Below, piece after piece: positions 1 through 64,000 of a stretch of 64,000 bases of DNA (the first letter of the stretch is position 1; each line of letters opens with the position of its first letter). Position numbers and translations under genes: made by a program. Origin of the DNA: a virus; the IMG/VR virus record IMGVR_UViG_3300028384_001275, positions 40,524 through 104,523 of that record. The stretch is one strand, 5' to 3'. The notes under the pieces were generated by a model. The model had not been told where the DNA came from, made no database searches, and saw only the letters and a program-made list of their open reading frames with translations.

Positions 1-537
1 GATTATACCTTTGGTGATGTGCATATTTTAGATATTCCTGAAAAACAAAAAAGTATTGGTTTCACTCATGTGTTGTTAGATAGTGATGGAAGTAAGAGTC
101 CTTATTATGAGATCTTTGCAGCACTATTAGATGAAATCCAAGATGCCTTACCTGCCCCTATCGAGTTTTTTCGTGTTAGACTTGCATTGCAGTTGAATAA
201 TGGTATAGACTCACATAATGCAGCACATACTGATAGTGAGAAAGATCATTATGCTGCATTATTTTACTTTCATGATTCATCTGGAGACACTGTATTCATG
301 GATCAATATGATAATCCCAATGAAGGTACAATTGATGAAAGATGGATGAGAGCGAGGACTCAAAACTACACTATTCAAAAGAGAGTAACACCCAAAGCGA
401 ATAGATTGTTTGTATTTGATGGTCATCAATTTCATTCATCATCCAATCCAACTGACAATAAGTTTCGTATTATTCTGAATCTCAATTTCACTTCTGATGT
501 CGATCTCTTCGCTGCTGCAAACACTAACAACAACTAA
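1..537 (+). CDS. 2OG-Fe(II) oxygenase superfamily protein (5' truncated by the window)
   Basis: Frame is open from base 1; HTD...H(FHSS)...R(RIILNLNF) ligand pattern and GDTVF/NRLFVFDG strands. Confidence 0.85.
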   Translation, partial: DYTFGDVHILDIPEKQKSIGFTHVLLDSDGSKSPYYEIFAALLDEIQDALPAPIEFFRVRLALQLNNGIDSHNAAHTDSEKDHYAALFYFHDSSGDTVFMDQYDNPNEGTIDERWMRARTQNYTIQKRVTPKANRLFVFDGHQFHSSSNPTDNKFRIILNLNFTSDVDLFAAANTNNN

Positions 538-1201
538 AAACTGGGATATTGATGATACTCCCCAATATTGGCAGAATATATGTGATGATCCCAGTGTATT
601 TGCTACATGGAAAGAAGTTGAGTATTGCCTTAATAATCCACAGGTATTTGATATTCAGCTAATTGATTCTAGGACTAATCAATACTACGATCTGCAATAC
701 TTCCCCAGACACTGGTCTAAACCTTGCCCTGATGTGTCTGATATTATGGATGCTGTCTCCAATGGACATAATATCGTAATCAATAATTTTAGCTGGGTTA
801 ATCACAAAAAACAAATACTATTGGATCAAATTGAGAATACTTTTCATGGTATAACTGCTGACTTTCATGTTTATGCTGGCATCAAAACTTCAAAGTCATT
901 TAGAATACATGAGGATTATTCTAATAACTTTATTGTCCAAGTGGAAGGAGAAACGCACTGGAAAGTATATAACAATCGTCGATCATTCTTAAACACACAA
1001 ATAAATTATATTCTTAATGAGGATGATTTAGATTGTATTATTGATGTTAAAATGCAACCAGGAGATATTCTCTACATACCACAAGGGTGTTATCATTTAG
1101 CACAACCACAAGAAAAAAGATTGTCTATTAGTATTCCTATGCAATCTAGATTGGCACACTTAAAAATGACAGATCGTAAGTATTATGCTCTCCCCAGTTA
1201 A
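497..1201 (+). CDS. JmjC/cupin-4 (ROXA/YcfD-like) Fe(II) dioxygenase
   Basis: SFRIHED, FIVQVEGETHWKVY and PGDILYIPQGCYHLA are typical cupin-4/JmjC motifs. Confidence 0.85.
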   Translation: MSISSLLQTLTTTKNWDIDDTPQYWQNICDDPSVFATWKEVEYCLNNPQVFDIQLIDSRTNQYYDLQYFPRHWSKPCPDVSDIMDAVSNGHNIVINNFSWVNHKKQILLDQIENTFHGITADFHVYAGIKTSKSFRIHEDYSNNFIVQVEGETHWKVYNNRRSFLNTQINYILNEDDLDCIIDVKMQPGDILYIPQGCYHLAQPQEKRLSISIPMQSRLAHLKMTDRKYYALPS

Positions 1202-1790
1202 TGTATTTCCATACATTTATAAAGCACAGTATGATTTTAATTTTGAATCTATTCAGCATGTAGTAGATCAACATTTAGATGATGCTCGTGAGCGTGGCAA
1301 TCCTGTTACCTTAGAAAAGAATGGTGGCGTCACGAGTGTTGTATTGTGCAAGGAGAATCCTCCTCATGGGTGGCCTTTGTTTGATGATTTTAAGGAGTGG
1401 TTGTTTCCTACTGTAGATGAATTGTGGGAAACTTGGAGAATGCAACCATGCTGTAAAACATTATCTGAGTCTTGGATTAATGTGCATCCCCCTGGTGCAT
1501 ATACTGCTGAGCATCATCATCAAAATGTCCAAGTTGCTGTATCCTGCTATCTCTCAGTGCCAGAAAATAGCGGTAGGTTTGTCATACAAAATCCACTAAA
1601 CATTTATAAGTTGGGTGAACCACTCAACTATCACTATTATGATCAGGAGATGGATTGGATGCCTATTGATGTGCAAACGAATGATGTGCTATTCTTCCCA
1701 GGTTGGTTAAACCATAAAACTGAAGTCAATAAATCAAACGACAATAGATATATTATGTCAATGAATATCATGGGTAATCTTAATGCTTGA
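1185..1790 (+). CDS. Putative 2OG-Fe(II) oxygenase, TIGR02466-like
   Basis: SWINVHPPGAYTAEHHH, YL, LFFPGWLNH and RYIMSMN motifs. Confidence 0.85.
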   Translation: MLSPVNVFPYIYKAQYDFNFESIQHVVDQHLDDARERGNPVTLEKNGGVTSVVLCKENPPHGWPLFDDFKEWLFPTVDELWETWRMQPCCKTLSESWINVHPPGAYTAEHHHQNVQVAVSCYLSVPENSGRFVIQNPLNIYKLGEPLNYHYYDQEMDWMPIDVQTNDVLFFPGWLNHKTEVNKSNDNRYIMSMNIMGNLNA

Positions 1791-2487
1791 AGTCCACGAC
1801 ACTAAAATTGTAAATTGGCAGTTGTTTGAGAAGATTGTGCATCTTCCCTACAAATTCACACGCACTGATGTGCCACCAACAGAATCACGTCCAGAGATAG
1901 ATTTCGCTGGTCTTTATTGGACTCATCAGCTATACAATTACTGTCCAGTTTCTGACCCTGACTATTTTCAGAATGCAGGACTTGATGGTAGTGATGATCC
2001 TATGTGGAAAGATATCCTCACCTATCTAGAGGCAACTGTGCCTAGTATGCCCCCTCGGGATAATCTTTATAGTGCATATATTAATGTATTGCGAGAGGGC
2101 AACAATCCTGGCATTCATGTTGATGCACCATATTTTGTGCCTGACAATCAAACAGTGCTGTTATATTTGAATCCTGATTGGGATCCAGAATGGGGTGGCG
2201 AAACTATATTTTTTGATCATGATCTTGACGCAAAAACTCTTGTTGCTCCTCGTGCTGGTCGTATTGTTATCTTTGATGGCAGGATCCCCCACACAGGAAG
2301 ACCACCAACGCCAAAATACAACCACAACAGGTATATTATGGCATTCAAATATATGAATCCAGAAGAGCGAGAGAAACTATTTGTTGACTATGAATTGAAT
2401 AACATGCCACCTGTTGAGGATCGTGGCATCGCGGGTTTTGATTCCCTGACAGTAAAAGAAATCTGGAAAACACTTGACAAAATCTAA
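1783..2487 (+). CDS. 2OG-Fe(II) oxygenase, prolyl-4-hydroxylase-like
   Basis: IHVD, LLYLNPDWDPEWGGETIF, GRIVIFDGRIPH and RY motifs. Confidence 0.88.
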   Translation: MLEVHDTKIVNWQLFEKIVHLPYKFTRTDVPPTESRPEIDFAGLYWTHQLYNYCPVSDPDYFQNAGLDGSDDPMWKDILTYLEATVPSMPPRDNLYSAYINVLREGNNPGIHVDAPYFVPDNQTVLLYLNPDWDPEWGGETIFFDHDLDAKTLVAPRAGRIVIFDGRIPHTGRPPTPKYNHNRYIMAFKYMNPEEREKLFVDYELNNMPPVEDRGIAGFDSLTVKEIWKTLDKI

Positions 2488-2507
2488 AGAGTGGATATTG
2501 TTAAATA
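2474..2507 (+). promoter_or_regulatory. Overlapping sigma70-like and late-type promoter
   Basis: TTGACA (2474-2479), 16 nt, TATTGT (2496-2501), followed directly by TAAATA (2502-2507); GGAGG RBS before ATG 2534. Confidence 0.5.
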
Positions 2508-2533
2508 GTATTGGACCCTCTAGGGAGGATCAA

Positions 2534-2695
2534 ATGTTCACAGTCAAGTCAGCACTCCTCAATCGTGAGGAAAAAAACCTAGTCAGACGTGCCCTCTTTC
2601 TTTATCAGAAAGATTGTTATAATCGATATGGTGATCTGACAGACGAGCAACACGAACTAATAGCGGAGATTGCGGACAAACTACATTTACGATAA
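2534..2695 (+). CDS. Small hypothetical protein
   Basis: ORF with start moved to ATG 2534 after the GGAGG RBS. Confidence 0.7.
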   Translation: MFTVKSALLNREEKNLVRRALFLYQKDCYNRYGDLTDEQHELIAEIADKLHLR

Positions 2696-2697
2696 TT

Positions 2698-3318
2698 ATG
2701 GAAGTATTGCCTTTATTTTCTACCCCTGTTTATCTTGATACCTGTGACATTCCTGAGATAGACTTTAACATGGAGTGGCAGAATCCTTGCGGTGATGATC
2801 CTACTTACGGCAACAATGGTAAGATCTCAGCTAATACTAATTGGTTAGAAGTTGGATTGTATAGTGATCTGAAACGCACGATTGAAGCACACCTCTCACA
2901 ATATGTTTTTGGTGTGCTGGGTAGTGGTAAAGGCATCACATTAGAGCACCAATCCTCCTGGGTCAATAGACACGACAGGGGAGATCGTGCTGCCAATCAT
3001 GTGCATGTGAATAGCATGTTTAGTGGTGTTTTATACTTAGAGGTCCCACCAGATTCGGGGGATCTAATTTTTAATGTTCCTGCATCTGTGCCAACCTATT
3101 GCACCAACACCGTAAGTTTGGATATTGTAGAACCCAACGTCTACAATCAGCGTGAAGTCCCATTCACACCTGATAGGGGAGATATTATTATTTTCCCATC
3201 ACATCTTCCACATTATGTTACAGCTAACAACAGCGATTTGCCAAGATATAGTCTGGCATTCAACTATTTTGCTAAAGGTGTGGTAGGATACAACGAATCG
3301 CGGTTGCATCTGAAATGA
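2698..3318 (+). CDS. Putative 2OG-Fe(II) oxygenase, TIGR02466-like
   Basis: SWVN, HVHVNSMFSGVLYL, IIFPSHLPHYV and RYSLAFN motifs. Confidence 0.88.
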   Translation: MEVLPLFSTPVYLDTCDIPEIDFNMEWQNPCGDDPTYGNNGKISANTNWLEVGLYSDLKRTIEAHLSQYVFGVLGSGKGITLEHQSSWVNRHDRGDRAANHVHVNSMFSGVLYLEVPPDSGDLIFNVPASVPTYCTNTVSLDIVEPNVYNQREVPFTPDRGDIIIFPSHLPHYVTANNSDLPRYSLAFNYFAKGVVGYNESRLHLK

Positions 3319-3662
3319 CAACACCTTTAATGATCGGTGAAAGTGTGCCACTAGAAGTTAAAAAGATTATAGAGACACTTACATTGGGACGTAGAGCAAG
3401 ATTTAGAGGTTGTGAGGGATTCATTGATTTTATTTCAGATCAATATATAACTATTTGTTATAAGCAGAAGAAAAGTTTGCCTGGTAGTCGTAGACCATAT
3501 GAAAACTCTAGTATTTTAGTATATCATTGGGACTGGGATGATTTAGAGGTTGATGATAGTGCCATGCACGATGTTAGGCAATATAGAGGAAAGATTAATG
3601 ATCACCCAGGTAACGAAATGTTACCGTATACGCCCCAGGCGGCGGATGTTGCCATTCTCTAG
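3315..3662 (+). CDS. Hypothetical protein
   Basis: ORF coupled to the upstream gene by an ATGA overlap. Confidence 0.7.
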   Translation: MTTPLMIGESVPLEVKKIIETLTLGRRARFRGCEGFIDFISDQYITICYKQKKSLPGSRRPYENSSILVYHWDWDDLEVDDSAMHDVRQYRGKINDHPGNEMLPYTPQAADVAIL

Positions 3663-3678
3663 CGTGATGGTGTATAAT
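3649..3678 (+). promoter_or_regulatory. Sigma70-like early promoter
   Basis: TTGCCA, 18 nt, TATAAT upstream of ATG 3702. Confidence 0.65.
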
Positions 3679-3701
3679 TTCAGAGTAACGCACCCCACCC
3701 G

Positions 3702-4304
3702 ATGACCAGCACCCTCTCCAAGGTATACCGCGACCTGATCCCCGTTGCCCTGAATGAGATGACCAGCATCCTGAATCAAATGCTTAGTGTGATCGATAAG
3801 GACCTGGATGGTATGGGTGGCACTGTTGATAAGACTAAGTTTCTGGCACATGTGCAACCCGTAGCTTTTAAGAATGCTGCTGCACGTCTTGGCATTGACT
3901 ATAACTTTGTCAATGCAAATGGTTACGACACTGAGATCAACATCCACGAAGAAGGTGCTGAGATCCGTTTTCGTATTGAGGACAAAATGTCTCTGATGGA
4001 ATCCACTGATTCTTTTGCTACTGGCAATAACCACAGCAAAGTCAAAGATTACACTCACTTTGTGATGAAGTTGCAGAATGTGGGTAACATCTTCACATCA
4101 TGCTTTGCTGCTCTAATTGATGTCCCCAATCTGTCAGATGGCAGCGGTTGGAATGATACTGTCACCAAGTCAGGTAAGAATAACAATGGTTTCTCTTCCC
4201 TGAAGATTCTTAAGGAAGATGCTGATAAGATTGAGGTGATCTATGGTAGCATTCGTAATGCCAAGAAATTCATCCACTCCGAATACGAAACTCTCGATGC
4301 TTGA
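3702..4304 (+). CDS. Hypothetical protein, possible PD-(D/E)xK restriction-endonuclease-like
   Basis: GYD...IEDK motif; overlaps the start of a DNA methyltransferase gene. Confidence 0.5.
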   Translation: MTSTLSKVYRDLIPVALNEMTSILNQMLSVIDKDLDGMGGTVDKTKFLAHVQPVAFKNAAARLGIDYNFVNANGYDTEINIHEEGAEIRFRIEDKMSLMESTDSFATGNNHSKVKDYTHFVMKLQNVGNIFTSCFAALIDVPNLSDGSGWNDTVTKSGKNNNGFSSLKILKEDADKIEVIYGSIRNAKKFIHSEYETLDA

Positions 4305-5084
4305 TATTAATACCACACACCACATGAATTGCATCGATGGGATGCAACAAATGGATGCTGAAAGTGTTGACCTAGTTATCACCTCTCCTCCATATTCATG
4401 AAGGTTGCAGATGAGTTGTCTCGTGTGCTCAAACCTGGTGGAGTCATTATGTGGAATGTCAACGATGCCACGGTGAAAGGTAGTGAAACTGGTAGTAGTT
4501 TTCGGCAGTGCCTTTACTTTATGGATGCTCATGGTCTCCGTTTACATGATACTATGATCTATGAAAAGACAGGCACAGCGTTTGCATCTGGTCCAAATAG
4601 TGTGAGATATACTCAGATCTTTGAGTATTGTTTTATTCTATCCAAGGGCAAACCTAAGACAATTAATCTTATTCAAGACAAGAAGAATAAGTGGGCAGGA
4701 TATACTTCATTCGGCAATGCTGTGACTAGGAAGAAGGATGGCACCTTCAATGATCCTGGTAAGAAGAGTAATGCCATCAGAGAATGGGGAGTGAGGACTA
4801 ACATCTGGAAGATCAAGAATAGTGGTGGTTTTGGACAATCATCCAAGGCAAGTTACAAACATCCTGCTACAATGCCTGAAGAGTTAGCTAGAGGTCATGT
4901 AATTACATGGTCTAATGAGAAAGATCTAATTCTTGATCCTTTTATGGGTGCTGGCACCACTGCCCAGGTTGCCCTAGAAGAAAACCGCAATTTTATTGGT
5001 TTTGAGATTGATGATACATATCATCAAATGTGTGTTGACAGAATCACACCAATGCAGGACAATTTATTGACACGGTTATGCTAA
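4297..5084 (+). pseudogene. Beta-class N4-C/N6-A DNA methyltransferase, frame-disrupted in this sequence
   Basis: 4297-4401 encodes MLDINTTHHMNCIDGMQQMDAESVDLVITSPPY then S-stop; the remainder (RVLKPGG, HPATMP, LDPFMGAGTT, FIGFEID) continues in another frame from about 4395. Confidence 0.85.
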
Positions 5085-5281
5085 GAAACAAAGCAAAAGT
5101 AACACCTAAGAGTGATAAAGCAAAGAAGATCTTTGCTGAATATCTCAACAGTAAACCTATTGTAACTGTTGAGCATAAACGTGAGGACCGTTGGTTTTTC
5201 TCTAGCATAGATAATCCAGACTTCTGGTTTTGGGTTGATGTGCCTAAAGATATCAACTGGGAGTATACTTTAATCGATTAA
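5078..5281 (+). CDS. Hypothetical protein
   Basis: ORF in a tightly packed operon. Confidence 0.7.
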   Translation: MLRNKAKVTPKSDKAKKIFAEYLNSKPIVTVEHKREDRWFFSSIDNPDFWFWVDVPKDINWEYTLID

Positions 5282-5335
5282 TTGCCCCAACTGCCCTACA
5301 TGTCCATGACTGTAACTATCACCAGCGAGAAATCT

Positions 5336-5614
5336 ATGTCTAACTATGAGAAATTGGTAGAAGACCTGAAAGAATTGATTTCAGGATATGTTGAAGAAGA
5401 TCAAGTATCTCCCACACAATTTGTGTGTGCTCTAAGAGCAGCATTGGCAGAGTGTCATGAATGGCATGAAACTAGATCAGTATTGCTCGAAGATACTCTA
5501 GAATTGCTCAAGACAAGGAAAACTGTAGTCACTGAGCGTGAGTTACTCTTAGAGACCACAGAAGATGTCGCTAAAGTAAACTATCAAGCAGGTTTTTGGC
5601 CTGGAAATGATTAA
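5336..5614 (+). CDS. Hypothetical protein (start uncertain, 5282-5336)
   Basis: ORF; resembles 7886..8140. Confidence 0.65.
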   Translation: MSNYEKLVEDLKELISGYVEEDQVSPTQFVCALRAALAECHEWHETRSVLLEDTLELLKTRKTVVTERELLLETTEDVAKVNYQAGFWPGND

Positions 5615-5841
5615 TGAGTGCAGCAGATAACGCAGAGCAAGCATCACGAAAGATGCTTGCTAAATTACAAGAATATAACAATAAGATTCTTGGTAGTGAT
5701 GACATCGAAGAATCAATTATTGAGCGAGTGAATGCAGCAACAGAATTGCGGGACATATTGCAATCAACCCGAAAAATGCAAGAGTTGGCAGCAAAGCAAC
5801 ATCGACATTCTAAGCAGAGTGAGACTACCGATGAAGTATGA
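5614..5841 (+). CDS. Hypothetical helical protein
   Basis: TAATG coupling to the upstream ORF. Confidence 0.65.
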   Translation: MSAADNAEQASRKMLAKLQEYNNKILGSDDIEESIIERVNAATELRDILQSTRKMQELAAKQHRHSKQSETTDEV

Positions 5842-6388
5842 TAAACCTATAGTTATTGATAATTACTTTCCAGATTGGTTAGTTGATCATGTTGGAGATT
5901 ATTTTGCTGGTTATCCTGTAACCTTTACAAATTCTCCAACTGCTGTATATGAAAATGCCAAATTCTTTGGCAATATGATAATGACTGACGATCAATGGAC
6001 TGTGCCTGAAGATATTCAGTCTTGGTTTATTGAATACTTTAATAACTGCATTTATTTTGATATTTGTAAGAATGATAACATCACACATTGTCATCGCATT
6101 CTATTAAATGGGCAGGTGAAAGGTCAAAAATCACAGAATCACTGTGATTCAGATTATGATTGTTATTTGAGTGTGATTTATCATGCTTCAGGCACATCTG
6201 GAAGCACAGTGTTTGTGAATGATTCTGATGAGGATGTGCAAGAGGTAGAGTTTAAGCCTGGGCGCATGATTCTCTTCAATTCTACACTCTGGCATCGTGG
6301 AGATCCACCAGTTGATGATAACTATCGTGTGAGTCTTGGTTGTGTTTATCCCATGGTGCCCATTCAGGATCTTCCCCACCCCGTGTGA
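5831..6388 (+). CDS. 2OG-Fe(II) oxygenase superfamily protein
   Basis: NHCD, GSTVF, PGRMILFNSTLWHRG and RVSL motifs; start placed at ATG 5831 (MKYDKPIVIDN). Confidence 0.85.
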   Translation: MKYDKPIVIDNYFPDWLVDHVGDYFAGYPVTFTNSPTAVYENAKFFGNMIMTDDQWTVPEDIQSWFIEYFNNCIYFDICKNDNITHCHRILLNGQVKGQKSQNHCDSDYDCYLSVIYHASGTSGSTVFVNDSDEDVQEVEFKPGRMILFNSTLWHRGDPPVDDNYRVSLGCVYPMVPIQDLPHPV

Positions 6389-6469
6389 CGGTCGGCAAGG
6401 TGCCCACTAATCTGGCACAGCACCTCTAAAGCATGTATATTAAAAGAGTCAAAGGGATCGCACCAAACG
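6383..6469 (+). promoter_or_regulatory. Repeated early-promoter element, copy A
   Basis: GTGACG-N9-GTGCCCAC followed by TGTATATTAAAAGAGTCAAAG (6434-6454). Confidence 0.75.
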
Positions 6470-6634
6470 ATGACCAAACGCGAAGCAAAAGCTAACTTTC
6501 TGGCAGTATCTGTCCCCGAAGGTCTCAACGATAAACCTGCAATGCGTTACGCTTGGGGTTTATATACCGACCTACTTTGCAAAGAAGGTTACATCACCAT
6601 GAAACAGTATGAAACCTGGACCTGCCCTTTCTGA
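6470..6634 (+). CDS. Small hypothetical protein, 54 aa (not in ORF track)
   Basis: MTKREAKANF...LCKEGYITMKQYETWTCPF directly behind promoter copy A. Confidence 0.75.
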   Translation: MTKREAKANFLAVSVPEGLNDKPAMRYAWGLYTDLLCKEGYITMKQYETWTCPF

Positions 6635-6671
6635 CCGCAAAAGTTACATCAAACCTCCAACATTTTCTACG

Positions 6672-6911
6672 ATGTCTGACTTTATTTGTGCTTACTTTGG
6701 TAAAGATTGGACCATCACTGCCCGAGGATTTGCATCACTCAAGCAGGCAGAATCGCATGGTAAATACATGATGCCAATGGCAGGATGTTTCGGTTTCGCT
6801 GTTATCTCAGAAGACCCAGATTCTTGGATTGTGTTTGATCAATTCAGCATGTTGTCTGGTAAAGAGACAGTAACTCGCGACGACTTCAAAAACTTCACTG
6901 TTTCCTTCTGA
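6672..6911 (+). CDS. Hypothetical protein
   Basis: ORF MSDFICAYFGKDW..., start placed at ATG 6672. Confidence 0.7.
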   Translation: MSDFICAYFGKDWTITARGFASLKQAESHGKYMMPMAGCFGFAVISEDPDSWIVFDQFSMLSGKETVTRDDFKNFTVSF

Positions 6912-7078
6912 TGATTACTTCCAAGAGTCAAATGCTCCGCATAATGAAAAATTGTGATGGAGCAGATATTCTCACCCGAGAGGAAAAGTTTCAGGTATTT
7001 GTGAGAGTTTGCGACAACATGTTGGAGCAAGGTAGAATGACCAAAGCAACTCACAAACGTTTCACCCACATTTTCTGA
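6911..7078 (+). CDS. Small hypothetical protein, 55 aa (not in ORF track)
   Basis: TGATG coupling at both ends; MITSKSQMLR...RFTHIF. Confidence 0.75.
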   Translation: MITSKSQMLRIMKNCDGADILTREEKFQVFVRVCDNMLEQGRMTKATHKRFTHIF

Positions 7079-7218
7079 TGCCATCATTCACTGATAAACA
7101 ACTAGAAATCATTCTTGATGCTGTTGAGGATTATGGTGTGCTAGCTGATGAGAATCTTGCCGACGATTGTGCTGAGATTCTTGACATCATCGAAGCATAC
7201 ATGCTTAACAAGAAATAG
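7078..7218 (+). CDS. Small acidic hypothetical protein, 46 aa (not in ORF track)
   Basis: TGATG coupling; MPSFTDKQLEIILDAVEDY...; ends exactly before promoter copy B. Confidence 0.7.
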   Translation: MPSFTDKQLEIILDAVEDYGVLADENLADDCAEILDIIEAYMLNKK

Positions 7219-7302
7219 GTGGACAGTCGGCAAAGCGCACACTGATCCACCCATTCGCCCCTAAATCCTGTATATTAAAAGAGTCAAAGGAATTCACACC
7301 AC
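7219..7302 (+). promoter_or_regulatory. Repeated early-promoter element, copy B
   Basis: GTGGACAGTCGGCAAAGCGCACAC followed by TGTATATTAAAAGAGTCAAAG (7269-7289). Confidence 0.75.
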
Positions 7303-7554
7303 ATGCAACTCACTTCCAAAGATGGTAACATGGTTGTTGACTTTTATCCCATCAAATTTGCAACGGGTGAAACTCACAATCGTCTGATGCTTAAGATTGT
7401 TACTTTCATGGGACAATCTCAGTCTAAGCGTTACATCAACAAGAAAGAAATGCAGCGTGAGATAGATTCTCGCGTTGAGGGTTATGGTTACGAAGTAACC
7501 GAGATTCACACAATCCCACAACTCTTCAACTCTGCAATGGGGATGGCGTGCTGA
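7303..7554 (+). CDS. Hypothetical protein
   Basis: ORF behind promoter copy B. Confidence 0.75.
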   Translation: MQLTSKDGNMVVDFYPIKFATGETHNRLMLKIVTFMGQSQSKRYINKKEMQREIDSRVEGYGYEVTEIHTIPQLFNSAMGMAC

Positions 7555-7856
7555 TGACAACTTACGAAGATGTGCTAGAGTATGAAAACTATTCTCCTTC
7601 AAGTCCTATGTCAATGATGAAACAAATTGTGATTGATAAGATGAATTCAAGTGACAATCGTGTGCCATTATGTGACATCGACATGACATCAGAGGAGGAG
7701 AATTGTATTCTCTGTCTGCTTGAAGAATATGGTTTGGATGATCCTCTCTGGGGTGAAACTGTCCGATCTATTCTTAACAAGAATCTGCAAAAACTGCGTG
7801 AGCTAAATGATACAACGTCTTCTGAATTGGTTGACAGTTCGTTTTACATTCTCTAA
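7554..7856 (+). CDS. Hypothetical protein
   Basis: ORF with TGATG coupling at 7552-7556. Confidence 0.65.
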   Translation: MTTYEDVLEYENYSPSSPMSMMKQIVIDKMNSSDNRVPLCDIDMTSEEENCILCLLEEYGLDDPLWGETVRSILNKNLQKLRELNDTTSSELVDSSFYIL

Positions 7857-7859
7857 ACT
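7831..7859 (+). promoter_or_regulatory. Sigma70-like promoter
   Basis: TTGACA, 17 nt, TAAACT. Confidence 0.6.
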
Positions 7860-7885
7860 TGGTATACCTTACTATCCGCCAAAAA

Positions 7886-8140
7886 ATGAATCCAATCGTG
7901 AATCCTGACACAACTTATCACAGTCAAAGATTTGATCGACTCGTTGATGCTGTCGATGACTATCTTACTGATGAAGATATATCTTCAGAAAGATTCTACA
8001 AAGACTTACTAGAGGCGATCAAAAATGGGGCAGACTATCACGATCGCTATGCGAGAAAGTATCATGAATCATACCTAAAAGTGTGTGGATTGTTGAAAGA
8101 TGTCAGTGTGCCACCTGACGAGGTGTCCACTATCGGTTGA
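7886..8140 (+). CDS. Hypothetical protein
   Basis: ATG 7886 downstream of the promoter; resembles 5336..5614. Confidence 0.7.
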   Translation: MNPIVNPDTTYHSQRFDRLVDAVDDYLTDEDISSERFYKDLLEAIKNGADYHDRYARKYHESYLKVCGLLKDVSVPPDEVSTIG

Positions 8141-8170
8141 TCTGGACCCGTTTTCCTGTATTCTAAGGAC
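8106..8170 (+). promoter_or_regulatory. Repeated early-promoter element, divergent copy
   Basis: GTGCCA-N9-GTGTCCAC, then TTGATC, 16 nt, TATTCT; shares TTTTCCTGTA with copy C. Confidence 0.65.
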
Positions 8171-8398
8171 ATGGAAAACAACGCAACCACAATGGTCTCA
8201 CTGCTCCAAGACTCCAAATTCATCGATGCTATTCAATCGATGCAATCTTTCGCTTTTGAGATGAATCCTGACATCGACATGTGTTACGATTATGTGTGTG
8301 AAATGGCAGGCATTTCCACCTTCGTTGCTGATGCTCCCGCATGGGATCTTTTCTACGATATGTGGGAAGTAGTTAAGGAGGAAAATGGTCTTGACTGA
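8171..8398 (+). CDS. Hypothetical acidic protein
   Basis: ORF whose ATG lies at the predicted transcription start. Confidence 0.7.
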   Translation: MENNATTMVSLLQDSKFIDAIQSMQSFAFEMNPDIDMCYDYVCEMAGISTFVADAPAWDLFYDMWEVVKEENGLD

Positions 8399-8435
8399 CA
8401 CTAAATCTTATCCACTGTTTTCTAATCTCACTAAA

Positions 8436-8672
8436 ATGATCATCTCTTCCGAATCTCGCACCATCAACAACATGGATCATAAAGTTATCACTGCCGATGG
8501 TCTTGATCGTGTCCAGATTAACAATCAGCTCCACTATCTGAATGTGGAGATGGATAAACTTAAAGCGAAACAATCTGTTTTGCTTGCTGCTCGCGATGCC
8601 ATTGATTATGAGTGCGAGCGTATGGAAATCGGCAACGATTGTGACAACTTGTTTGAGCAGATGTTTGAATGA
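8436..8672 (+). CDS. Hypothetical coiled-coil protein
   Basis: ORF, start placed at ATG 8436. Confidence 0.65.
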   Translation: MIISSESRTINNMDHKVITADGLDRVQINNQLHYLNVEMDKLKAKQSVLLAARDAIDYECERMEIGNDCDNLFEQMFE

Positions 8673-8716
8673 TTTCCCTACCTAATTACAGCAAACCACT
8701 CTCAACATTTCATCCC

Positions 8717-8920
8717 ATGATTACTGAAAAGGATCTCACTAATCTCAAAGAGAAGTATTTTGATTTCATCATTGATAACATGGACTACGATGGTTTATGT
8801 CAATTAGCATGGGATGCGTTGAGTGATTCCTACAAAGATTCTTCATGGGATGATGTAACCGAAGAGATCAAAGATCTTTATGATGAAGAGACTCTAATCC
8901 AACTTATTCCAGAATCATGA
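8717..8920 (+). CDS. Hypothetical acidic protein
   Basis: ORF, start placed at ATG 8717. Confidence 0.65.
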   Translation: MITEKDLTNLKEKYFDFIIDNMDYDGLCQLAWDALSDSYKDSSWDDVTEEIKDLYDEETLIQLIPES

Positions 8921-9051
8921 GAATTTGTCTTGCTGCTATTGTTATCATCATTACTGCTAACATTGGTCTATTAGCTATCAACAAGGTCCAAGATCTTCAG
9001 GATCAAAGAATGCAGAAACTTTGCAAAGTTGATGCAACTTATTGCATGTGA
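8917..9051 (+). CDS. Small membrane protein, 44 aa (not in ORF track)
   Basis: ATGA overlap; MRICLAAIVIIITANIGLLAI hydrophobic segment and C-terminal CKVDATYC. Confidence 0.7.
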   Translation: MRICLAAIVIIITANIGLLAINKVQDLQDQRMQKLCKVDATYCM

Positions 9052-9127
9052 CACCTCACATGCTGTCCACTCGGGACGCTACGGCGTCCCTTTTCCTGTA
9101 TATTAAAAGAGTCAAAGAAACGCACCA
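9047..9127 (+). promoter_or_regulatory. Repeated early-promoter element, copy C, with embedded stem-loop
   Basis: GTGACA-N9-CTGTCCAC, hairpin GGGACGC-TACG-GCGTCCC-TTTT (9073-9094), then TGTATATTAAAAGAGTCAAAG (9097-9117). Confidence 0.75.
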
Positions 9128-10366
9128 ATGATCACCCTTCGTCCCCATCAGTCCCGTGCTCTCGCAGCAATGAGCGCCGCTGATCACGGTCAGGTTATTG
9201 TGCCAACTGGTGGCGGCAAGACTATCATCATGATTGAGCACGCTAAGCAACAACTAGAGCAAAAACCTTCCACCATTGTTGTTGTCGCTCCGCGCATTCT
9301 CCTCGCTAATCAACTCAGCACGGAGTTTATGCAAACAATCAGCGCAACATGGACGCATGTTTGCCATGCTCACAGTGGCGAAACGCATTACTTTAGCTCT
9401 ACCAAGAGTGACAAAATTGCACTCTTCAATGATACTGCACGGGCAGCAGGTGAGTCCTGCATCATCTTCACTACCTACCACAGTTTGCGTCGTGTTGTTG
9501 ATAGTGGCATCGACGTTGATGCTATCTATTTTGATGAAGCACACAATGCTTGCACTAAACACTTCTTTGTAAGTGTTGCTGCTATGAGTATGATTGCAGA
9601 CAAAAAGTATTTCTTCACTGCAACACCTCGCGTCAGCAATAAGCATGACCGTGGTATGAATAACCGTGAGATCTTCGGTCCCGTTATTGAGAATGTCCCT
9701 GCCCCTGAGTTAATTCAAGGCGGTCACATTCTTCCCCCTACGATTGTCCCTTTCGAGACAGATCACACCGTTGATAAGAAGAATCCACACCTTGTGCATA
9801 GCAACACTGTGCAGGATATTATTGACAATCTCGATGAGACTGACGCTGCAAAAGTGTTGGTAGCTGTGCCATCTTCCCGTGTGCTGGGTAACATTCTGGG
9901 TCACACAGATCTCTTGTCTGAGTTGTCTGATCGTGGATATGATGTCCTCCACGTTACATCTAAGTTTGGCGCATATGTCAACAAACAGAAAGTTTCCCGT
10001 GAAACATTCTTCGACACGTTGACAGCATGGGGCAAAGATTCTGATCGTAAATTTGTACTCTTCCACTACAGCATTCTGTCGGAAGGTATCAACGTCCCTG
10101 GTCTCACTCATTGCATCATGCTCCGTAATCTTAACGTGGTTGAGATGGCACAAACGATCGGACGTGTTATCCGTCTCGATCCTACTGACGCTGCTAAATT
10201 GCAGTCGGGTGAGTTACAGCCTCAGCAGTGGGGTTTCTATAACAAACCCACAGGATTTGTGACTGTCCCAGTTCATCGTAACTACGGCAAAGCAGTTATT
10301 AAGCGTTTGCAGCGTATCACGGATGAAATTTTTGTAAAGGGAGTGCCTGCCACTGCATTAGTCTAA
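9128..10366 (+). CDS. Superfamily 2 DEAD/DEAH-box helicase (ResIII-like)
   Basis: LRPHQ, PTGGGKT, DEAH, TAT, LSEGINVP and QTIGRVIR motifs. Confidence 0.92.
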   Translation: MITLRPHQSRALAAMSAADHGQVIVPTGGGKTIIMIEHAKQQLEQKPSTIVVVAPRILLANQLSTEFMQTISATWTHVCHAHSGETHYFSSTKSDKIALFNDTARAAGESCIIFTTYHSLRRVVDSGIDVDAIYFDEAHNACTKHFFVSVAAMSMIADKKYFFTATPRVSNKHDRGMNNREIFGPVIENVPAPELIQGGHILPPTIVPFETDHTVDKKNPHLVHSNTVQDIIDNLDETDAAKVLVAVPSSRVLGNILGHTDLLSELSDRGYDVLHVTSKFGAYVNKQKVSRETFFDTLTAWGKDSDRKFVLFHYSILSEGINVPGLTHCIMLRNLNVVEMAQTIGRVIRLDPTDAAKLQSGELQPQQWGFYNKPTGFVTVPVHRNYGKAVIKRLQRITDEIFVKGVPATALV

Positions 10367-10474
10367 CCAGTCGTTGAAGTGGCACAGAGGCGCTTGTAGG
10401 TGCCTCTCCGTGCCCTATATTAGATACATCGGAGGGGCACAGAAGACCGCCTCTCTTCACTCTCTTTTCTCATC
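10366..10474 (+). promoter_or_regulatory. Early-promoter element with long stem-loop
   Basis: AACCAG...GTGGCAC, stem GGCAC-AGAGGCGC/GTGCCTCT-CC-GTGCC, -10 TATATT (10416-10421). Confidence 0.6.
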
Positions 10475-10825
10475 ATGCGTAAGATCGAATCTCAAATGTG
10501 TGCCGCAGTCCAGAAAAACATTGACTGGCAATCTGGTAACACTTCTGTTCACTTTGATCCTGAAACTGGCGTCTCTGTTGTGCGTCTTCATGGCAACAAG
10601 ATCGCTGAGGTTTCTGATAACGACATGACAATTTTTGATGGTGGTTGGCAGACTACTACCACTAAATCACGTCTGAATGCACTTTGCCAAGAATTTTGCA
10701 TTGCTGGTGAAGGTGTTTTCCAGAAAAACTATCAGTGGTTTGTGCGTAAGTTTGTTGCAGAATCTCCCATCACTGGTAAAGTTTATAACGTAGAAGATTT
10801 TGAGAATGGTTTCATCTTTGCCTGA
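10475..10825 (+). CDS. Hypothetical phage protein
   Basis: ORF MRKIESQM...LHGNKIA...GGWQTTTTKSRLNAL behind the promoter. Confidence 0.8.
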   Translation: MRKIESQMCAAVQKNIDWQSGNTSVHFDPETGVSVVRLHGNKIAEVSDNDMTIFDGGWQTTTTKSRLNALCQEFCIAGEGVFQKNYQWFVRKFVAESPITGKVYNVEDFENGFIFA

Positions 10826-10881
10826 TTATGTTTGCAACACTTTCTAAGAAAAGATCCAAATCTAATCTCATCACAATTCAC

Positions 10882-11016
10882 ATGAAATTCCTTCTTCTCG
10901 TTATCATCGGTGTCCTGATCTACAATAGCAACGACACTCGATTTTTTATCTCAGATCAATTAAACAATGCTGCTGAGATTGTCCGCCCCGATCCTAACAT
11001 TCAAATTCGTTTCTGA
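10882..11016 (+). CDS. Small membrane-anchored protein (start 10828 or 10882)
   Basis: MKFLLLVIIGVLIY hydrophobic N-terminus. Confidence 0.6.
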   Translation: MKFLLLVIIGVLIYNSNDTRFFISDQLNNAAEIVRPDPNIQIRF

Positions 11017-11018
11017 TC

Positions 11019-11027
11019 TGCTATAAT
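11019..11027 (+). promoter_or_regulatory. Extended -10 promoter
   Basis: TGcTATAAT in the intergenic gap before 11052. Confidence 0.55.
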
Positions 11028-11051
11028 TACTAACAAAGCTAATTAACAACA

Positions 11052-11684
11052 ATGTCTGACAATCTTTCACCTAATCTATCTGATTCAATCACACAGGAAA
11101 CTTATGCTCTCTTCCCAACTCCTGTCACTAGATATCATCTCCGTAACCACGATGATATAAAGAAACAAATCCTAGATTGGATGAAAGAGCAACAAATCCT
11201 CCCACAAAATCCTAGACAAGCAATCTGCCATAACGTCGCACAAATTGGTCCTAATAATGCACCAACTAACGACATTCCTGACTTAACTAAATCCCTCCTC
11301 CAAGCAGTTGACTTTCATAATGCTAACGCATCTGCTTACCAATCTAACTTCCAAATCTCAGATTCTTACCTAGAGTTAGCTAATGAAGGTGCAATCTATG
11401 CTCCTCACGAACATTCAAACTGCATCTATTCCCTCACCTATTTCATTAACTTTCAAGACTCAACTCAACACTCTTTCCTTAAATTTAGAAAAAATGTTGC
11501 ATCTAATCATTACCCAATCCTTCAATTAGATTCTGATACCCCAACAGCATATAATCTCACAGAAGCAACATTTAACATGGAAGAAGGTGATGTTATCATC
11601 TATCCATCAAATCTTACTCATGGTTTTGACTCTAACCCACAACAAGATAGAATTACCCTAACCGCTAACATCATCACTGCCTAA
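11052..11684 (+). CDS. Putative 2OG-Fe(II) oxygenase, TIGR02466-like
   Basis: LFPTPV, PHEHSNC, EGDVIIYPSNLTHG and RITLTAN motifs. Confidence 0.87.
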   Translation: MSDNLSPNLSDSITQETYALFPTPVTRYHLRNHDDIKKQILDWMKEQQILPQNPRQAICHNVAQIGPNNAPTNDIPDLTKSLLQAVDFHNANASAYQSNFQISDSYLELANEGAIYAPHEHSNCIYSLTYFINFQDSTQHSFLKFRKNVASNHYPILQLDSDTPTAYNLTEATFNMEEGDVIIYPSNLTHGFDSNPQQDRITLTANIITA

Positions 11685-11694
11685 ACTAACAACA

Positions 11695-11877
11695 ATGCCC
11701 CAAAGACTTCAACTCCTACTTGACCTCTATGATCAACAAACTCTCCCCCCTGATCAACAAATAGAAATGGCACAGTTTCTAATAGATACGGGACTAAATG
11801 AAACCCTCTTACAATATCAACAACTATGCGACTATTTCATCATTGAAGGACTATGTTATGATGTCCAATATACATGA
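11695..11877 (+). CDS. Hypothetical protein
   Basis: ORF with the same TAACAACAATG leader as 11052. Confidence 0.65.
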   Translation: MPQRLQLLLDLYDQQTLPPDQQIEMAQFLIDTGLNETLLQYQQLCDYFIIEGLCYDVQYT

Positions 11878-11887
11878 CTAAACTAAC

Positions 11888-11923
11888 AGTTTTCCACAAC
11901 TATCCGCGTTTCTGTGGAAAACT
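11888..11923. repeat. Inverted pair of cyanobacterial-type DnaA boxes
   Basis: AGTTTTCCACA, 14 nt, TGTGGAAAACT; TTTTCCACA at 11890-11898 (+) and 11913-11921 (-). Confidence 0.7.
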
Positions 11924-11995
11924 AAAAAGCATTAAATAAATATAGGTTGGTGTTTTATATGCCCTCCTAAATAGGTCCACAAATAGTTACCTCGG

Positions 11996-12025
11996 ACTGT
12001 AACACATCGACTCTGAGTTTGTCAA
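11996..12025 (-). promoter_or_regulatory. Antisense sigma70-like promoter pointing at the DnaA-box pair
   Basis: Minus strand TTGACA (12025-12020), 18 nt, TACAGT (12001-11996) with TGn extension. Confidence 0.45.
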
Positions 12026-12061
12026 CTATTCTCGGAGACTAACACAAACTGCCCACAGTGC

Positions 12062-12090
12062 TTGACAATGCCCACCAAATCTGCAACAAT
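12062..12090 (+). promoter_or_regulatory. Sigma70-like promoter
   Basis: TTGACA, 17 nt, (TGc)AACAAT, preceded by a CTGCCCAC half-element. Confidence 0.45.
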
Positions 12091-12133
12091 ACATACATCA
12101 ACTCAAGGAGGAGTTTCTAACATCAACTGACTT

Positions 12134-12322
12134 ATGGGAAGGACTTACAAACGCAACGACCTGCACAATAGCAGACGACCCAAATCTATCAGAGAAAAAC
12201 GACAGTTTAGCTCTGGTAAAAAGAGATCTCTTGATGATGACTTTTCCACAGACTTTTCCACAGGAAAGTATCAACAAAAGAATCAACGTATTGATGACAC
12301 TAACTGGCAGGACAATCAATGA
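12134..12322 (+). CDS. Small protein with a basic N-terminus
   Basis: MGRTYKRNDLHNSRRPKSIREKR; AGGAGG upstream. Confidence 0.7.
   Translation: MGRTYKRNDLHNSRRPKSIREKRQFSSGKKRSLDDDFSTDFSTGKYQQKNQRIDDTNWQDNQ
12239..12262 (+). repeat. Tandem 12-mer GACTTTTCCACA x2 (two DnaA boxes inside the ORF)
   Basis: TTTTCCACA at 12242-12250 and 12254-12262; encodes DFST-DFST. Confidence 0.7.
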
Positions 12323-12438
12323 ATGACATCCTTAACGAAGATTGGATCGATTCTCTACTACAAGAGGACGAATCCTTAGACATTGATGACTCTATCCCTA
12401 CAGAGTTTGATGAAGACCTCCGAGGTGATTGGACATGA
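12319..12438 (+). CDS. Very acidic 39-aa peptide (not in ORF track)
   Basis: ATGA overlaps at both ends; MNDILNEDWIDSLLQEDESLDIDDSIPTEFDEDLRGDWT. Confidence 0.7.
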   Translation: MNDILNEDWIDSLLQEDESLDIDDSIPTEFDEDLRGDWT

Positions 12439-12599
12439 AAACTATTCAACTCCCCACACATCCCCCAGTAAATATCAAGATCTGGGACAAACATAACAAA
12501 CACTTTTGGCAATACGATTACGACGGTTGTCCTAAGTATGGTCCCTTCAAATCCTCTCAGCAGGCTATCGCTGACGCAGAGGTATATTCAAGGGGTTGA
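12435..12599 (+). CDS. Small hypothetical protein, 54 aa (not in ORF track)
   Basis: ATGA overlap; ...FWQYDYDGCPKYGPFKSSQQAIADA... Confidence 0.7.
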   Translation: MKTIQLPTHPPVNIKIWDKHNKHFWQYDYDGCPKYGPFKSSQQAIADAEVYSRG

Positions 12600-12890
12600 C
12601 AACACTCTGGGGACAGTTATTCTGTCCCTGTTTGTATCATCCGCGAAGCGGGTATATTAAAAACGCCTACTTCCCTAACCTACAAAAGTATCTCAGCGAC
12701 CTCGATATATTAATCAAATGAAATTGCGGGTCCCCCCTACACAAAAAAATTTTCCAGGGTATAATTCCTCCTGGGAGGTCTCTACAAAGACGACCTTTCG
12801 GGAGGAATTCTTATATATTATAGAATGCGCCGTAGAGACCTCTAGGATCGCCTGTAGCGCCCTTCTAAGTAAGTTTACGAGGTAATCATC
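12596..12890. other. Structured non-coding region at the GC-skew inversion; candidate origin core
   Basis: TTGACA, 16 nt, TATTCT; hairpins at 12610-12628 and 12641-12651; inverted repeats 12763-12809 and 12775-12842; skew switch. Confidence 0.55.
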
Positions 12891-13394
12891 ATGACTAAGA
12901 GAGATCAAGAGTTTATGTCTTTACAGGAGGAGTATGCAGATCTGTTAGGGCATGTATGGAAGGGGAATAAGATGTATGGATGTTATGAGATTATTCGGAA
13001 GTATTACAAGTGGAAGTATGATTATGAGATGATTGACTTCAATGGTAGGAGGAAGTTAACGTTATTTACTGAGGATGCGATTAAGGAGCAAGGAGGTAAG
13101 TGGGTATATCGCTCAGAGTGGGGAGATAGTGAGATTGATTTATCAGAGCTACAGCAAGATGATGTCCTAGTGTTTAGATTGTATACCACTGCACTGGACG
13201 GATCATATAGCGTAAGCAGTAGGCATAATCTTCCAAATCATGGTGGTGTGTATCTAGGCAATGGATTTATGTTGCATCATCCATATAAGCATCATTCAAT
13301 GATTGTTGATTTACAAAATGAAACTAACTCAGTTTATCTAATGTCATGTGTAGGAGCGTTAAGGTCTGGTGAAAACCTGGACAATGCTACATAA
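12891..13394 (+). CDS. NlpC/P60 (C40) peptidase-like protein
   Basis: GCYEIIRKYY catalytic Cys and NHGGVYLGNGFMLHH His motifs, as in lambda gpK-like tail proteins. Confidence 0.8.
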   Translation: MTKRDQEFMSLQEEYADLLGHVWKGNKMYGCYEIIRKYYKWKYDYEMIDFNGRRKLTLFTEDAIKEQGGKWVYRSEWGDSEIDLSELQQDDVLVFRLYTTALDGSYSVSSRHNLPNHGGVYLGNGFMLHHPYKHHSMIVDLQNETNSVYLMSCVGALRSGENLDNAT

Positions 13395-13416
13395 AAGTAA
13401 TAAGGCGTATAGGGTT

Positions 13417-13584
13417 ATGAGTAAAAGGTATGTACTAGAAGTGCAAGAGGATGAGTATGGTGATGTATTTGTGACACTACCTGATGAGTTACTTGAGGAA
13501 GCTGGTTGGGATGTTGGTGATGTGTTAGAGTATGAGGAAGATATTGATGGTAGTGTAATACTACATAAAATTATTGAAGAGTAA
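13417..13584 (+). CDS. AbrB/MazE/SpoVT-like swapped-hairpin protein
   Basis: VTLPDELLEEAGWDVGDVLEY...DGSVILHK. Confidence 0.7.
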   Translation: MSKRYVLEVQEDEYGDVFVTLPDELLEEAGWDVGDVLEYEEDIDGSVILHKIIEE

Positions 13585-13614
13585 AAAAATCGCGAAAAAC
13601 CGCGTTTTAAGATT

Positions 13615-13869
13615 ATGAGTGAAAAAAATCCGATCCTGCAATTTGAAAGCGACGAAGAATATTTGAAGTGGGCGCTAGAGACGTTATCTAAGGCGGTGGA
13701 AAATTTATCTCGACGGCAAGCAATTATTGAGCAAGCGATTCAGAAGATGCCACCACCTGGTCCTGATATGATTCAATATAAGATTCCAGGTGATGATGAC
13801 TATAGTAATATCAAAGTCATTTTAGATAATGTGTTTAAGCGTCTAAATAAATTGGAAACAGAATCTTAA
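13615..13869 (+). CDS. Hypothetical coiled-coil protein
   Basis: ORF. Confidence 0.7.
   Translation: MSEKNPILQFESDEEYLKWALETLSKAVENLSRRQAIIEQAIQKMPPPGPDMIQYKIPGDDDYSNIKVILDNVFKRLNKLETES
13844..13849 (+). promoter_or_regulatory. T4-like late promoter
   Basis: TAAATA about 27 nt before ATG 13876. Confidence 0.55.
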
Positions 13870-13875
13870 TACATA

Positions 13876-16800
13876 ATGGTTGCTTTTTTGCAGGAGACAG
13901 GTAGAAGTTTTCCGAATCCGATCAGCTCGGAGCAATACACTCGTCCATTTAAGCGACCATCATCAAGTAAGTATGAGTCTCATGATAAGTATCCCAATAT
14001 TGGGACAGGGACTGATTACTATATTCAATTTGAGAAAGGTGGTCCTGGGTCTAAACCCCTAGGATCTGATACTGTACATTATTTGGGTGATACTCCTAAG
14101 ATTGATGTGCGGTTTGATTCTAGTGGTAATATTGTAGTTGCGGGTGGCACATGTGATTTAGGACTCACACTACAATGGGATGATAATACAGGGACTGCTG
14201 GCACAACAGGTGCAGACGTATCAGCATCAATTAATGGATCAACAATTAGTGTATCACATGGTAGTGGTGAAAAAGGAAGTGATAGATCTAATTTAGTTTC
14301 TAACGTCGGACCTGGCACATACTCAACCAGTATTAGTAGTAATTACGGTAGGAGTATACGGGACGATCAGATTTGTTTTTATGATGATGATGGTAATGAT
14401 TGTAATGCCACATTATCAATACGGGTGCAGAATCAAGAGCCAACACCAAATGCTCTTAGTTATGCAACCCATCCTAATTTTGAGCGGCAAGCAATTTATC
14501 GTTTCTTCCGTGGTGCAAAGAATGATCACAAGTATAGTGATCTTGCTGGCATGTCTCGCGAAGACTTTGGTTGTGAGAATGAAGATTGGAGTGGAGTTGC
14601 GCGAGGGTATAACAAAGAGCCGCGTGATGGCAGACCTTCATTCTACCTGATGAATAAAGAGGTAACAGGCAGTAGTCCAATCAAACTATATTATTCATAT
14701 TGGCCAGATAACACAGTATTACACTTTGGTAGCGGAAACCCATCGGGCATTACAGTTGGATGTGGTAGAAACAAATACAAATATGTAAAGACCATTGGAT
14801 ATGGTTTTGCAACAGAATCTGCTGCGGGTGATTTCAAGGGATCTGCAGAGAATGCAGTGCCTTTATATCATTATCGCAAAGGTGTATATCAAAATGGACA
14901 GCAGGGAAAAGATATCGATGATTTATATACGATCGATCCCGCAAGTGAAGTTAACCTGAGTGGCGGTCCTATTGCTCCTAAGGATGCCCTGAGCGGAGAA
15001 TATGTGTATCAGGGTATCTTGTGTTATATTTTTGCGTCAGATGTTGTAGATGCACCTACGATCGAATATGTTGAGGGCACTGCAATCGGACCCACAGGTC
15101 AATGTGTAGATAAAACTGACTGGTATGACTATGGAATTGAAGGTAGCGGATATGGCGATGATGAATATCGCAGATTTGATCCAGCCTCATATGCAAACTA
15201 TGTGGCTGAGAGTGAGAATAGTAAAGGATATGCACCAACCACTCCTGGCACTGCGCTCTGGAATAGTGATAATGTAACTATTCAAAATGAAGATGCACAC
15301 TTCGAGTGGTTTTACGGATTGAATGGCGCAGTCAAAGCAGCACTTCCTCGTTATCTTGGATTTGAGGATGCATACGATTCTCAGTTTATGTTTTATCTGT
15401 ATGACACATCATACCCATGGAATGGTCCGATCTATGGAATCCAATATACATTGAATGATGTGCCATGTTGTCCCAATACAACTATTCCTGGACAAGGAGA
15501 AGATGATGATGAGCCTGGATGTGTTCCTCATGAATCATACCATTCACATTTTTATGAAATCAAACGAGACGCTTGGGAAACAACCAAGACACGTCTAAAG
15601 ATCAATGATGGTAAAGAAGATGTCAATGCAAACTTTACTGAAATTGATACACTAAGTCCAAGAATTTTATTTCGTTATACAAGTAGAGATGGTGATTGGA
15701 ATCGTGGTGATACTATTAATGGATGGTTTGTTAACGCAGTTTTCTATTATGGAGATGAGTTGAAAGTTGGTGTTATGCACCTTAGTGGCAATGGTAATGA
15801 TTTCACTTATAACTCGGCATATACATCTACAGACGGTGGTGCTATTCGCGTATTGGCAGGATATGGTATTCCTAACAAAGCTGCATTTGCTGGCGTCTAT
15901 GAATTTCCAAAGAAGATTTCATATTGGAAGGTTGAGATTTCACCCAATGCATTGATTCCGAATCGCACACTTGATGAAGCGGTACTAAAAGCATATGTTA
16001 ATAAGAAGGGTGAAGTCAGTGAAATTGAAATTATCAATTCTGGTAGAGGATATGAAAACCCTCTGATTAAAGTTATCAACCCAGGTCTACTGGAAGATTT
16101 TAATGCTAACGATACTGCAAAAATTATCAAAGCAAAAGTTGGCATGAATGCCGACTTTGAAAAAGCTATTGAAAATCCAAATGTCACTTTTTCATCAAGA
16201 GATATTGGAAAAGATAGTCATGAGGTATTTGGTATCAAGACAGGACAGTTTAGACCAAAGAATAAAAACAAAAGTCCTTATGTTTCTAAGGAAGCAGTCA
16301 TTGAAGTAACTAAACTTACAGATGAGGGTGGTATTGATAGTGTCCGCATTATTGATGGTGGATCAGGATATAGTAGTGATGAAATTCCTGATGTGTTGGT
16401 AGCAGATCCTGAGTATATCAAATATGATTCACCTCCCCAACCAGGCAAACAAAAAAATAGATTTAATAAGTCTCTAGAATCTATGGGTGCTCATATGGCA
16501 GCATCATGGTCTGAAGTGCAAAACTTGAATTCACTTGCAACATCAAACAAATCGGGTAAGACTAACAAAAAAGAAAGTGGTCTATTAGATACCAGCACTG
16601 AATATACTCAGTCTTCTGTAAACTTTATCAGAGATGGTATTAGTGTAGAGATACCAGATTCTTACATTAGAGTGCCTCAAGAAGAGATTAGTGAAGACGA
16701 ATTGCACATGTGCTTTGACTTGCCTGCAACATGTATTAAAGTTGATGCAAGAACAAACCTTAGTAAGGCATTACCCAAACAGGATCAATTTTCAGAAGTT

Positions 16801-18090
16801 AGTAAATTTAGCACTGGAATTTCAGAATTTGAAAAAGAAGCCATGCCCTATGTTGCTAGGGCAGGAGACTCGGTAGATGCACATGGTGAAAATATGTCAC
16901 ACCTCTATGCGCCCTTCGGAAAAGATCGGTGTATTAAGATGGGACAACCTAAGCTTTATAATATTCAAAGATGGTTTGAGATGCCTTGTCCCTATTTGGC
17001 ACAGAAGCAAGGGGGAGATGAAAACCTCGGTGAAGGTGTATCAAAGAAGAAAAGGAAGAATAGAAAATATGGAAATAAGCAAAGAGCATATGGATATCTT
17101 CCATATCAATATTGTGCATCTAAGGAAGAGAGTGCATCCTTCACAGTATCCATGGAATTTGAAGGTCGGACTATTGGATCTCAGGGCGAAGCATTTATGA
17201 ATTATCTAAACAGAATGCCCAAACCAAAACTTGCTCCTGTAAGAAAAGTTACTAATGGTAAGAAAACATGGAATTGTAATGATGGTGATGTTGAGGGTAG
17301 ATGCTATCACAATGATGACGGTGATGTTGTATTTGTTGCTATCGGGGGAGATGAAAATACCTATGACTATAACAGCATCGATGGGTATAGTGAGTATGAT
17401 CAATTTCAAACTTGGTTACAAGACAACCTAACATCACAGCTAACTCCCACAAGTGCTTATTGGACATTTACAACCACAACCACTACTCCTGGATCAGGTG
17501 TAGAAGGAGATCCAGATTATGTCCCCCCTGTTACTACCACTACTACCGACAATGAAGATGGTGTAGACTTTAATTACCCATATACAGCGTTTAGTGTAGA
17601 TTGCTCTACACCATATCCAGCGCATGAGTGTTGGGATACTTATGCTGGATCTAATGGACCCCTAAATGTCTATTGCGGATACGATAGAAATGGCACGGGC
17701 ATACCTGGAAAACGGTGGTGGGAAATTACAGCATTTAATAGGACAAATCCATTTTGTACATCTTGCCCTCCTGTAGTTTATGGATCTGCATATGCATTCT
17801 TCAATATGAATCAGGGGTCAGGAGCTAGTGTCGGATTGACATATGTGAATGATGCATCTATTGCAATCAATCCACAAAGAATGACAGAAGATGATGAGTT
17901 AAATAATAAGAAAAGAATGGTGCTTGGTCCTTACGACGGAAAGGTTACTATTCGCAACTGGTTGACTGGTGGCACTATTGCTCTAGGTAGATCCATTAAC
18001 AATTTTGGCAATCCATTCTTTGATGAATGCTCTCAGCCAGATGAGGGTAGTGCATGGACAGATGGTCAAACAATTAATGAGGAGTTTTAA
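13876..18090 (+). CDS. Large virion structural protein, 1404 aa
   Basis: IEIINSGRGY and VRIIDGGSGY repeats shared with neighbouring baseplate proteins; follows a late promoter; lies before PAAR-like and gp25 genes. Confidence 0.75.
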   Translation: MVAFLQETGRSFPNPISSEQYTRPFKRPSSSKYESHDKYPNIGTGTDYYIQFEKGGPGSKPLGSDTVHYLGDTPKIDVRFDSSGNIVVAGGTCDLGLTLQWDDNTGTAGTTGADVSASINGSTISVSHGSGEKGSDRSNLVSNVGPGTYSTSISSNYGRSIRDDQICFYDDDGNDCNATLSIRVQNQEPTPNALSYATHPNFERQAIYRFFRGAKNDHKYSDLAGMSREDFGCENEDWSGVARGYNKEPRDGRPSFYLMNKEVTGSSPIKLYYSYWPDNTVLHFGSGNPSGITVGCGRNKYKYVKTIGYGFATESAAGDFKGSAENAVPLYHYRKGVYQNGQQGKDIDDLYTIDPASEVNLSGGPIAPKDALSGEYVYQGILCYIFASDVVDAPTIEYVEGTAIGPTGQCVDKTDWYDYGIEGSGYGDDEYRRFDPASYANYVAESENSKGYAPTTPGTALWNSDNVTIQNEDAHFEWFYGLNGAVKAALPRYLGFEDAYDSQFMFYLYDTSYPWNGPIYGIQYTLNDVPCCPNTTIPGQGEDDDEPGCVPHESYHSHFYEIKRDAWETTKTRLKINDGKEDVNANFTEIDTLSPRILFRYTSRDGDWNRGDTINGWFVNAVFYYGDELKVGVMHLSGNGNDFTYNSAYTSTDGGAIRVLAGYGIPNKAAFAGVYEFPKKISYWKVEISPNALIPNRTLDEAVLKAYVNKKGEVSEIEIINSGRGYENPLIKVINPGLLEDFNANDTAKIIKAKVGMNADFEKAIENPNVTFSSRDIGKDSHEVFGIKTGQFRPKNKNKSPYVSKEAVIEVTKLTDEGGIDSVRIIDGGSGYSSDEIPDVLVADPEYIKYDSPPQPGKQKNRFNKSLESMGAHMAASWSEVQNLNSLATSNKSGKTNKKESGLLDTSTEYTQSSVNFIRDGISVEIPDSYIRVPQEEISEDELHMCFDLPATCIKVDARTNLSKALPKQDQFSEVSKFSTGISEFEKEAMPYVARAGDSVDAHGENMSHLYAPFGKDRCIKMGQPKLYNIQRWFEMPCPYLAQKQGGDENLGEGVSKKKRKNRKYGNKQRAYGYLPYQYCASKEESASFTVSMEFEGRTIGSQGEAFMNYLNRMPKPKLAPVRKVTNGKKTWNCNDGDVEGRCYHNDDGDVVFVAIGGDENTYDYNSIDGYSEYDQFQTWLQDNLTSQLTPTSAYWTFTTTTTTPGSGVEGDPDYVPPVTTTTTDNEDGVDFNYPYTAFSVDCSTPYPAHECWDTYAGSNGPLNVYCGYDRNGTGIPGKRWWEITAFNRTNPFCTSCPPVVYGSAYAFFNMNQGSGASVGLTYVNDASIAINPQRMTEDDELNNKKRMVLGPYDGKVTIRNWLTGGTIALGRSINNFGNPFFDECSQPDEGSAWTDGQTINEEF

Positions 18091-18092
18091 TC

Positions 18093-18623
18093 ATGGCATT
18101 TGGATTTCTTAAACCAGTATCATCTTTGAATGGATTGCCTTGCTCAGGGCATGGACTGTGCCTACCCTCTACTATCCACTCAGTGCAGGCATGTGGCACT
18201 CCTGCAATTCCATATCCAATATTGATTAAAAATTTCACATGTTGGTGGCCACCTCTCCCAATGGTGCCAACATTTCCTGTAACTCCTGAGCGAGCCACAG
18301 TTCTTGTGAATCGAGTGCCAGTTAGTGTAATGGGAGATACGTTTTCTTTGCACCCATCTACTTGCACAAATATTGTTGTCCATATATGTCCATGTGGCAA
18401 ATCAATGTGTGCTATACCATCGCCAGTCCCCTGCAGTGCCTTAACGATTGAAGATGGTGGTGTTGGGCATGTGAGAGTTGTAGTTGCAACTAGCTTAACA
18501 GTTTTTGCATTCAAACGACCCATTGCTAGGATGCTAGACCCTCTTGGTGTTGGATTTCCTGGATTTTCACTGCCTTGCTCATCTACAGTTGCGTTTGGGC
18601 ACCCGACTGTGCTATCATCATAG
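18093..18623 (+). CDS. PAAR-like (T4 gp5.4-like) spike tip protein with Cys-rich insertion
   Basis: CSGH, TVLVNRVPVSVMGD...H, TVFAFKRPIARMLD, C...VAFGHPTV. Confidence 0.75.
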   Translation: MAFGFLKPVSSLNGLPCSGHGLCLPSTIHSVQACGTPAIPYPILIKNFTCWWPPLPMVPTFPVTPERATVLVNRVPVSVMGDTFSLHPSTCTNIVVHICPCGKSMCAIPSPVPCSALTIEDGGVGHVRVVVATSLTVFAFKRPIARMLDPLGVGFPGFSLPCSSTVAFGHPTVLSS

Positions 18624-18640
18624 GGTCCTAAAGGAGCAAA

Positions 18641-18790
18641 ATGGCAGCAAAATCACGAGTAGGTCTCTCAGGAGGCAACTTTATTGGTGGAAAACCGAAG
18701 ACAACCCGACAAGGGTCATCTAAGAACACTAAATATTCAGCAACTTCCTCAAATGCAAAGAAAAAGCGGTATCGTGGACAAGGACGCTAA
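18641..18790 (+). CDS. Small very basic protein, 49 aa (not in ORF track)
   Basis: AAGGAG RBS; MAAKSRVGLSGGNFIGGKPKTTRQGSSKNTKYSATSSNAKKKRYRGQGR. Confidence 0.8.
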   Translation: MAAKSRVGLSGGNFIGGKPKTTRQGSSKNTKYSATSSNAKKKRYRGQGR

Positions 18791-18947
18791 GGTAAAAACC
18801 ACACCACAGTTGGTTAATGAGTCCAATTTGGCACTCTACCGTGTCTCTATGAATGTCCCGCAAGCAGCAAAGCATTGTGGAATGACTCTTAGAGAAATGA
18901 AAATGACATTTAGGGAGTTTCTAAAAACAAATCCTCCTGAAATGTAA
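18753..18947 (+). CDS. Small HTH-like protein (start uncertain)
   Basis: MNVPQAAKHCGMTLREMK resembles a helix-turn-helix. Confidence 0.5.
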   Translation: MQRKSGIVDKDAKVKTTPQLVNESNLALYRVSMNVPQAAKHCGMTLREMKMTFREFLKTNPPEM

Positions 18948-19447
18948 TGAAAAATCTCCTCTTCATCAGTCAAGATCGGGAAATGGCTCTCATACAAGAG
19001 TTAATTTACAAGATCAAAAAGTGGCAACCTGATTGGCACCCCTCTCGGACTTGCTTTTTGTGTGTATCGCCCGACTATTCAAGCATTGTTACTCAACATT
19101 TGAGTCATGCTTTGACTGTTGATGGGGAGATTTTCAATATTGAAGCGGTAAACGTGCCGTTTCCTGATGAAAGTCATATGAATTATAAGGTTGACTTTGA
19201 AATCAACCTTCAGCAATGGAAACAAAAGTGGGAAAGCTTTGTCTTAATTGAAGCTGGAGTCATCAGAGGGGGCAACTACACCTGGTTGACTGAGACAATG
19301 GAAGCAAATAGTGTCTCAGATTACGACACAGTTGCACTATGTGAGAATGTTAAGAGTAAATTCCAGTCTGATTTTGTTTCGCTTTACTACGATAACGATA
19401 TTGACGATCTCCATTTCTGGTGGGAGCAGCCAAACAATCATTGGTAA
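18947..19447 (+). CDS. Phosphoribosyltransferase-fold-like protein
   Basis: FVLIEAGVIRGGNY resembles a degenerate PRPP-binding loop; C-terminal LHFWWE. Confidence 0.55.
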   Translation: MKNLLFISQDREMALIQELIYKIKKWQPDWHPSRTCFLCVSPDYSSIVTQHLSHALTVDGEIFNIEAVNVPFPDESHMNYKVDFEINLQQWKQKWESFVLIEAGVIRGGNYTWLTETMEANSVSDYDTVALCENVKSKFQSDFVSLYYDNDIDDLHFWWEQPNNHW

Positions 19448-19451
19448 CCCA

Positions 19452-19458
19452 ATAAATA
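19452..19458 (+). promoter_or_regulatory. T4-like late promoter
   Basis: Intergenic ATAAATA; a second ATAAATA at 19556-19562 precedes gp25. Confidence 0.65.
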
Positions 19459-19479
19459 ACTCAGAGAGTCATCATTACT

Positions 19480-19635
19480 ATGGCAAACTCCCCTGTCCCA
19501 GACCAGTCTGAAGATTTCCTATCAAGAATGACACTTATCACTGACCCGAGGAGTGATAAATATCTCAAGCGAGTCAAAAAATCACTAGAGTCTGATAAAT
19601 GTCAAGATACAGATTCCGATCAGAAAAATATGTAA
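19480..19635 (+). CDS. Small hypothetical protein, 51 aa (not in ORF track)
   Basis: MANSPVPDQSEDFLSRMTLITDPRSDKYL... directly behind the late promoter. Confidence 0.6.
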   Translation: MANSPVPDQSEDFLSRMTLITDPRSDKYLKRVKKSLESDKCQDTDSDQKNM

Positions 19636-20012
19636 GTAGAGGATACAAGGATTTTGCAATTTCTTTTGCACCCAATCCTTCTACTGAAGATTTTGGAGCT
19701 GTTAAAAATGCAAATGCAATTAAACAGTCCGTAAGGAATCTTTTACTTACTCGTTTTGGGGAGAGACCCTTCCAAGAAAATATTGGGTCGCGGATTAAGT
19801 CTCTATTATTTGAGCCATTTGATCCATTTTCTGTGGATGAAATGAAAATGGAGATAATTAATGTCCTCACACGTCTAGAACCGCGCATCGAAATATCTAG
19901 AATTGAGATTTTAGACGAAAGTGATGTAAATTCCGTAAAAATTGAGCTAGATTTCAACATCGTTGGTGAAGAATTAGTCCAAACTATCGACTTCCTCTTG
20001 GAAAGAACGTAA
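19599..20012 (+). CDS. gp25: Baseplate wedge subunit gp25
   Basis: AIKQSVRNLLLTRFGERPF...LLFEP...LEPRI. Confidence 0.93.
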   Translation: MSRYRFRSEKYVSRGYKDFAISFAPNPSTEDFGAVKNANAIKQSVRNLLLTRFGERPFQENIGSRIKSLLFEPFDPFSVDEMKMEIINVLTRLEPRIEISRIEILDESDVNSVKIELDFNIVGEELVQTIDFLLERT

Positions 20013-20013
20013 A

Positions 20014-22200
20014 ATGCCTGCAATTCCCTCACAATTAACGTCTTTAGACTTCTTTGAGATCAAAGAATCAATCAGATCGTACTTGAGGACTCGTAAAGAG
20101 TTTACTGATTACGATTTTGAGGGAAGTGCTGCATCTTATTTGATTGATATCTTAGCATATAATACTTACTACACCGCATTTAATGCCAACATGGCGCTGA
20201 ATGAGGCATTTTTGGAGACTGCTACGGTTAGAGACAACATTGTCAAGCTAGCAAAACAGTTAAATTACACTCCTAGGTCGATTAAAGCTCCAAAGGGGTG
20301 TGTTAATTTGATTGTGCAGACCCAACAATCTATTAATGGTGCAACATTCCCCGAATTTGTCACTATGAAGGCGGGCGATGTCTTTGTTGCTGATAATTCT
20401 ACGGATAGTTTTACCTTTGCTTTGATGAGAGATATCAAAGTTCCCGTAGAATCGGGCACTGGTAAGGCATATTTTAACAATGTCACCATTTATCAAGGCA
20501 ATCGACTCCATTACAACTATACAGTTGATTATACGAAGAATCAAGAATTCATTATTCCCGATGAAAACGTCGATACTGAGCTTTTAGTAGTCTCAATTTC
20601 TCCAAATGCACAATCTTCAGAGAAAGATGCTTATAATTTGGCGGCAAATGTGACTACTCTCGATTCAAATTCGCGAATTTACTATCTTGAAGAAGCAGAA
20701 GACCTTAGATATCGTCTAGTTTTCGGTGATGGTGTTATTGGACGCAAATTAATTGATGGAGAATACATCACAATTACATATTTGTCCACAGAAGGCGTTG
20801 AAGCTAACGGAGCAAGTGATTTTTCATTCATTGGACAAGTCGTAGACAGTGATAATCGAGTTATTGCCCCAAATAAGATTTCTACAGAGACAAAGGACAA
20901 GGCACAGCAAGGAGAAAATCCCGAATCTGCATTATCAGTTAAGATGAATGCTCCTAGAGCATATGCAGCTCAAAATAGGGCAGTTACTGAGTCTGATTAT
21001 GAAACCATCACTGCTCAGATCTATCCCCAGGCTGCGTCTGTAACCGCCTATGGGGGCGAGAAACTGACTCCTCCTGTATATGGCAAGGTCTTCATTGCAA
21101 TTCGCCCCAAAACTGGCACAAAGCTAAATGCATCGACTAAAAAGTCGATTGAGAATGATTTGAAAAAATATACAGTTGCATCAATTCTTCCTGAAGTAAT
21201 TGATCCCACTACTTACTACATCATTCCAAAAACTTATGCATATTATGACGGTAATGCAACTAATCAAACAGGATCTGAAATTGGCACATCAATCCTGCAA
21301 AACATAGACAAGTTTAACAGGGATGGTCAGCAGAATCGTTTTGGTGGTCGTATTGATGGATCTAATTTTGGATCAATGATTGATAATAGTGATACTGCAG
21401 TTAGGGGTAATGTCACTCAAATGACAGTTGGTCAAAACCTTGATCAATTTACATTTGGAAATGTTTTTACTCAGTGCCTTAACTATGGAAATCCACTTTC
21501 AGATCCAGGTAAATATTCTGGCACCCCAGATGGCAGTAATAACGGCGACGGCAATGGTGATGGAGATGGTAATAATGGAAATGGTGATGGAAATGGTGAT
21601 GGTGATGGTGATAATGGAAATGGTGATGGTAACGGCGGTGATGGTAAATGTAAGCCTTCATTCTCGACAGTTAAGTCGGGCACTTTTTACGCAACAGGGT
21701 ATACCGAGCAACTGGCAAACCTTGCTGCAGACGGAAGTGGTGTAGCACCAACTCTTGTCGATTCTGCATTTACATCGGGCGATACTACTGAAACTCTTGT
21801 CCCTGTAAATATTAGAGATGACGGTCAAGGAAACCTGATGTTGGTGACACTCAGAGACGAATCTGAAGTTGTCCTGAATCCTACGGTAGGTACAGTTGAT
21901 TATGCTAATGGTGTTGTTTGCGTAGGACCACTTGCAATTTCTGGCACACCCGATGATACTGAAAGGGTGCCTATTCAAGTCGTCCCATTTGGTGGATCTA
22001 TTACTATTCCACCTGGTGTTGACCCCACTATCTTTAATCCTACGGTCAATCCAATCAACTTTAGAATTGAAGATATTTCAATCCCCAACTTCGATCCCAA
22101 TAACTTTAGTGGTTATAACTACGGTGATGTGGGGGGTATAAATATCATTGATTATCCAACGGATAACTTCACATATCCAGTATCGGACTCTTGTTTCTGA
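20014..22200 (+). CDS. gp6: Baseplate wedge subunit gp6
   Basis: LDFFEIKESI, FTDYDFEGS, LAYNTYY, FGDGVIG and QNRAVTESDY motifs. Confidence 0.93.
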   Translation: MPAIPSQLTSLDFFEIKESIRSYLRTRKEFTDYDFEGSAASYLIDILAYNTYYTAFNANMALNEAFLETATVRDNIVKLAKQLNYTPRSIKAPKGCVNLIVQTQQSINGATFPEFVTMKAGDVFVADNSTDSFTFALMRDIKVPVESGTGKAYFNNVTIYQGNRLHYNYTVDYTKNQEFIIPDENVDTELLVVSISPNAQSSEKDAYNLAANVTTLDSNSRIYYLEEAEDLRYRLVFGDGVIGRKLIDGEYITITYLSTEGVEANGASDFSFIGQVVDSDNRVIAPNKISTETKDKAQQGENPESALSVKMNAPRAYAAQNRAVTESDYETITAQIYPQAASVTAYGGEKLTPPVYGKVFIAIRPKTGTKLNASTKKSIENDLKKYTVASILPEVIDPTTYYIIPKTYAYYDGNATNQTGSEIGTSILQNIDKFNRDGQQNRFGGRIDGSNFGSMIDNSDTAVRGNVTQMTVGQNLDQFTFGNVFTQCLNYGNPLSDPGKYSGTPDGSNNGDGNGDGDGNNGNGDGNGDGDGDNGNGDGNGGDGKCKPSFSTVKSGTFYATGYTEQLANLAADGSGVAPTLVDSAFTSGDTTETLVPVNIRDDGQGNLMLVTLRDESEVVLNPTVGTVDYANGVVCVGPLAISGTPDDTERVPIQVVPFGGSITIPPGVDPTIFNPTVNPINFRIEDISIPNFDPNNFSGYNYGDVGGINIIDYPTDNFTYPVSDSCF
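21535..21645 (+). repeat. Gly/Asp/Asn low-complexity repeat in gp6
   Basis: (GGTGAT/GGAAAT)n encoding GDGNGDGDGNNGNG... Confidence 0.85.
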
Positions 22201-22205
22201 GATAG

Positions 22206-25200
22206 ATGCCTAAACAGAATATTAACGTATCGGACAGAGTTGAAAATCAACTTCCTGAATTTATTCGGGAAGAAGATACTCAGCTTGTAAACTTCCTTTT
22301 TCAATACTACAAGTCTCAGGAAAAAACAGGTCGTCCTTATGACATCCTGAATAACTTACTGAATTATCTCGACCTGGATGCATATAGCACCCGAGAGTTG
22401 ACAGGTAGCACTGAGCTCCTGAATGATATTGATACTGCGAATACTAAAATTGAAATCGAGTCAATCGATGGATTCCGTGATAAAAACGGATCGATCATGA
22501 TTGATAATGAGGTGATCTACTACGAGACGGTCACCCGTGGTCCTGATGCGATTATTACTCCTGGACTATCTTATCCACAATTCAAAAAGAAAGAGCAGCA
22601 ACTAGAGAATCCATTTCCTCTGTTTGATGGGACTCGGACTGCATTCCCTCTTTCCTTTCTCGGCACCCCTGTAACACCCCCTTCCGCCGAGCACCTGATT
22701 GTTATTGCATATAATCAGTTAATGATCCCTGGTGTTGATTACACCCTTGATAATAGCACTATTAATTTCACATCTGCTCCTAGAGCAAGGACTGGTGCGG
22801 ATAACTCTGACTTCACACAGTTTACTTATCTGGTAGGTTACGCTGATCAGACTATTAAGACACTCGATACTGTCGATGGTAGTGTTTATAATGGCAAAAA
22901 AGAATATCCATTAAAATTTAATACTGAAAATTATAGTCCAACATCAGAGAGTGGTCTTCTTGTCAATAAGAATGGCAGACTTCTCACACCATATGAAGAT
23001 TATACTATCTTCTACGATAAGCTGATCTTTGATAATCCTGTAAGTGGATCAGACGCTATTCATATCAGATCTGTTGAATATATTGCTCCTTCCTATGGAT
23101 CTGGTGCTGTTGGTATTGTAGAAGTTGATGATTCTGGAAGTGTATCTAAAATTAGATCTAAGGTTGGTGGATCTGGTTATCGTTTGGATTTTAATCCAAA
23201 AGTTTCTATTCAATCAAATACTGGTAGAGGAGCAACCGCTCGATCTCTTGTCGGTGGTGTTAAAAACATTAATCTAATTGATGGTGGACAAGGATACACT
23301 TCATATAACCCACCCATCCCCATAGTAGCACGACCATCTTCTGCTAACGGCAGTCCAGCTAAGTTGTCACTAACAGTCGATGATGAGACTGGTCAAGTTT
23401 CAGAGATTTCCCTTGACAATAGTGGTAGTGGATATGAATTTATTCCAGCTATTACGTTTGTTAACCCTGGTGGGGCAAAAATTTCTGGAGCTACTATTGA
23501 CTCTGAAGGTCGTCTAAACCAAGGCAGTATCGTTGTCGATAATGGTGGACTTAATTATACCAATCCTCCAATGGTATACATTGATCCCGCTCCTATTGGT
23601 GGTATTGATGCGAAAGCAACTGCTCGTATTAATCAAGAATCTCAAGTTTATGAGATTCTGATTACCAATCGTGGTAGAGGTTACACCACTGCGCCCAGAG
23701 TTGCGATTATTGATCCTGTTGGTGCCCAGGTCCTTGATGTTACTGTAGCATCTGGATCAGTAACCAATATTGAAATGTTGACAGGTGGTAGTGGTTACAC
23801 CGATGCACCTTCGGTGTATATTGTTGACGATAGAAAAGACTCTGCAGGTGTATCTATTGGTGGCACAGGCGCTACAGCAGTTGCAACTATCTTCAACGGC
23901 GAAATTACCGATATTAACATTACCAATTTCGGTCAAGGATATTCTACTACAGAACCTCCTAAGATTTTTATTGCAGAACCTAAAGCAGCACGAGCATCGC
24001 TTGAAGTTGGATTTGGTGAGGTAACAGGTTACGATATTATTGAGAGTGGTGCAGGATATACACCTTCAGCATTTGAAGGATGCTCTAGAGGAGTGTCTGG
24101 TGCTGTCAGGTTTGATAATTTTAATAATGAGATTTATGCTAAGGAAGATCAGCTGAGACAATCCAGTCATAATGAAGGAGCGACTGTTGTTTCTCTGGAT
24201 TCTCTGTTTATTAAACAAGTTTTTGATAAGTTTAGACGACAGTATCTGCCAACTATTGAGATTGATTATACCAAGATCAATCCAATTCAGGTTATTAAAA
24301 ATATCAGTGACTTCTATGCATCGAAGGGCACCGAGCTCGCTACACAGTATCTGTTTAAGATCCTATTCGGTGAAGATGTTTCCCTTTACTATCCTAGAGA
24401 TGAGATTATTAGTCCTTCTGCAGCAACTTGGGTTGTCGATACTGTCCTCCGTGCTCAACTGATTGAAGGTGACCCCAACAATCTGATTGACTCTCAAGTT
24501 AATCAGTATGCCGATGCAGTTGATCAGAATATCAAGGCAGCAAATGCTCTAATTGAGAATGTCATCACAATCATTGAGGGCACCGATACCATTTATGAAT
24601 TGGCAATCTCAGAGGAAACTCTTGAAGGTGAATTTAAGATTCCTTATAAAACAACTCTGGTTGAGCCTCTGACAACAGATGGTCAGATTATTACTGTTGA
24701 CTCTACAATCGGATGGCCAGAAAGAAACGGCACTATTCGTATTAATGATGAAGAAGTTGTCCAGTATAAAGAGAAGTCTCTCAATCAATTTATCGAATGC
24801 ACCAGATCTAAGAATGGTGTAGTTGAGGATTGGGATCCTGGCACCACTATCACATCAGATATCTACATCTATGTGAATAGAGGTACAGCACAGGAATGTA
24901 AGTTAAGAATTCTCGGTATTGCTGAAGCTGGTACTACAGTACTGGATGACACTGGATCATATTATATCCCTGGTGATAAACTAAAGGTTGCAAACCTCGG
25001 ATCTACTGCAGTAGAAGAGCGTCTATCTTCTTGGTTGTATAACGTTAAAAAACTGATTTCAGTTACTTCTATTACACCTGGTGGTATTAATAATCAGACT
25101 GCAACTGTAGTTTGCAGGAATCCTCATGGATTGTTGGTATCTGATCAGGTGACTGTTTATGGCGCTAACCCCGTTGTATATAACGGCACGTTTACAGTCA

Positions 25201-28200
25201 CTTCTCGTATTGATGATTTCACATTTTCTTATCAGATTGCAACTGGCACCGAGCTAATCCCTCAGGGAAATATCCTTTTGTCGGTTGACCTGAATAGAGG
25301 TAAGTCTGATATTGCTTCTATTAATAAGGTTATCAGTGAGTTTACGACTAATATCCAAAACTCTTTCTTTAATGATCAATACGTTTATGTAGCTGCATCT
25401 GGTCTACCCAACTATAAGATTGGTCCTTTCACTGGATCGGCATTGATCCCTGGCAACCAACGTAAACTGCTTAGATTCCCCAGAAACGTCGAGACTATCT
25501 CTGAGCGTAAGAATATTAAAGAAAACTCTCCAATCGGTGCATGGGTCAATGGTGTTTCTATTTGGTCTTACAAGTCTATTGAGTCTGTCCAGTTTGGTCC
25601 TCTGACTTCCATCTCGGTTACTTCACCTGGTGAAGGTTATGATGCTGGTGCCAAACCAAACCTTGAGATCAATGGTGGTGGTGGAAGTGGCGCAGTAGCC
25701 TCGGTTGTAGTTGATGGTAGTCTTATAGGATTCTCAGTTACTGCTAGTGGTAGTGGATATACCGAGTCACCTCTAGTTTCCATTGTTGGTGGTGGCGGTA
25801 GTGGTGCAACTGCACAAGCTGTTATCACTGGTGGACGTGTTACTAGAATTTTGGTTGAGCAACCAGGTAGTGGATATACTTCCCAACCATCTGTTTCTAT
25901 TACTGGTGGGGGCGGCACAGGTGCAGAAGCAACTGCACAAGTCCGTGGTCCTATTTCTAAAGTCAACGTTACCAACTTTGGTAGTGGATATACATCACTA
26001 CCTGAAGTTAAAGTTAACTCTGGTGAAGGTGCTCTGGCACAACCCATCGTTATTAATGGTCGTATCGTTTCGATCGCTATTATTAACTCTGGTCAAAAGT
26101 ATACCAGTGCTCCCAATGTCATCATCAATGGTGATGGTTTCGGTGCTATTGCACAAGCAACTATTGGCACAACTGGTGAAGACAAGGGTCGTGTCCTTTC
26201 TATCCAAATCACCAACAAAGGTATTGGTTACACCCAAGGCAATACTACAGTCCGTCTGGAATCTGTTGGTCAACTGGCAACTTTTGAGGCTCAGGTCTTT
26301 AAGTGGAATAAAAACCTTCAGTATGACTTGAGTGCAAAGTATGATAATGCAAGAGGTTACGTCTTTACTGGATACAACAACCAGTTTGGTGGTGAATATG
26401 CTCACTTGAGCGATCCCAAAGAATTGCGTTATGTGGTAGGCGATAATGTTTTCCTCGACCCTGTTACACAAAGATTCCAGGAGCTAGAATCCAACTACAG
26501 ACACTCCCCAATTCTGGGTTGGGCATTTGATGGTAACCCCATCTATGGTCCTTATGGTTACATCGATCCCACTGACCAAAATAGTGGTATCAGAAGACTT
26601 CGCACTTCATACAAGCTGAAAGATAATGTTGTATATGACGAGGATACTAATCCAAATCCCGCTCGTGAAGATGGTCCTTCTCTGACCACTTATCCAGCAG
26701 GCACCTTTGTTACTGACTACACTTATGACTTCCAGTCTGGTGATCTTGACAACTATAATGGTCGTTTCTGTAAGACGCCCGATTATCCAGACGGCACTTA
26801 TGCTTACTTCATCACGATTGATGCATCTGATGCAGGTATTGCTGAATTCCCATATATTATTGGACCTCAGTTTAACTCACTACCCGATGAATGGAATTTC
26901 TCACAGACTGCAACTCAGGAAAATATCCCTGCAGGGGTTGTAAGATATAGAGATCCTTACGTTGACGTTGATATTGATATCGATCGTCAACCTAACCAGG
27001 AAGCAGATGTCCTGACAACTGAGCTTGAAGGTTGGCCAATCATTTTTGAAATTCAAGATAGCAATAATGATGGCATTATTGATGCAAATGAGCAACAAGA
27101 AATCTTGGAGATGTCAGAAGAGGCAACTCTGCAGATTTATGATTACTTCCCCCAAGTCTCCGAAGAGTCTCGTGTTGATATTGAAGTTGAAACTACTACT
27201 CAATTTGAAAATGCACAAATTGATGGTTTTGTGATTGAAAACCCTGGTAAATCCTACCAGGTCAACGATACTGTCTTCTTTAATAATGAAGGGACTGGTG
27301 GATTTGGTGCATCGGCATTTATTGAGTCGGTTAAAGGTCAAAAGATTAGTGCATACACCAAAGAGATCATTAATGACCGCCCCTATGGTGTAATTACTAC
27401 TGAGACAGATCATGAGTTGAGACAACAAGACGAAATTATTGTCAACTCTCGCCCAATTACCGATAATACAAGTAAAACCTTCAAAGTTAAGGTTGTCTCG
27501 GGTATTGAAGGTATTACGATCAATCAATCTGGCACAGGATACAACTCTGACATTCCTCCTACCTTTGAATTGATCACTTCTGCTGGTCAAGATGCCCAGC
27601 TAGAGTTGAAACTGGAGAATACTGGTCAGGTTAACGAAGTTAATATCATCAACTCTGGTAATGGTTACGATTCTGATAATCCCCCTCAGATTCGTATTTC
27701 ACATCCTCAGCAATATAAGAAAACTCGCTATTGGGTATCCGAATTAAATGAATCTGCTGGTAATGTAGTTGTTTTAGACACTCAAACAACTGATGATCGT
27801 CGGACATATGTCTGCGGATATGTAACTGAAGCAGATGGAGACCAGTCTGGATTCCTTGCAAAATTTGATGACTTGGGTCAGTTGGTTTGGAAGCGCACAT
27901 TGCTTCCTCAAAACACTGGTGTCAAAAAAGCAGAATTTGTCAAGATGTATATCAATTCTGCTCCAGAAAACGACCTCATTTATGTTGCAGGCCAAACATA
28001 TGACCCATCAAACACCACTTATAACCCAGATGTTTGGATTGGTCTTTATGAGTCTGGATTTAACAATGCAAATGATCCTGATGGCATTCTGAAGTGGCAA
28101 AAATCGATTGCTGGTATCTCTGGTAGCACTAGAAGAGATTATATCACCACAATTACTCTGGACCAAGAGCAACGTATTTATTTGGGTGGTTATACCGACT

Positions 28201-31200
28201 CCAACTCACCCGATCCCAATGATATGTGGATCATTCAGTGTGATATTGAAGGTAATCTGGTTGAGAAGAGAAAAATCGCGTCTGAAGACGGATCTGAAGA
28301 GCTTATGCAGCTCGAATGGATTGCAGATGACAGATTCTTCTTCGTTGGCGTTAATCAAGAAAATGATGACTGCATTTTTGGCGTATTCTTCTTCGATGGT
28401 GCAAATCTGGAGATCGATTACATCAGACAGATTCCTACTGTTGGTGGTTATGTAAGAAATCCTCGTTTTGTTATTGATGGGTATGATGATGTTGTTCTGG
28501 TGTGGGATATTTACAATAATGCTGCATCCAAGCAAGATAAGATTCAGGTCAATAAGTTTGCTGTTTCTACAGCACAAACCGCATGGGAATGGAGTAAGTC
28601 TTTAACAATTACAGGTGATTTTATTTCTATTAGTCATGCTGGAGTCAGCGTAGACGTATTTGGTAATTATACGATTGTTTCTGACATCGTAGAGTCCGAA
28701 AACTCTCGCTATAGCATGATTACTTACATGAAGTATGATGGCACCATTATTAAAGAATCTAAGATTGTAGATACTGACAATATTGGTTTTGAAGTAAAAG
28801 CACATAGTGTTGATAACTCTGGCGACCCAATTTTGGCTGTTGATCGTCGTAAAGCAGATCAACTTGCTGCATATAGATTCGATACTACCGATACAATCAA
28901 TGATGATGTCACAAAACGTGATTTGGGCACGTTTGTTTATTTTGATGCTGACGAAACATCCCTCGACACGGCAATTTACAAATTTGGCACCTCTTCTCTT
29001 AAATTGAATGATGTAGCACCAGTTAGTATCACTGGATTTGCACAGACAACTCAAGAGTGGAGTTTGCGTGGTTGGTTTGCAATGAATACCACAGCTCATG
29101 GCACAGATCATAAGCCTGTGCTATTTGCAGTAGACCCTGTAAGTGGTAGTAATGCTTATATGGTCCTAGATGGTGATTCTTCATCTGCAGACTATGGTAA
29201 GGCATTGATTTTCATCAATAATGCCCAAGTTGCTTCTTCTACCTCTACAACTAACTGGACAACCTTTGCATCTGCTGCATGGGTCCATGTGACCTTCCAG
29301 AAGCGTCTGGAATCCCTGGGTCTGTATCAGTATGAAGTTTATATCAACGGTAACCTAATTACTAATTTCCAGTCCACAACTGACATTGGTCTTGATGATG
29401 TAGTCTTGGGTGGTCCTATTTCCAGTCCCACCACTGCTAATTCTTTCCGTGGTCATATTGACGATATTGTGGTAGATGACGATGCACCATATACTTCAAC
29501 TTATACCATTCCTACCGCATATATTCCTGTTACAGATTCGGTTTCAGATATTGCTCTAATTAAATTTGATCGGAATCATACAAAGCGTAATGATTCCTAT
29601 ACAATGACTGGTCTTGATAACTGGTCCACTTTTGCAATGCAAGCAAGTGAGGCAGCAACTGTTTGGACCTCTCTTAATCAGTCTGCAATTAGTGTTTGGG
29701 AAATTGGACCTGGTGGTCTGCAGATTTTGGACATGTCTCAAACTTCTGCCAACCTCCAACCTGCAACTTACACATTTAGTGATGAAAAATTTGAATATGC
29801 AACTAGAACATCGACAATTCCTTCGCCTCTGGGCAAGCAGATGTCGATTGAGGCAAATGTCATCAGTAAATTCTATCTGCGTGATGCACTATATCAGAAG
29901 ATTGACAATGTTAAGGAATTTACCTTTAACCAGAATGTAAAACTGACCAAAGGCAGTATTCTACAGCAGTTTAACTCTGCTGGAATTACCCAAGCCTATG
30001 GCACTATTGTCGAAGTGCCTGTAGGCACTCTTACCAATCCTGGATTTGGCACTAAGTATAAGATTGGTAAAATCTTTGGCAACTTCAATAATGATAATAG
30101 ATTCCGTACAACTGCCAATGATGTCAATCAAATAACAGGGGAATATTTCAAAACTGAAGAAGAGGAATCTCCTTGGCAAGCATCTACTGCATATGCTGCA
30201 GGAGATCGAGTATATAATGCTAAGAGAATTTACGAAGCACAAGGAGCTGGCACTTCTGGCACTATTGCCCCAGTCCATACTGCAGGTGCAGCATCTGATG
30301 GTGTTATTAACTGGTCTCTAGTTGCTGATGCTGGATCATTCGATATTGATTTAACACAACATCCATATCCCAGACCCCAATACTTAGGTTTGGATATGCC
30401 TGAGTGGCAACCACATATCCTGTATGCAGTTGGGCAAAAAGTTTGGTATCGTCTTAATGTTTATGAAGTAGCCCCATCTGGTGGTGGCGTTACTACCACC
30501 ACACCACCCACTCATACTACTGGTGATGTTTCTGATGGCACTGTAACATGGAGATTTGTCTCCACAAGCGAAGCTATCAGTGCTAAGGCTCGCCTTATGG
30601 CATACGATCAGGGCAACAACTACACAGTTGAGATCGTTAAAGTGCATCCTGGATCCACGTTTATCCCTGGAGATGTAGTTTCTCTGAATTCAAATAATAT
30701 TGATCTTGCCGATGATGAAAAGAGTGTAACTATTTCTGGATTTGCGTCTGTCAAGGAAATCAAGGTTACTGCACGTCTTGAAAAAGATATTCTTCGCACC
30801 ACTGAGGCAAGGACTAATCTGGTGTATTGCACCTCCAATAGTCCACATTACTTCAAAGAAGATGAAATTATCTTCAGCGAAGGATTCCAAGGAGATCAAT
30901 TCAATGGATCTTTCTTTGTTGATCAAGTTATTGGATCTAGAGAATTTACTTTTGCTATCCGTGCTACTGCAGTAAGTGATCCTGCTTTTGAGCAAAATGC
31001 TATTGCAAGAGTCAACATTTATGGCAAACACCCAACGTTGGAATTTACTAGAGATCATCAATATGTCTTCGATGTATCTGATCCTTCTAACTTTGGATAT
31101 TATCTCTCCTTCTCCCAGGATAACCAATTCAAGTTGGAGTATTCCTTCAATAATATTACTAGAGAGGGCACCCCAGGCATTAATGCTGCTGGATCTACAG

Positions 31201-34200
31201 CACCTTTTGTCAAATTCTCTGTCCTGGGTCAGGTTACGAATATCTCGTATTACTTCGATCCATCACGGACTGGTGCAGATTCACCTGTTGGATCTAATTC
31301 GTTTATTGACGTTATTACAACTCCATATCAAGGTATTTTCAGAATTTCTGAAGTACCTACTGATAAGCAATTCAAATTCCCCCTGCTCAAAGAGCCTGAG
31401 AGAAATGCTGCTGAAGTTATTGATGATGAGTTTGACAACCCATATTCTTTCTACTCCACAACTTCGACAAGAGCAGTTGGACCTATCAATAGTATCAAAC
31501 TGGTTTCTCCTGGTGGATTCTATCAGAAACTGCCTATTATCTCTGATATTGCTTCTTTCCGTCAAATTGAAAAATTGGTTATCAATGACGGTGGCACTGA
31601 ATATGCGCCTGGTGTATATTCGCAAATTGATGTTGATGGAGACGGTGAAGGTGGTAAAGCAACTATTACAGTTGAATTTGATGACGAAGTTGGATCTGGC
31701 ACTATCACTGAGGCAGTTATAACCGATCCTGGTAAAGGTTACACCACTGCTAGTATTGATATTGATGGTATTCCTGGAATCTTAGGATCAACTCTCGCTG
31801 GATCTGGTGGATCCGTCTCTGTTATTATTCCAGACGAGGGTGAGGGTGCATCCGTCTTCCTGACTGGTAAGAATATTGGTAAGATCAGAAGACTGAAGAA
31901 TAATGAATTTGGTTTCGGATATTCTCATGACTATACTCTCAAACCTGAGATTACCTTCCCCGTTAACCTGCAACTCTTTAACACTTCGATTCTTTCTGAA
32001 ATTAAGATCACTAACCCTGGTAGTGGTTATACATCCACACCTGCTGTAGTCATCGAAGGTGGTGGTGGCGAAGGTGCAGACGCAGAGGCAGTTGTCAAGA
32101 ATAATCGTCTTTCTGAAATTATTATCAAGAATCCTGGTGCTGGTTACTCTTCTGAGCCTACTGTCACACTGAAGTCTGAGTTTAACTACGTTGTCAACCT
32201 CGACCTCAACTATCTGCAGTTTAACTTCCCTCACGGTATTACAACTGGTGCAGAAGTGCAATTTAGAGCAGATGATGTTGGTAGCACCGAGGGTCAGTTG
32301 CCTAGACCTTCTAGCGCAGGTCTGACTGCATTGATTGAAGGGCAAACATACTATGCTATTGCTGGTAATGTTAATGGTCTGGAATCTGATCAGATTAGAT
32401 TTGCATTGACCGCCGCTGCAGCTGCATCTGGAGACTTTATTACATTCCTGACTCAAGGTGAAGGTCGTCAAGTCCTTCTTACTGAAGTGTTTGGTGGTGC
32501 TGCCGAGGCAGTTGTTGAAACATCCAGATTCTTGGAAGGTGAAACTGTTTTCCAAGGGACAAACATTGAGCAAGCGACAGCAACAGGCACGGTTTCTAAC
32601 AATACTGGTTGGCAGATTGGTCCTAAAATTCTTAAGATTGTTGATTACACTGGTGATTGGGAATCGGGCGAAAGAGTAACTGGCACCATTTCTAAGGCAT
32701 CTGGTGTAATTGATAACTTCAGCATTGCTCGTGGCGTGTTGAATATTGGATCTTTGACTCGCACACCTGGTCGCTTTATTGATGACGTAGGTAAACCCTC
32801 TGAGATTGTCCAGAAGATTCAAGACTCCTTCTTCTATCAAAACTTCTCTTACGTTATTAAGTCTGAAACTCCAATCACTAATTGGAAAACTCAGATTCTT
32901 GAAAATAATCACCCAGCTGGATTTAACCTCTTTGGTCAGTTAGAGCTATCTGGTGGTAAGGATGTCTCTGGTCGTAAGATTGGCACAGAATTCACCAAGC
33001 AGGTGAATATCAATAACTACAGCAATGTTAATGAGATTACTTCATTCGGTGCTGCACAACCCATCTACACAGATTACAACAACACTGAAGTCCTCTTCCG
33101 TAAGAAGCGTCTGACCTCCTCCGAGGAAATTCTGACTTCTATTGTTAAGAAGCTGGATGATATCTCAGGTAGATTCAATGGTATCGATAAACAATTCCCC
33201 ATCACCGTTGAAGGTGAGCAAGTTATTGTCAATCAAGATCAGTTGATGATCACTTTGAATGGTGTGATTCAGGCACCTGGCGATTCATACTCTGTGGTCG
33301 GTGGTAACCTGGTCTTCTCTGAGCCTCCTAAGCCTCCCTCTAAGGTCAACTACAGAAATATCTCTATTAGCACAATTCCCATCACCAGAATCAATCTATA
33401 TTCTGGTCAAGTTGGCATTCCTAACTATGGTATTTTCCCCACTCTGGGTCAGCAGATCCAAGGAGAAAACTCGGATGCAGTTGCTACTGTTATTGGATCT
33501 GGCACTAATCACATTGATGTTATCAATATCAATGGCGTATTTGAGTTGAATGAAGAGATCGTCCGTGGATCACTCTTCTCAGCATTGGTCCAGTCGATTG
33601 AAGTCCAGAATACTAATACAATCTATGAATTTGGTGAGTCTATCACCAATCTGAATGGTGACACTGCAATCATTGAAGAAAATAACCTTAGTGATGGTGT
33701 CATCTCCGACGACCTGGTTATTTCTAAGACATCGGGCACAGCTAAGTATGAGACTGGCATTTTCAATATCAGACTAAATGATTATATTATCTCTGCTAAG
33801 TCTAATATTGCTGCTCAAGTTACCAGCATTTCACCTTACAGAGATCCAAATACAAGTGATATTGTAGATGAATTGATCATCAACCAAGGATCTTCTTTCT
33901 TTGGTCTGCTGTTTGAGCGTTTGGTTTCTCTAACCAATCCTAACGTAATCCTGGATGATATTTCTAAGTCCTCGATTACACCCACTGAATTGTATGATGC
34001 TTCAGAGCGTATCAACGCCGACTTCCTCGACTTTGAGGAAATTAGAAGCACTGAGATCGTTTATACAAATCTTGCAAATGGCACTTTTGAAGAAGGCGAT
34101 ACCATTATCAACAAAGAAGTTGATTATGGTAATGCAACCTCGGTATATCATGGTGGAGCTGCAAATAGATTCAAGGATTCCTCAAGAATGATTCTTGGGA

Positions 34201-37200
34201 ATAAGCAAGAAATTATTGACTTCGGTGAAGCAGAAATCGCAGTTTGGCATCCTGGATTCTATTTCCCAGGAGATGTTATTACAAATTCCTGGTCTAGATT
34301 CTCTGATGCATATCGTCTGATTCAGCGTAACAAGCTGTATATCGCTGCTCGTGCATACGATGAGATGATTACTCAGTATCCTTCGCTGTCTGTCCCCGAC
34401 GAGGACAAGTGTCTGCGTGACCTGGAATACTACATCGATGCAATCTCCCTGGATATCCACAGAGGTGGCAATGTTTATACTCGCAAATTTGTCCTTAAGT
34501 ATTTTAATGCTGGCACATTTGATTATGTGAATAGCGAAGTTGCTGAGACTCGTTTTGGATATGAAAAAGCGAAAGATTGGATGATCAAGGCACTTACAAA
34601 CAATATCGATCAAGATTACACTGGTCTCAGTGGTCCTAATGCAGGTATTGTCTTCAAACCTTGGAATGAAATTGATAAAGGTGGTAGTAGGGGATTGGGT
34701 ATTACTGCTGACCCATCACCTAATGATGATTATGGCACAGCTGGTAGTAATGCTGATAATACCGACGTTAATGTTTGCACCGATGTGCAAGATGCGATCA
34801 CTACTCTGTATGGAGTGATTGATGAAGCACTGGAAAATGGCAATACAACAGATCTTCCTGATGAGACGGAAGGCACTTATTCTGTTGGTCAAACCAAGTG
34901 TCGTCGTGATGTGGGTCTTCTGGTCGATGCTATCGCGGGTGATGTTAGCCAAGGGGGCAATTACAACATTGTCGAATTCGCTAAGAGATATTTTGATGCA
35001 GATGGCAATCCTATTACTAACGGTCTTATTGGTGAATATGCAGAATCTCTAACTGCATTTGAAAAGGCAAGAGACTTGTGCTACAGAGCGATTAATAACC
35101 TCCTCTATTATCAGGTTAATACTACTACACCTGAAACTGGTTACATGTTGAATGATCCCACCACTTATGCTGGTCCTTACAGCGGTGGTGAGACCTCAGT
35201 AACTCAACTGGATGTGAGTGCAGCATCTTATACTGCTTCTACTGGTGAATTGATATTGACCGTTGGGTCTGGTCATGGTCTGACGACTTCCGATACTCTG
35301 TATGTCCGTCCATATTCTCTGAGATTTACTTGTGATAGTGATAATCATGCAACTTTCCATGATTATCCTCGTAGTGGTGATCCTGCATTCAACAGTGCAA
35401 GAAATATTACCGCCACAAGCGCGACCACGCTTACTATAAACATAGGGGCTTCTACGAATAGCAGCTTCACTCCTACTGCAGCAACATATAACACTCAGAC
35501 AGGTGATCTGACGCTCACAATCGGCACTCACACTTTGGGTCTGAATGATTATGTGACGATTGCAGACGATGCTCTGACTTTCACCTGCACTCAGGATGAT
35601 GATGCAACCAGTCACACATATCCTCGGTCTACTGACCCTGCGTCTGGACAGAGACTGTTTATTACAGCAAAAACTGACACCACGATTACAGTCAATGTTG
35701 GTGCTTCTCCTGTCGGTCAACAGTATGACCACACCTTCGTTTCTGCAGTTGCCAACTCGGTTACCTACGGTGGTGGATATACCCACACCTTTATCAAGGC
35801 ACTCGACAATGCAGTTTACTCAGGTGGTGGCACACGGGCACAATATTTTGATCAAAACTACTCCTCTGGTAATAACCAGCAGATTGGTAACTGTGCAAAC
35901 GTCCAGGCATATATTCACACCCTGGTCAATATCGCATCAACTGCACTTGAGGCAGGAGATCTAACTAATATCAACGCTCTATCTTCGGTCACTGACGGCA
36001 CATTTGTTGATGGTGAAACTGTCAGGACTACCAAGCTGGGATATGATGATAAGTCCACTGGTCTGTTTACGACCAATGACATCATTAAAGGAGTTAGCTC
36101 CAACGCTTCCTTTACTGCAGTTGGCGTTAATTCTGGTCTGAAATGGTTGTTTGCTGGAAATATTACAGGGACATTTACTATTGGTGAATACATCACAAAC
36201 TCCAGACTAACAAATCAAAATAGCGTCACACAATCTGTCATTACTAAGAAAACTGAATTGTCTGGAACTAAGTCCATTGCATTCCCTGCAACTGGATACT
36301 TGAATATGCCAGAAAGCAATGATTTTGCTTTTGGCACTGGTGAATTTACAATTCAAGGTTGGATTCGCGTCCCCAACGTTGTGGGACTCAAGACTTTGTT
36401 TGATCTGCGTCGAGTATCAACTACAGGATTAAGATTTGTCCTTGATGGCACAACTTTGAGAGCATATAATGGCACATCTCAACTGGTATCTGGAGGAACT
36501 TTAGCAGCAGATACTTGGTATCACATTGCTCTAATCCGATCTTCTGCTGTTACTAGAATTTATCTAGATGGCACACAAGTTGGTAGTGATGCTGCTGACA
36601 CTAATGATTATGGTTATGCGCCTCTTTACATTGGTGCTGACTTTAATGGATCTAATAGCTTCCAAGGTTGGATGGATAATGTGGTGGTCAAGAAGGGCAC
36701 TGCTGACTATAGCTCGGCATTTACTGCTCCTACTCAGATCAATTATGCCAACCAAAATAATGATATTGTCTTCGGTCTTGACGGTGAAGGTCCCTTCATC
36801 CTGTCTACAACTGAAACATATGCAACTCTGACTGGACAAAAAACTTCTTCTGCTACTGTTAAGAAGGTAGATTATACTGCAACCTCCTTGATTATTAAAG
36901 ATGTTGATCTTGGTAGAGCAGTATACAAGAATTTGGCTGATATTGTTGAGTTGAATGATGAGTGGATTGCTGAAGAAGCAGTCGGCAGAATGAAGGCGAA
37001 ATTCCCTGATTTCATCATGCCTGGCGATAACGCAGCTGAAGGTCTCTATACAGGCACCAACTACTGCTTGCGTGATACCAAGGACTTCATCATCGGATCT
37101 CTGGTTAAAGATCTCAGAGAGGGTGGCAACTATCATACCCTCTACACAGGTCGGACCTATCTGGAAGCATCTGGAAAACTGAAGCACGTTGGTAATGAGA

Positions 37201-40200
37201 TTCTTCAGACCCTCTATACTTGGAATGAAGTTTATGACATTATTGAAAACAGCATTGTCAGAAACAACGCCGATACTGGTGTGGGTGTCTACACCACGAG
37301 ACTGAGAATTCCTCAGACTCAATATCCTACGGTGACTTCTACTGTCCAAGCATTCTTGGATGAGACTCGTCTGCTGATTGACGACCTGTTGGAAGTCCTG
37401 GCACCTACTGGTGATCGCTTCCGTGATGGTGGTGTTAATATCTGGAAAAACCGCGATTACATCGCTGAGGAGACTGTTGGTTACCTGCAGAATAAGTATC
37501 AGGCAACTCTCAACGGCACTGATTATGATTTCCTTGAAATGCCTGGTGGTGGTGAGTCCTCTTGTAAGCGCGATATTCGCACACATATCATTCCTGCGAT
37601 CATTGGTGATCTTTGCACAGGCGGCACCTATCAGACTGAAAAGATCCTCGATTCCTATCTGGATTCTCAAAACAACATTCTTTATGTTGAAGAAGAGTTG
37701 AATCCAATGATTGATGCCTTCCATTTCACTAACATGTTGTGTCAGAAGGCTGTTAATAATCTTCTGCTTTCTCCTGGTGAGACTGCAGGTGAGTTGAGTG
37801 TCCCAGCGTGGGTCCAAGACGATTACTATTCTCCTCTTTATACATCTCGCGCTGCTTATAAAGATAATACGCTTGAGGTTGATCCTCAAGGATATCCTCA
37901 AAATAATCGCAATTCCAATGATCGTTATATTGATGCTGTCAACACCATTCAGCGCAATAAGGATATTATTGCTATGGAATCTGTTGCAACCATGAATGAC
38001 TTCTCCAAGTTTGAGAATCTGGCCATTCCTGGCGGTCCTGTCAACTGCGAAGATGACGTTAGAGACATTATTGATGCAGTCTCCCATGACCTTCTCTTCG
38101 ATTGTAATGAGAAGACTTATGACGCAGCTGCTCTCTATGTTGAGACTGAGAATAACTCACTGAAGCATATTGAGTCTGAGTGGGAAGCATCTGTTACCAC
38201 TTATAAGATCGCTCGCGACATGATGACGTTGACCATGCGTAATGGATTTGGTCGTGACTATGTGGATGGAAACGATCCTCTGACAGTGCCCGTCCAGTCA
38301 TACGAGCAGAATCCTAAGGAGGACATCTACAGAGATGCTGCTGATGCAATCGATGCAAACATCAGATACATTGCTGAGCAAGCAGTTGATGCTGGAGAAA
38401 CTCAGTATCCTTCACTGGTTATTCCTGGCGGATCTATTAACTGTGTCCATGACGTTACTGACATCCTCCGTGCTCTGGTATTCAACCTGAAGTATGGCGG
38501 TAACAATATGCTTCAATATGCAACTGAATTCTATGTGAATGATGCAGGTAACCTGCAGCATATCTCCTCCCAGTCTGCTGAAACTATTTGGATCATTAAC
38601 AAGGCAAGAGATTTTGTTAAGCGTGCAATGAAGGGTCAGATCATCACCAATACTTCTGGTTATGGTGTTGCTCAACGATTCTACGATAGTGTTGCTAAAC
38701 CCACCAACCAGCTACGTCCTTCCAACCAGACTGATGGTGTTGATCTGACAGCATTTAATAACTTGGTTACTAGAAGTTTTACCAACGGCACAACCGACAT
38801 TAATAATTCTGAAAACTCGGCAACGGGTCAGGCAAATAATGAAGACCTTGTTTGTCGTGTCACCACAACTCTCCCCTCAGGCACTCCTACAGATGGCGTC
38901 CTCTGGGAAGGTGGTGGAAGTGATTATGGATCTTGGATTGGTATTAGAGATAGTGGCACATACTTCCGTCTCCGTGCTGGTGATGGTGGCAACTCCTTCG
39001 CAGGTGGTGCAACTTACACAGATACTGGTCTGGCATTGCTGGATATTCCCATCTCCGATCTGTCAGATTATTTCGATGGTGGCACTCATGAGATCGTCTG
39101 GCAGATCAATGTTGGCGGTAATACTGCAACAGGTCCTGGTCTCGTCAAGGTCTGGTTTGATGGAGTCCCCGTGGGCGAAGCACAGACACCTGGCACTAGC
39201 AACACTGGACTTGGTGCTAACTCTGGTTATTGGTCTGGTGGTGGCAATGGTGGTTTCGGTGCAACTTCTGGTGTTTCTGGTGGTGTCCCATCAGGCGAGC
39301 CTACAGCAGCATGGGCATATACAACTTCTGATCTGGATTACTATCGCGCACGTCGTGTTGATGAGTCCTACACAGGCACTGAGACCGATGAGGTTAGCAG
39401 TGAGATTGATACTCTGATGGCATTTGTTACTGATGGTCTGGCATCTCCTGCTCAGGTTAATAGTCGTGGTTACGATATGCCTATCATCTGGCCAATCAAG
39501 TTTACCCCTGAAGTTACTATTAGAGATCTAGGTATCACATATGATACTGCTGGTGGTGGTCAAGATGCTGATGGCACTTGGAATCAGACTTGCTCTCAAG
39601 TTGCATCTTCTATCGATACCCTGATGGACATCGTTATTGATACAATCTCCGAGGCTGCAAATAATAATGTATATCATCTGACTAGCATCACCAAAACTAC
39701 ACCAGCAACTAATAACACCATATATCAAGCTGGCACATGTTATAACGTAACCTCTTCGATTGATACTCTCTTTGAGATCATGACAGACACCCTTGGTGGT
39801 GGCACTGAGAATGATAAGATTGTTGCTAATAGACTTCTGTTTAATTCCCATGCGGTTGCACAAAGAGCATTTGCAGATACTCAAGCACAATTCTCAGATA
39901 CGAATCTAACTATTGAATTTGCCGAAAAACTCACTAAGGCAGTCCGTTATGACCTTATTACTGGTGGTAATGCAGGAGCATTTGCACTTGCACAAGAATG
40001 GTTTGACGGTGAGGGCAATTTCATCGCATTCACTGATGTTATTCGCACACACATCATTTACTGCATGACTCGTGTTAGAGAATATATTAAGTCTGTAATG
40101 TATTTGATTGATACTGATCCTGGTTGGGATACTTATGATCTCTATAATCCTGCAGAAAGATTTGAATGGAATCAAGAAGCTGCAGAGTTTATTATTGACT

Positions 40201-43103
40201 CTTCTATTAACCCCATTGAATATGCTCTGGAATTGTCTAAATTCCCAACAGAAGCGAAGGTAACTTTCATTGCATCTACAGATGTCCAGAATCTGTCTAA
40301 TTCTTATGAAATGGGTGTTGACTACAACACCGATCCCGCTCTGGTATCATTGACTCCTGTGGTGGATGTTGGATTTGATCGTCAAGAAGATAGAATCAGA
40401 ATTAATCGTACTAACTTCTTTAGAAGAGGTGATATTCTTCAGTATATCCCTGTGCAGGGAGCAACAACACTTTCTGGCGTTGGTGACATTGGACAATCTT
40501 ATTATTATGTGATTACAGGAACTGCAACTTGGTTTGAAATCGGTCGTCATTATATCCACGATGGTCGTTTCAGAGATCTCAGTGCAGATACTGCAAATAC
40601 AGGATCTCACCAAATGCAAGTTGTGAGACGGAGTGGTGTGAATCGTGCAACAATCAAGTATCCTGAAGATCCTTCAGAGACACCAATCCAGGGTGGATTT
40701 AATCCTGCAGACGTTTTGGTTGGATCAACTTCCAATACAACTGCTGAGGTTTCTCGCATCGATCAAAACGTTGCAAAAATTCGCACAATCACAACTTACT
40801 ATAAACTTACTGGAGTTGGCACAGATAACTTCATTAATGGAGAAACTGTCCAAGTCCAAGGTGCAGCATCCAATAATGGTAAGATCTATCAGACAAGGAA
40901 TAAAGATGCAGATAATGAAACGTTTGTGAAGTTGATTAGTATTGCTGGCACAATTTCTGCTGGTGATGTATTGGAGGGTGTTACTTCTGGTGCTACTGGC
41001 ACAGTTTCTTCTACTGCAGGAGACATTAATGAGCGTATGTTAGTTAATGTCAAGTCTGGATCTTACGCTACAGATGACTGGTTCTTTGATAAGAATTCAG
41101 CAACTGAAGCATACATGTCCACCTATACCAATAAGTCTGGATCACTTACTGGCAATACTGGAGGTCGTGTTACTATTGATGTTGAAACTATTCAGGGTGC
41201 ATGGGATGCTGGCGATATAGTTTATGGAAGTGATACTGATTATATTCTTGATATTAAGGGTATTTCTGGCACACAGATTCAGCTCAATCAATATATTCAC
41301 GGCACCAATGTTTATCAACTTGAATTGGGCACGGCAATTACAGACACTGGTGTTTCTGATACTTTCCGTCCAGGCGATGAAATCTCTCTGCTAATTGGCA
41401 CAACTGAAAAGAATCCAGGTTTCCGTGCAACAGTTACCAAATATATTAATGGCACTAATGCAGATCCAGAGGATCCCAATTATGGTATCCATCGTTTATG
41501 GATTGGTAATTTGAGAGATGTTGGCGCTGGAGCTGAGATTTCTGAGGTCACTAACAGCAATAACAACATCGGTAAATTGGATATTGGATCCAACTTCCCA
41601 ACAATCTATGCACCTGTTTCTTCTTATACAGACACTGGATATTCTTCTTATGGCAAAGTAATTGCTATTGAGCAGAGTGGTATCACAGCAACTATTTGGG
41701 TTGAAAATGCTGTTGGTGAATTTGTAGATAATATGACTGTCAAATCTGATGATGGATGGGGTGGTGCTGTCACATCTGCACGGACACTTACTGGACGAGT
41801 TGATCGTTACTTCCGAGGTTTCGATGGCACTCAGACTCAGTTTGATATCACAATTTCCAACGGTGAGGCATATTTCCCAGATGCTGCTGGACACTTGTTG
41901 GTATTTGTCAATGGTGTGCTTCAACCCCCTGGCGCTAATGCTTCTTACGTTGCCTTCTCCGATAAGGTTAACTTCACTGAGGCACCTGACATTGGATCTG
42001 AATTTATTGGTTACTACGTCGGCAAACTCCGTCAACTTGATGACATTAGTTTTGAGTTTGATTCGCTGAGATCTTCCTTCAACCTGAAACGTGACGGTCT
42101 CTTCTACTCGCTGACTCTGACTGAGGGTGTTTCTTCTAACACAATCCTACCCGAAAATAACATCATTGTTTCGCTCAACGGTATCATCCAGGAAGCTGGA
42201 ATTGCTTATGAGTTGGTTGGATCTAGAATCATCTTCGCAGAAGTGCCTCGCGCAGGTAGCACATTCGTTGGATTCTCCTACATCGGATCTGACGCTGACG
42301 TTATCGCAGCAACTGTGATTCCTCCTGTTGAATCTGGCGACCAGTTGAGAATTGAAGGTGAGGAATTTAATCGTGAGGTTGCTCTGATTGAATCTTCCAA
42401 TTCTTTGATTACATTTGAATATACTGGATCCGTTAAAGGTCGTAATGCAGACGCACTATCCACAGTCATTGGTGGTCAGGTTACTAATGCAGTGCTTACA
42501 AATTCTGGTGATGGTTATACCTCACGTCCCAACGTTGACGTTATCTCCTCCACTGGGTTTGACGCTCAGATCAAGGCGCTGATGGGTATTGCTCGAATTG
42601 ATGTGAAGTCAAGTGGTGTTGGATATCAATCTCCTACCGTGCTGATTGATAATGAAGTCCCTGATGACTTCACAACTCCTACAGGCACTCCAATTAATGG
42701 TGGATTTGATATTTACGCAGGCGAAGGTCCTCAAGGTGAAGGCGGCACAACAATACCCGCTGGCACCATTGCGATCGTCCAAGATCCTGTCAATGTCACC
42801 GTCAACCAAGGTCAAAGTGCATCCTTTAGTGTGGTTTCCACAGTGACTAATAGTCAAACTATGAATTATCAATGGCAGAAGAAGGAGTATGGCACACAAG
42901 TCTGGTCCAATATTATTGGTGCTAACCAGTCTGTATATAACACTGGAGTAACAGTCCAAGCTGATGATGGTGATGAATATCGTGTAGCAATCACTGCTGC
43001 TGGCGCAACTCCTGTGTATTCCTTGTCTGCTATTCTCACAGTCCAGACTGGAGCTACTGTAATCAGCAACTTCAGTCCTGCCAACATCTTCTCTAGCAAC
43101 TAA
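22206..43103 (+). CDS. gp7: Giant gp7-like baseplate wedge/structural protein, 6965 aa, multidomain
   Basis: Follows gp6; QLPEFIRE...FLFQYYK N-terminus, IKNISDFYASKGT and HPAGFNLFG motifs; GxGY repeats, YHYH-like, propeller, LamG, CBM5/12-like, helical CxRD repeats, C-terminal Ig. Confidence 0.8.
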   Translation: MPKQNINVSDRVENQLPEFIREEDTQLVNFLFQYYKSQEKTGRPYDILNNLLNYLDLDAYSTRELTGSTELLNDIDTANTKIEIESIDGFRDKNGSIMIDNEVIYYETVTRGPDAIITPGLSYPQFKKKEQQLENPFPLFDGTRTAFPLSFLGTPVTPPSAEHLIVIAYNQLMIPGVDYTLDNSTINFTSAPRARTGADNSDFTQFTYLVGYADQTIKTLDTVDGSVYNGKKEYPLKFNTENYSPTSESGLLVNKNGRLLTPYEDYTIFYDKLIFDNPVSGSDAIHIRSVEYIAPSYGSGAVGIVEVDDSGSVSKIRSKVGGSGYRLDFNPKVSIQSNTGRGATARSLVGGVKNINLIDGGQGYTSYNPPIPIVARPSSANGSPAKLSLTVDDETGQVSEISLDNSGSGYEFIPAITFVNPGGAKISGATIDSEGRLNQGSIVVDNGGLNYTNPPMVYIDPAPIGGIDAKATARINQESQVYEILITNRGRGYTTAPRVAIIDPVGAQVLDVTVASGSVTNIEMLTGGSGYTDAPSVYIVDDRKDSAGVSIGGTGATAVATIFNGEITDINITNFGQGYSTTEPPKIFIAEPKAARASLEVGFGEVTGYDIIESGAGYTPSAFEGCSRGVSGAVRFDNFNNEIYAKEDQLRQSSHNEGATVVSLDSLFIKQVFDKFRRQYLPTIEIDYTKINPIQVIKNISDFYASKGTELATQYLFKILFGEDVSLYYPRDEIISPSAATWVVDTVLRAQLIEGDPNNLIDSQVNQYADAVDQNIKAANALIENVITIIEGTDTIYELAISEETLEGEFKIPYKTTLVEPLTTDGQIITVDSTIGWPERNGTIRINDEEVVQYKEKSLNQFIECTRSKNGVVEDWDPGTTITSDIYIYVNRGTAQECKLRILGIAEAGTTVLDDTGSYYIPGDKLKVANLGSTAVEERLSSWLYNVKKLISVTSITPGGINNQTATVVCRNPHGLLVSDQVTVYGANPVVYNGTFTVTSRIDDFTFSYQIATGTELIPQGNILLSVDLNRGKSDIASINKVISEFTTNIQNSFFNDQYVYVAASGLPNYKIGPFTGSALIPGNQRKLLRFPRNVETISERKNIKENSPIGAWVNGVSIWSYKSIESVQFGPLTSISVTSPGEGYDAGAKPNLEINGGGGSGAVASVVVDGSLIGFSVTASGSGYTESPLVSIVGGGGSGATAQAVITGGRVTRILVEQPGSGYTSQPSVSITGGGGTGAEATAQVRGPISKVNVTNFGSGYTSLPEVKVNSGEGALAQPIVINGRIVSIAIINSGQKYTSAPNVIINGDGFGAIAQATIGTTGEDKGRVLSIQITNKGIGYTQGNTTVRLESVGQLATFEAQVFKWNKNLQYDLSAKYDNARGYVFTGYNNQFGGEYAHLSDPKELRYVVGDNVFLDPVTQRFQELESNYRHSPILGWAFDGNPIYGPYGYIDPTDQNSGIRRLRTSYKLKDNVVYDEDTNPNPAREDGPSLTTYPAGTFVTDYTYDFQSGDLDNYNGRFCKTPDYPDGTYAYFITIDASDAGIAEFPYIIGPQFNSLPDEWNFSQTATQENIPAGVVRYRDPYVDVDIDIDRQPNQEADVLTTELEGWPIIFEIQDSNNDGIIDANEQQEILEMSEEATLQIYDYFPQVSEESRVDIEVETTTQFENAQIDGFVIENPGKSYQVNDTVFFNNEGTGGFGASAFIESVKGQKISAYTKEIINDRPYGVITTETDHELRQQDEIIVNSRPITDNTSKTFKVKVVSGIEGITINQSGTGYNSDIPPTFELITSAGQDAQLELKLENTGQVNEVNIINSGNGYDSDNPPQIRISHPQQYKKTRYWVSELNESAGNVVVLDTQTTDDRRTYVCGYVTEADGDQSGFLAKFDDLGQLVWKRTLLPQNTGVKKAEFVKMYINSAPENDLIYVAGQTYDPSNTTYNPDVWIGLYESGFNNANDPDGILKWQKSIAGISGSTRRDYITTITLDQEQRIYLGGYTDSNSPDPNDMWIIQCDIEGNLVEKRKIASEDGSEELMQLEWIADDRFFFVGVNQENDDCIFGVFFFDGANLEIDYIRQIPTVGGYVRNPRFVIDGYDDVVLVWDIYNNAASKQDKIQVNKFAVSTAQTAWEWSKSLTITGDFISISHAGVSVDVFGNYTIVSDIVESENSRYSMITYMKYDGTIIKESKIVDTDNIGFEVKAHSVDNSGDPILAVDRRKADQLAAYRFDTTDTINDDVTKRDLGTFVYFDADETSLDTAIYKFGTSSLKLNDVAPVSITGFAQTTQEWSLRGWFAMNTTAHGTDHKPVLFAVDPVSGSNAYMVLDGDSSSADYGKALIFINNAQVASSTSTTNWTTFASAAWVHVTFQKRLESLGLYQYEVYINGNLITNFQSTTDIGLDDVVLGGPISSPTTANSFRGHIDDIVVDDDAPYTSTYTIPTAYIPVTDSVSDIALIKFDRNHTKRNDSYTMTGLDNWSTFAMQASEAATVWTSLNQSAISVWEIGPGGLQILDMSQTSANLQPATYTFSDEKFEYATRTSTIPSPLGKQMSIEANVISKFYLRDALYQKIDNVKEFTFNQNVKLTKGSILQQFNSAGITQAYGTIVEVPVGTLTNPGFGTKYKIGKIFGNFNNDNRFRTTANDVNQITGEYFKTEEEESPWQASTAYAAGDRVYNAKRIYEAQGAGTSGTIAPVHTAGAASDGVINWSLVADAGSFDIDLTQHPYPRPQYLGLDMPEWQPHILYAVGQKVWYRLNVYEVAPSGGGVTTTTPPTHTTGDVSDGTVTWRFVSTSEAISAKARLMAYDQGNNYTVEIVKVHPGSTFIPGDVVSLNSNNIDLADDEKSVTISGFASVKEIKVTARLEKDILRTTEARTNLVYCTSNSPHYFKEDEIIFSEGFQGDQFNGSFFVDQVIGSREFTFAIRATAVSDPAFEQNAIARVNIYGKHPTLEFTRDHQYVFDVSDPSNFGYYLSFSQDNQFKLEYSFNNITREGTPGINAAGSTAPFVKFSVLGQVTNISYYFDPSRTGADSPVGSNSFIDVITTPYQGIFRISEVPTDKQFKFPLLKEPERNAAEVIDDEFDNPYSFYSTTSTRAVGPINSIKLVSPGGFYQKLPIISDIASFRQIEKLVINDGGTEYAPGVYSQIDVDGDGEGGKATITVEFDDEVGSGTITEAVITDPGKGYTTASIDIDGIPGILGSTLAGSGGSVSVIIPDEGEGASVFLTGKNIGKIRRLKNNEFGFGYSHDYTLKPEITFPVNLQLFNTSILSEIKITNPGSGYTSTPAVVIEGGGGEGADAEAVVKNNRLSEIIIKNPGAGYSSEPTVTLKSEFNYVVNLDLNYLQFNFPHGITTGAEVQFRADDVGSTEGQLPRPSSAGLTALIEGQTYYAIAGNVNGLESDQIRFALTAAAAASGDFITFLTQGEGRQVLLTEVFGGAAEAVVETSRFLEGETVFQGTNIEQATATGTVSNNTGWQIGPKILKIVDYTGDWESGERVTGTISKASGVIDNFSIARGVLNIGSLTRTPGRFIDDVGKPSEIVQKIQDSFFYQNFSYVIKSETPITNWKTQILENNHPAGFNLFGQLELSGGKDVSGRKIGTEFTKQVNINNYSNVNEITSFGAAQPIYTDYNNTEVLFRKKRLTSSEEILTSIVKKLDDISGRFNGIDKQFPITVEGEQVIVNQDQLMITLNGVIQAPGDSYSVVGGNLVFSEPPKPPSKVNYRNISISTIPITRINLYSGQVGIPNYGIFPTLGQQIQGENSDAVATVIGSGTNHIDVININGVFELNEEIVRGSLFSALVQSIEVQNTNTIYEFGESITNLNGDTAIIEENNLSDGVISDDLVISKTSGTAKYETGIFNIRLNDYIISAKSNIAAQVTSISPYRDPNTSDIVDELIINQGSSFFGLLFERLVSLTNPNVILDDISKSSITPTELYDASERINADFLDFEEIRSTEIVYTNLANGTFEEGDTIINKEVDYGNATSVYHGGAANRFKDSSRMILGNKQEIIDFGEAEIAVWHPGFYFPGDVITNSWSRFSDAYRLIQRNKLYIAARAYDEMITQYPSLSVPDEDKCLRDLEYYIDAISLDIHRGGNVYTRKFVLKYFNAGTFDYVNSEVAETRFGYEKAKDWMIKALTNNIDQDYTGLSGPNAGIVFKPWNEIDKGGSRGLGITADPSPNDDYGTAGSNADNTDVNVCTDVQDAITTLYGVIDEALENGNTTDLPDETEGTYSVGQTKCRRDVGLLVDAIAGDVSQGGNYNIVEFAKRYFDADGNPITNGLIGEYAESLTAFEKARDLCYRAINNLLYYQVNTTTPETGYMLNDPTTYAGPYSGGETSVTQLDVSAASYTASTGELILTVGSGHGLTTSDTLYVRPYSLRFTCDSDNHATFHDYPRSGDPAFNSARNITATSATTLTINIGASTNSSFTPTAATYNTQTGDLTLTIGTHTLGLNDYVTIADDALTFTCTQDDDATSHTYPRSTDPASGQRLFITAKTDTTITVNVGASPVGQQYDHTFVSAVANSVTYGGGYTHTFIKALDNAVYSGGGTRAQYFDQNYSSGNNQQIGNCANVQAYIHTLVNIASTALEAGDLTNINALSSVTDGTFVDGETVRTTKLGYDDKSTGLFTTNDIIKGVSSNASFTAVGVNSGLKWLFAGNITGTFTIGEYITNSRLTNQNSVTQSVITKKTELSGTKSIAFPATGYLNMPESNDFAFGTGEFTIQGWIRVPNVVGLKTLFDLRRVSTTGLRFVLDGTTLRAYNGTSQLVSGGTLAADTWYHIALIRSSAVTRIYLDGTQVGSDAADTNDYGYAPLYIGADFNGSNSFQGWMDNVVVKKGTADYSSAFTAPTQINYANQNNDIVFGLDGEGPFILSTTETYATLTGQKTSSATVKKVDYTATSLIIKDVDLGRAVYKNLADIVELNDEWIAEEAVGRMKAKFPDFIMPGDNAAEGLYTGTNYCLRDTKDFIIGSLVKDLREGGNYHTLYTGRTYLEASGKLKHVGNEILQTLYTWNEVYDIIENSIVRNNADTGVGVYTTRLRIPQTQYPTVTSTVQAFLDETRLLIDDLLEVLAPTGDRFRDGGVNIWKNRDYIAEETVGYLQNKYQATLNGTDYDFLEMPGGGESSCKRDIRTHIIPAIIGDLCTGGTYQTEKILDSYLDSQNNILYVEEELNPMIDAFHFTNMLCQKAVNNLLLSPGETAGELSVPAWVQDDYYSPLYTSRAAYKDNTLEVDPQGYPQNNRNSNDRYIDAVNTIQRNKDIIAMESVATMNDFSKFENLAIPGGPVNCEDDVRDIIDAVSHDLLFDCNEKTYDAAALYVETENNSLKHIESEWEASVTTYKIARDMMTLTMRNGFGRDYVDGNDPLTVPVQSYEQNPKEDIYRDAADAIDANIRYIAEQAVDAGETQYPSLVIPGGSINCVHDVTDILRALVFNLKYGGNNMLQYATEFYVNDAGNLQHISSQSAETIWIINKARDFVKRAMKGQIITNTSGYGVAQRFYDSVAKPTNQLRPSNQTDGVDLTAFNNLVTRSFTNGTTDINNSENSATGQANNEDLVCRVTTTLPSGTPTDGVLWEGGGSDYGSWIGIRDSGTYFRLRAGDGGNSFAGGATYTDTGLALLDIPISDLSDYFDGGTHEIVWQINVGGNTATGPGLVKVWFDGVPVGEAQTPGTSNTGLGANSGYWSGGGNGGFGATSGVSGGVPSGEPTAAWAYTTSDLDYYRARRVDESYTGTETDEVSSEIDTLMAFVTDGLASPAQVNSRGYDMPIIWPIKFTPEVTIRDLGITYDTAGGGQDADGTWNQTCSQVASSIDTLMDIVIDTISEAANNNVYHLTSITKTTPATNNTIYQAGTCYNVTSSIDTLFEIMTDTLGGGTENDKIVANRLLFNSHAVAQRAFADTQAQFSDTNLTIEFAEKLTKAVRYDLITGGNAGAFALAQEWFDGEGNFIAFTDVIRTHIIYCMTRVREYIKSVMYLIDTDPGWDTYDLYNPAERFEWNQEAAEFIIDSSINPIEYALELSKFPTEAKVTFIASTDVQNLSNSYEMGVDYNTDPALVSLTPVVDVGFDRQEDRIRINRTNFFRRGDILQYIPVQGATTLSGVGDIGQSYYYVITGTATWFEIGRHYIHDGRFRDLSADTANTGSHQMQVVRRSGVNRATIKYPEDPSETPIQGGFNPADVLVGSTSNTTAEVSRIDQNVAKIRTITTYYKLTGVGTDNFINGETVQVQGAASNNGKIYQTRNKDADNETFVKLISIAGTISAGDVLEGVTSGATGTVSSTAGDINERMLVNVKSGSYATDDWFFDKNSATEAYMSTYTNKSGSLTGNTGGRVTIDVETIQGAWDAGDIVYGSDTDYILDIKGISGTQIQLNQYIHGTNVYQLELGTAITDTGVSDTFRPGDEISLLIGTTEKNPGFRATVTKYINGTNADPEDPNYGIHRLWIGNLRDVGAGAEISEVTNSNNNIGKLDIGSNFPTIYAPVSSYTDTGYSSYGKVIAIEQSGITATIWVENAVGEFVDNMTVKSDDGWGGAVTSARTLTGRVDRYFRGFDGTQTQFDITISNGEAYFPDAAGHLLVFVNGVLQPPGANASYVAFSDKVNFTEAPDIGSEFIGYYVGKLRQLDDISFEFDSLRSSFNLKRDGLFYSLTLTEGVSSNTILPENNIIVSLNGIIQEAGIAYELVGSRIIFAEVPRAGSTFVGFSYIGSDADVIAATVIPPVESGDQLRIEGEEFNREVALIESSNSLITFEYTGSVKGRNADALSTVIGGQVTNAVLTNSGDGYTSRPNVDVISSTGFDAQIKALMGIARIDVKSSGVGYQSPTVLIDNEVPDDFTTPTGTPINGGFDIYAGEGPQGEGGTTIPAGTIAIVQDPVNVTVNQGQSASFSVVSTVTNSQTMNYQWQKKEYGTQVWSNIIGANQSVYNTGVTVQADDGDEYRVAITAAGATPVYSLSAILTVQTGATVISNFSPANIFSSN

Positions 43104-43106
43104 ATA
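43101..43106 (+). promoter_or_regulatory. T4-like late promoter overlapping a stop codon
   Basis: TAAATA begins with the TAA of the giant gene. Confidence 0.6.
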
Positions 43107-43117
43107 AAAGTAAAAAG

Positions 43118-44710
43118 ATGACTGCAACTGCCAGTTACGTTTCTGCAACTAGGATGATAACGGTGTCGGGTGATGGTTTGCCCGCACCTGTCTCCGCAGG
43201 CACTTTTCCAAATACCAATAATCCTAATACCATTCAGGAGCAGGATTTTGACCACAACTTCTATCATCGTGGTGGGACTTTTGGTATCACCAGGACTTTT
43301 GATGACAATACATGGTCTCAAGATGGATTCATTAGATCCATCACTATTTCTGTAAATGATCTTAGTTTGTTTACAGGAGAAAATCCCAGTATTTCAGTCG
43401 GTGATTATTTGTTATTTACATTTAGTGATGGATTGAAACAAAGATTCATTTTTAGAGGGACTGCATTCACTTCTATTTCGGGTGAGTGCAGATTAGCTTC
43501 AGATGACAAGTTAGATATTATTGTTACAGATCAAGGCAGTGGAAGTGGCACTTATGAATACTTTGATCAAAGAGATGGTAGGACAACAACTCCCCTAGGT
43601 GCTATTGGCATTGCTGCCAATGGTGTTATTTTGTATAACCCATCAGCGGGTGGTGGAGGAAATCCCCCAAGTGGATTTAGTTGGAATAGTGTTGCAGCTA
43701 CTGTAGTAAGTTTTGGAGATGATACATGTGGTGGTCATCCAGAGCAAACGGGACAATATAATTATGATGATGCTAAATTTCTGACCTGTTGGAAAGCAAA
43801 CTCCAGCATGGCTGGATATAATGATTATTATGGCACAACACAATATAATGGTGATGTTTTAAGGCATCCTGACGGACATTCAAAAATACTTGGTATTGCA
43901 TTTGACGGATTCCCAATTTATGGTCCTTATGGATATGGCGACCCATGGGACACCTCTACTGCGGTAAGACCCATAACATCATCATATGCGATCCGAGATA
44001 CTGAAGTAGACGGTCGTCCAGATTATGGCACTGATGATACAAATCCTCCCGCAGGATCTTTAATGGAAGATTATGAATTTGTTGAAGGTAGTGGAGATCT
44101 TGATTATCACAATGGTCGTTTCTGCATTACTCCTGAGTTTCAGGATGGCACCTATGCATATTTCATAACAGTTGATCCTGACAATGTAGAAACCCCTACG
44201 TTTCCATACATCGTGGGTCTCACTTCTCGGATGGGTCTAAACAAACCAGCAGATGATGGTGCAAATCCTGTGACTACGGATCCTGGCAGTGGTGGAGGTG
44301 GTGGCACCGTTACACCCGAGACATTGCGGTTTACACTGCAACCCCAAAACGTTTCAGTCAATCCTGGTCAAACGGCAACATTTACAATTATTGCAGATAT
44401 TATCCCTGGAGGTGGCACAGTTGCCTATCAGTGGTATAGATCCACAGATGGTGGTTTTGCATTTGCAGCGATCACTGGAGCAACCTCTTCAACTTATGAG
44501 GTGACTGCTCTAGCATACATGACAGGATATAAGTATCGCTGTCGGATTACTGGACCTGTTGGTGAGACAGCAGCAGAAAACTCACCCCTTGACTCCAATG
44601 CTGTTACGTTAACAGTTACTGGATCTGGTGGAAGTGGTGATACTGCTAATAGATTCGACTCTACAAGCAGCACATTTGACTCCACATCACAAACTTATGA
44701 TGGCACCTAA
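43118..44710 (+). CDS. YHYH-domain virion protein with C-terminal Ig-like domain
   Basis: LGAIGIAANGV, HSKILGIAFDGFPIYGPYGY, GDLDYHNGRFCITPEF and YQWYRS motifs. Confidence 0.85.
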   Translation: MTATASYVSATRMITVSGDGLPAPVSAGTFPNTNNPNTIQEQDFDHNFYHRGGTFGITRTFDDNTWSQDGFIRSITISVNDLSLFTGENPSISVGDYLLFTFSDGLKQRFIFRGTAFTSISGECRLASDDKLDIIVTDQGSGSGTYEYFDQRDGRTTTPLGAIGIAANGVILYNPSAGGGGNPPSGFSWNSVAATVVSFGDDTCGGHPEQTGQYNYDDAKFLTCWKANSSMAGYNDYYGTTQYNGDVLRHPDGHSKILGIAFDGFPIYGPYGYGDPWDTSTAVRPITSSYAIRDTEVDGRPDYGTDDTNPPAGSLMEDYEFVEGSGDLDYHNGRFCITPEFQDGTYAYFITVDPDNVETPTFPYIVGLTSRMGLNKPADDGANPVTTDPGSGGGGGTVTPETLRFTLQPQNVSVNPGQTATFTIIADIIPGGGTVAYQWYRSTDGGFAFAAITGATSSTYEVTALAYMTGYKYRCRITGPVGETAAENSPLDSNAVTLTVTGSGGSGDTANRFDSTSSTFDSTSQTYDGT

Positions 44711-44713
44711 ATA
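44708..44713 (+). promoter_or_regulatory. T4-like late promoter overlapping a stop codon
   Basis: TAAATA begins with the TAA of the upstream gene. Confidence 0.6.
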
Positions 44714-44736
44714 ACACTGTAAAAGAGTAACTATCC

Positions 44737-46224
44737 ATGGCTAAGCAAAATCTTAATATTGGATCGGCGGCTAACGACGGCACAGGTGATAGTCTCAGAG
44801 ATGGCGCTATCAAATTAAATAGCGTGATTAATGAGCTGTATACTGCTCTTGGAAATGATACCAACCTTCAAATTAATATCGATAGTCCGACTACAGGACA
44901 GTTATTGAAATGGAATGGATCATTATTCACTGAGGGATCATTTAATTCATTAACTGAAAATCTAGATGTCAATGATCAAAATATCACATCATCTGATGGT
45001 GGTGATGTAGTATTGAAACCTCATAGCACAGGCGATATTAAATTGTGGGCAGGTGGCACTGGTAGTGCTCTTACATATATCGATGGCGCTGACGGTAAAC
45101 TAAAGTATTCAAACTTTTTTTCCCAGTTATCAGATCTACCTGATGTGTCCACTCATCATGGTATGTTTGCTCATGTCCATGATGAAGCACATGGTTACTT
45201 TGCACACTCTTCTTGGATTCAGTTGCTTGATACTGGATCTTCCATCGGTGAATTGTCTGATGTAGACATGACTGTTGGTGGCGGACCCTCCGCTGGTCAA
45301 GTGCTGAAGTGGAATGGCACTGATAATAGATGGGAGCCTGGAAATGATGCTACCGCAGATGGTGGTGGTGGTGGCACTACACAAAACTTGTTTGAAACTG
45401 TTAATGCCGATAGTGGATCGACAACTGCTTCTGCTGCAACAGATACATTAACCATCGCTGGCGGCACACTTATTTCGACAGAAATAACTGGAGATACTGT
45501 TACTATTAACATGACAGGATCTTTGGGAGATCCCGATCAAAACCTCTTTTCCGTTGTTGGATCAGATTCTGGATCAAAGACTGCCAATTCCACGACAACG
45601 ACTATCAACTTTATTGGTGGCACTGGAATTTCTACTGCTATCAGTGGAGATAATCTGACTATTACGAATGACTCCCCCAATGCAGATCAAAATATCTTTG
45701 CTACTGTTTCGGGTGATAGTGGTGGATCAACTACGGCAGATGCAACTAATGCAACACTAACTGTTGCAGGTGGCACAGGTGTTTCTACAGCAATTACATC
45801 TAATACAGTTACTGTAAATGCTGAAGTTGCATTTGCGTCAGCTGGCACACCGAATGCCAATACAACTTTGATTGCCGACGAAAACGGCATGTATTATAAG
45901 GCACCTTCACCTACTGTTGGTTTTACAGTTAGTGCTTTTGGATCTACCGCATATACCTTTGAGGGTGGTGGGGTAAATAGTAGCACAAACAACCCAACGC
46001 TCTATGTGTATCGTGGGTTTACTTACAGATTCAATAATACAGCAACTTCAGCACACCCCTTTGCTCTTCGGACTTCTAATGGTGGTGGAGCTGTATCTGG
46101 TGTTGCAGGATCTCAGTCTGGTGTCCAATATTGGACAGTGCCAATGGCATTAGCTGCAGGCACGACATATGTGTATCAATGCACAATTCACTCTGGTATG
46201 GTCGGCAATATTGTGGTGGTCTGA
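44737..46224 (+). CDS. Virion structural protein with gp9/gp10-like N-terminus and C-terminal cupredoxin domain
   Basis: MAKQNLNIGSAANDGTGDSLRDGAIKLN; HPF...YQCTIHSGM. Confidence 0.8.
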   Translation: MAKQNLNIGSAANDGTGDSLRDGAIKLNSVINELYTALGNDTNLQINIDSPTTGQLLKWNGSLFTEGSFNSLTENLDVNDQNITSSDGGDVVLKPHSTGDIKLWAGGTGSALTYIDGADGKLKYSNFFSQLSDLPDVSTHHGMFAHVHDEAHGYFAHSSWIQLLDTGSSIGELSDVDMTVGGGPSAGQVLKWNGTDNRWEPGNDATADGGGGGTTQNLFETVNADSGSTTASAATDTLTIAGGTLISTEITGDTVTINMTGSLGDPDQNLFSVVGSDSGSKTANSTTTTINFIGGTGISTAISGDNLTITNDSPNADQNIFATVSGDSGGSTTADATNATLTVAGGTGVSTAITSNTVTVNAEVAFASAGTPNANTTLIADENGMYYKAPSPTVGFTVSAFGSTAYTFEGGGVNSSTNNPTLYVYRGFTYRFNNTATSAHPFALRTSNGGGAVSGVAGSQSGVQYWTVPMALAAGTTYVYQCTIHSGMVGNIVVV

Positions 46225-46227
46225 TAA

Positions 46228-48090
46228 ATGACAAGGACAGTCCCTGGATCAGGAGCACAGATACAACCCGTATTTAATAGTATATACGGTGTTAGAGAAG
46301 TATATGTAACTAATGGTGGATCTGGATATAGTCCCAGTAATCCACCTAGACTTCGTATTGGAAATTGTGGCACTCCCATTAGAGATGCTGTGCTTCGTCC
46401 AATCATTGAAGGGGATAATGGAGAAATCACAGCTGTTGAGGTTTTAGACCCAGGTGAGGGTTATGATCCCCTAAGATTGTTTATTGATGATGATAGTAGT
46501 AATGGTGGAGCTACAGGCATTATCAATCTAACTGATGATGGGGGTGTTGACTATATTACAGTCACTTCATTTGGCGATAATTATTTTGATTCTGTAGCAG
46601 AAGTAAGAGGTGGTGGAGGATCTGGAAGTGAGCTGGTCCCCATTACGGGTCTTGTTACAGGTCTTTCAATTACTAATCCTGGTCGTAATTATACTGAGAA
46701 TGATGTAAATATCATTATCTCTGGTGGTGGCGGTGATGGTGCAACTGGTGTTGCATCGGTAAATCCATTTGGTGAGGTTGCATCTATCAATCTTACAAAT
46801 GCAGGTGAATTCTTCGAGACTCCCCCACTAATCCAAATTATTGGTGGTGGTGGATCTGGTGCTACTGCAGAGGCATTTATTGACCTTGGTAGAATTACAT
46901 CTATTGATTTATTGTCTGGTGGTGGTGGATATACATCAAGTCCACAAATCATCTTTACTAGAGATACTGATTTAATCAGGACAACACGAAATAGACAGTC
47001 ACTTAACTCAGTCCTATTTAACCTTACAGGTCTTACTAAAGACGTTGGATCATCAGATACTACAGTTAATGTAGAGACCACTGGTGCATTTGTTGGATCT
47101 GGCAAATTTCTCATTGGTAGAGAAGTTGTCAGATATACAGGCAAGACTGCAGGATCTTTTACTGGATGCACCCGTGGCACCAATTTCAGATTTGACCAAA
47201 AAGTTATTCTCGATTCATTGCAAGATGATGCAGATACGGGATTGACAAACTATCAATTCCGAGTCACAGACCGCGTAAAGCGTGTTGTTGAAAACTCAAA
47301 TAACCGAGTTGCAATCGTTTATGACTGGGATAGACCTACTAGATCGCTTTATCTAACATTTGAAGTTGATGAGCTGGCGTTTATTGATGGTGGGCGCTCT
47401 AATGAAAAGGCAAAAATTATTGCATTTGTTGCTGGCACTGCAGGCGCATCAGGCACAGGTGTAGCACCTCACATTTTGTTAGAAGCAGAAGGTCAAAATA
47501 TTATTGCATTTACAAACCCATTTTCTGAAATTCAAAACCGTAGGTTTGAAGATGATGATGAGTTGGATGGTGCTGGTGATGGCATCATCGACTTGGTTAA
47601 TACTGGGACAGAGTTTGAAAATCAAATCAATCTTGATGGTGGTATTGCATCCTCCAGATATGGTATTGAAGAGACTCTTGGTGGACAAAACACCACTCTG
47701 CTTCAGGTTGGCGATCAAATCTATGATGGCAGCCCACAACCCTTAGTTGCATTTGTGCAAACTGCAGGTGCGTTGGGTGACGGTGATACTCATCAATCTA
47801 CTGCAAATATTGTTATCGAGTATTCATCATCAACTCTATTTAATGTGCCTGGTGCTGGTGGATCAGAAGAGGTAGTTGAGGGTCTCACTTCGGGTGTAAC
47901 AGCAACTACTGTTAGTAGGGTTACTGGACCAAAGACAGGGCAATTCACTTTGTCTGTTAAGAGTATTACAAATGATGACACAACTTACAAGTTTAGTCCA
48001 GGTGAAACTCTGCGAGGTAACACAAGTGGTGCCCAAGCACTTATCAAATCAGTTGAATATACAAGCTTCCTCAGAAATGAGGACACCTGA
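46228..48090 (+). CDS. Virion structural protein
   Basis: GxGY and GGGGxGA repeats; located between baseplate genes. Confidence 0.75.
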   Translation: MTRTVPGSGAQIQPVFNSIYGVREVYVTNGGSGYSPSNPPRLRIGNCGTPIRDAVLRPIIEGDNGEITAVEVLDPGEGYDPLRLFIDDDSSNGGATGIINLTDDGGVDYITVTSFGDNYFDSVAEVRGGGGSGSELVPITGLVTGLSITNPGRNYTENDVNIIISGGGGDGATGVASVNPFGEVASINLTNAGEFFETPPLIQIIGGGGSGATAEAFIDLGRITSIDLLSGGGGYTSSPQIIFTRDTDLIRTTRNRQSLNSVLFNLTGLTKDVGSSDTTVNVETTGAFVGSGKFLIGREVVRYTGKTAGSFTGCTRGTNFRFDQKVILDSLQDDADTGLTNYQFRVTDRVKRVVENSNNRVAIVYDWDRPTRSLYLTFEVDELAFIDGGRSNEKAKIIAFVAGTAGASGTGVAPHILLEAEGQNIIAFTNPFSEIQNRRFEDDDELDGAGDGIIDLVNTGTEFENQINLDGGIASSRYGIEETLGGQNTTLLQVGDQIYDGSPQPLVAFVQTAGALGDGDTHQSTANIVIEYSSSTLFNVPGAGGSEEVVEGLTSGVTATTVSRVTGPKTGQFTLSVKSITNDDTTYKFSPGETLRGNTSGAQALIKSVEYTSFLRNEDT

Positions 48091-48094
48091 CCCC

Positions 48095-48102
48095 TATAAA
48101 TA
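48095..48102 (+). promoter_or_regulatory. T4 late promoter
   Basis: Exact intergenic TATAAATA before gp8. Confidence 0.8.
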
Positions 48103-48124
48103 AAAAGAAGGCAATTTCCCTAAG

Positions 48125-49660
48125 ATGGCTCTACTTACTGACCAATTTAGAATTTTTACTGCGGAGAGATTCCGAAAAGCACTTGAGGGACCTAATCCCA
48201 CTGAGAGTGATTTGGACGCAGGTGCCAGTCGCGATCGACTATATGTTTTTATCGGTCGTCCCCAATCCTGGGATAATGAAAACTCTCCTCCAGATCCTGT
48301 AGATTCTCTTCAGGAATTTGCCGATGACTATTCGGATATGATTTCGCTTAAGCGCGTGCTAGCGAATGATACTGTGCAGGTTATCCGTCGTATTGACTGG
48401 ATTCCTCCTGAGCAAACCACTGGTGGTTTGGGTTATGTTTATGATATGTATCGCCATGATTACAGTGCTACGAAGACGGCATCTTCGGGTGCTACGAAAC
48501 TATATGACTCGGACTTTTACGTTGTCAACTCTTCATATCAAGTCTATAAGTGCATTTACAACGGCACATCTCCTTCTGATCCTAACGGTAAGCCTTCTAC
48601 TGTTGAGCCTACTGGCACCTCAACTTCTGTTATCACAACTGCTGACAGTTATCGTTGGAAGTATATGTATACGATTCCTGTGGGTCAGGTGTTGAAATTC
48701 TTCTCTAATGAATATATGCCTGTGCTGAGTGACACTGCTGTGGTGTCTGATGCAATCGGTGGTGAAATTGATACCGTTATTATTGCAGCTGCTGGATCTG
48801 GTTATAACAATGGCACTTATGAAAACGTCCCCATCAAGGGCGATGGAGTTGGTGGTCGAATTTCCCTTGTGGTTGATGGTGGTCGTATTGTTTCGGCAAC
48901 TGTGACTTCTGGTGGTAGTGGTTATACTTTCGGTAAGGTCGTGATCGATGAGGTCAACGGTATCGGTGCTGGCACGGGCACAGGTGCCAGTGTTGAGGTT
49001 GTTATTCCTCCCGTTGACGGTCATGGTGCAACACCTGCTAATGAGCTGGGTGGTTTCCGAGTGATGATTAATACCAAATTCACTTATGCTGAAGGTAGTG
49101 GTGACTTCCCGACTGATAACGACTATCGTCGTATTGGTTTGGTGATCAACCCATTTAGGTATGGCACCGAAGAATTGACCTCTGCCATTACACTGTCTGC
49201 CACAAAGGCAGTTATCTTCTCCCCCACATTCACAGGTCAGTTTACTACTGATGAAATCATCACACAGTCTAGGACTGTTGGTGGTCAGCAAGTTACTGCT
49301 CGTGGTCGTGTTATCTCTTGGAATAACACAACAAAAGTCTTGAAATATTACCAGAATAGAATTGATGGAATCTTCCCTGAATTCACTGGTAGTTTGATTG
49401 AATTTGAAGGTGGCAACCCTGTGCTGGGTGCAACATCTGGTGCATCTGCTGACCCCGATATTAACTTCCCCATTGTATCAGGATCTTCCACCCGTGTCAT
49501 TAATAACACTGAATATGACCTCGGTATGGCATTCACCAACGGTTATGCAAAACCTGAAGTTGAGCCTAACTCTGGCGAAGTCATCTACATAGATAACAGA
49601 GGCGCGATTACTCGTGCTGGTGACCAAATCGAAGATATCAAAATCGTAATCGAGTTCTAA
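48125..49660 (+). CDS. gp8: Baseplate wedge subunit gp8
   Basis: LLTDQFRI, YVFIGRPQSW, VYKCIYN, YRWKYMYTI and SGEVIYIDNR...QIEDIKIVIEF motifs. Confidence 0.92.
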   Translation: MALLTDQFRIFTAERFRKALEGPNPTESDLDAGASRDRLYVFIGRPQSWDNENSPPDPVDSLQEFADDYSDMISLKRVLANDTVQVIRRIDWIPPEQTTGGLGYVYDMYRHDYSATKTASSGATKLYDSDFYVVNSSYQVYKCIYNGTSPSDPNGKPSTVEPTGTSTSVITTADSYRWKYMYTIPVGQVLKFFSNEYMPVLSDTAVVSDAIGGEIDTVIIAAAGSGYNNGTYENVPIKGDGVGGRISLVVDGGRIVSATVTSGGSGYTFGKVVIDEVNGIGAGTGTGASVEVVIPPVDGHGATPANELGGFRVMINTKFTYAEGSGDFPTDNDYRRIGLVINPFRYGTEELTSAITLSATKAVIFSPTFTGQFTTDEIITQSRTVGGQQVTARGRVISWNNTTKVLKYYQNRIDGIFPEFTGSLIEFEGGNPVLGATSGASADPDINFPIVSGSSTRVINNTEYDLGMAFTNGYAKPEVEPNSGEVIYIDNRGAITRAGDQIEDIKIVIEF

Positions 49661-49663
49661 GAG

Positions 49664-52600
49664 ATGCCCCAGAATACTAATCTAAACATCAGTCCTTATT
49701 TTGACGATTTCAATAAGGATGATAACTACTACAGAGTCTTGTTTAGACCTGGGTATCCGATCCAGGCAAGAGAGCTTACCACCATGCAGAGTATTCTGCA
49801 GAATCAGGTGGAATCGATTGGTCAGCACTTCTTCAAAGAAGGTGCGATGGTCATTCCTGGTCAGGTAGGATACGATCTAGAAGTCCAAGCGATCATCCTG
49901 CAGCAGAATTTCTTGGGTGTCGATATTGAAACTTATCGCACACAACTTCACGGTCAAATTGTTGAAGGCATCACTACTGGCATCAAGGCGAAAGTCCTCT
50001 ACTCGATTTCATCTGCAGAATCAGATCGTAGTTATGTCACTCTGTATGTGAAGTATATTGACTCTGGAGATACTTCATCTGACACTACGTTAAAAACTTT
50101 CCAACCCAATGAGCAGTTGCTCGCTGAAAAAGAGATTACGTTTGGCACAACTCTAATTGAAATTGGATCTCCATTTGCACAGTTGTTGCCTGTTAATGCG
50201 ACAGCTACTGCATCTACAGCGTATGTCAATCAAGGTGTTTATTTTATTAGAGGACACTTTGTCGATATTCCCTCTTCTTATTTGATCCTGGATCAATACA
50301 GTAACTCTCCTTCTTATCGTGTTGGTCTGGAAGTTAGTGAATCCATTATCACTCCTGAAGATGATCCCGATCTGAATGATAATGCAGCAGGTACGTCAAA
50401 TTATTCGGCACCTGGTGCTCACAGATTTAGAATCAAAACACAACTCGTCAAGAAGGCGATTAATGATTCTACCGATAAAAACTTTATTGAGCTACTTAGA
50501 CTCAACAACTCTAAAGTTGAAGAGTTTGTAACAGCTACTGCATACTCTGAGCTTGAAAAGTCCCTCGCACGTCGCACATATGAAGAGTCTGGCGACTATG
50601 TGATTGATACATTTACAGTTACTGCTAGAGAGCATCTTGATGATGGATTCAATAATGGTGTCTATAGAGCAGGTCAAATATCCCCAGAAGGGAACCTTGC
50701 TTCAGATGACCGTGTTGCTTTTGAAGTTTCTCCTGGTCGTGCTTATGTGAAAGGTTATCGGGTCGAATTCCTAACTCCTCAATATGTTGATGCTCTTAAA
50801 CCTCGTGACTTTGAAGGTGTCCAAAATGCTATCCTTTCATTCCGTTTAGGTCAATTTGTTAAAGTATATGACGTATATGGTTGGCCAGATCTTACTGGAG
50901 AAGGTGTAACCAAAGCATATCAAACTCTTGAGTTGTATGATGATTGGACTTTGAATACCACTAACACTGTTGTTGGTAGACAGATCGGTCGTTGTCGCAC
51001 AATTCAGCTCCAAGAAGACACGGATACTACATATGATCTGTGGATTTTTGATGCACAGATGTATACTGCATTGAATTTTGCAACAGGTAATAATAGTGTC
51101 ACTGTTGGCGATCGTTTGAAGGGTCGGACATCAGGTGCTACTGGTTTTGTCGCTGATGCAGGATCGGGCACATATTGTCATGTTGAGCAAGTATCTGGCA
51201 ACTTTGTAAATGGTGAGGTCATTGAGAGAGATGGTCGCGTTATCGGCACCCTGGAAGCAGCACATACATTCAATCTAACTGATACTCGGTCCTGTCGTGG
51301 TCGTAACACCAGCAATCAGATTATCTTTGGTGCAAACTGGTTGCTGAATGATCAGCAGCAGATTGAAGGATCTACAATTACCTATGAAACATCTCCAGAC
51401 CACCAGCTGGTTGGTTTCCGCACCAAGTTTGCTGATGATCTTCGTCCTGGTGATGTTGTAACACCAACTCAGTCTAGTGCAGAAGGAGAAAATTCTCTTA
51501 GAATTACAAGAGTCAATCCTCAACAAATTGCAACTAGAGTGGGTAATGCATATACAGGTGCCACCAGTTATATCTTCGACTATCTAGACCAAGAAGCATC
51601 GATTGATAACAGTCTAAAGAAGGGCACAGTTAATGCTGGTGAATACAATACCTTGGTGAGAATGCGTCCTTTCGTATTCCAAAAGGACTATCAGAATGGT
51701 GAAATGACAATCGATGCACCTAGAGTATCGATGAAGTCAATTTCTGACGAATCATTCTTTGTCTTTAGGACGTTTAATAATAAGACTGTTGTATCTGGTG
51801 GTGTTACCGTTTCGTTGCCAGAATCTGAGCAGTTTGCAACTCTAGATGATGAGAATTATATTCTCACGGTCCTTGCAGAATCTGGTTCTGCTTATACTGT
51901 GGGTCAAAATCTCGATATTGATGCACTGAATGATGCAGGCACCCTGACAGTTACCTTCGGTGCTGATAGACAATCTGTGACTATTGATGGTCTGGCAAAT
52001 GTCAACACGATTAAGTTGACTGCATTGGTATCTAAGAATATTGTCACTAAGAAAATTAAAACCGCATCTAAGATGCGTGCCATGAAGGTTATTAGGACCG
52101 ACAAGAATAATGACGATCCCAAGTATGGTCTGGCATATGGTAACCTATATGGCACCCGTATCGAAGACGAAGAGATTTCATTCGCTCTGAATGATGTCTA
52201 TAAGATTCATGCTGTGTATGAGTCTGAAGATGATAATGATGCAACACCTCCTTATGCAGTCCTGACAGAATCTACATTCTTCGACAACGGGACTGTTGTA
52301 GTTGGTCGGACATCAGGTGCTAGAGCTCGTGTTATTCAGTTTATCAATAGCACCTTGAGACTGTATTATGTTGCTCTAAACGAGATTCCTTTCCAGCCTG
52401 GTGAAACAATCGACGGTGTGGATGACGACGGTAATGCTTTGACTGCAATTATTGATGACGCTGAGGGATCAGTTATCAAGGGCAGCAAAGTTATTACTTC
52501 TCAATATGAATTAGATCCTGGTCAGAAGGCACACTTCTATGATGTGTCTAAGATGCTGAGAAACCCTGCATTCACAGCACCCATCCGTAAGTTGATGGTT

Positions 52601-55600
52601 ATCTTTGATTACTTCGTCCATGAATCTTCAGGTGACTACTTCTCCAACCAGTCATACACAGGTATTCCATTCAAGGATATTCCTAAGTATAAACTCGACG
52701 GATCTATTAACTTCCTGAGAGATCAGGTTGACTTCCGTCCTGGCGTTGGTGAGTTGGCATCTGGATCGGGCACAGTATCTGCACCTTTCTTTGTGAATTG
52801 TGCTTCTCTCGATTTTGGTGCTAGGACATTTGATACATCTGGTGGTGCAGGTGGATCAACTATCTTTGATGTGCCTAAAGTTAATACCGAGATCCGTATG
52901 GATTATGAGTATTATCTACCTAGAGTTGACAAACTTTTCCTGACTCATGATAGTCAGCTTAAGTTGGTGAGTGGCGTATCTTCGGAAGAGATGCCACCAC
53001 CAGATAATGTGCAGAATGCAATGCTTTTGGCACAAATTGAGAATAGACCATATGTCTATGATGTAGAAAGAGACATTCTGCTGTATCCAGAAATTATTCG
53101 TCGTTATACGATGAAGGACATCGGTGAAATTGAGCAGAGACTGGAGCACGTTGAATATTATACTGCTCTGTCGATGCTTGAATCACAGGCAGAAAATACT
53201 AAGTCCTATGATGACAACGGATTCGACAGACTGAAGAATGGTTACGTTGTTGATGACTTTACTGATCATACGATTGGTGACGTGCTTAACGTGGACTATA
53301 AGGCATCCATGGACTTCCAAGAAGGATGGTTGCGCCCTGCTCACTATACTACCAATGTACCTCTGGAGCTGAATCTTTCAGAGTCTACAAATATTGTTAA
53401 AACGGGTGGTAATATGGCAATGTTGCCATATGAAAATCTAGCAATTATTACTCAACCATATGCATCTCGTGTTGAAAATGTAAACCCATTCAACGTGTTT
53501 ACATTCATTGGTCGTATTGATTTGTCCCCTGCATCCGACGACTGGATTGACACTAGACGTAGACCTGCTCGTATCGAAAACGTTGAGGGCGACTTCTCTT
53601 CTGTTGCTAGAGACTTACAGATTGACCAGAATGGTTTTGCTCCTATCCAATGGGGATCTTGGCGGACTAATTGGACTGGACAATCTCTAATCTCTAGGAC
53701 TCGATTTAGAAATAGATCTGGTAGTTTCTCTGCAGGTGGTCGTCGTTTGGGTCGTCTGGGTCACGGTCAAGGTCGTCAACCCATCTTCGTCCACGAGAGA
53801 CGCACATGGCGTGTTGTTAATAACCAAGCGAGACAGGGCATTCGGACCCGTGTTGTGCCCAAGATTGATAAGAAATCTTTGGGTGATAGCGTGCTGTCGG
53901 TCTCAGCAGTGCCCTGGATTAGATCCAGAAATGTTTCCTTTAACTCTGAGCGACTGAAGCCTCGCACCAGAATGTATGCATTCTTTGATGGTGTAAATGT
54001 AACTGGTTATATCACACCAAAAGTAGTTGAATTGGTTAAAAATTCTACTGCTGATCCAAATACAAACGAAACACCTTTTGTCGTTGGTGAAACTGTTAGA
54101 GGTCTAACTTCCAAGTGTAAGATTAAAGTTGCAGCTGCTAATGATGCTTATGTAACAGACCCTTATGGTGTAGGAGCTGCTACTTTGGCAGAATCTTATG
54201 CATCACAAACCAGTTTCCTCAACATTGATACAGAAGCGATGTCTGCTACTGTCAATCCTAATTTCTTTGGAAATATAACTGTTGGCGAAGTGCTTTTGGG
54301 AGAAACTTCTGGTGCTCGTGCGGTTGTGAAAGATCGCCGTCTTCTCACAGATAATGTTGGTAACCTCCGTGGTGTCCTCTTTATTCCAGATCCCAAGAAT
54401 GATTCTAATCCTCGTTGGGCAACTGGCACAAGGACTTTTAGATTTACAACATCCGATACTAACAGTAGAGCATCTGGTGAAGTTGATTCTTCGGCAGATA
54501 CTACATATGCTGCACAAGGCACATTGAGAGTTGTTAGAGAGAATATTCTTGCAATTCGTAATGCTGAAATTCAGAGAGATACCGTCCGTGATCGACGGAC
54601 TGTGATTACTACTAGATCATCTACACGTCAGATTGGTTGGTATGACCCTCTAGCACAATCTTTCTTGCCTCAGGAAGAAGGTGGTGTTTTCTTGACGGGT
54701 GTTGATATTTTCTTCAAGACTAAGGACACGAATGTCCCCATCTCGATGCAGATTCGCACCATGGAGAATGGCACTCCAACTAAAGAGATTCTACCTTTCT
54801 CTGATGTAACTATTTCACCTGATCAGGTTGAGTTGTCTGATAACGCAGCTATTCCTACTAGATTCACATTTAGATCTCCAGTCTATGTCAAATCTGATAT
54901 TGAATATTGCTTCGTCTTGTTGTCAGACTCTAATGAATATCAAGTCTGGATCTCCAGAATGGGTGATGTTGACGTTACTGGCACAAGGACTATTTCCGAG
55001 CAACCATATTCTGGTGTGCTCTTCAAGTCACAAAACGCTTCTACCTGGACTGCAGACCAATATGAAGATCTCAAGTTTACTATTTACAGAGCAAAATTCA
55101 CACAGTTGAATGGCACAGCTATTCTGAATAATGCTGAATTGGGTGAAGGTAATGGTGGTATTCATAATCTAATTGAAAATCCAATCCTTACAATTAAACC
55201 CAAGCAAACTTTGCTCCTCCCCACAGGAGGTAATTACAACTTCACTATTGGTGCAAGAGTCTTGCAGCAACCTTCAGGTGCTTCAGGTACTGTTACTGCT
55301 TTTGATGCAGTTTCAGATCCTGAGGAATTGACACTTACTGATATCCAAGGAAATTTTGCCGCAGGTTTCCTTGATGCTCAGAATAATCCTTTCCAAGGTC
55401 TGACATCATCTCAGTCGGTTGCAACGATTGTACTTTCGGCAATTTTCAATGGTGTGTTTGAAGTTGGCGATACTGTTACTGGATCTGGATCTAGTGCTAC
55501 AGGTGTAGTCACTTCTTATGTCTCTGGGACAAATACATTGACACTCAATTATATCAGCAAATCATTTGATGCAGCTGATACCTTGACCAATCCTGGTGGC

Positions 55601-56968
55601 ACATCTGCAACTATTACAAGTATTGCATATAGTGGTGACTCTTATACTGCATACCCAACACAAGCACCTTCTTTCCCAGCCGATGATAAGGAAGTGTTGG
55701 TTTTCCACAGAAACCATGGTATGCACCAGAGGACTAATAATGTAAGAGTTAGTGGCATTGTTTCAGAAGTGCCAGATACCACTCTCACATCAACACTGGC
55801 AGCAGGTGCTACATCGATCCAAGTCCAAGATTCATCTCAATTCCATACAATCATTGGTGGTGCTTCAATCGGTAACCTCAACCCTGGTTATCTGAAGATC
55901 GGTGATGAGATTATTAAATATTCTGCCGTCTCTACTAATGGACAGGTAATTACAGTTGCAACCAGTGGTCGTGGATCTAATGGCACTGCTGATGTAGAGC
56001 ATCCTTCAGGTACAACTGTTGAATGTTATAACCTAGATGGAATTCCTCTGGTTGAATTGAATAAGGTCCATGAAAATATTTCATGTCCTTGGTTGGATAC
56101 CTATATGCTACACATTGAAAAAGTAGCAACTAATGGTATTCGTGGAGGTGGCACAGATGTGCTAGCTTCTCAAAATATTCAATTTGAGACCATCACTCCT
56201 ACCATTTCCACAATGGTAACTCCTGAGTCTGCTATTACTGCTCGGGTAAATACTACAACAGCAACATCAATCGGTGATGGATCCACAACTGTGGATCAAT
56301 CTTCCTTTATTAATAACGGACAATATGTTGATGTTGTGCTTAATGAAGAGAATACCTTCTATTCTCCACAGATGATCGCTTCCAAGATCAATGAAGAGAA
56401 TAAATTAGATGGTAATAAATCTTTAACAATGGCACTTACACTGACCAGTGAAAAAGATACTATCTCTCCTGCTATCGACCTAGATAGAGTGTCGTTGATT
56501 ACAACAACGAATCGCATTAATAAATGGCCAGGTGGTCCTTCACCATATGGACAGCAAAATGCAATCGATAGATCACGCGATGTATCTACTCTGCCTCAAG
56601 GTGATCAAAACGATGCTGTGTATATTACACGTCTAGCACGTTTGGGATCGGAGTCACGCACATTGAAGTTTGACTTCCAAATCACTCGCCACCCTGACAC
56701 TGAAGTCAGACTCTATTACAGAGCATTTAAGACTGGAGATAATGCTGATCCAACAACTATTGGTTGGACATCGGTTGGCGATCCCATTACAACATTGAAT
56801 CAGCAATATGACATCACACCTACAGATGAATATCTGTGGAAAGATTATTCTTACGAAGTCAAAGGTCTTTCATTCAATGCTTTCCAAGTGAAGATTGTAA
56901 TGAGATCTAAGAATCAAGCAAGAGTACCATTTATTGCTGACTTCAGAGCAATAGCTCTAGCTACTTGA
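49664..56968 (+). CDS. vrlC: VrlC-like (DUF4815) large virion structural protein
   Basis: PYFDDF...VLFRPGYPIQARELTTMQSILQNQ, APGAHR, DPLAQSF and GVLFKSQNASTWT motifs. Confidence 0.85.
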   Translation: MPQNTNLNISPYFDDFNKDDNYYRVLFRPGYPIQARELTTMQSILQNQVESIGQHFFKEGAMVIPGQVGYDLEVQAIILQQNFLGVDIETYRTQLHGQIVEGITTGIKAKVLYSISSAESDRSYVTLYVKYIDSGDTSSDTTLKTFQPNEQLLAEKEITFGTTLIEIGSPFAQLLPVNATATASTAYVNQGVYFIRGHFVDIPSSYLILDQYSNSPSYRVGLEVSESIITPEDDPDLNDNAAGTSNYSAPGAHRFRIKTQLVKKAINDSTDKNFIELLRLNNSKVEEFVTATAYSELEKSLARRTYEESGDYVIDTFTVTAREHLDDGFNNGVYRAGQISPEGNLASDDRVAFEVSPGRAYVKGYRVEFLTPQYVDALKPRDFEGVQNAILSFRLGQFVKVYDVYGWPDLTGEGVTKAYQTLELYDDWTLNTTNTVVGRQIGRCRTIQLQEDTDTTYDLWIFDAQMYTALNFATGNNSVTVGDRLKGRTSGATGFVADAGSGTYCHVEQVSGNFVNGEVIERDGRVIGTLEAAHTFNLTDTRSCRGRNTSNQIIFGANWLLNDQQQIEGSTITYETSPDHQLVGFRTKFADDLRPGDVVTPTQSSAEGENSLRITRVNPQQIATRVGNAYTGATSYIFDYLDQEASIDNSLKKGTVNAGEYNTLVRMRPFVFQKDYQNGEMTIDAPRVSMKSISDESFFVFRTFNNKTVVSGGVTVSLPESEQFATLDDENYILTVLAESGSAYTVGQNLDIDALNDAGTLTVTFGADRQSVTIDGLANVNTIKLTALVSKNIVTKKIKTASKMRAMKVIRTDKNNDDPKYGLAYGNLYGTRIEDEEISFALNDVYKIHAVYESEDDNDATPPYAVLTESTFFDNGTVVVGRTSGARARVIQFINSTLRLYYVALNEIPFQPGETIDGVDDDGNALTAIIDDAEGSVIKGSKVITSQYELDPGQKAHFYDVSKMLRNPAFTAPIRKLMVIFDYFVHESSGDYFSNQSYTGIPFKDIPKYKLDGSINFLRDQVDFRPGVGELASGSGTVSAPFFVNCASLDFGARTFDTSGGAGGSTIFDVPKVNTEIRMDYEYYLPRVDKLFLTHDSQLKLVSGVSSEEMPPPDNVQNAMLLAQIENRPYVYDVERDILLYPEIIRRYTMKDIGEIEQRLEHVEYYTALSMLESQAENTKSYDDNGFDRLKNGYVVDDFTDHTIGDVLNVDYKASMDFQEGWLRPAHYTTNVPLELNLSESTNIVKTGGNMAMLPYENLAIITQPYASRVENVNPFNVFTFIGRIDLSPASDDWIDTRRRPARIENVEGDFSSVARDLQIDQNGFAPIQWGSWRTNWTGQSLISRTRFRNRSGSFSAGGRRLGRLGHGQGRQPIFVHERRTWRVVNNQARQGIRTRVVPKIDKKSLGDSVLSVSAVPWIRSRNVSFNSERLKPRTRMYAFFDGVNVTGYITPKVVELVKNSTADPNTNETPFVVGETVRGLTSKCKIKVAAANDAYVTDPYGVGAATLAESYASQTSFLNIDTEAMSATVNPNFFGNITVGEVLLGETSGARAVVKDRRLLTDNVGNLRGVLFIPDPKNDSNPRWATGTRTFRFTTSDTNSRASGEVDSSADTTYAAQGTLRVVRENILAIRNAEIQRDTVRDRRTVITTRSSTRQIGWYDPLAQSFLPQEEGGVFLTGVDIFFKTKDTNVPISMQIRTMENGTPTKEILPFSDVTISPDQVELSDNAAIPTRFTFRSPVYVKSDIEYCFVLLSDSNEYQVWISRMGDVDVTGTRTISEQPYSGVLFKSQNASTWTADQYEDLKFTIYRAKFTQLNGTAILNNAELGEGNGGIHNLIENPILTIKPKQTLLLPTGGNYNFTIGARVLQQPSGASGTVTAFDAVSDPEELTLTDIQGNFAAGFLDAQNNPFQGLTSSQSVATIVLSAIFNGVFEVGDTVTGSGSSATGVVTSYVSGTNTLTLNYISKSFDAADTLTNPGGTSATITSIAYSGDSYTAYPTQAPSFPADDKEVLVFHRNHGMHQRTNNVRVSGIVSEVPDTTLTSTLAAGATSIQVQDSSQFHTIIGGASIGNLNPGYLKIGDEIIKYSAVSTNGQVITVATSGRGSNGTADVEHPSGTTVECYNLDGIPLVELNKVHENISCPWLDTYMLHIEKVATNGIRGGGTDVLASQNIQFETITPTISTMVTPESAITARVNTTTATSIGDGSTTVDQSSFINNGQYVDVVLNEENTFYSPQMIASKINEENKLDGNKSLTMALTLTSEKDTISPAIDLDRVSLITTTNRINKWPGGPSPYGQQNAIDRSRDVSTLPQGDQNDAVYITRLARLGSESRTLKFDFQITRHPDTEVRLYYRAFKTGDNADPTTIGWTSVGDPITTLNQQYDITPTDEYLWKDYSYEVKGLSFNAFQVKIVMRSKNQARVPFIADFRAIALAT

Positions 56969-56988
56969 TTTCAACCCTTACATGGTTG

Positions 56989-57017
56989 ATTATAATTATT
57001 ATTATTAGATCTGTCAA
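56989..57017 (-). promoter_or_regulatory. Perfect-consensus sigma70 promoter, antisense to the structural operon
   Basis: Minus strand TTGACA (57017-57012), 17 nt, TATAAT (56994-56989). Confidence 0.7.
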
Positions 57018-57020
57018 GCT

Positions 57021-57287
57021 ATGAATAAAGACCACATTGAGAAATACCGAGATGATCTTATCCCCGTTGAGGGGAAGGATGGATGGTATCGAGATCCTGA
57101 TACAATGGCTATTGTGAATTGCAATAAAACAGAGTATGATAACTACATGGCGGCATATGAAGCACGTCAGAAGAAAAGTCAAAAATTTGATGATTTACAA
57201 ACTGACGTTGATGCGCTAAAATCTGATCTTGGTGAGATCAAATCCCTTCTTAAATCATTAGTAAATGGAGAAAACAATGACAGCTGA
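57021..57287 (+). CDS. Hypothetical protein with C-terminal coiled coil
   Basis: IPVEGKDGWYRDPDTMAIVN; LKSDLGEIKSLL. Confidence 0.8.
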   Translation: MNKDHIEKYRDDLIPVEGKDGWYRDPDTMAIVNCNKTEYDNYMAAYEARQKKSQKFDDLQTDVDALKSDLGEIKSLLKSLVNGENNDS

Positions 57288-57495
57288 TGTGACCGAAACT
57301 GCATCTCAGGAAGAGCTTCTTGAGCAATTCAAAGAGCGTTACCAAAATATTCTCAGTGAGAATCAGCAACTCTCGAAGAAAATCAAAGATAATGAAGCAA
57401 CTGCTTTGAAACTTCTTGGTGCCATTGAAACTCTTGAGTATCTCGGTAAAGACGAAGAAGAAGAAACAGAAACAGAAACAGAAACAGAAGAATGA
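57277..57495 (+). CDS. Hypothetical coiled-coil protein with acidic (ET)n tail
   Basis: GGAG RBS; (GAAACA)x4 at 57463-57486. Confidence 0.75.
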   Translation: MTADVTETASQEELLEQFKERYQNILSENQQLSKKIKDNEATALKLLGAIETLEYLGKDEEEETETETETEE

Positions 57496-57500
57496 TAAGG

Positions 57501-57522
57501 ACCCCCCGAAAGGGGGTTTTTT
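57501..57522 (+). terminator. Rho-independent terminator
   Basis: CCCCC-GAAA-GGGGG followed by T6. Confidence 0.85.
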
Positions 57523-57528
57523 ATTAGC

Positions 57529-57535
57529 ATAAATA
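57529..57535 (+). promoter_or_regulatory. T4-like late promoter
   Basis: ATAAATA directly after the terminator, before the tail fibre gene. Confidence 0.7.
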
Positions 57536-57578
57536 AACCAGAAAGACTCCATGTCGTGCTCTAGGATCCTTTTAAGCG

Positions 57579-60500
57579 ATGGCAAATAGAATTCAATTAA
57601 GACGTGATGGTGCTCAGCAGTGGGCAAACGTTAATCCAATTCTTGCTCAAGGTGAGTTGGGAATTGAGATTGATACCTCTCGTATCAAAATCGGTGATGG
57701 TGTTACGGCATGGAACTCTCTGAGATATGAGAGACCGCTTGAAACCGAATCAAACACTGCTAACACTTTGGTTAAGAGGGATTCTGACGGTAACTTTGAA
57801 GCAGGATCTATTACCGCATCTCTAATCGGAAATGCTGCAACTGCAACCCGACTGGCAAACGCACGTCAGATTCAGTTGGGTGGTGACATGTCTGGTGCTG
57901 GCACGTTTGACGGATCTTCAAACCTAACCATCACTGCTGAGCTGAATTACGTTACGGCACTGCCACACTATGATGCTGAAAACCTAGGAGCAACTGGCAC
58001 ATATACGAGATTTACAGTTGACTCTCGTGGTCGTATTGTTAATGCTGACAATCCCACAGCATTGTCAGACTTTGGTATTACTGACGCACAACCTCTGGAT
58101 AGTGATCTGACATCTCTGGCTGGTATGTCAGGTTTCGGTATCATCTCTCGTCAATCAGAAGGCACACTGGTCAACCGCACCATCACTGGTGGTAGTGGTC
58201 GTGTTATTGTTAATAACGGTAATGGTCAGTCTGCTAACCCATTTGTTGACCTGGCAGATACCACTGTTGTTGTTGGCACCTATAACCAACTCAATAGTAG
58301 AGATCCTCTTTACAATCCAAAAGTTTCGGTTACTACTGGTGAAGAAACTGTTAACTCTCCTAATTTTGAGGTTGACAGATATGGTCGTTTAATTTATGCT
58401 AACACCAGTCCTATTGCAACCGCAACGGAGGGTGCGAAGTCTGGCACATCTTTCACCACTTACGATAACGCTGTTGCGTATTCTAGATTTAGCAAGATTA
58501 TTGCAAGTAACGGTCGCTGCTACCAGGCGGCTATTCGTGACATCCCAGCAGGACTCGGCGAACCTAGTCACAACACCCAAAATGGCGATAACGACGATCA
58601 GGGTGGATGGAGAGACCTGGGTTCTGATACCATTGAGCAAAAGGGTCTTGCGAGTTTCGACCAAGAAGACTTTAATGTAGATGATAATGGTCATGTAACG
58701 ATTGCTGCAAACGCTATTGAGAATTCCCAACTACAATCGTTGGGTCACCTCATGTTTACTGACCAAAATGCAACGGAGACTTTTGAGCTTGACCCCGAGC
58801 GTACGACTGATAATGCTTATCATGGCATTACCAAGCTTAATCATATTAACGTTAACAACAGAACTGGCGGTAGCGTTTTCCGTATCGTTGGTTACGATAC
58901 TGCTGAGTATCCTTTCCAACCTGGCATTCTGGATCAGGGAAATTCCTATCCTGCTATTGCTCCTGACGACGCTGACGGTAACGGTCTTGCCACCAGTGGG
59001 TCATCTCTCACTGGCGCTGTTGACATTAACCTCGATACTACCATCGCTGGTAACATTACTCTTGATGTTACAAAAGCCAACCAGTTCATTAAGCGGACCT
59101 CGGGTAATCTAGAGATTGCTCTGGAAGTTAATGAAGCGACTAATCGCTCCATGGATATCAACGTCACCAATACAGGTGCTGGTGACGCAACTTTCAACCT
59201 GACTGCTGATCAGGACATCACTATTAGTGTGACTGATGTTGACCATAGAGTCAACGTTGAAGACTTTCACTTCCAAGATAATGTCCTTTCCACCACCAAC
59301 TCCACAATGGTGTTGGACCCTAATGATGATGACGATGCTACTGGTGTTGTCCGTATCCGTGGTGACTTGACGGTTGACGGCACAACTACAACAGTCAACT
59401 CAACTGTAACGACTATTCAAGACCCTATCATCACTTTGGGTGGTGAGGATACTTTAACAGTTGATGACAACCTCGACCGAGGTGTTGAGTTTAGGTATTA
59501 TGATACGCAGGAGCGTTTCGGTTTCTTTGGTTGGGATGAAGATTATGCGGACAGTAACATATGGACTGGCACTGGCGGGTATCGCTTCCTCTACAACGCG
59601 ACTAACACAAATGAGGTTTTTGCTGGTACTGACGCTGCTCTCATTGCTGGTAACCTCAGGCTCACAACAAACACAGGATCCACATCTACCACGTCTGGCA
59701 CCCTGGTAGTCACTGGTGGTGTTGGAGTTTCTGGTGATGTCCATATTCAAGAGACGGTTACAGTTGGTAATCAAGTAGAGATTAACGATAGTGTCGTTAT
59801 CAAGTCTGACAATGAAGACTTTTTGATTCAGACCTCTGCTGGTGCCACAAAGTTTAGTGTTGATACTGATACTGGTAACACAGTTATTGAAGGCACAGTT
59901 GATATTACACTTGAGACAAAAATTTACGACAAACTGGTTGTCCGTGCAACCAATAGGAGTTTCAAAGTCCAGAATGGATCTGCTGTTGATAAGTTTGTTG
60001 TTGATTCTGATAACGGTAACACTGAAATTGAAGGCACTCTTGACGTTGATGGTGGAGTAACTTTCAACAGCACTTTGGATGTTGACCTCGCTACCACTCT
60101 TAACAATACTCTGGATGTTGACCTGGACTCAACATTCCATGATGATATTACTCTCGATACCACTGGTAAATTCTTTACCATTACCAACGGCACCGATCAG
60201 AAGTTTAGAGTAACTTCTACTAATGGTAACACCGATATTGAGGGATCTCTTAATGTTGCTGGTGTTAATACTTTTGAGCGCACTAACAACATCGCTGTTG
60301 CAACCACTGATTCTAATATCACCCTGAGCACTGGTGGTAATGCTACCTTTGCTGGTGGCGTTAACATGGATAAGGACCTCCGTGTTGGTGGTGACATCTA
60401 TCTGGCAGACCGTCTGGTGGTTAAAGATGCTGGCACAGCACGCACACGTCCCTCTCTGCTCAACAACGTTGATGTTTTGTATCGCACCTATATGGGTGGT

Positions 60501-62714
60501 GGCACAGCACATAACGCCAGCTTTGCTAACGATGCAGATGCTCAGTTGAGAGTTGCTGGTGGTGTTGGCATCGTCCAAGATCTTTATGTTGGTGATGATT
60601 TTTATATCGGCAAAGTTAGCAACACTGATACTATTGAATTTAGTGTCCTTGGTGAATCTGGTGCTACAACAATCGGTCGTGTCGGACAGGGTGGCGTTAC
60701 TGATGGCAGTCTGACAGTCCACGGTGATGTCATTTTCAATCGTGATGTTACTTTCAACGGTGATGCTCTGACGTTTGGTGTTAACAACTCTGATGTGTTG
60801 ACTGTCAACGCAGTATCTACTTTCACCGACAGTGTAACGATCAATCAGAATCTGACGGTTGATGGTAACACAGTCTTGGAAGGCAACCTGACCGTTAATG
60901 GCACAACCACAACTATCAACTCCACCACACAGACTCTGGACGATCCTGTCTTCACTCTGGGTGGTGATACTGCTCCTACTGGCACAGATGCCAAGGATCG
61001 TGGTATTGAATTCCGTTATTACGATACCAGTGCAAAGGTTGGTTTCTTTGGTTGGGATAACTCCGCATCACGTTATGCTTTCTACGATAACGCCATTAAT
61101 TCTTCTGAAGCATTCTCTGGCACTCGCTCTGGTATTGATGCAGGTAGCCTTAAGCTCTTTGATACTACTAACGCAACTAACGCTGCAACTGGCACACTTA
61201 TTGTTGGTGGTGGTGCTGCTATTGGTCTTGATTTGTATGTAGGTGATGATTTGGTTGTCACCGATGATGGATCTTTTGGTGGCAATGTAAATATTACTGG
61301 CACTCTTGACGTTACTGATGATTTCGCTGTATCTACGAAATTTACAGTCGATGCACAGACTGGCAATACTTTCGTTGATGGCACATTCACTGTTAACGGC
61401 AATAGCACTATCGGTAATGCTGGCAGTGATTCTCATACAGTAAACGGCACAGTTGCTTTCAACCATGCAATCACATCTACAGATATTACAGCCGACCAGA
61501 TTGAAATTGGTGTTGACGGTCCAACTGAAATTAGCACCACTGCTGGTAATCTCATCCTTGACTCCGTTGGCGGCACTGTCAATATCACAGATAATGCTGA
61601 CGTAGATGGTAACCTCAATGTTGATGGCAACACACAGATTGATGGTACGCTCACGGTTGATGGCAACACGACTATCGGCAAGTATTCTACCGCTAATCAC
61701 ACGGTTAACGGTACTGTCACATTCAACCAAGCGATTACTTCCACCAACATCACGGCGGACGAAATCAAGATCGGAGTAGATTTCAATAACATGATCAGCA
61801 GCACGAGTGGGGTGCTTGCTCTTAAAGGTGAGAATGGCACGGTTGCTATTTCTCAGGGTAGTAATTTGCTTGTTGAGGGTAACTTAACAACGAGAGGAAA
61901 TAGCACACTTGGTAATGCTTCTACCGATACTCATACTGTTAACGGTACTGTCACATTCAACCAAGCGATTACCTCTACAGATATTACTGCCGATAACATC
62001 AAGATTGGTGTTGATGCATCAACTGAAATCAGCACCACTGTAGGTAATTTGATTCTTGATTCCTTTGGTGGTACGGTCAACATCACTGATAATGCTACTG
62101 TCAGCGGCACTTTGGTCGTATCTGATCAGGCAACTATCAATGATACTCTGATTATCGATTCTACTAATGAAAACTTTATCATTAGATCTTCGGCAGTTAA
62201 TAAATTTACCGTTGATACCGATAACGGCAACACCTTTATTGCTGGCACAATTCAGGTTGAAGGTCTGACAACCATCAATGACAATATTGATATTAACGGT
62301 AACGCTGATATCTCTGGCACATCTACATTGGGCGGTGTTGTTAATATCACTGATACTACTAACGCATCTACTGGCAACAGCTTTTCTTCCTCTGGTGCTC
62401 TGCAAGTTACTGGTGGTGCATCTATCGCCAGAGACGTAGCGATCGGTGGAGATATTCAGGTCTATGGTGACTTTGAGGTTGACGGTAACGTCGTCCAGAA
62501 AAAGGTAACCAGGAATTCCGTGGTCGTGTTGAATTTACTAAGAATGAGACTGCAAATCGTCTTACTGACAACTGTGCAATCATGGTGCCCCAAGGTGGCA
62601 TCGCGGTTTACGAAGATTCTTTCTTCGGTCAGAAGATCTTCGTTGGTCCTGACAATGCAGAAACAATTACTTTCTTCGGTGCCACGGGTAACATTACTGC
62701 AGATGGCACTGTAA
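57579..62714 (+). CDS. Long tail fibre protein, 5' part (frame breaks at about 62500)
   Basis: Mtd_N-like start RIQLRRD...NPILAQGELGIE...KIGDG; beta-rich G/T/N/D repeats; fibre-like composition is lost after VVQK. Confidence 0.85.
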   Translation: MANRIQLRRDGAQQWANVNPILAQGELGIEIDTSRIKIGDGVTAWNSLRYERPLETESNTANTLVKRDSDGNFEAGSITASLIGNAATATRLANARQIQLGGDMSGAGTFDGSSNLTITAELNYVTALPHYDAENLGATGTYTRFTVDSRGRIVNADNPTALSDFGITDAQPLDSDLTSLAGMSGFGIISRQSEGTLVNRTITGGSGRVIVNNGNGQSANPFVDLADTTVVVGTYNQLNSRDPLYNPKVSVTTGEETVNSPNFEVDRYGRLIYANTSPIATATEGAKSGTSFTTYDNAVAYSRFSKIIASNGRCYQAAIRDIPAGLGEPSHNTQNGDNDDQGGWRDLGSDTIEQKGLASFDQEDFNVDDNGHVTIAANAIENSQLQSLGHLMFTDQNATETFELDPERTTDNAYHGITKLNHINVNNRTGGSVFRIVGYDTAEYPFQPGILDQGNSYPAIAPDDADGNGLATSGSSLTGAVDINLDTTIAGNITLDVTKANQFIKRTSGNLEIALEVNEATNRSMDINVTNTGAGDATFNLTADQDITISVTDVDHRVNVEDFHFQDNVLSTTNSTMVLDPNDDDDATGVVRIRGDLTVDGTTTTVNSTVTTIQDPIITLGGEDTLTVDDNLDRGVEFRYYDTQERFGFFGWDEDYADSNIWTGTGGYRFLYNATNTNEVFAGTDAALIAGNLRLTTNTGSTSTTSGTLVVTGGVGVSGDVHIQETVTVGNQVEINDSVVIKSDNEDFLIQTSAGATKFSVDTDTGNTVIEGTVDITLETKIYDKLVVRATNRSFKVQNGSAVDKFVVDSDNGNTEIEGTLDVDGGVTFNSTLDVDLATTLNNTLDVDLDSTFHDDITLDTTGKFFTITNGTDQKFRVTSTNGNTDIEGSLNVAGVNTFERTNNIAVATTDSNITLSTGGNATFAGGVNMDKDLRVGGDIYLADRLVVKDAGTARTRPSLLNNVDVLYRTYMGGGTAHNASFANDADAQLRVAGGVGIVQDLYVGDDFYIGKVSNTDTIEFSVLGESGATTIGRVGQGGVTDGSLTVHGDVIFNRDVTFNGDALTFGVNNSDVLTVNAVSTFTDSVTINQNLTVDGNTVLEGNLTVNGTTTTINSTTQTLDDPVFTLGGDTAPTGTDAKDRGIEFRYYDTSAKVGFFGWDNSASRYAFYDNAINSSEAFSGTRSGIDAGSLKLFDTTNATNAATGTLIVGGGAAIGLDLYVGDDLVVTDDGSFGGNVNITGTLDVTDDFAVSTKFTVDAQTGNTFVDGTFTVNGNSTIGNAGSDSHTVNGTVAFNHAITSTDITADQIEIGVDGPTEISTTAGNLILDSVGGTVNITDNADVDGNLNVDGNTQIDGTLTVDGNTTIGKYSTANHTVNGTVTFNQAITSTNITADEIKIGVDFNNMISSTSGVLALKGENGTVAISQGSNLLVEGNLTTRGNSTLGNASTDTHTVNGTVTFNQAITSTDITADNIKIGVDASTEISTTVGNLILDSFGGTVNITDNATVSGTLVVSDQATINDTLIIDSTNENFIIRSSAVNKFTVDTDNGNTFIAGTIQVEGLTTINDNIDINGNADISGTSTLGGVVNITDTTNASTGNSFSSSGALQVTGGASIARDVAIGGDIQVYGDFEVDGNVVQKKVTRNSVVVLNLLRMRLQIVLLTTVQSWCPKVASRFTKILSSVRRSSLVLTMQKQLLSSVPRVTLLQMAL

Positions 62715-64000
62715 CTGCTGCTACTCTTAGTGCTACCACAGGTAACATTAGCACTGTCAATACCACTTCTAATGCTAACATTGGCGGATCGATTATTGTC
62801 AATACTAACAAGTTTATTGTTGCTGGAGCTACAGGTAATACTGATATTGCAGGTGCCCTTGCAGTAACTGGAGGGACCACCTTATCGAGCACACTGACAG
62901 TTAATAATGCAGTTGACTTTAATAACACCTTGAATGTTGATGGTGCCACTACACTAAATGCTGCACTGACACAAAATAGCACAAGCCTCTTCAAGGATAA
63001 TGTGGTTCTGCGTGGTGCTTCTAAGACACTGAAGCTGCAAAATGGATCTTCCCAAGATCGTATTACCATGTCTTCTACCACTGGTAATATTACGGCAACT
63101 GGTGCAGGTGACTTTGGATCCATGTCCATCACTGGTAACACAACTGTTGGTGGCACTCTGGGTGTAACGGGTCAGATCACTGGTGATGTTACTGGCGACT
63201 TGACGGGCACATCAGATAAGACAGATCTGGTGGAAATTACTGATACTCCCACATCAAACCTGACTTACTACCCTGTTTTCGTATCTGCTAACACTGGATA
63301 TACTGAAATTCGGACAGACTCTGGTCAACTGCAATATAATCCTTTTGAGAATAGACTGACAGTTAGTAACTTCCGATCAACCACCGACTTTGAAGTCCAA
63401 GGTAACTTGAATGTTACTGGTGCATTGACCTTCTTCCAGTCTCAGGTTGGTAGTATTGCCAACCATGATACTGACGCTCTGTCAGAAGGGACTACTAATC
63501 TCTACTACACCAATGAGAGAGTTGATGATCGTGTTGCAGCACTGATCAATGGCGGCACAGGTATTTCGGCAACGTATAATGATGCTGGTAACCTGCTGTC
63601 TCTTGCTGTTGACTTTGGTGAGATCAATACTGATAATCTGACTGAAGGTAGCACTAATAGATTCTTCACTCAAGCGAGGACAAGAAATGCTTTTACTTAT
63701 GGCACTGGTATTCAGCACGACGGCAGTGGCACTATTTCAGTTACTCAGTCGGATATCAATACAGACAATATCACTGAAGGGTCCACTAACCTCTTCTTCA
63801 CTCAGGCTCGCGCTCGTGGTGCATTCAGTGTTACTGGCGACCTCGGTTACAATGCTTCTACTGGTGTCTTTAGCTTCACCGAGCGCACTGATGCTGAGGT
63901 AAACGGTCTTGCTGATGCTCGTATTGCACTGAATGTCGGCACAAACCTTGATCTGAGTAATCAGGACACGGATGATCTGTCAGAAGGTACTACTAACCTT
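62504..64000 (+). CDS. Long tail fibre protein, 3' continuation in the -1 frame, open to the window end (not in ORF track)
   Basis: GNQEFRGRVEFTKNET...; four TDxLxEGxTN repeats at about 63470-64000; no stop seen. Confidence 0.85.

Follow-up and report, generated by a model that had tools for sequence, protein, structure and literature searches.

The origins of phage T4 are defined by MotA-dependent promoters, and the T4-like cyanophages, which are among the most abundant phages of the ocean, tie their DNA replication to the light and cell-cycle state of the host. Two T4 origins, oriF and oriG, are R-loop origins which operate without DnaA, as the preliminary description of the DNA analysed here had stated for T4, with oriF composed of a promoter and an AT-rich DUE with an R-loop, and after the first rounds T4-type phages replicate mostly in a recombination-driven manner (PMC3016281). 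In the T4 record NC_000866, uvsW is followed by uvsY, where oriF is annotated in '(-) strand direction', and then by gene 25.

Host DnaA boxes are accessory sites flanking the opening region in the P1, F, pSC101 and RK2 replicons, where they have a helper role, and the chromosomal locus datA of Escherichia coli titrates DnaA and works with IHF. In phage lambda, two DnaA-box-like sites downstream of the promoter pO, which gives rise to a short leftward antisense RNA, are footprinted by DnaA (PMC3985674). The 9-mer TTTTCCACA is the cyanobacterial DnaA-box consensus, which supports the identification made in the preliminary description (PMC4674748, PMC3480399). Cyanobacterial arrays have in common with the phage described below the extended form GTTTTCCACAG as well as the 12-bp tandem. 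In full-text literature searches, no paper was found to connect cyanophages with DnaA boxes or to report a mapped cyanomyovirus origin.

DnaA boxes of the phage and their conservation

The virus record IMGVR_UViG_3300028384_001275 was analysed over a stretch of 64,000 nt (the window), to which all positions refer. Exact copies of TTTTCCACA are located at 11890 (+), 11913 (-), 12242 (+) and 12254 (+), so that the four boxes previously described within about 370 bp are indeed present and span 373 bp. They form two sites:

11888..11923, no strand: site A, convergent exact DnaA boxes at 11890-11898 (+) and 11913-11921 (-)
12239..12262, + strand: site B, tandem 12-nt repeat GACTTTTCCACA in two copies, with boxes at 12242-12250 and 12254-12262

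The two boxes of site A form a perfect inverted repeat of 11 nt around a 14-nt spacer, and site B is situated inside a small gene of 62 aa (12134..12322). The window holds five copies of the 9-mer compared with 1.09 expected from shuffles, and the 104.5-kb contig holds six, four of which fall inside the 373 bp. As site A is an inverted repeat and site B a 12-nt tandem duplication, the four copies do not represent four independent events; the clustering within this genome alone is of only modest significance, and the strong evidence is the conservation across genomes.

In eight of 11 named cyanomyovirus genomes, a box cluster at the junction between uvsW/gp96 and the baseplate genes is the only cluster of the genome. 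Among 53 contigs with a gp96 locus, picked regardless of boxes and thus an unbiased sample, 28-40% carry boxes, with 55 boxes compared with a single one in the control, and among contigs with a box pair gp96 is found beside the boxes in about 50 of 120. Strong enrichment and conservation at the syntenic locus, the lack of which the preliminary description had regarded as contrary to its reading, were accordingly both found. The box total per genome is two to seven; syntenic boxes differ in copy number and orientation in S-WAM1, S-SZBM1 and the loci L016-L019, direct arrays unable to form a hairpin occur in S-WAM1, S-SM2 and S-H38, and variants in relatives stay within DnaA-box space, such as TTATCCACA in L016. 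Because copy number and orientation vary, the boxes are to be seen as a protein-binding array and not as an RNA hairpin. P-TIM40 and S-TIM4 keep the surrounding promoter cassette without boxes, and S-CAM7 has zero boxes; being optional among relatives, the boxes are ruled out as the indispensable core of an origin.

At the nucleotide level, all nine positions of the first box of site A are identical in 8/8 aligned relatives, with 51% identity in the surrounding non-coding DNA, while the third-codon positions of the second box of site B match in 8/8, 8/8 and 7/8 relatives compared with 53% in the rest of the gene. Judged by these alignments, site B is constrained beyond coding need. It is therefore hardly credible that the sites have no DNA-binding role, with site A as no more than a hairpin or terminator in RNA, closing either the upstream genes or a short leftward transcript, and site B as a coding-sequence duplication produced by slippage. 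In the leftward RNA, site A can form a stem of 12 bp, and the reading frame of a real gene runs through site B, where it reads DFSTDFST, but the stem sequence never covaries, the direct arrays of S-WAM1, S-SM2 and S-H38 cannot form a hairpin, and one and the same 9-mer is present at both sites and across genera. With no U-tract after the stem, a fold which is not unusual (z = -0.49) and an invariant box sequence, site A was rejected as a terminator.

Bac_DnaA_C, domain IV of DnaA, is encoded in 5/5 picocyanobacterial-type genomes, all with DnaA-box arrays upstream of dnaN; these host-type genomes were found via a scan for box arrays, and their Prochlorococcus-like or Synechococcus-like class is derived from overall genome traits and gene order only. 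The domain was detected neither in five box-bearing phage genomes nor in this contig, and a phage-encoded DnaA domain was rejected on this ground. The exact box is no commoner in the picocyanobacterial-type host genomes than its reversed control, and in those sampled the oriC boxes are mostly one-mismatch variants, whereas the phage boxes are perfect consensus. With the cyanobacterial oriC, located beside dnaN, the phage cassette shares the identical box sequence, the extended flanks, the 12-bp tandem spacing and mixed orientations; it differs by having only four boxes, which are optional, no dnaN or dnaA neighbour and no genome-scale skew switch. Host DnaA probably binds the boxes.

Bound DnaA might merely be withdrawn from the host, in that multiplying phage boxes soak it up and stop initiation on the host chromosome as does datA. 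Both datA and, to judge by its boxes, the cyanophage array are clusters of high-affinity DnaA boxes away from the chromosomal origin; the phage boxes are perfect where the host-type oriC boxes mostly carry one mismatch, and they would multiply with the phage copy number. Such a sink is nevertheless very unlikely, with so few boxes per genome and none in many relatives. It would need no fixed position relative to a promoter, whereas the array is never scattered but always tied to one cassette of promoters and AT-rich block, by which it also differs from datA.

A promoter cassette between uvsW and the baseplate genes

The boxes are embedded in the following arrangement:

9128..10366, + strand: UvsW-type helicase gene (Pfam ResIII/DEAD/Helicase_C), left landmark of the interval
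10475..10825, + strand: Kyanoviridae gp96 gene (PF23790 at 1e-52), constant neighbour and junction marker
10828..11877, + strand: left skew block of three genes (62 aa; 210 aa, 2OG-Fe(II) oxygenase-like; 60 aa) with almost G-free synonymous sites
11922..11965, no strand: AT-rich block of 44 bp (about 73% AT), with site A on one side and the leftward promoter on the other
11996..12025, - strand: leftward sigma70-type promoter, -35 TTGACA at 12025..12020, 18-nt spacer, TG, -10 TACAGT at 12001..11996
12062..12090, + strand: rightward sigma70-type promoter, TTGACA, 17-nt spacer, AACAAT, back to back with the leftward promoter
12134..12322, + strand: small conserved gene of 62 aa, MGRTYKRND..., phrog_3226, holding site B
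12319..12599, + strand: two small genes of 39 aa and 56 aa, rightward early unit with overlapping start/stop codons, phrog_24597
12608..12630, + strand: terminator-like hairpin with T-run, closing the small-gene unit
12738..12806, + strand: promoter-like site with TACACA and TATAAT spaced by 16 nt, then a strong hairpin of 41 nt where the leader of the downstream operon begins
12891..13869, + strand: right skew block with genes for an NlpC/P60-like protein of 167 aa, an AbrB/MazE-like protein of 71 aa and a protein of 84 aa (Pfam)
13876..18090, + strand: structural gene of 1404 aa, baseplate wedge subunit-like (phrog_22792, phrog_719), right landmark

In relatives, the UvsW-type homologue is annotated as helicase, T4-like gene cluster 36, and the syntenic genes of the 1404-aa gene as baseplate wedge subunit, with gp25 and gp6 downstream of the module in Syn19 and S-SM2. 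The genes on both sides are on one strand (+), as previously noted, and the label of an early/late junction appears reasonable with the UvsW helicase and small genes upstream and the wedge-like protein downstream. By sequence comparison, the cassette is a conserved control element present once per genome at the uvsW/early-baseplate/late junction of T4-like cyanophages. The start and N-terminus of the 62-aa gene that holds site B are conserved in 9/9 aligned phages, and the 39-aa and 56-aa genes have homologues in relatives. Further downstream, the operon leader (12766-12895) has a fold z of -3.19; known RNA families (Rfam) gave no match in 10500-14500, and psbA is absent from this fragment.

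The leftward promoter has its predicted start near 11989 and is directed through the AT-rich block, about 24-67 nt downstream of this start, and through site A, 68-99 nt downstream, towards uvsW; the predicted transcript is antisense to the 60-aa and 2OG genes. A perfect -35 at a fixed distance is found in about 21 of 35 syntenic loci, and because this -35 is the canonical TTGACA, the promoter is assigned to the host sigma70 type; its -10 is weak in many relatives. For the rightward promoter, whose -10 reads TATAAT or TACAAT in relatives, a score of at least 10/12 is reached in 57% of the syntenic loci compared with 5% of control segments, and the predicted start of this promoter precedes site B by about 145-165 nt. 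The least stable 40-mer of the AT-rich block ranks in the lowest 0.26% of the contig, the block being unexceptional at 100 bp, and the sequence TAAAtnnnTAAAtAAATATA inside it is conserved among relatives. The block is a candidate downstream unwinding element. By eye, a 13-mer or DnaA-trio periodicity is not clear in it.

The two flanking markers of the module raise the question of a binding protein other than DnaA. The phage AbrB/MazE-like protein, gp96, a basic 62-aa protein or another host factor could recognise the sites as operators, with a coincidental identity to the DnaA box. gp96, present in 426 phage records, and the AbrB-like gene flank the module almost always, AbrB/MazE domains bind DNA (Pfam match), and a distant gp96 relative is annotated as putative transcription regulator. 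On the other hand, searches of PDB sequences, PHROGs and a protein atlas returned nothing on the function of gp96 and no DNA-binding signal, and P-TIM40, S-TIM4 and S-CAM7 possess gp96, P-TIM40 also the AbrB-like gene, yet no boxes. Furthermore, the 9-mer is exactly the DnaA consensus, its extended flanks and 12-bp tandem match cyanobacterial arrays, and the variants in relatives, as in L016, remain DnaA-box-like, so that operators for a non-DnaA protein are considered unlikely.

A candidate origin at the position of T4 oriF

T4 oriF and the cassette occupy a common interval, from uvsW to the baseplate wedge genes, and the promoters of both point back towards uvsW, that of the cassette by prediction. 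As in oriF and oriG, an AT-rich block is found just downstream of the promoter, which for the cassette is a predicted one with a weak -10 in many relatives, and T4 and the cyanophage alike have a T4-type replisome and no dedicated initiator gene. The differences are equally distinct, as the promoter of the cassette is of sigma70 type with the -35 TTGACA and that of T4 a MotA-dependent middle promoter; the predicted leftward transcript of the cassette is antisense to upstream genes and lacks a uvsY-like reading frame; and host DnaA boxes are present in the cassette and absent from the T4 origins.

Conserved, positioned like T4 oriF and bearing four perfect DnaA sites, the promoter cassette represents the best candidate for the start of replication of this phage. 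The best overall explanation, to which we give somewhat less than even confidence, is a DnaA-box-bearing promoter cassette that starts T4-like R-loop replication. Host DnaA would dock on the boxes, and the leftward promoter would fire through the AT-rich block towards uvsW, like the promoter of T4 oriF, whereupon the transcript, or the opening caused by it, would set off phage replication along an R-loop route like that of T4. DnaA would act as a helper which stabilises the opening, stalls RNA polymerase or times the firing, and not as an essential initiator. Use of the leftward promoter, and any R-loop, we infer, and origin function of the cassette is proposed tentatively, its chance being rated slightly below one half.

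The promoters pO (oop RNA) and pR beside ori-lambda offer a second parallel, with likewise a leftward antisense transcript, predicted in the cyanophage, and two DnaA-box-like sites downstream. Promoters are paired in both phages, and their activity is linked to replication initiation in lambda, a link which for the cyanophage is drawn by analogy; lambda only has its own initiator O with iterons and convergent promoters, the cyanophage promoters standing back to back. The P1, F, pSC101 and RK2 replicons also have a Rep initiator with iterons, and neither a Rep-type initiator gene nor iterons were found in the cyanophage.

The same likeness to lambda can be taken to indicate that bound host DnaA tunes or blocks the two divergent early promoters without origin function, whereby early phage expression and the antisense transcript over the upstream genes would be coupled to the replication state of the host, comparable to lambda pO and the DnaA-stimulated pR. 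Each box site follows a conserved promoter, at 70-165 nt beyond its predicted start, the DnaA-footprinted sites downstream of lambda pO provide a precedent (PMC3985674), and optional boxes suit a modulator. A DnaA-responsive transcription switch of this kind is conceivable but doubtful, as the match with T4 oriF in position and direction and the centred skew step would then be coincidences; it is compatible with an origin, because the lambda origin is itself under the control of these promoters.

As a conserved single-copy element placed like T4 oriF and furnished with perfect DnaA boxes, the cassette constitutes a precise and cheap target for origin mapping and DnaA binding tests in cultured pairs of phage and host. 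If DnaA acts here, a phage of the T4 type, which ordinarily does without the host initiator, would plug into host replication control, and host physiology would have a route to gate phage replication.

GC skew and synonymous-site bias around the cassette

The base counts in the preliminary description are exact (11281-11340 with 19 C and 6 G; 12961-13020 with 19 G and 2 C), and the sharp GC-skew inversion noted there is real, with a skew of about -0.45 between 10850 and 11900 and of about +0.45 between 12800 and 13700 and with the largest step on the contig (D = 0.74, z = 6.8, synonymous sites), but local, as the bias spans about 1 kb on each side and stops at gene borders. Relatives show a smaller step of the same sign (mean 0.13 compared with -0.016 elsewhere). 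As a signature of a bidirectional origin, however, the step is not supported: the cumulative skew rises near-monotonically over the 104.5-kb contig (58% complete), with its minimum at the contig start and only a local dip at the cassette, and the skew is positive on both sides tens of kb away.

This weighs against a classical, oriC-like origin, at which DnaA alone would open the DNA, forks would proceed bidirectionally and replication would write the C-to-G skew switch. The boxes adjoin an AT-rich block, and a bidirectional origin would give a local step of this sign, but no contig-scale cumulative minimum is found here, the skew far to the left is likewise positive, the bias is restricted to about 1 kb per side and ends with the genes, and the boxes are dispensable in relatives which retain the cassette, making this origin type highly improbable. 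A replichore-scale skew is not expected in any case, given the mostly recombination-driven replication of T4-type phages once the first rounds are over (PMC3016281).

The bias is most pronounced at synonymous sites. In the left block, the third-position GC skew of the three genes is -0.62, -0.75 and -0.53 compared with a contig mean of 0.03 (sd 0.27), and the 2OG gene has G at 0/87 four-fold sites; in the right block the values are +0.59, +0.9 to +1.0 and +0.59, with synonymous sites that are C-depleted and purine-rich. With respect to A and T the blocks are not mirror images, the left one showing a loss of G to A and the right one being generally purine-rich, and therefore one symmetric replication or deamination process does not explain both. 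The enrichment of G-runs on the presumed R-loop strands is weak. A symmetric R-loop or deamination footprint as a single process is thus unsupported, given the differing A/T of the blocks and the weak G-runs.

Within the preferred explanation of a promoter cassette starting T4-like R-loop replication, a more far-reaching version is possible, if rather doubtful. The cassette would be an origin of T4-like cyanophages inherited at the oriF position, in which the MotA promoter was exchanged for a host sigma70 promoter and DnaA boxes were added in many lineages, so that the host initiator helps or times the R-loop start, and the G/C-bias blocks of about 1 kb would be the mutational footprint of strand-asymmetric single-strand exposure.

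Several other causes of the skew flip were considered. An inversion or rearrangement was rejected, as the six block genes all lie undisrupted on the + strand and are biased with respect to the strand that encodes them, and amino-acid composition was rejected, as the bias peaks at third and four-fold sites. A general early/late shift in codon usage may account for the mild step averaged over relatives but leaves the blocks of ±0.45 unexplained, because early-type regions further left have positive skew. The position-linked extreme synonymous bias constitutes a separate puzzle and could report strand-specific DNA exposure in vivo. Codon usage inherent to the genes was largely rejected in a small sample, homologues located elsewhere being far less biased. 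The contig's other 2OG paralogues are no skew outliers, and the 60-aa gene, biased here to the left of the module, is unbiased in the small sample in which it is located to the right.

Boxes and cassette at the uvsW/baseplate junction

Covering bases 40524-104523 of an IMG/VR fragment of 104.5 kb with an estimated completeness of 58%, the window belongs to a T4-like cyanomyovirus (family Kyanoviridae), with nucleotide matches exclusively to Synechococcus and Prochlorococcus myoviruses. The four copies of the 9-mer TTTTCCACA listed in the preliminary description are all exact, its base counts were reproduced on recount, and the observation of four boxes with a local skew change at the uvsW/baseplate junction is confirmed. 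Every gene around the boxes lies on the + strand:

9128-10366, +, UvsW-type helicase gene
10475-10825, +, Kyanoviridae marker gene gp96
between gp96 and the following gene, +, 62-aa gene
11052-11684, +, 2OG-Fe(II) oxygenase-like gene
11695-11877, +, 60-aa gene (phrog_14990), left of the module
11890 (+) and 11913 (-), site A, 11-nt perfect inverted repeat with 14-nt spacer, directly 3' of the stop codon of the 60-aa gene
11922-11965, conserved AT-rich run, 73% AT, its least stable 40-mer ranking among the lowest 0.26% of the contig
12025..11996, -, predicted leftward promoter in a conserved block (TTGACA, 18-nt spacer, TG, TACAGT)
12062-12090, +, predicted rightward promoter (TTGACA, 17-nt spacer, AACAAT), 36 bp beyond the leftward block
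12134-12599, +, three small genes, including the 62-aa gene holding site B
12242 (+) and 12254 (+), site B, 12-nt tandem repeat (GACTTTTCCACA twice) inside that 62-aa gene
12891-13869, +, NlpC/P60-like, AbrB/MazE-like and 84-aa genes
right of the 84-aa gene, +, 1404-aa gene resembling a baseplate wedge subunit

Five copies of the 9-mer occur in the window against 1.09 expected, and four of the six on the contig fall within 373 bp; a contig scan found no enrichment of one-mismatch copies near the cluster. Since the four copies collapse to two structures, the inverted repeat of site A and the tandem repeat of site B, clustering within this genome is modest evidence only. Elsewhere, the window holds, within 12 kb (1185-6388, 11052-11684), four or more 2OG-Fe(II) oxygenase-like paralogues along with two endonuclease V-like genes, and a single 6965-aa reading frame in the structural region (22206-43103).

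Read from a nine-phage alignment, the cassette consists, from left to right, of site A, the AT-rich run, the leftward promoter, the rightward promoter and the conserved start of the 62-aa gene. With TATAAT or TACAAT as -10 in most relatives, the rightward promoter reaches a score of 10 of 12 or more at 57% of 35 loci, versus 5% of control segments; the leftward -35 is perfect and keeps a constant distance at about 21 of the 35, though the -10 that goes with it is often weak. Counted from its start, the predicted leftward transcript would run through the AT block at about 24-67 nt and through site A at 68-99 nt; in the predicted rightward transcript, site B would come at about 145-165 nt. When the core without boxes is used as a profile, P-TIM40 (E = 1e-16) and S-TIM4 (E = 1e-6), cyanomyoviruses that have no boxes there, still match, which makes the boxes an accessory to a cassette that is conserved more widely. 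The 60-aa gene lies left of the module here and in the contigs L016 and L017, and right of it, after a 56-aa gene, in S-WAM1, S-SZBM1, P-TIM40 and L018/L019, so small genes have moved across the cassette.

To the right, a GGTATATT(A/C)A-like word occurs three times in 12581-12713, twice inside 21-nt repeats (12640-12660, 12693-12713), with a small CCGCGAAGCGG hairpin ahead of the first; these copies occupy the gap after a terminator-like site (12608-12630). At 12738-12895, a TACACA/TATAAT promoter-like site with a 16-nt spacer precedes an unusually well-folding leader (MFE -43.3 kcal/mol, z = -3.19), which opens with a 41-nt near-perfect hairpin, permits an alternative pairing of 12775-12785 with 12832-12842, and has no Rfam match. 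The NlpC/AbrB/baseplate operon may have a structured 5' leader or an attenuator here.

Conservation of the 9-mer and its probable reader

Boxes are conserved at the syntenic locus in many related phages. S-WAM1 (genus Sokavirus) carries three direct boxes inside 40 bp, S-SZBM1 (genus Shenzhenivirus) has site A, two extra one-mismatch boxes and an identical site B tandem, and no boxes were found at this spot in P-TIM40. The cluster is the sole one in the complete genomes of S-WAM1 (3 of 6 copies), S-SZBM1 (4 of 8), S-IOM18, S-RIM8 and S-H38 (3 of 5 each), S-SM2 and Syn19 (2 of 3 each) and S-SM1 (2 of 5), lying just upstream of gp96 in S-H38; no such cluster was found in the genomes of S-CAM7, S-TIM4 and P-TIM40. 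A scan of viral contigs for convergent box pairs, a sample selected on boxes, returned at least 120 contigs, about 50 of those listed having gp96 0.06-2.3 kb upstream of the boxes and AbrB-like and baseplate genes downstream. Because of that selection, a second sample was drawn via gp96 alone (53 non-redundant loci, boxes counted within 3 kb downstream): at least one exact box was present in 21 and a tight cluster in 15, with 55 boxes in total versus one for the reversed motif. Several more gp96 loci have boxes just upstream of the gene.

The first box of site A is identical at 9/9 positions in every relative of the nine-phage alignment, amid non-coding DNA that is 51% identical, and at the second box of site B the three third-codon positions agree in 8/8, 8/8 and 7/8 relatives, against 53% for the gene's other third positions. 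Copy number, orientation and spacing (12, 21-25, 31-36 bp) differ between lineages around the constant 9-mer, which is the behaviour expected of a protein-binding site and not of an RNA stem. Some viral contigs hold denser arrays of 6-8 exact boxes in 150-350 bp (L031, L095, L038/L130, L070, L089, L034), so array size varies widely between cyanophage lineages; L031, L095, L038 and L130 match the box-free core weakly.

That TTTTCCACA is the cyanobacterial DnaA-box consensus, as had been stated, is borne out by the literature: it is bound in vitro by DnaA for Cyanothece and is the building unit of the Anabaena and S. elongatus origins (PMC4674748, PMC3480399). A direct box pair was present in 327 of 401 sampled cyanobacterial genomes, with almost no matches for the reversed control; the arrays share the extended form GTTTTCCACAG, and one holds the exact site B tandem. 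Genomes lacking the pair are mostly 1.6-3.0 Mb, the size range of these phages' hosts. In five of these, judged picocyanobacterial-type by their size, GC content and gene order, the exact box does not outnumber the control; three with Synechococcus-like GC have arrays upstream of dnaN, mostly of one-mismatch boxes (8 in 200 bp in one of them, 2 exact). All five encode DnaA domain IV, which was not found in five complete box-bearing phage genomes nor in this contig; this makes host DnaA the natural reader. Another protein could conceivably bind instead, and nothing pointed to gp96. The identification as host DnaA boxes on a defined, conserved element is well supported, and host DnaA probably binds them.

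Outside cyanobacteria, too, arrays of three TTTTCCACA boxes are common (e.g. in Saccharibacteria, Clostridia, Streptococcus, Acidobacteriota and Verrucomicrobiota MAGs), and the 9-mer alone is thus not diagnostic of cyanobacteria. Three genomes, two of them Prochlorococcus-like (GC 0.28) and one Synechococcus-like, share a convergent exact pair 44-45 bp apart plus a one-mismatch box (loci L272, L273 and L274 of G120, G051 and G004), in an intergenic gap away from dnaN and, in the two low-GC genomes, upstream of an Hsp70-like frame; picocyanobacteria may here conserve a promoter regulated by DnaA, or possess a second DnaA locus. Distant relatives of the gp96 family (PF23790) occur in ~40-kb phages of Pseudomonas, Burkholderia, Ralstonia and Stenotrophomonas, one of them annotated as a putative transcription regulator.

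A local GC-skew step

The preliminary description cited a C-to-G switch as a mark of bidirectional origins. The local step is real, and no other on the contig is as large: skew goes from about -0.45 across 10850-11900 to about +0.45 across 12800-13700, and the right-minus-left statistic peaks at 12477 (D = 0.74, z = 6.8), the next largest step being 0.26. At genome scale the skew is unsupported as the mark of a bidirectional origin, as cumulative skew over the whole 104.5 kb rises near-monotonically from a minimum at the contig start, and no replichore-type switch was found across this 58% complete contig. Synonymous sites carry the bias, with third-position skews of -0.62, -0.75 and -0.53 in three left genes and +0.59, about +0.9 to +1.0 and +0.59 in three right genes (contig mean 0.03, sd 0.27). 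The 2OG gene adjoining the module has G at 0 of 87 four-fold sites, and such extreme G-poor codon choice is limited to it among the 2OG paralogues of the window.

The blocks are not mirror images, the left having lost G to A and the right being C-poor and purine-rich in general, which does not fit a single symmetric process as the source of both; the sign of the two blocks agrees with strand-asymmetric exposure that diverges from the module. Homologues in other phages have third-position skew of the same sign, far weaker, and the step at the module averages 0.13 versus -0.016 elsewhere (29 syntenic loci). The 60-aa gene, strongly skewed here on the left, is unskewed on the right of the module in S-WAM1, S-SZBM1 and L018, a tiny sample that hints at a position effect.

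Parallels with T4 and lambda

Literature searches turned up no paper that deals with cyanophage DnaA boxes or maps the origin of a cyanomyovirus. That the cassette is a phage replication origin is the best available hypothesis, unproven and put forward tentatively. T4 oriF and oriG combine a promoter with an AT-rich downstream unwinding element, where the transcript forms an R-loop priming replication, and UvsW later clears such R-loops (PMC3016281). In the T4 record, oriF is entered at the promoter of uvsY, with uvsW on one side and baseplate gene 25 on the other, and carries the annotation '(-) strand direction', i.e. back towards uvsW. The cassette occupies the equivalent interval, 1.5 kb separating it from uvsW on the left and 1.6 kb from the baseplate-like gene on the right (gp25 and gp6 downstream in Syn19 and S-SM2), and its predicted leftward promoter points towards uvsW through the AT block. 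In contrast to oriF, it has a sigma70-type -35 instead of a MotA site, its predicted transcript lacks a uvsY-like reading frame, and it carries DnaA boxes. A second parallel is the pO/pR pair of lambda, which regulates initiation at ori-lambda: two DnaA-box-like sites footprinted by DnaA lie downstream of pO, whose RNA is short, leftward and antisense (PMC3985674).

Follow-up and report, generated by a model that had tools for sequence, protein, structure and literature searches.

The window analysed here, a 64,000-nucleotide stretch of an IMG/VR viral fragment (104.5 kb; completeness estimate, 58%), contains a giant virion open reading frame (ORF) whose helical repeats raise the question of whether a cyanophage virion protein can contain phycobiliprotein domains and, if so, whether these domains bear bilins. 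A single protein makes three cyanophage questions directly testable: the substrate of CpeT, adsorption that takes place only in the light, and the virion as a photoreceptor. To our knowledge, no virion-borne photoreceptor is known. Light-dependent adsorption itself is documented: in darkness P-HM1 and P-HM2 fail to adsorb and P-SSM2 and P-SSP7 succeed (Liu et al. 2019, PMC6628666). The adsorption of S-PM2 is described there, with reference to earlier work, as dependent on light and independent of photosynthesis, and light-dependent adsorption is put down to unknown light-sensitive receptors or tail fibres (PMC6628666, citing Jia et al. 2010). The role of phage-encoded CpeT has been called "unresolved" (PMC3037559).

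A gp7-position baseplate protein with seven repeat cores

The repeat-bearing protein occupies the position of gp7 among the baseplate genes of a T4-like cyanomyovirus. The window has a T4-like order of baseplate genes, in which a PAAR-like gene and a gp6-like gene are followed by the 6965-aa ORF and then by further wedge and fibre-connector genes. Orthologues of the ORF are annotated as baseplate wedge initiator gp7 or as virion structural protein, and the PHROG families that it matches are baseplate wedge subunit; its score against Pfam Baseplate_wedge, 22.6 bits, lies under the 27-bit cut-off. The ORF resembles T4 gp7 in its place in the baseplate module, right after the gp6-like gene, and differs from it in being about seven times longer.

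A family HMM finds exactly seven helical cores of about 105 aa in the window, all of them in this ORF and within 34296-40103, which agrees with the original prediction of about seven repeats. Comparison of the ORF with itself reveals repeats centred on Cys4069, 4232, 4954, 5120, 5281 and 5413. The ten Cys codons on which that prediction was built (34410, 34899, 37065, 37563, 38046, 38442, 34776, 35892, 39591 and 39738) are all in-frame Cys codons, and the context quoted for them is right. The features of the region are as follows.

18093-18620: PAAR-like gene of the baseplate module
20014-22197: gp6-like wedge gene, directly 5' of the 6965-aa ORF
22206..43103, plus strand: ORF of 6965 aa for a giant virion/baseplate protein, at the gp7 position, next downstream of the gp6-like wedge gene
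34296..34604, plus strand: core 1 (aa ~4031-4133), KCLRD with Cys4069; 23.1 bits against PF00502 alone
34776..34838, plus strand: domain 1 helix H, N-capped by Cys4191, a candidate β-153-type site; Cys invariant in 49 copies
34818..35102, plus strand: core 2, N-terminally truncated, KCRRD with Cys4232
35187..35708, plus strand: two β-rich modules of ~85 aa, each with an invariant FTC Cys (4376, 4461), between core 2 and the presumed helix H
35892..35960, plus strand: Cys-helix with Cys4563, similar to aa 4181-4237; presumed helix H of domain 2
36291..36689, plus strand: Laminin_G_3 / ConA-like lectin domain (E 2e-18)
36921..37268, plus strand: core 3, YCLRD with Cys4954
37323-37391: H-like helix after core 3, in which Ser replaces Cys
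37416..37763, plus strand: core 4, SCKRD with Cys5120
37923..38246, plus strand: core 5, NCEDD with Cys5281
38325..38639, plus strand: core 6, NCVHD with Cys5413
39591..39653, plus strand: Cys-helix with Cys5796
39738..39800, plus strand: Cys-helix with Cys5845
39816..40103, plus strand: core 7, degenerate, without Cys; 21 bits against the family HMM

The regions inserted among the cores at aa 4320-4695 and 5490-5789 gave no match in a Pfam scan. Read by eye, a third, Cys-less H-like helix lies near aa 5725-5745, ahead of the helices with Cys5796 and Cys5845. The expectation that the repeats conserve their CxRD cysteines holds in part: six of the seven cores keep both Cys and Asp and four have a strict CxRD, but the seventh has no Cys, and two of the six site-1 motifs (CEDD and CVHD) lack the Arg.

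These cores belong to a large family of 1228 proteins (E<=1e-3), each the representative of a 50%-identity cluster, many of them 2000-7900 aa long and containing up to 34 domain copies per protein; most units have one Cys only. Conservation was assessed in 667 near-full-length metagenome copies of less than 60% identity, and the consensus of these non-redundant copies agrees with the repeat consensus claimed at the outset. Cys is present in 96% of them, Arg at C+2 in 91%, Asp at C+3 in 98%, Asp at C+14 in 97%, Tyr at C+30 in 98% and the helix-B Asn in 85%; Asp at C+9 is near-invariant in the family. Since the residues at C+9, C+14 and C+30, near-invariant and acidic or polar, are atypical for phycobiliproteins, the pocket may differ from theirs. 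Across 12 orthologous loci that share 49-70% identity, 12 Cys stay the same wherever an alignment was possible: six at site 1, four of helix H and two in the inserted β modules. The remaining six Cys of the region vary.

The globin fold of the repeats and the helix-H cysteine

The repeat region matches the Pfam phycobilisome family PF00502 with 46.6 bits (E 4.7e-12; cut-off 22.2), and core 1 exceeds this cut-off by itself. Profiles built from the seven repeats, from 56 copies on several contigs and from 20 copies of the core-plus-helix-H module were compared with all PDB sequences, and all three found only phycobiliproteins and engineered derivatives such as smURFP (best E of 7.6e-7, 3.9e-6 and 1.9e-4, respectively). 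Phycobiliproteins were reached only by profiles; a single-sequence phmmer search of the repeat region against the PDB gave no match, and the allophycocyanin and phycoerythrin matches in NCBIfam were all sub-threshold. The profile alignments pair the repeat Cys with that of KC(A/L)RD, bilin Cys82/84, to which it had been equated from the beginning, and the helix-B Asn and GG(N/T) have the same spacing as in phycobiliproteins.

Structural models lead to the same family. The AlphaFold2 model of core 1 has five helices (pLDDT 82.6, pTM 0.75), and its Foldseek matches (TM about 0.7) are confined to phycobiliproteins and engineered biliproteins derived from these. In an exhaustive structural scan, the highest scores (Z 11.1-11.9) go to allophycocyanin, phycoerythrin β and the bilin domain of ApcE, with photocobilin bilin domains next (Z about 10) and haem globins lower, near Z 7-8. 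Bilin-binding globins make up all ten of the best PDB matches of the core model, and phycobiliproteins or ApcE account for eight of the ten. PF00502, the PDB profiles and the AlphaFold models thus all agree with the globin/phycobiliprotein fold first proposed for this region, and we regard it as next to certain, in homology as in fold, that the seven repeats truly belong to the phycobiliprotein superfamily of globin domains. The X/Y helices are absent: the PF00502 match to core 1 begins at profile position 33, and structural alignments begin at chain residue ~26-33 with helix H modelled and at ~20-23 for the core-only model. As modelled, the repeat domains contain helices B, E, F, G and H without the X/Y dimerisation helices, so the α-β monomer and disc cannot form.

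The Cys-containing helices downstream of the cores had been described as closing helices. Their Cys context is right, but they are not separate elements; they are helix H of the same fold. Residues 4020-4216, comprising core 1, the loop and the Cys-helix, were folded with 20 diverse homologues (pLDDT 80.9, pTM 0.82), and in the resulting model a confident helix begins right after Cys4191. The best match of this model is phycoerythrin β, with a Z of 15.4, an rmsd of 2.6 A and 145 residues aligned. The alignment spans chain residues 29-184 and so reaches the chain C-terminus, which identifies the Cys-helix as helix H of the phycobiliprotein fold. The top eight matches are all phycobiliproteins or ApcE, and with helix H included Foldseek returns almost only β subunits. 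Sequence profiles of the core-plus-helix-H module do not align helix H to phycobiliproteins, and a generic closing-helix HMM gives weak matches only. In β subunits, helix H is N-capped by the second bilin Cys (β-153/155/158). Cys4191 immediately precedes helix H in the model, whose best matches are β subunits, and may thus correspond to the β-153-type Cys at the level of secondary structure; to that level the early comparison with the second site of β subunits is compatible with the model. Across 49 copies of the arrangement core 1, loop, Cys-helix, core 2 (27-44% identity), Cys4191 and Cys4232 are conserved in 100% and Cys4069 in 96%.

We also considered the second Cys as a feature of the whole family and rejected it. 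The motif C..V...I..L follows just 172 of 1603 family cores, any Cys is found in 9% of typical tails, and over the whole family only about 9-11% of units have a helix-H Cys. Judged from these sequences, the second Cys site is specific to a subfamily. Insertions of other domains in the G-H loop often place helix H a long way downstream of the core to which it belongs. Cores 4, 5 and 6 are consecutive, with no helix H between them, and are followed by an inserted region and then by the helices of Cys5796 and Cys5845, which with the Cys-less helix ahead of them make three closing helices for three cores; this order of cores and helices suggests a nested or swapped topology for domains 4-6.

Distribution and linkage to cpeT

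To our two tblastn queries, 214 and 321 of 50,697 phage records responded, all from Synechococcus or Prochlorococcus phages bar one marine single-cell virus. No record from other hosts was identified in this set, in support of a restriction of the domain to cyanophages. A megablast search of the repeat region against phage records gave no match. Every viral fold match that bears a name is a tail or structural protein of a Synechococcus phage, and in public records domain-bearing proteins go by "tail protein", "structural protein" or "hypothetical". When 185,579 prokaryote genomes were scanned for the pattern, there were two matches, both on contigs of cyanobacterial metagenome-assembled genomes (MAGs), one of them of phage size (194 kb). 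One metagenomic protein cluster, on contigs of 2-5 kb, is labelled as a Nanopelagicaceae MAG; we take this label to be mis-binning, and it remains a caveat. A literature search returned no description of phycobiliprotein-fold domains in cyanophage virion proteins.

The original prediction tied the domain to phage bilin genes, and this link was assessed in 24 complete cyanophage genomes, chosen by accession and mostly blind to domain status (three of them, S-PM2, P-HM2 and syn9, were already known from tblastn to carry the domain). Seventeen have the domain, in 1-15 copies. cpeT is present in 16 of these 17 and in none of the seven genomes without the domain, namely P-SSM2, P-SSP7, S-SM2, S-SSM7, S-CRM01, S-TIM5 and P-TIM68 (Fisher p 2.3e-5, phylogeny ignored). 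The exception is S-SKS1, which has one domain and no cpeT. In S-SSM4 and P-SSM7 cpeT was detected only weakly; for the latter phage, Sullivan et al. 2010 also list a CpeT-like gene. The contig of the window encodes cpeT as well (34.6 bits). In S-PM2, S-RSM4 and Syn1, which represent three genera, a domain-bearing "short tail fibre" gene is preceded on its own strand by cpeT, at a distance of 0.7-1.5 kb, and the fibre gene of Syn1 encodes five full or near-full cores with a helix-H Cys after each.

Within the panel, the distribution of the genes for bilin reductase and haem oxygenase does not follow that of the domain. P-SSM2 has ho1 and a bilin reductase gene with zero domains, and S-PM2 has ten domains with neither gene; co-occurrence with ho1 and pebS/pcyA was therefore rejected. 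Neither pebS nor ho1 was found on the window's contig, a viral fragment estimated to be 58% complete. The predicted association with bilin genes thus stands for cpeT, in occurrence and in the synteny of three genera, but not for ho1 or pebS/pcyA.

Domain counts can also be set beside the adsorption phenotypes. P-HM2 has six domains and S-PM2 ten, and P-SSM2 and P-SSP7 have none; the presence of the domain parallels light-dependent adsorption in these four phages, a correspondence that is suggestive only.

Proposed bilin attachment, its alternatives and known relatives

We know of no report of pigmented cyanophage virions or of bilin-modified peptides from them. In characterized proteins CXRD is a bilin site, at which the Cys forms a thioether and the Arg and Asp hydrogen-bond the bilin, and representatives of BBAG-1 and BBAG-3, distant globins with CXRD, bind bilins without lyases (Rockwell et al. 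2023, PMC10151467). A plausible course of events can be proposed on this basis. The giant protein would most likely be made late in the infected cyanobacterium, amid free bilins and lyases, and each core would take a bilin by a thioether at the Cys of K-C-x-R-D, either by self-attachment as in ApcE and the BBAG globins or through host lyases. Domains with a Cys at the start of helix H could receive a second bilin at this β-153-type site from the phage T-type lyase, CpeT. Tens of bilins would then be attached to the baseplate or fibres of the virion, and their most plausible use would be a light-driven conformational switch that gates adsorption. Covalent bilin binding by the phage domains is the best-supported mechanism, one that we think has roughly an even chance of being correct. 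Light-gated adsorption, an attractive consequence of it, is possible but doubtful. The full proposal, that cyanomyovirus virions carry their own bilin photoreceptor, that CpeT is the lyase of the helix-H site and that light switches the adsorption apparatus, is put forward tentatively and may well prove incorrect. If true, a virion bilin photoreceptor would account for the dependence of adsorption on light in S-PM2, P-HM1 and P-HM2, and the substrate that has long been sought for phage cpeT would be at hand.

The domains could also have arisen by capture of an ancestral phycobiliprotein gene from the host and be reused, without a chromophore, as a compact helical building block of fibres or baseplates, in which CxRD serves folding or contacts between domains. 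With up to 34 copies per protein the domain resembles a generic shaft repeat; its X/Y helices are missing, the family has extra conserved residues of its own, and one repeat of the window lacks the Cys and two the Arg. However, an unpaired Cys in 96% of 667 copies, together with the bilin-contacting Arg and Asp, is hard to explain by folding alone. Non-motif Cys vary freely, and a building block without a chromophore would not account for the association with a bilin lyase gene, in occurrence and in gene order. We consider a purely structural use a serious possibility, short of a probable one.

The extracellular location of the protein, the solvent-facing position of the conserved Cys in the phycobiliprotein fold and the two additional invariant Cys of the inserted β modules would fit a role in thiol chemistry, in which interdomain or intersubunit disulfides or bound metal stiffen the fibre in oxidising seawater. 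Such a role is improbable: most family units have a single Cys, the Cys is always within the bilin-contact triad, and neither the restriction to cyanophages nor the linkage to cpeT would have a reason. We think it very improbable that the domains act inside the infected cell, binding bilin as a sink or as a decoy for host lyases or NblA, with any pigment of the virion incidental. Phage bilin genes are indeed expressed during infection, in a role that has been called a mystery (PMC3037559), but the domains reside in late structural proteins annotated or identified as virion components, and ho1 and pebS do not track them. Overall, the best explanation of the locus is that the virion contains chromophorylated phycobiliprotein-fold domains, a reading whose chances of being right and of being wrong we judge to be about equal.

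With or without a bilin, the phage domain constitutes a large, unexplored branch of the phycobiliprotein superfamily, and being compact and monomeric it could interest engineers of bilin-based fluorescent tags. Its relatives outside the phycobilisome include the BBAG globins or photoglobins of heterotrophic bacteria, which are likewise distant relatives of phycobiliproteins that keep CXRD (or CXQD) (PMC10151467); likened to the phage domain by description only, they are small soluble proteins encoded beside bilin-synthesis genes and not virion repeats. Photocobilin bilin domains, with chains among the structural matches at a Z of about 10, also resemble it. With the light-harvesting phycobiliproteins (CpcA/B, CpeA/B and ApcA/B) the phage domains share the PF00502 match and the globin fold of helices B to H. 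Their cores have the K-C-x-R-D motif and GG spacing of α subunits, and in some domains a long G-H loop and a Cys at the helix H N-cap are reminiscent of β subunits. They differ from phycobiliproteins in forming 1-34 repeats within giant virion proteins, in the insertion of other domains in the G-H loop, in the lack of X/Y helices, in extra conserved Asp, Asn and Tyr residues and in an identity of only about 15-20%. ApcE, the core-membrane linker, likewise contains a phycobiliprotein-fold domain inside a large multidomain protein, and its structure 4xxi_A is among the best matches of the model (Z 13.2, rmsd 2.1 A). ApcE attaches its own bilin without a lyase. It is set apart from the phage protein as a part of the cellular antenna that has a loop insertion, a Cys located elsewhere and one such domain per protein rather than a tandem array.

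Arrangement of cores 4-6 and the closing helices downstream

Three phycobiliprotein-like cores of the 6965-aa giant protein are consecutive (cores 4, 5 and 6; window 37416-39800 for the region examined), and no helix H, the closing helix of the phycobiliprotein fold, lies between them. Downstream of these cores is an insert of approximately 250 aa, followed by two helix-H-type helices that begin with cysteine:

37416-37763, +, core 4
37923-38246, +, core 5
38325-38639, +, core 6
39591, +, start of the Cys5796 helix
39738, +, start of the Cys5845 helix

A possible third H-like helix, judged by eye and lacking a cysteine, is located near 39380-39440, upstream of both Cys-helices. This order of cores and helices suggests that each of domains 4-6 sits within the G-H loop of another, or else that the domains have swapped helices.

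Additional modules of the giant protein and its relatives

A beta-rich module of approximately 85 aa, in which the cysteine of an 'FTC' motif is invariant, is present in the giant protein and at two related loci, L017 and L018. This FTC module has no Pfam family; several giant fibre proteins contain it as a repeated insertion beside their phycobiliprotein-like cores. The giant protein also has two recognizable domains, given here with its FTC modules:

26274-26825, +, YHYH domain (PF14240; E 1.6e-28), N-terminal half of the protein
35187-35708, +, two FTC modules
36291-36689, +, Laminin_G_3/ConA-like lectin domain (E 2e-18), between two groups of phycobiliprotein-like cores

The Laminin_G_3/ConA-like domain could be a carbohydrate-binding part of the protein. 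The next ORF (43118-44707) holds a segment related to the YHYH domain.

The ORF bearing the orthologous phycobiliprotein-like module is 9152 aa on two other contigs, G003 and G004, compared with 6965 aa in the window. The phycobiliprotein-like module is also carried by a 193,981-bp contig that has been binned as a Synechococcus MAG (L088, JBJBBP010000001.1) and matches a cyanomyovirus genome in length; this contig is probably a phage genome inside a Synechococcus bin.

The fibre gene, cpeT and bilin genes in other cyanophages

In two genera, a 2OG-Fe(II) oxygenase gene lies between cpeT, the T-type bilin lyase gene, and the domain-carrying fibre gene:

165307-165888, S-PM2 (NC_006820), 2OG-Fe(II) oxygenase gene
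20572-21144, Syn1 (NC_015288), 2OG-Fe(II) oxygenase gene

In the RefSeq record of S-PM2, the tail-fibre CDS (NC_006820 168556-173383) encloses 16 annotated tRNAs, which seem to result from misplaced coordinates and not to be genuine genes.

Among the 24 complete cyanophage genomes of the co-occurrence panel, the sole exception to the pairing of domain and cpeT is S-SKS1 (NC_020851), a non-Kyanoviridae myovirus without cpeT that encodes one phycobiliprotein-like core (17457-17798) within a 928-aa ORF. Searches of the P-SSM2 genome (NC_006883) detected a bilin reductase and ho1 and neither cpeT nor the domain; cpeT and the domain were likewise not found in searches of S-SSM7 (NC_015287), for which PebS and Ho1 are reported (Sullivan 2010, Table 3). 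The bilin genes of P-SSM2 and S-SSM7 need a different explanation.
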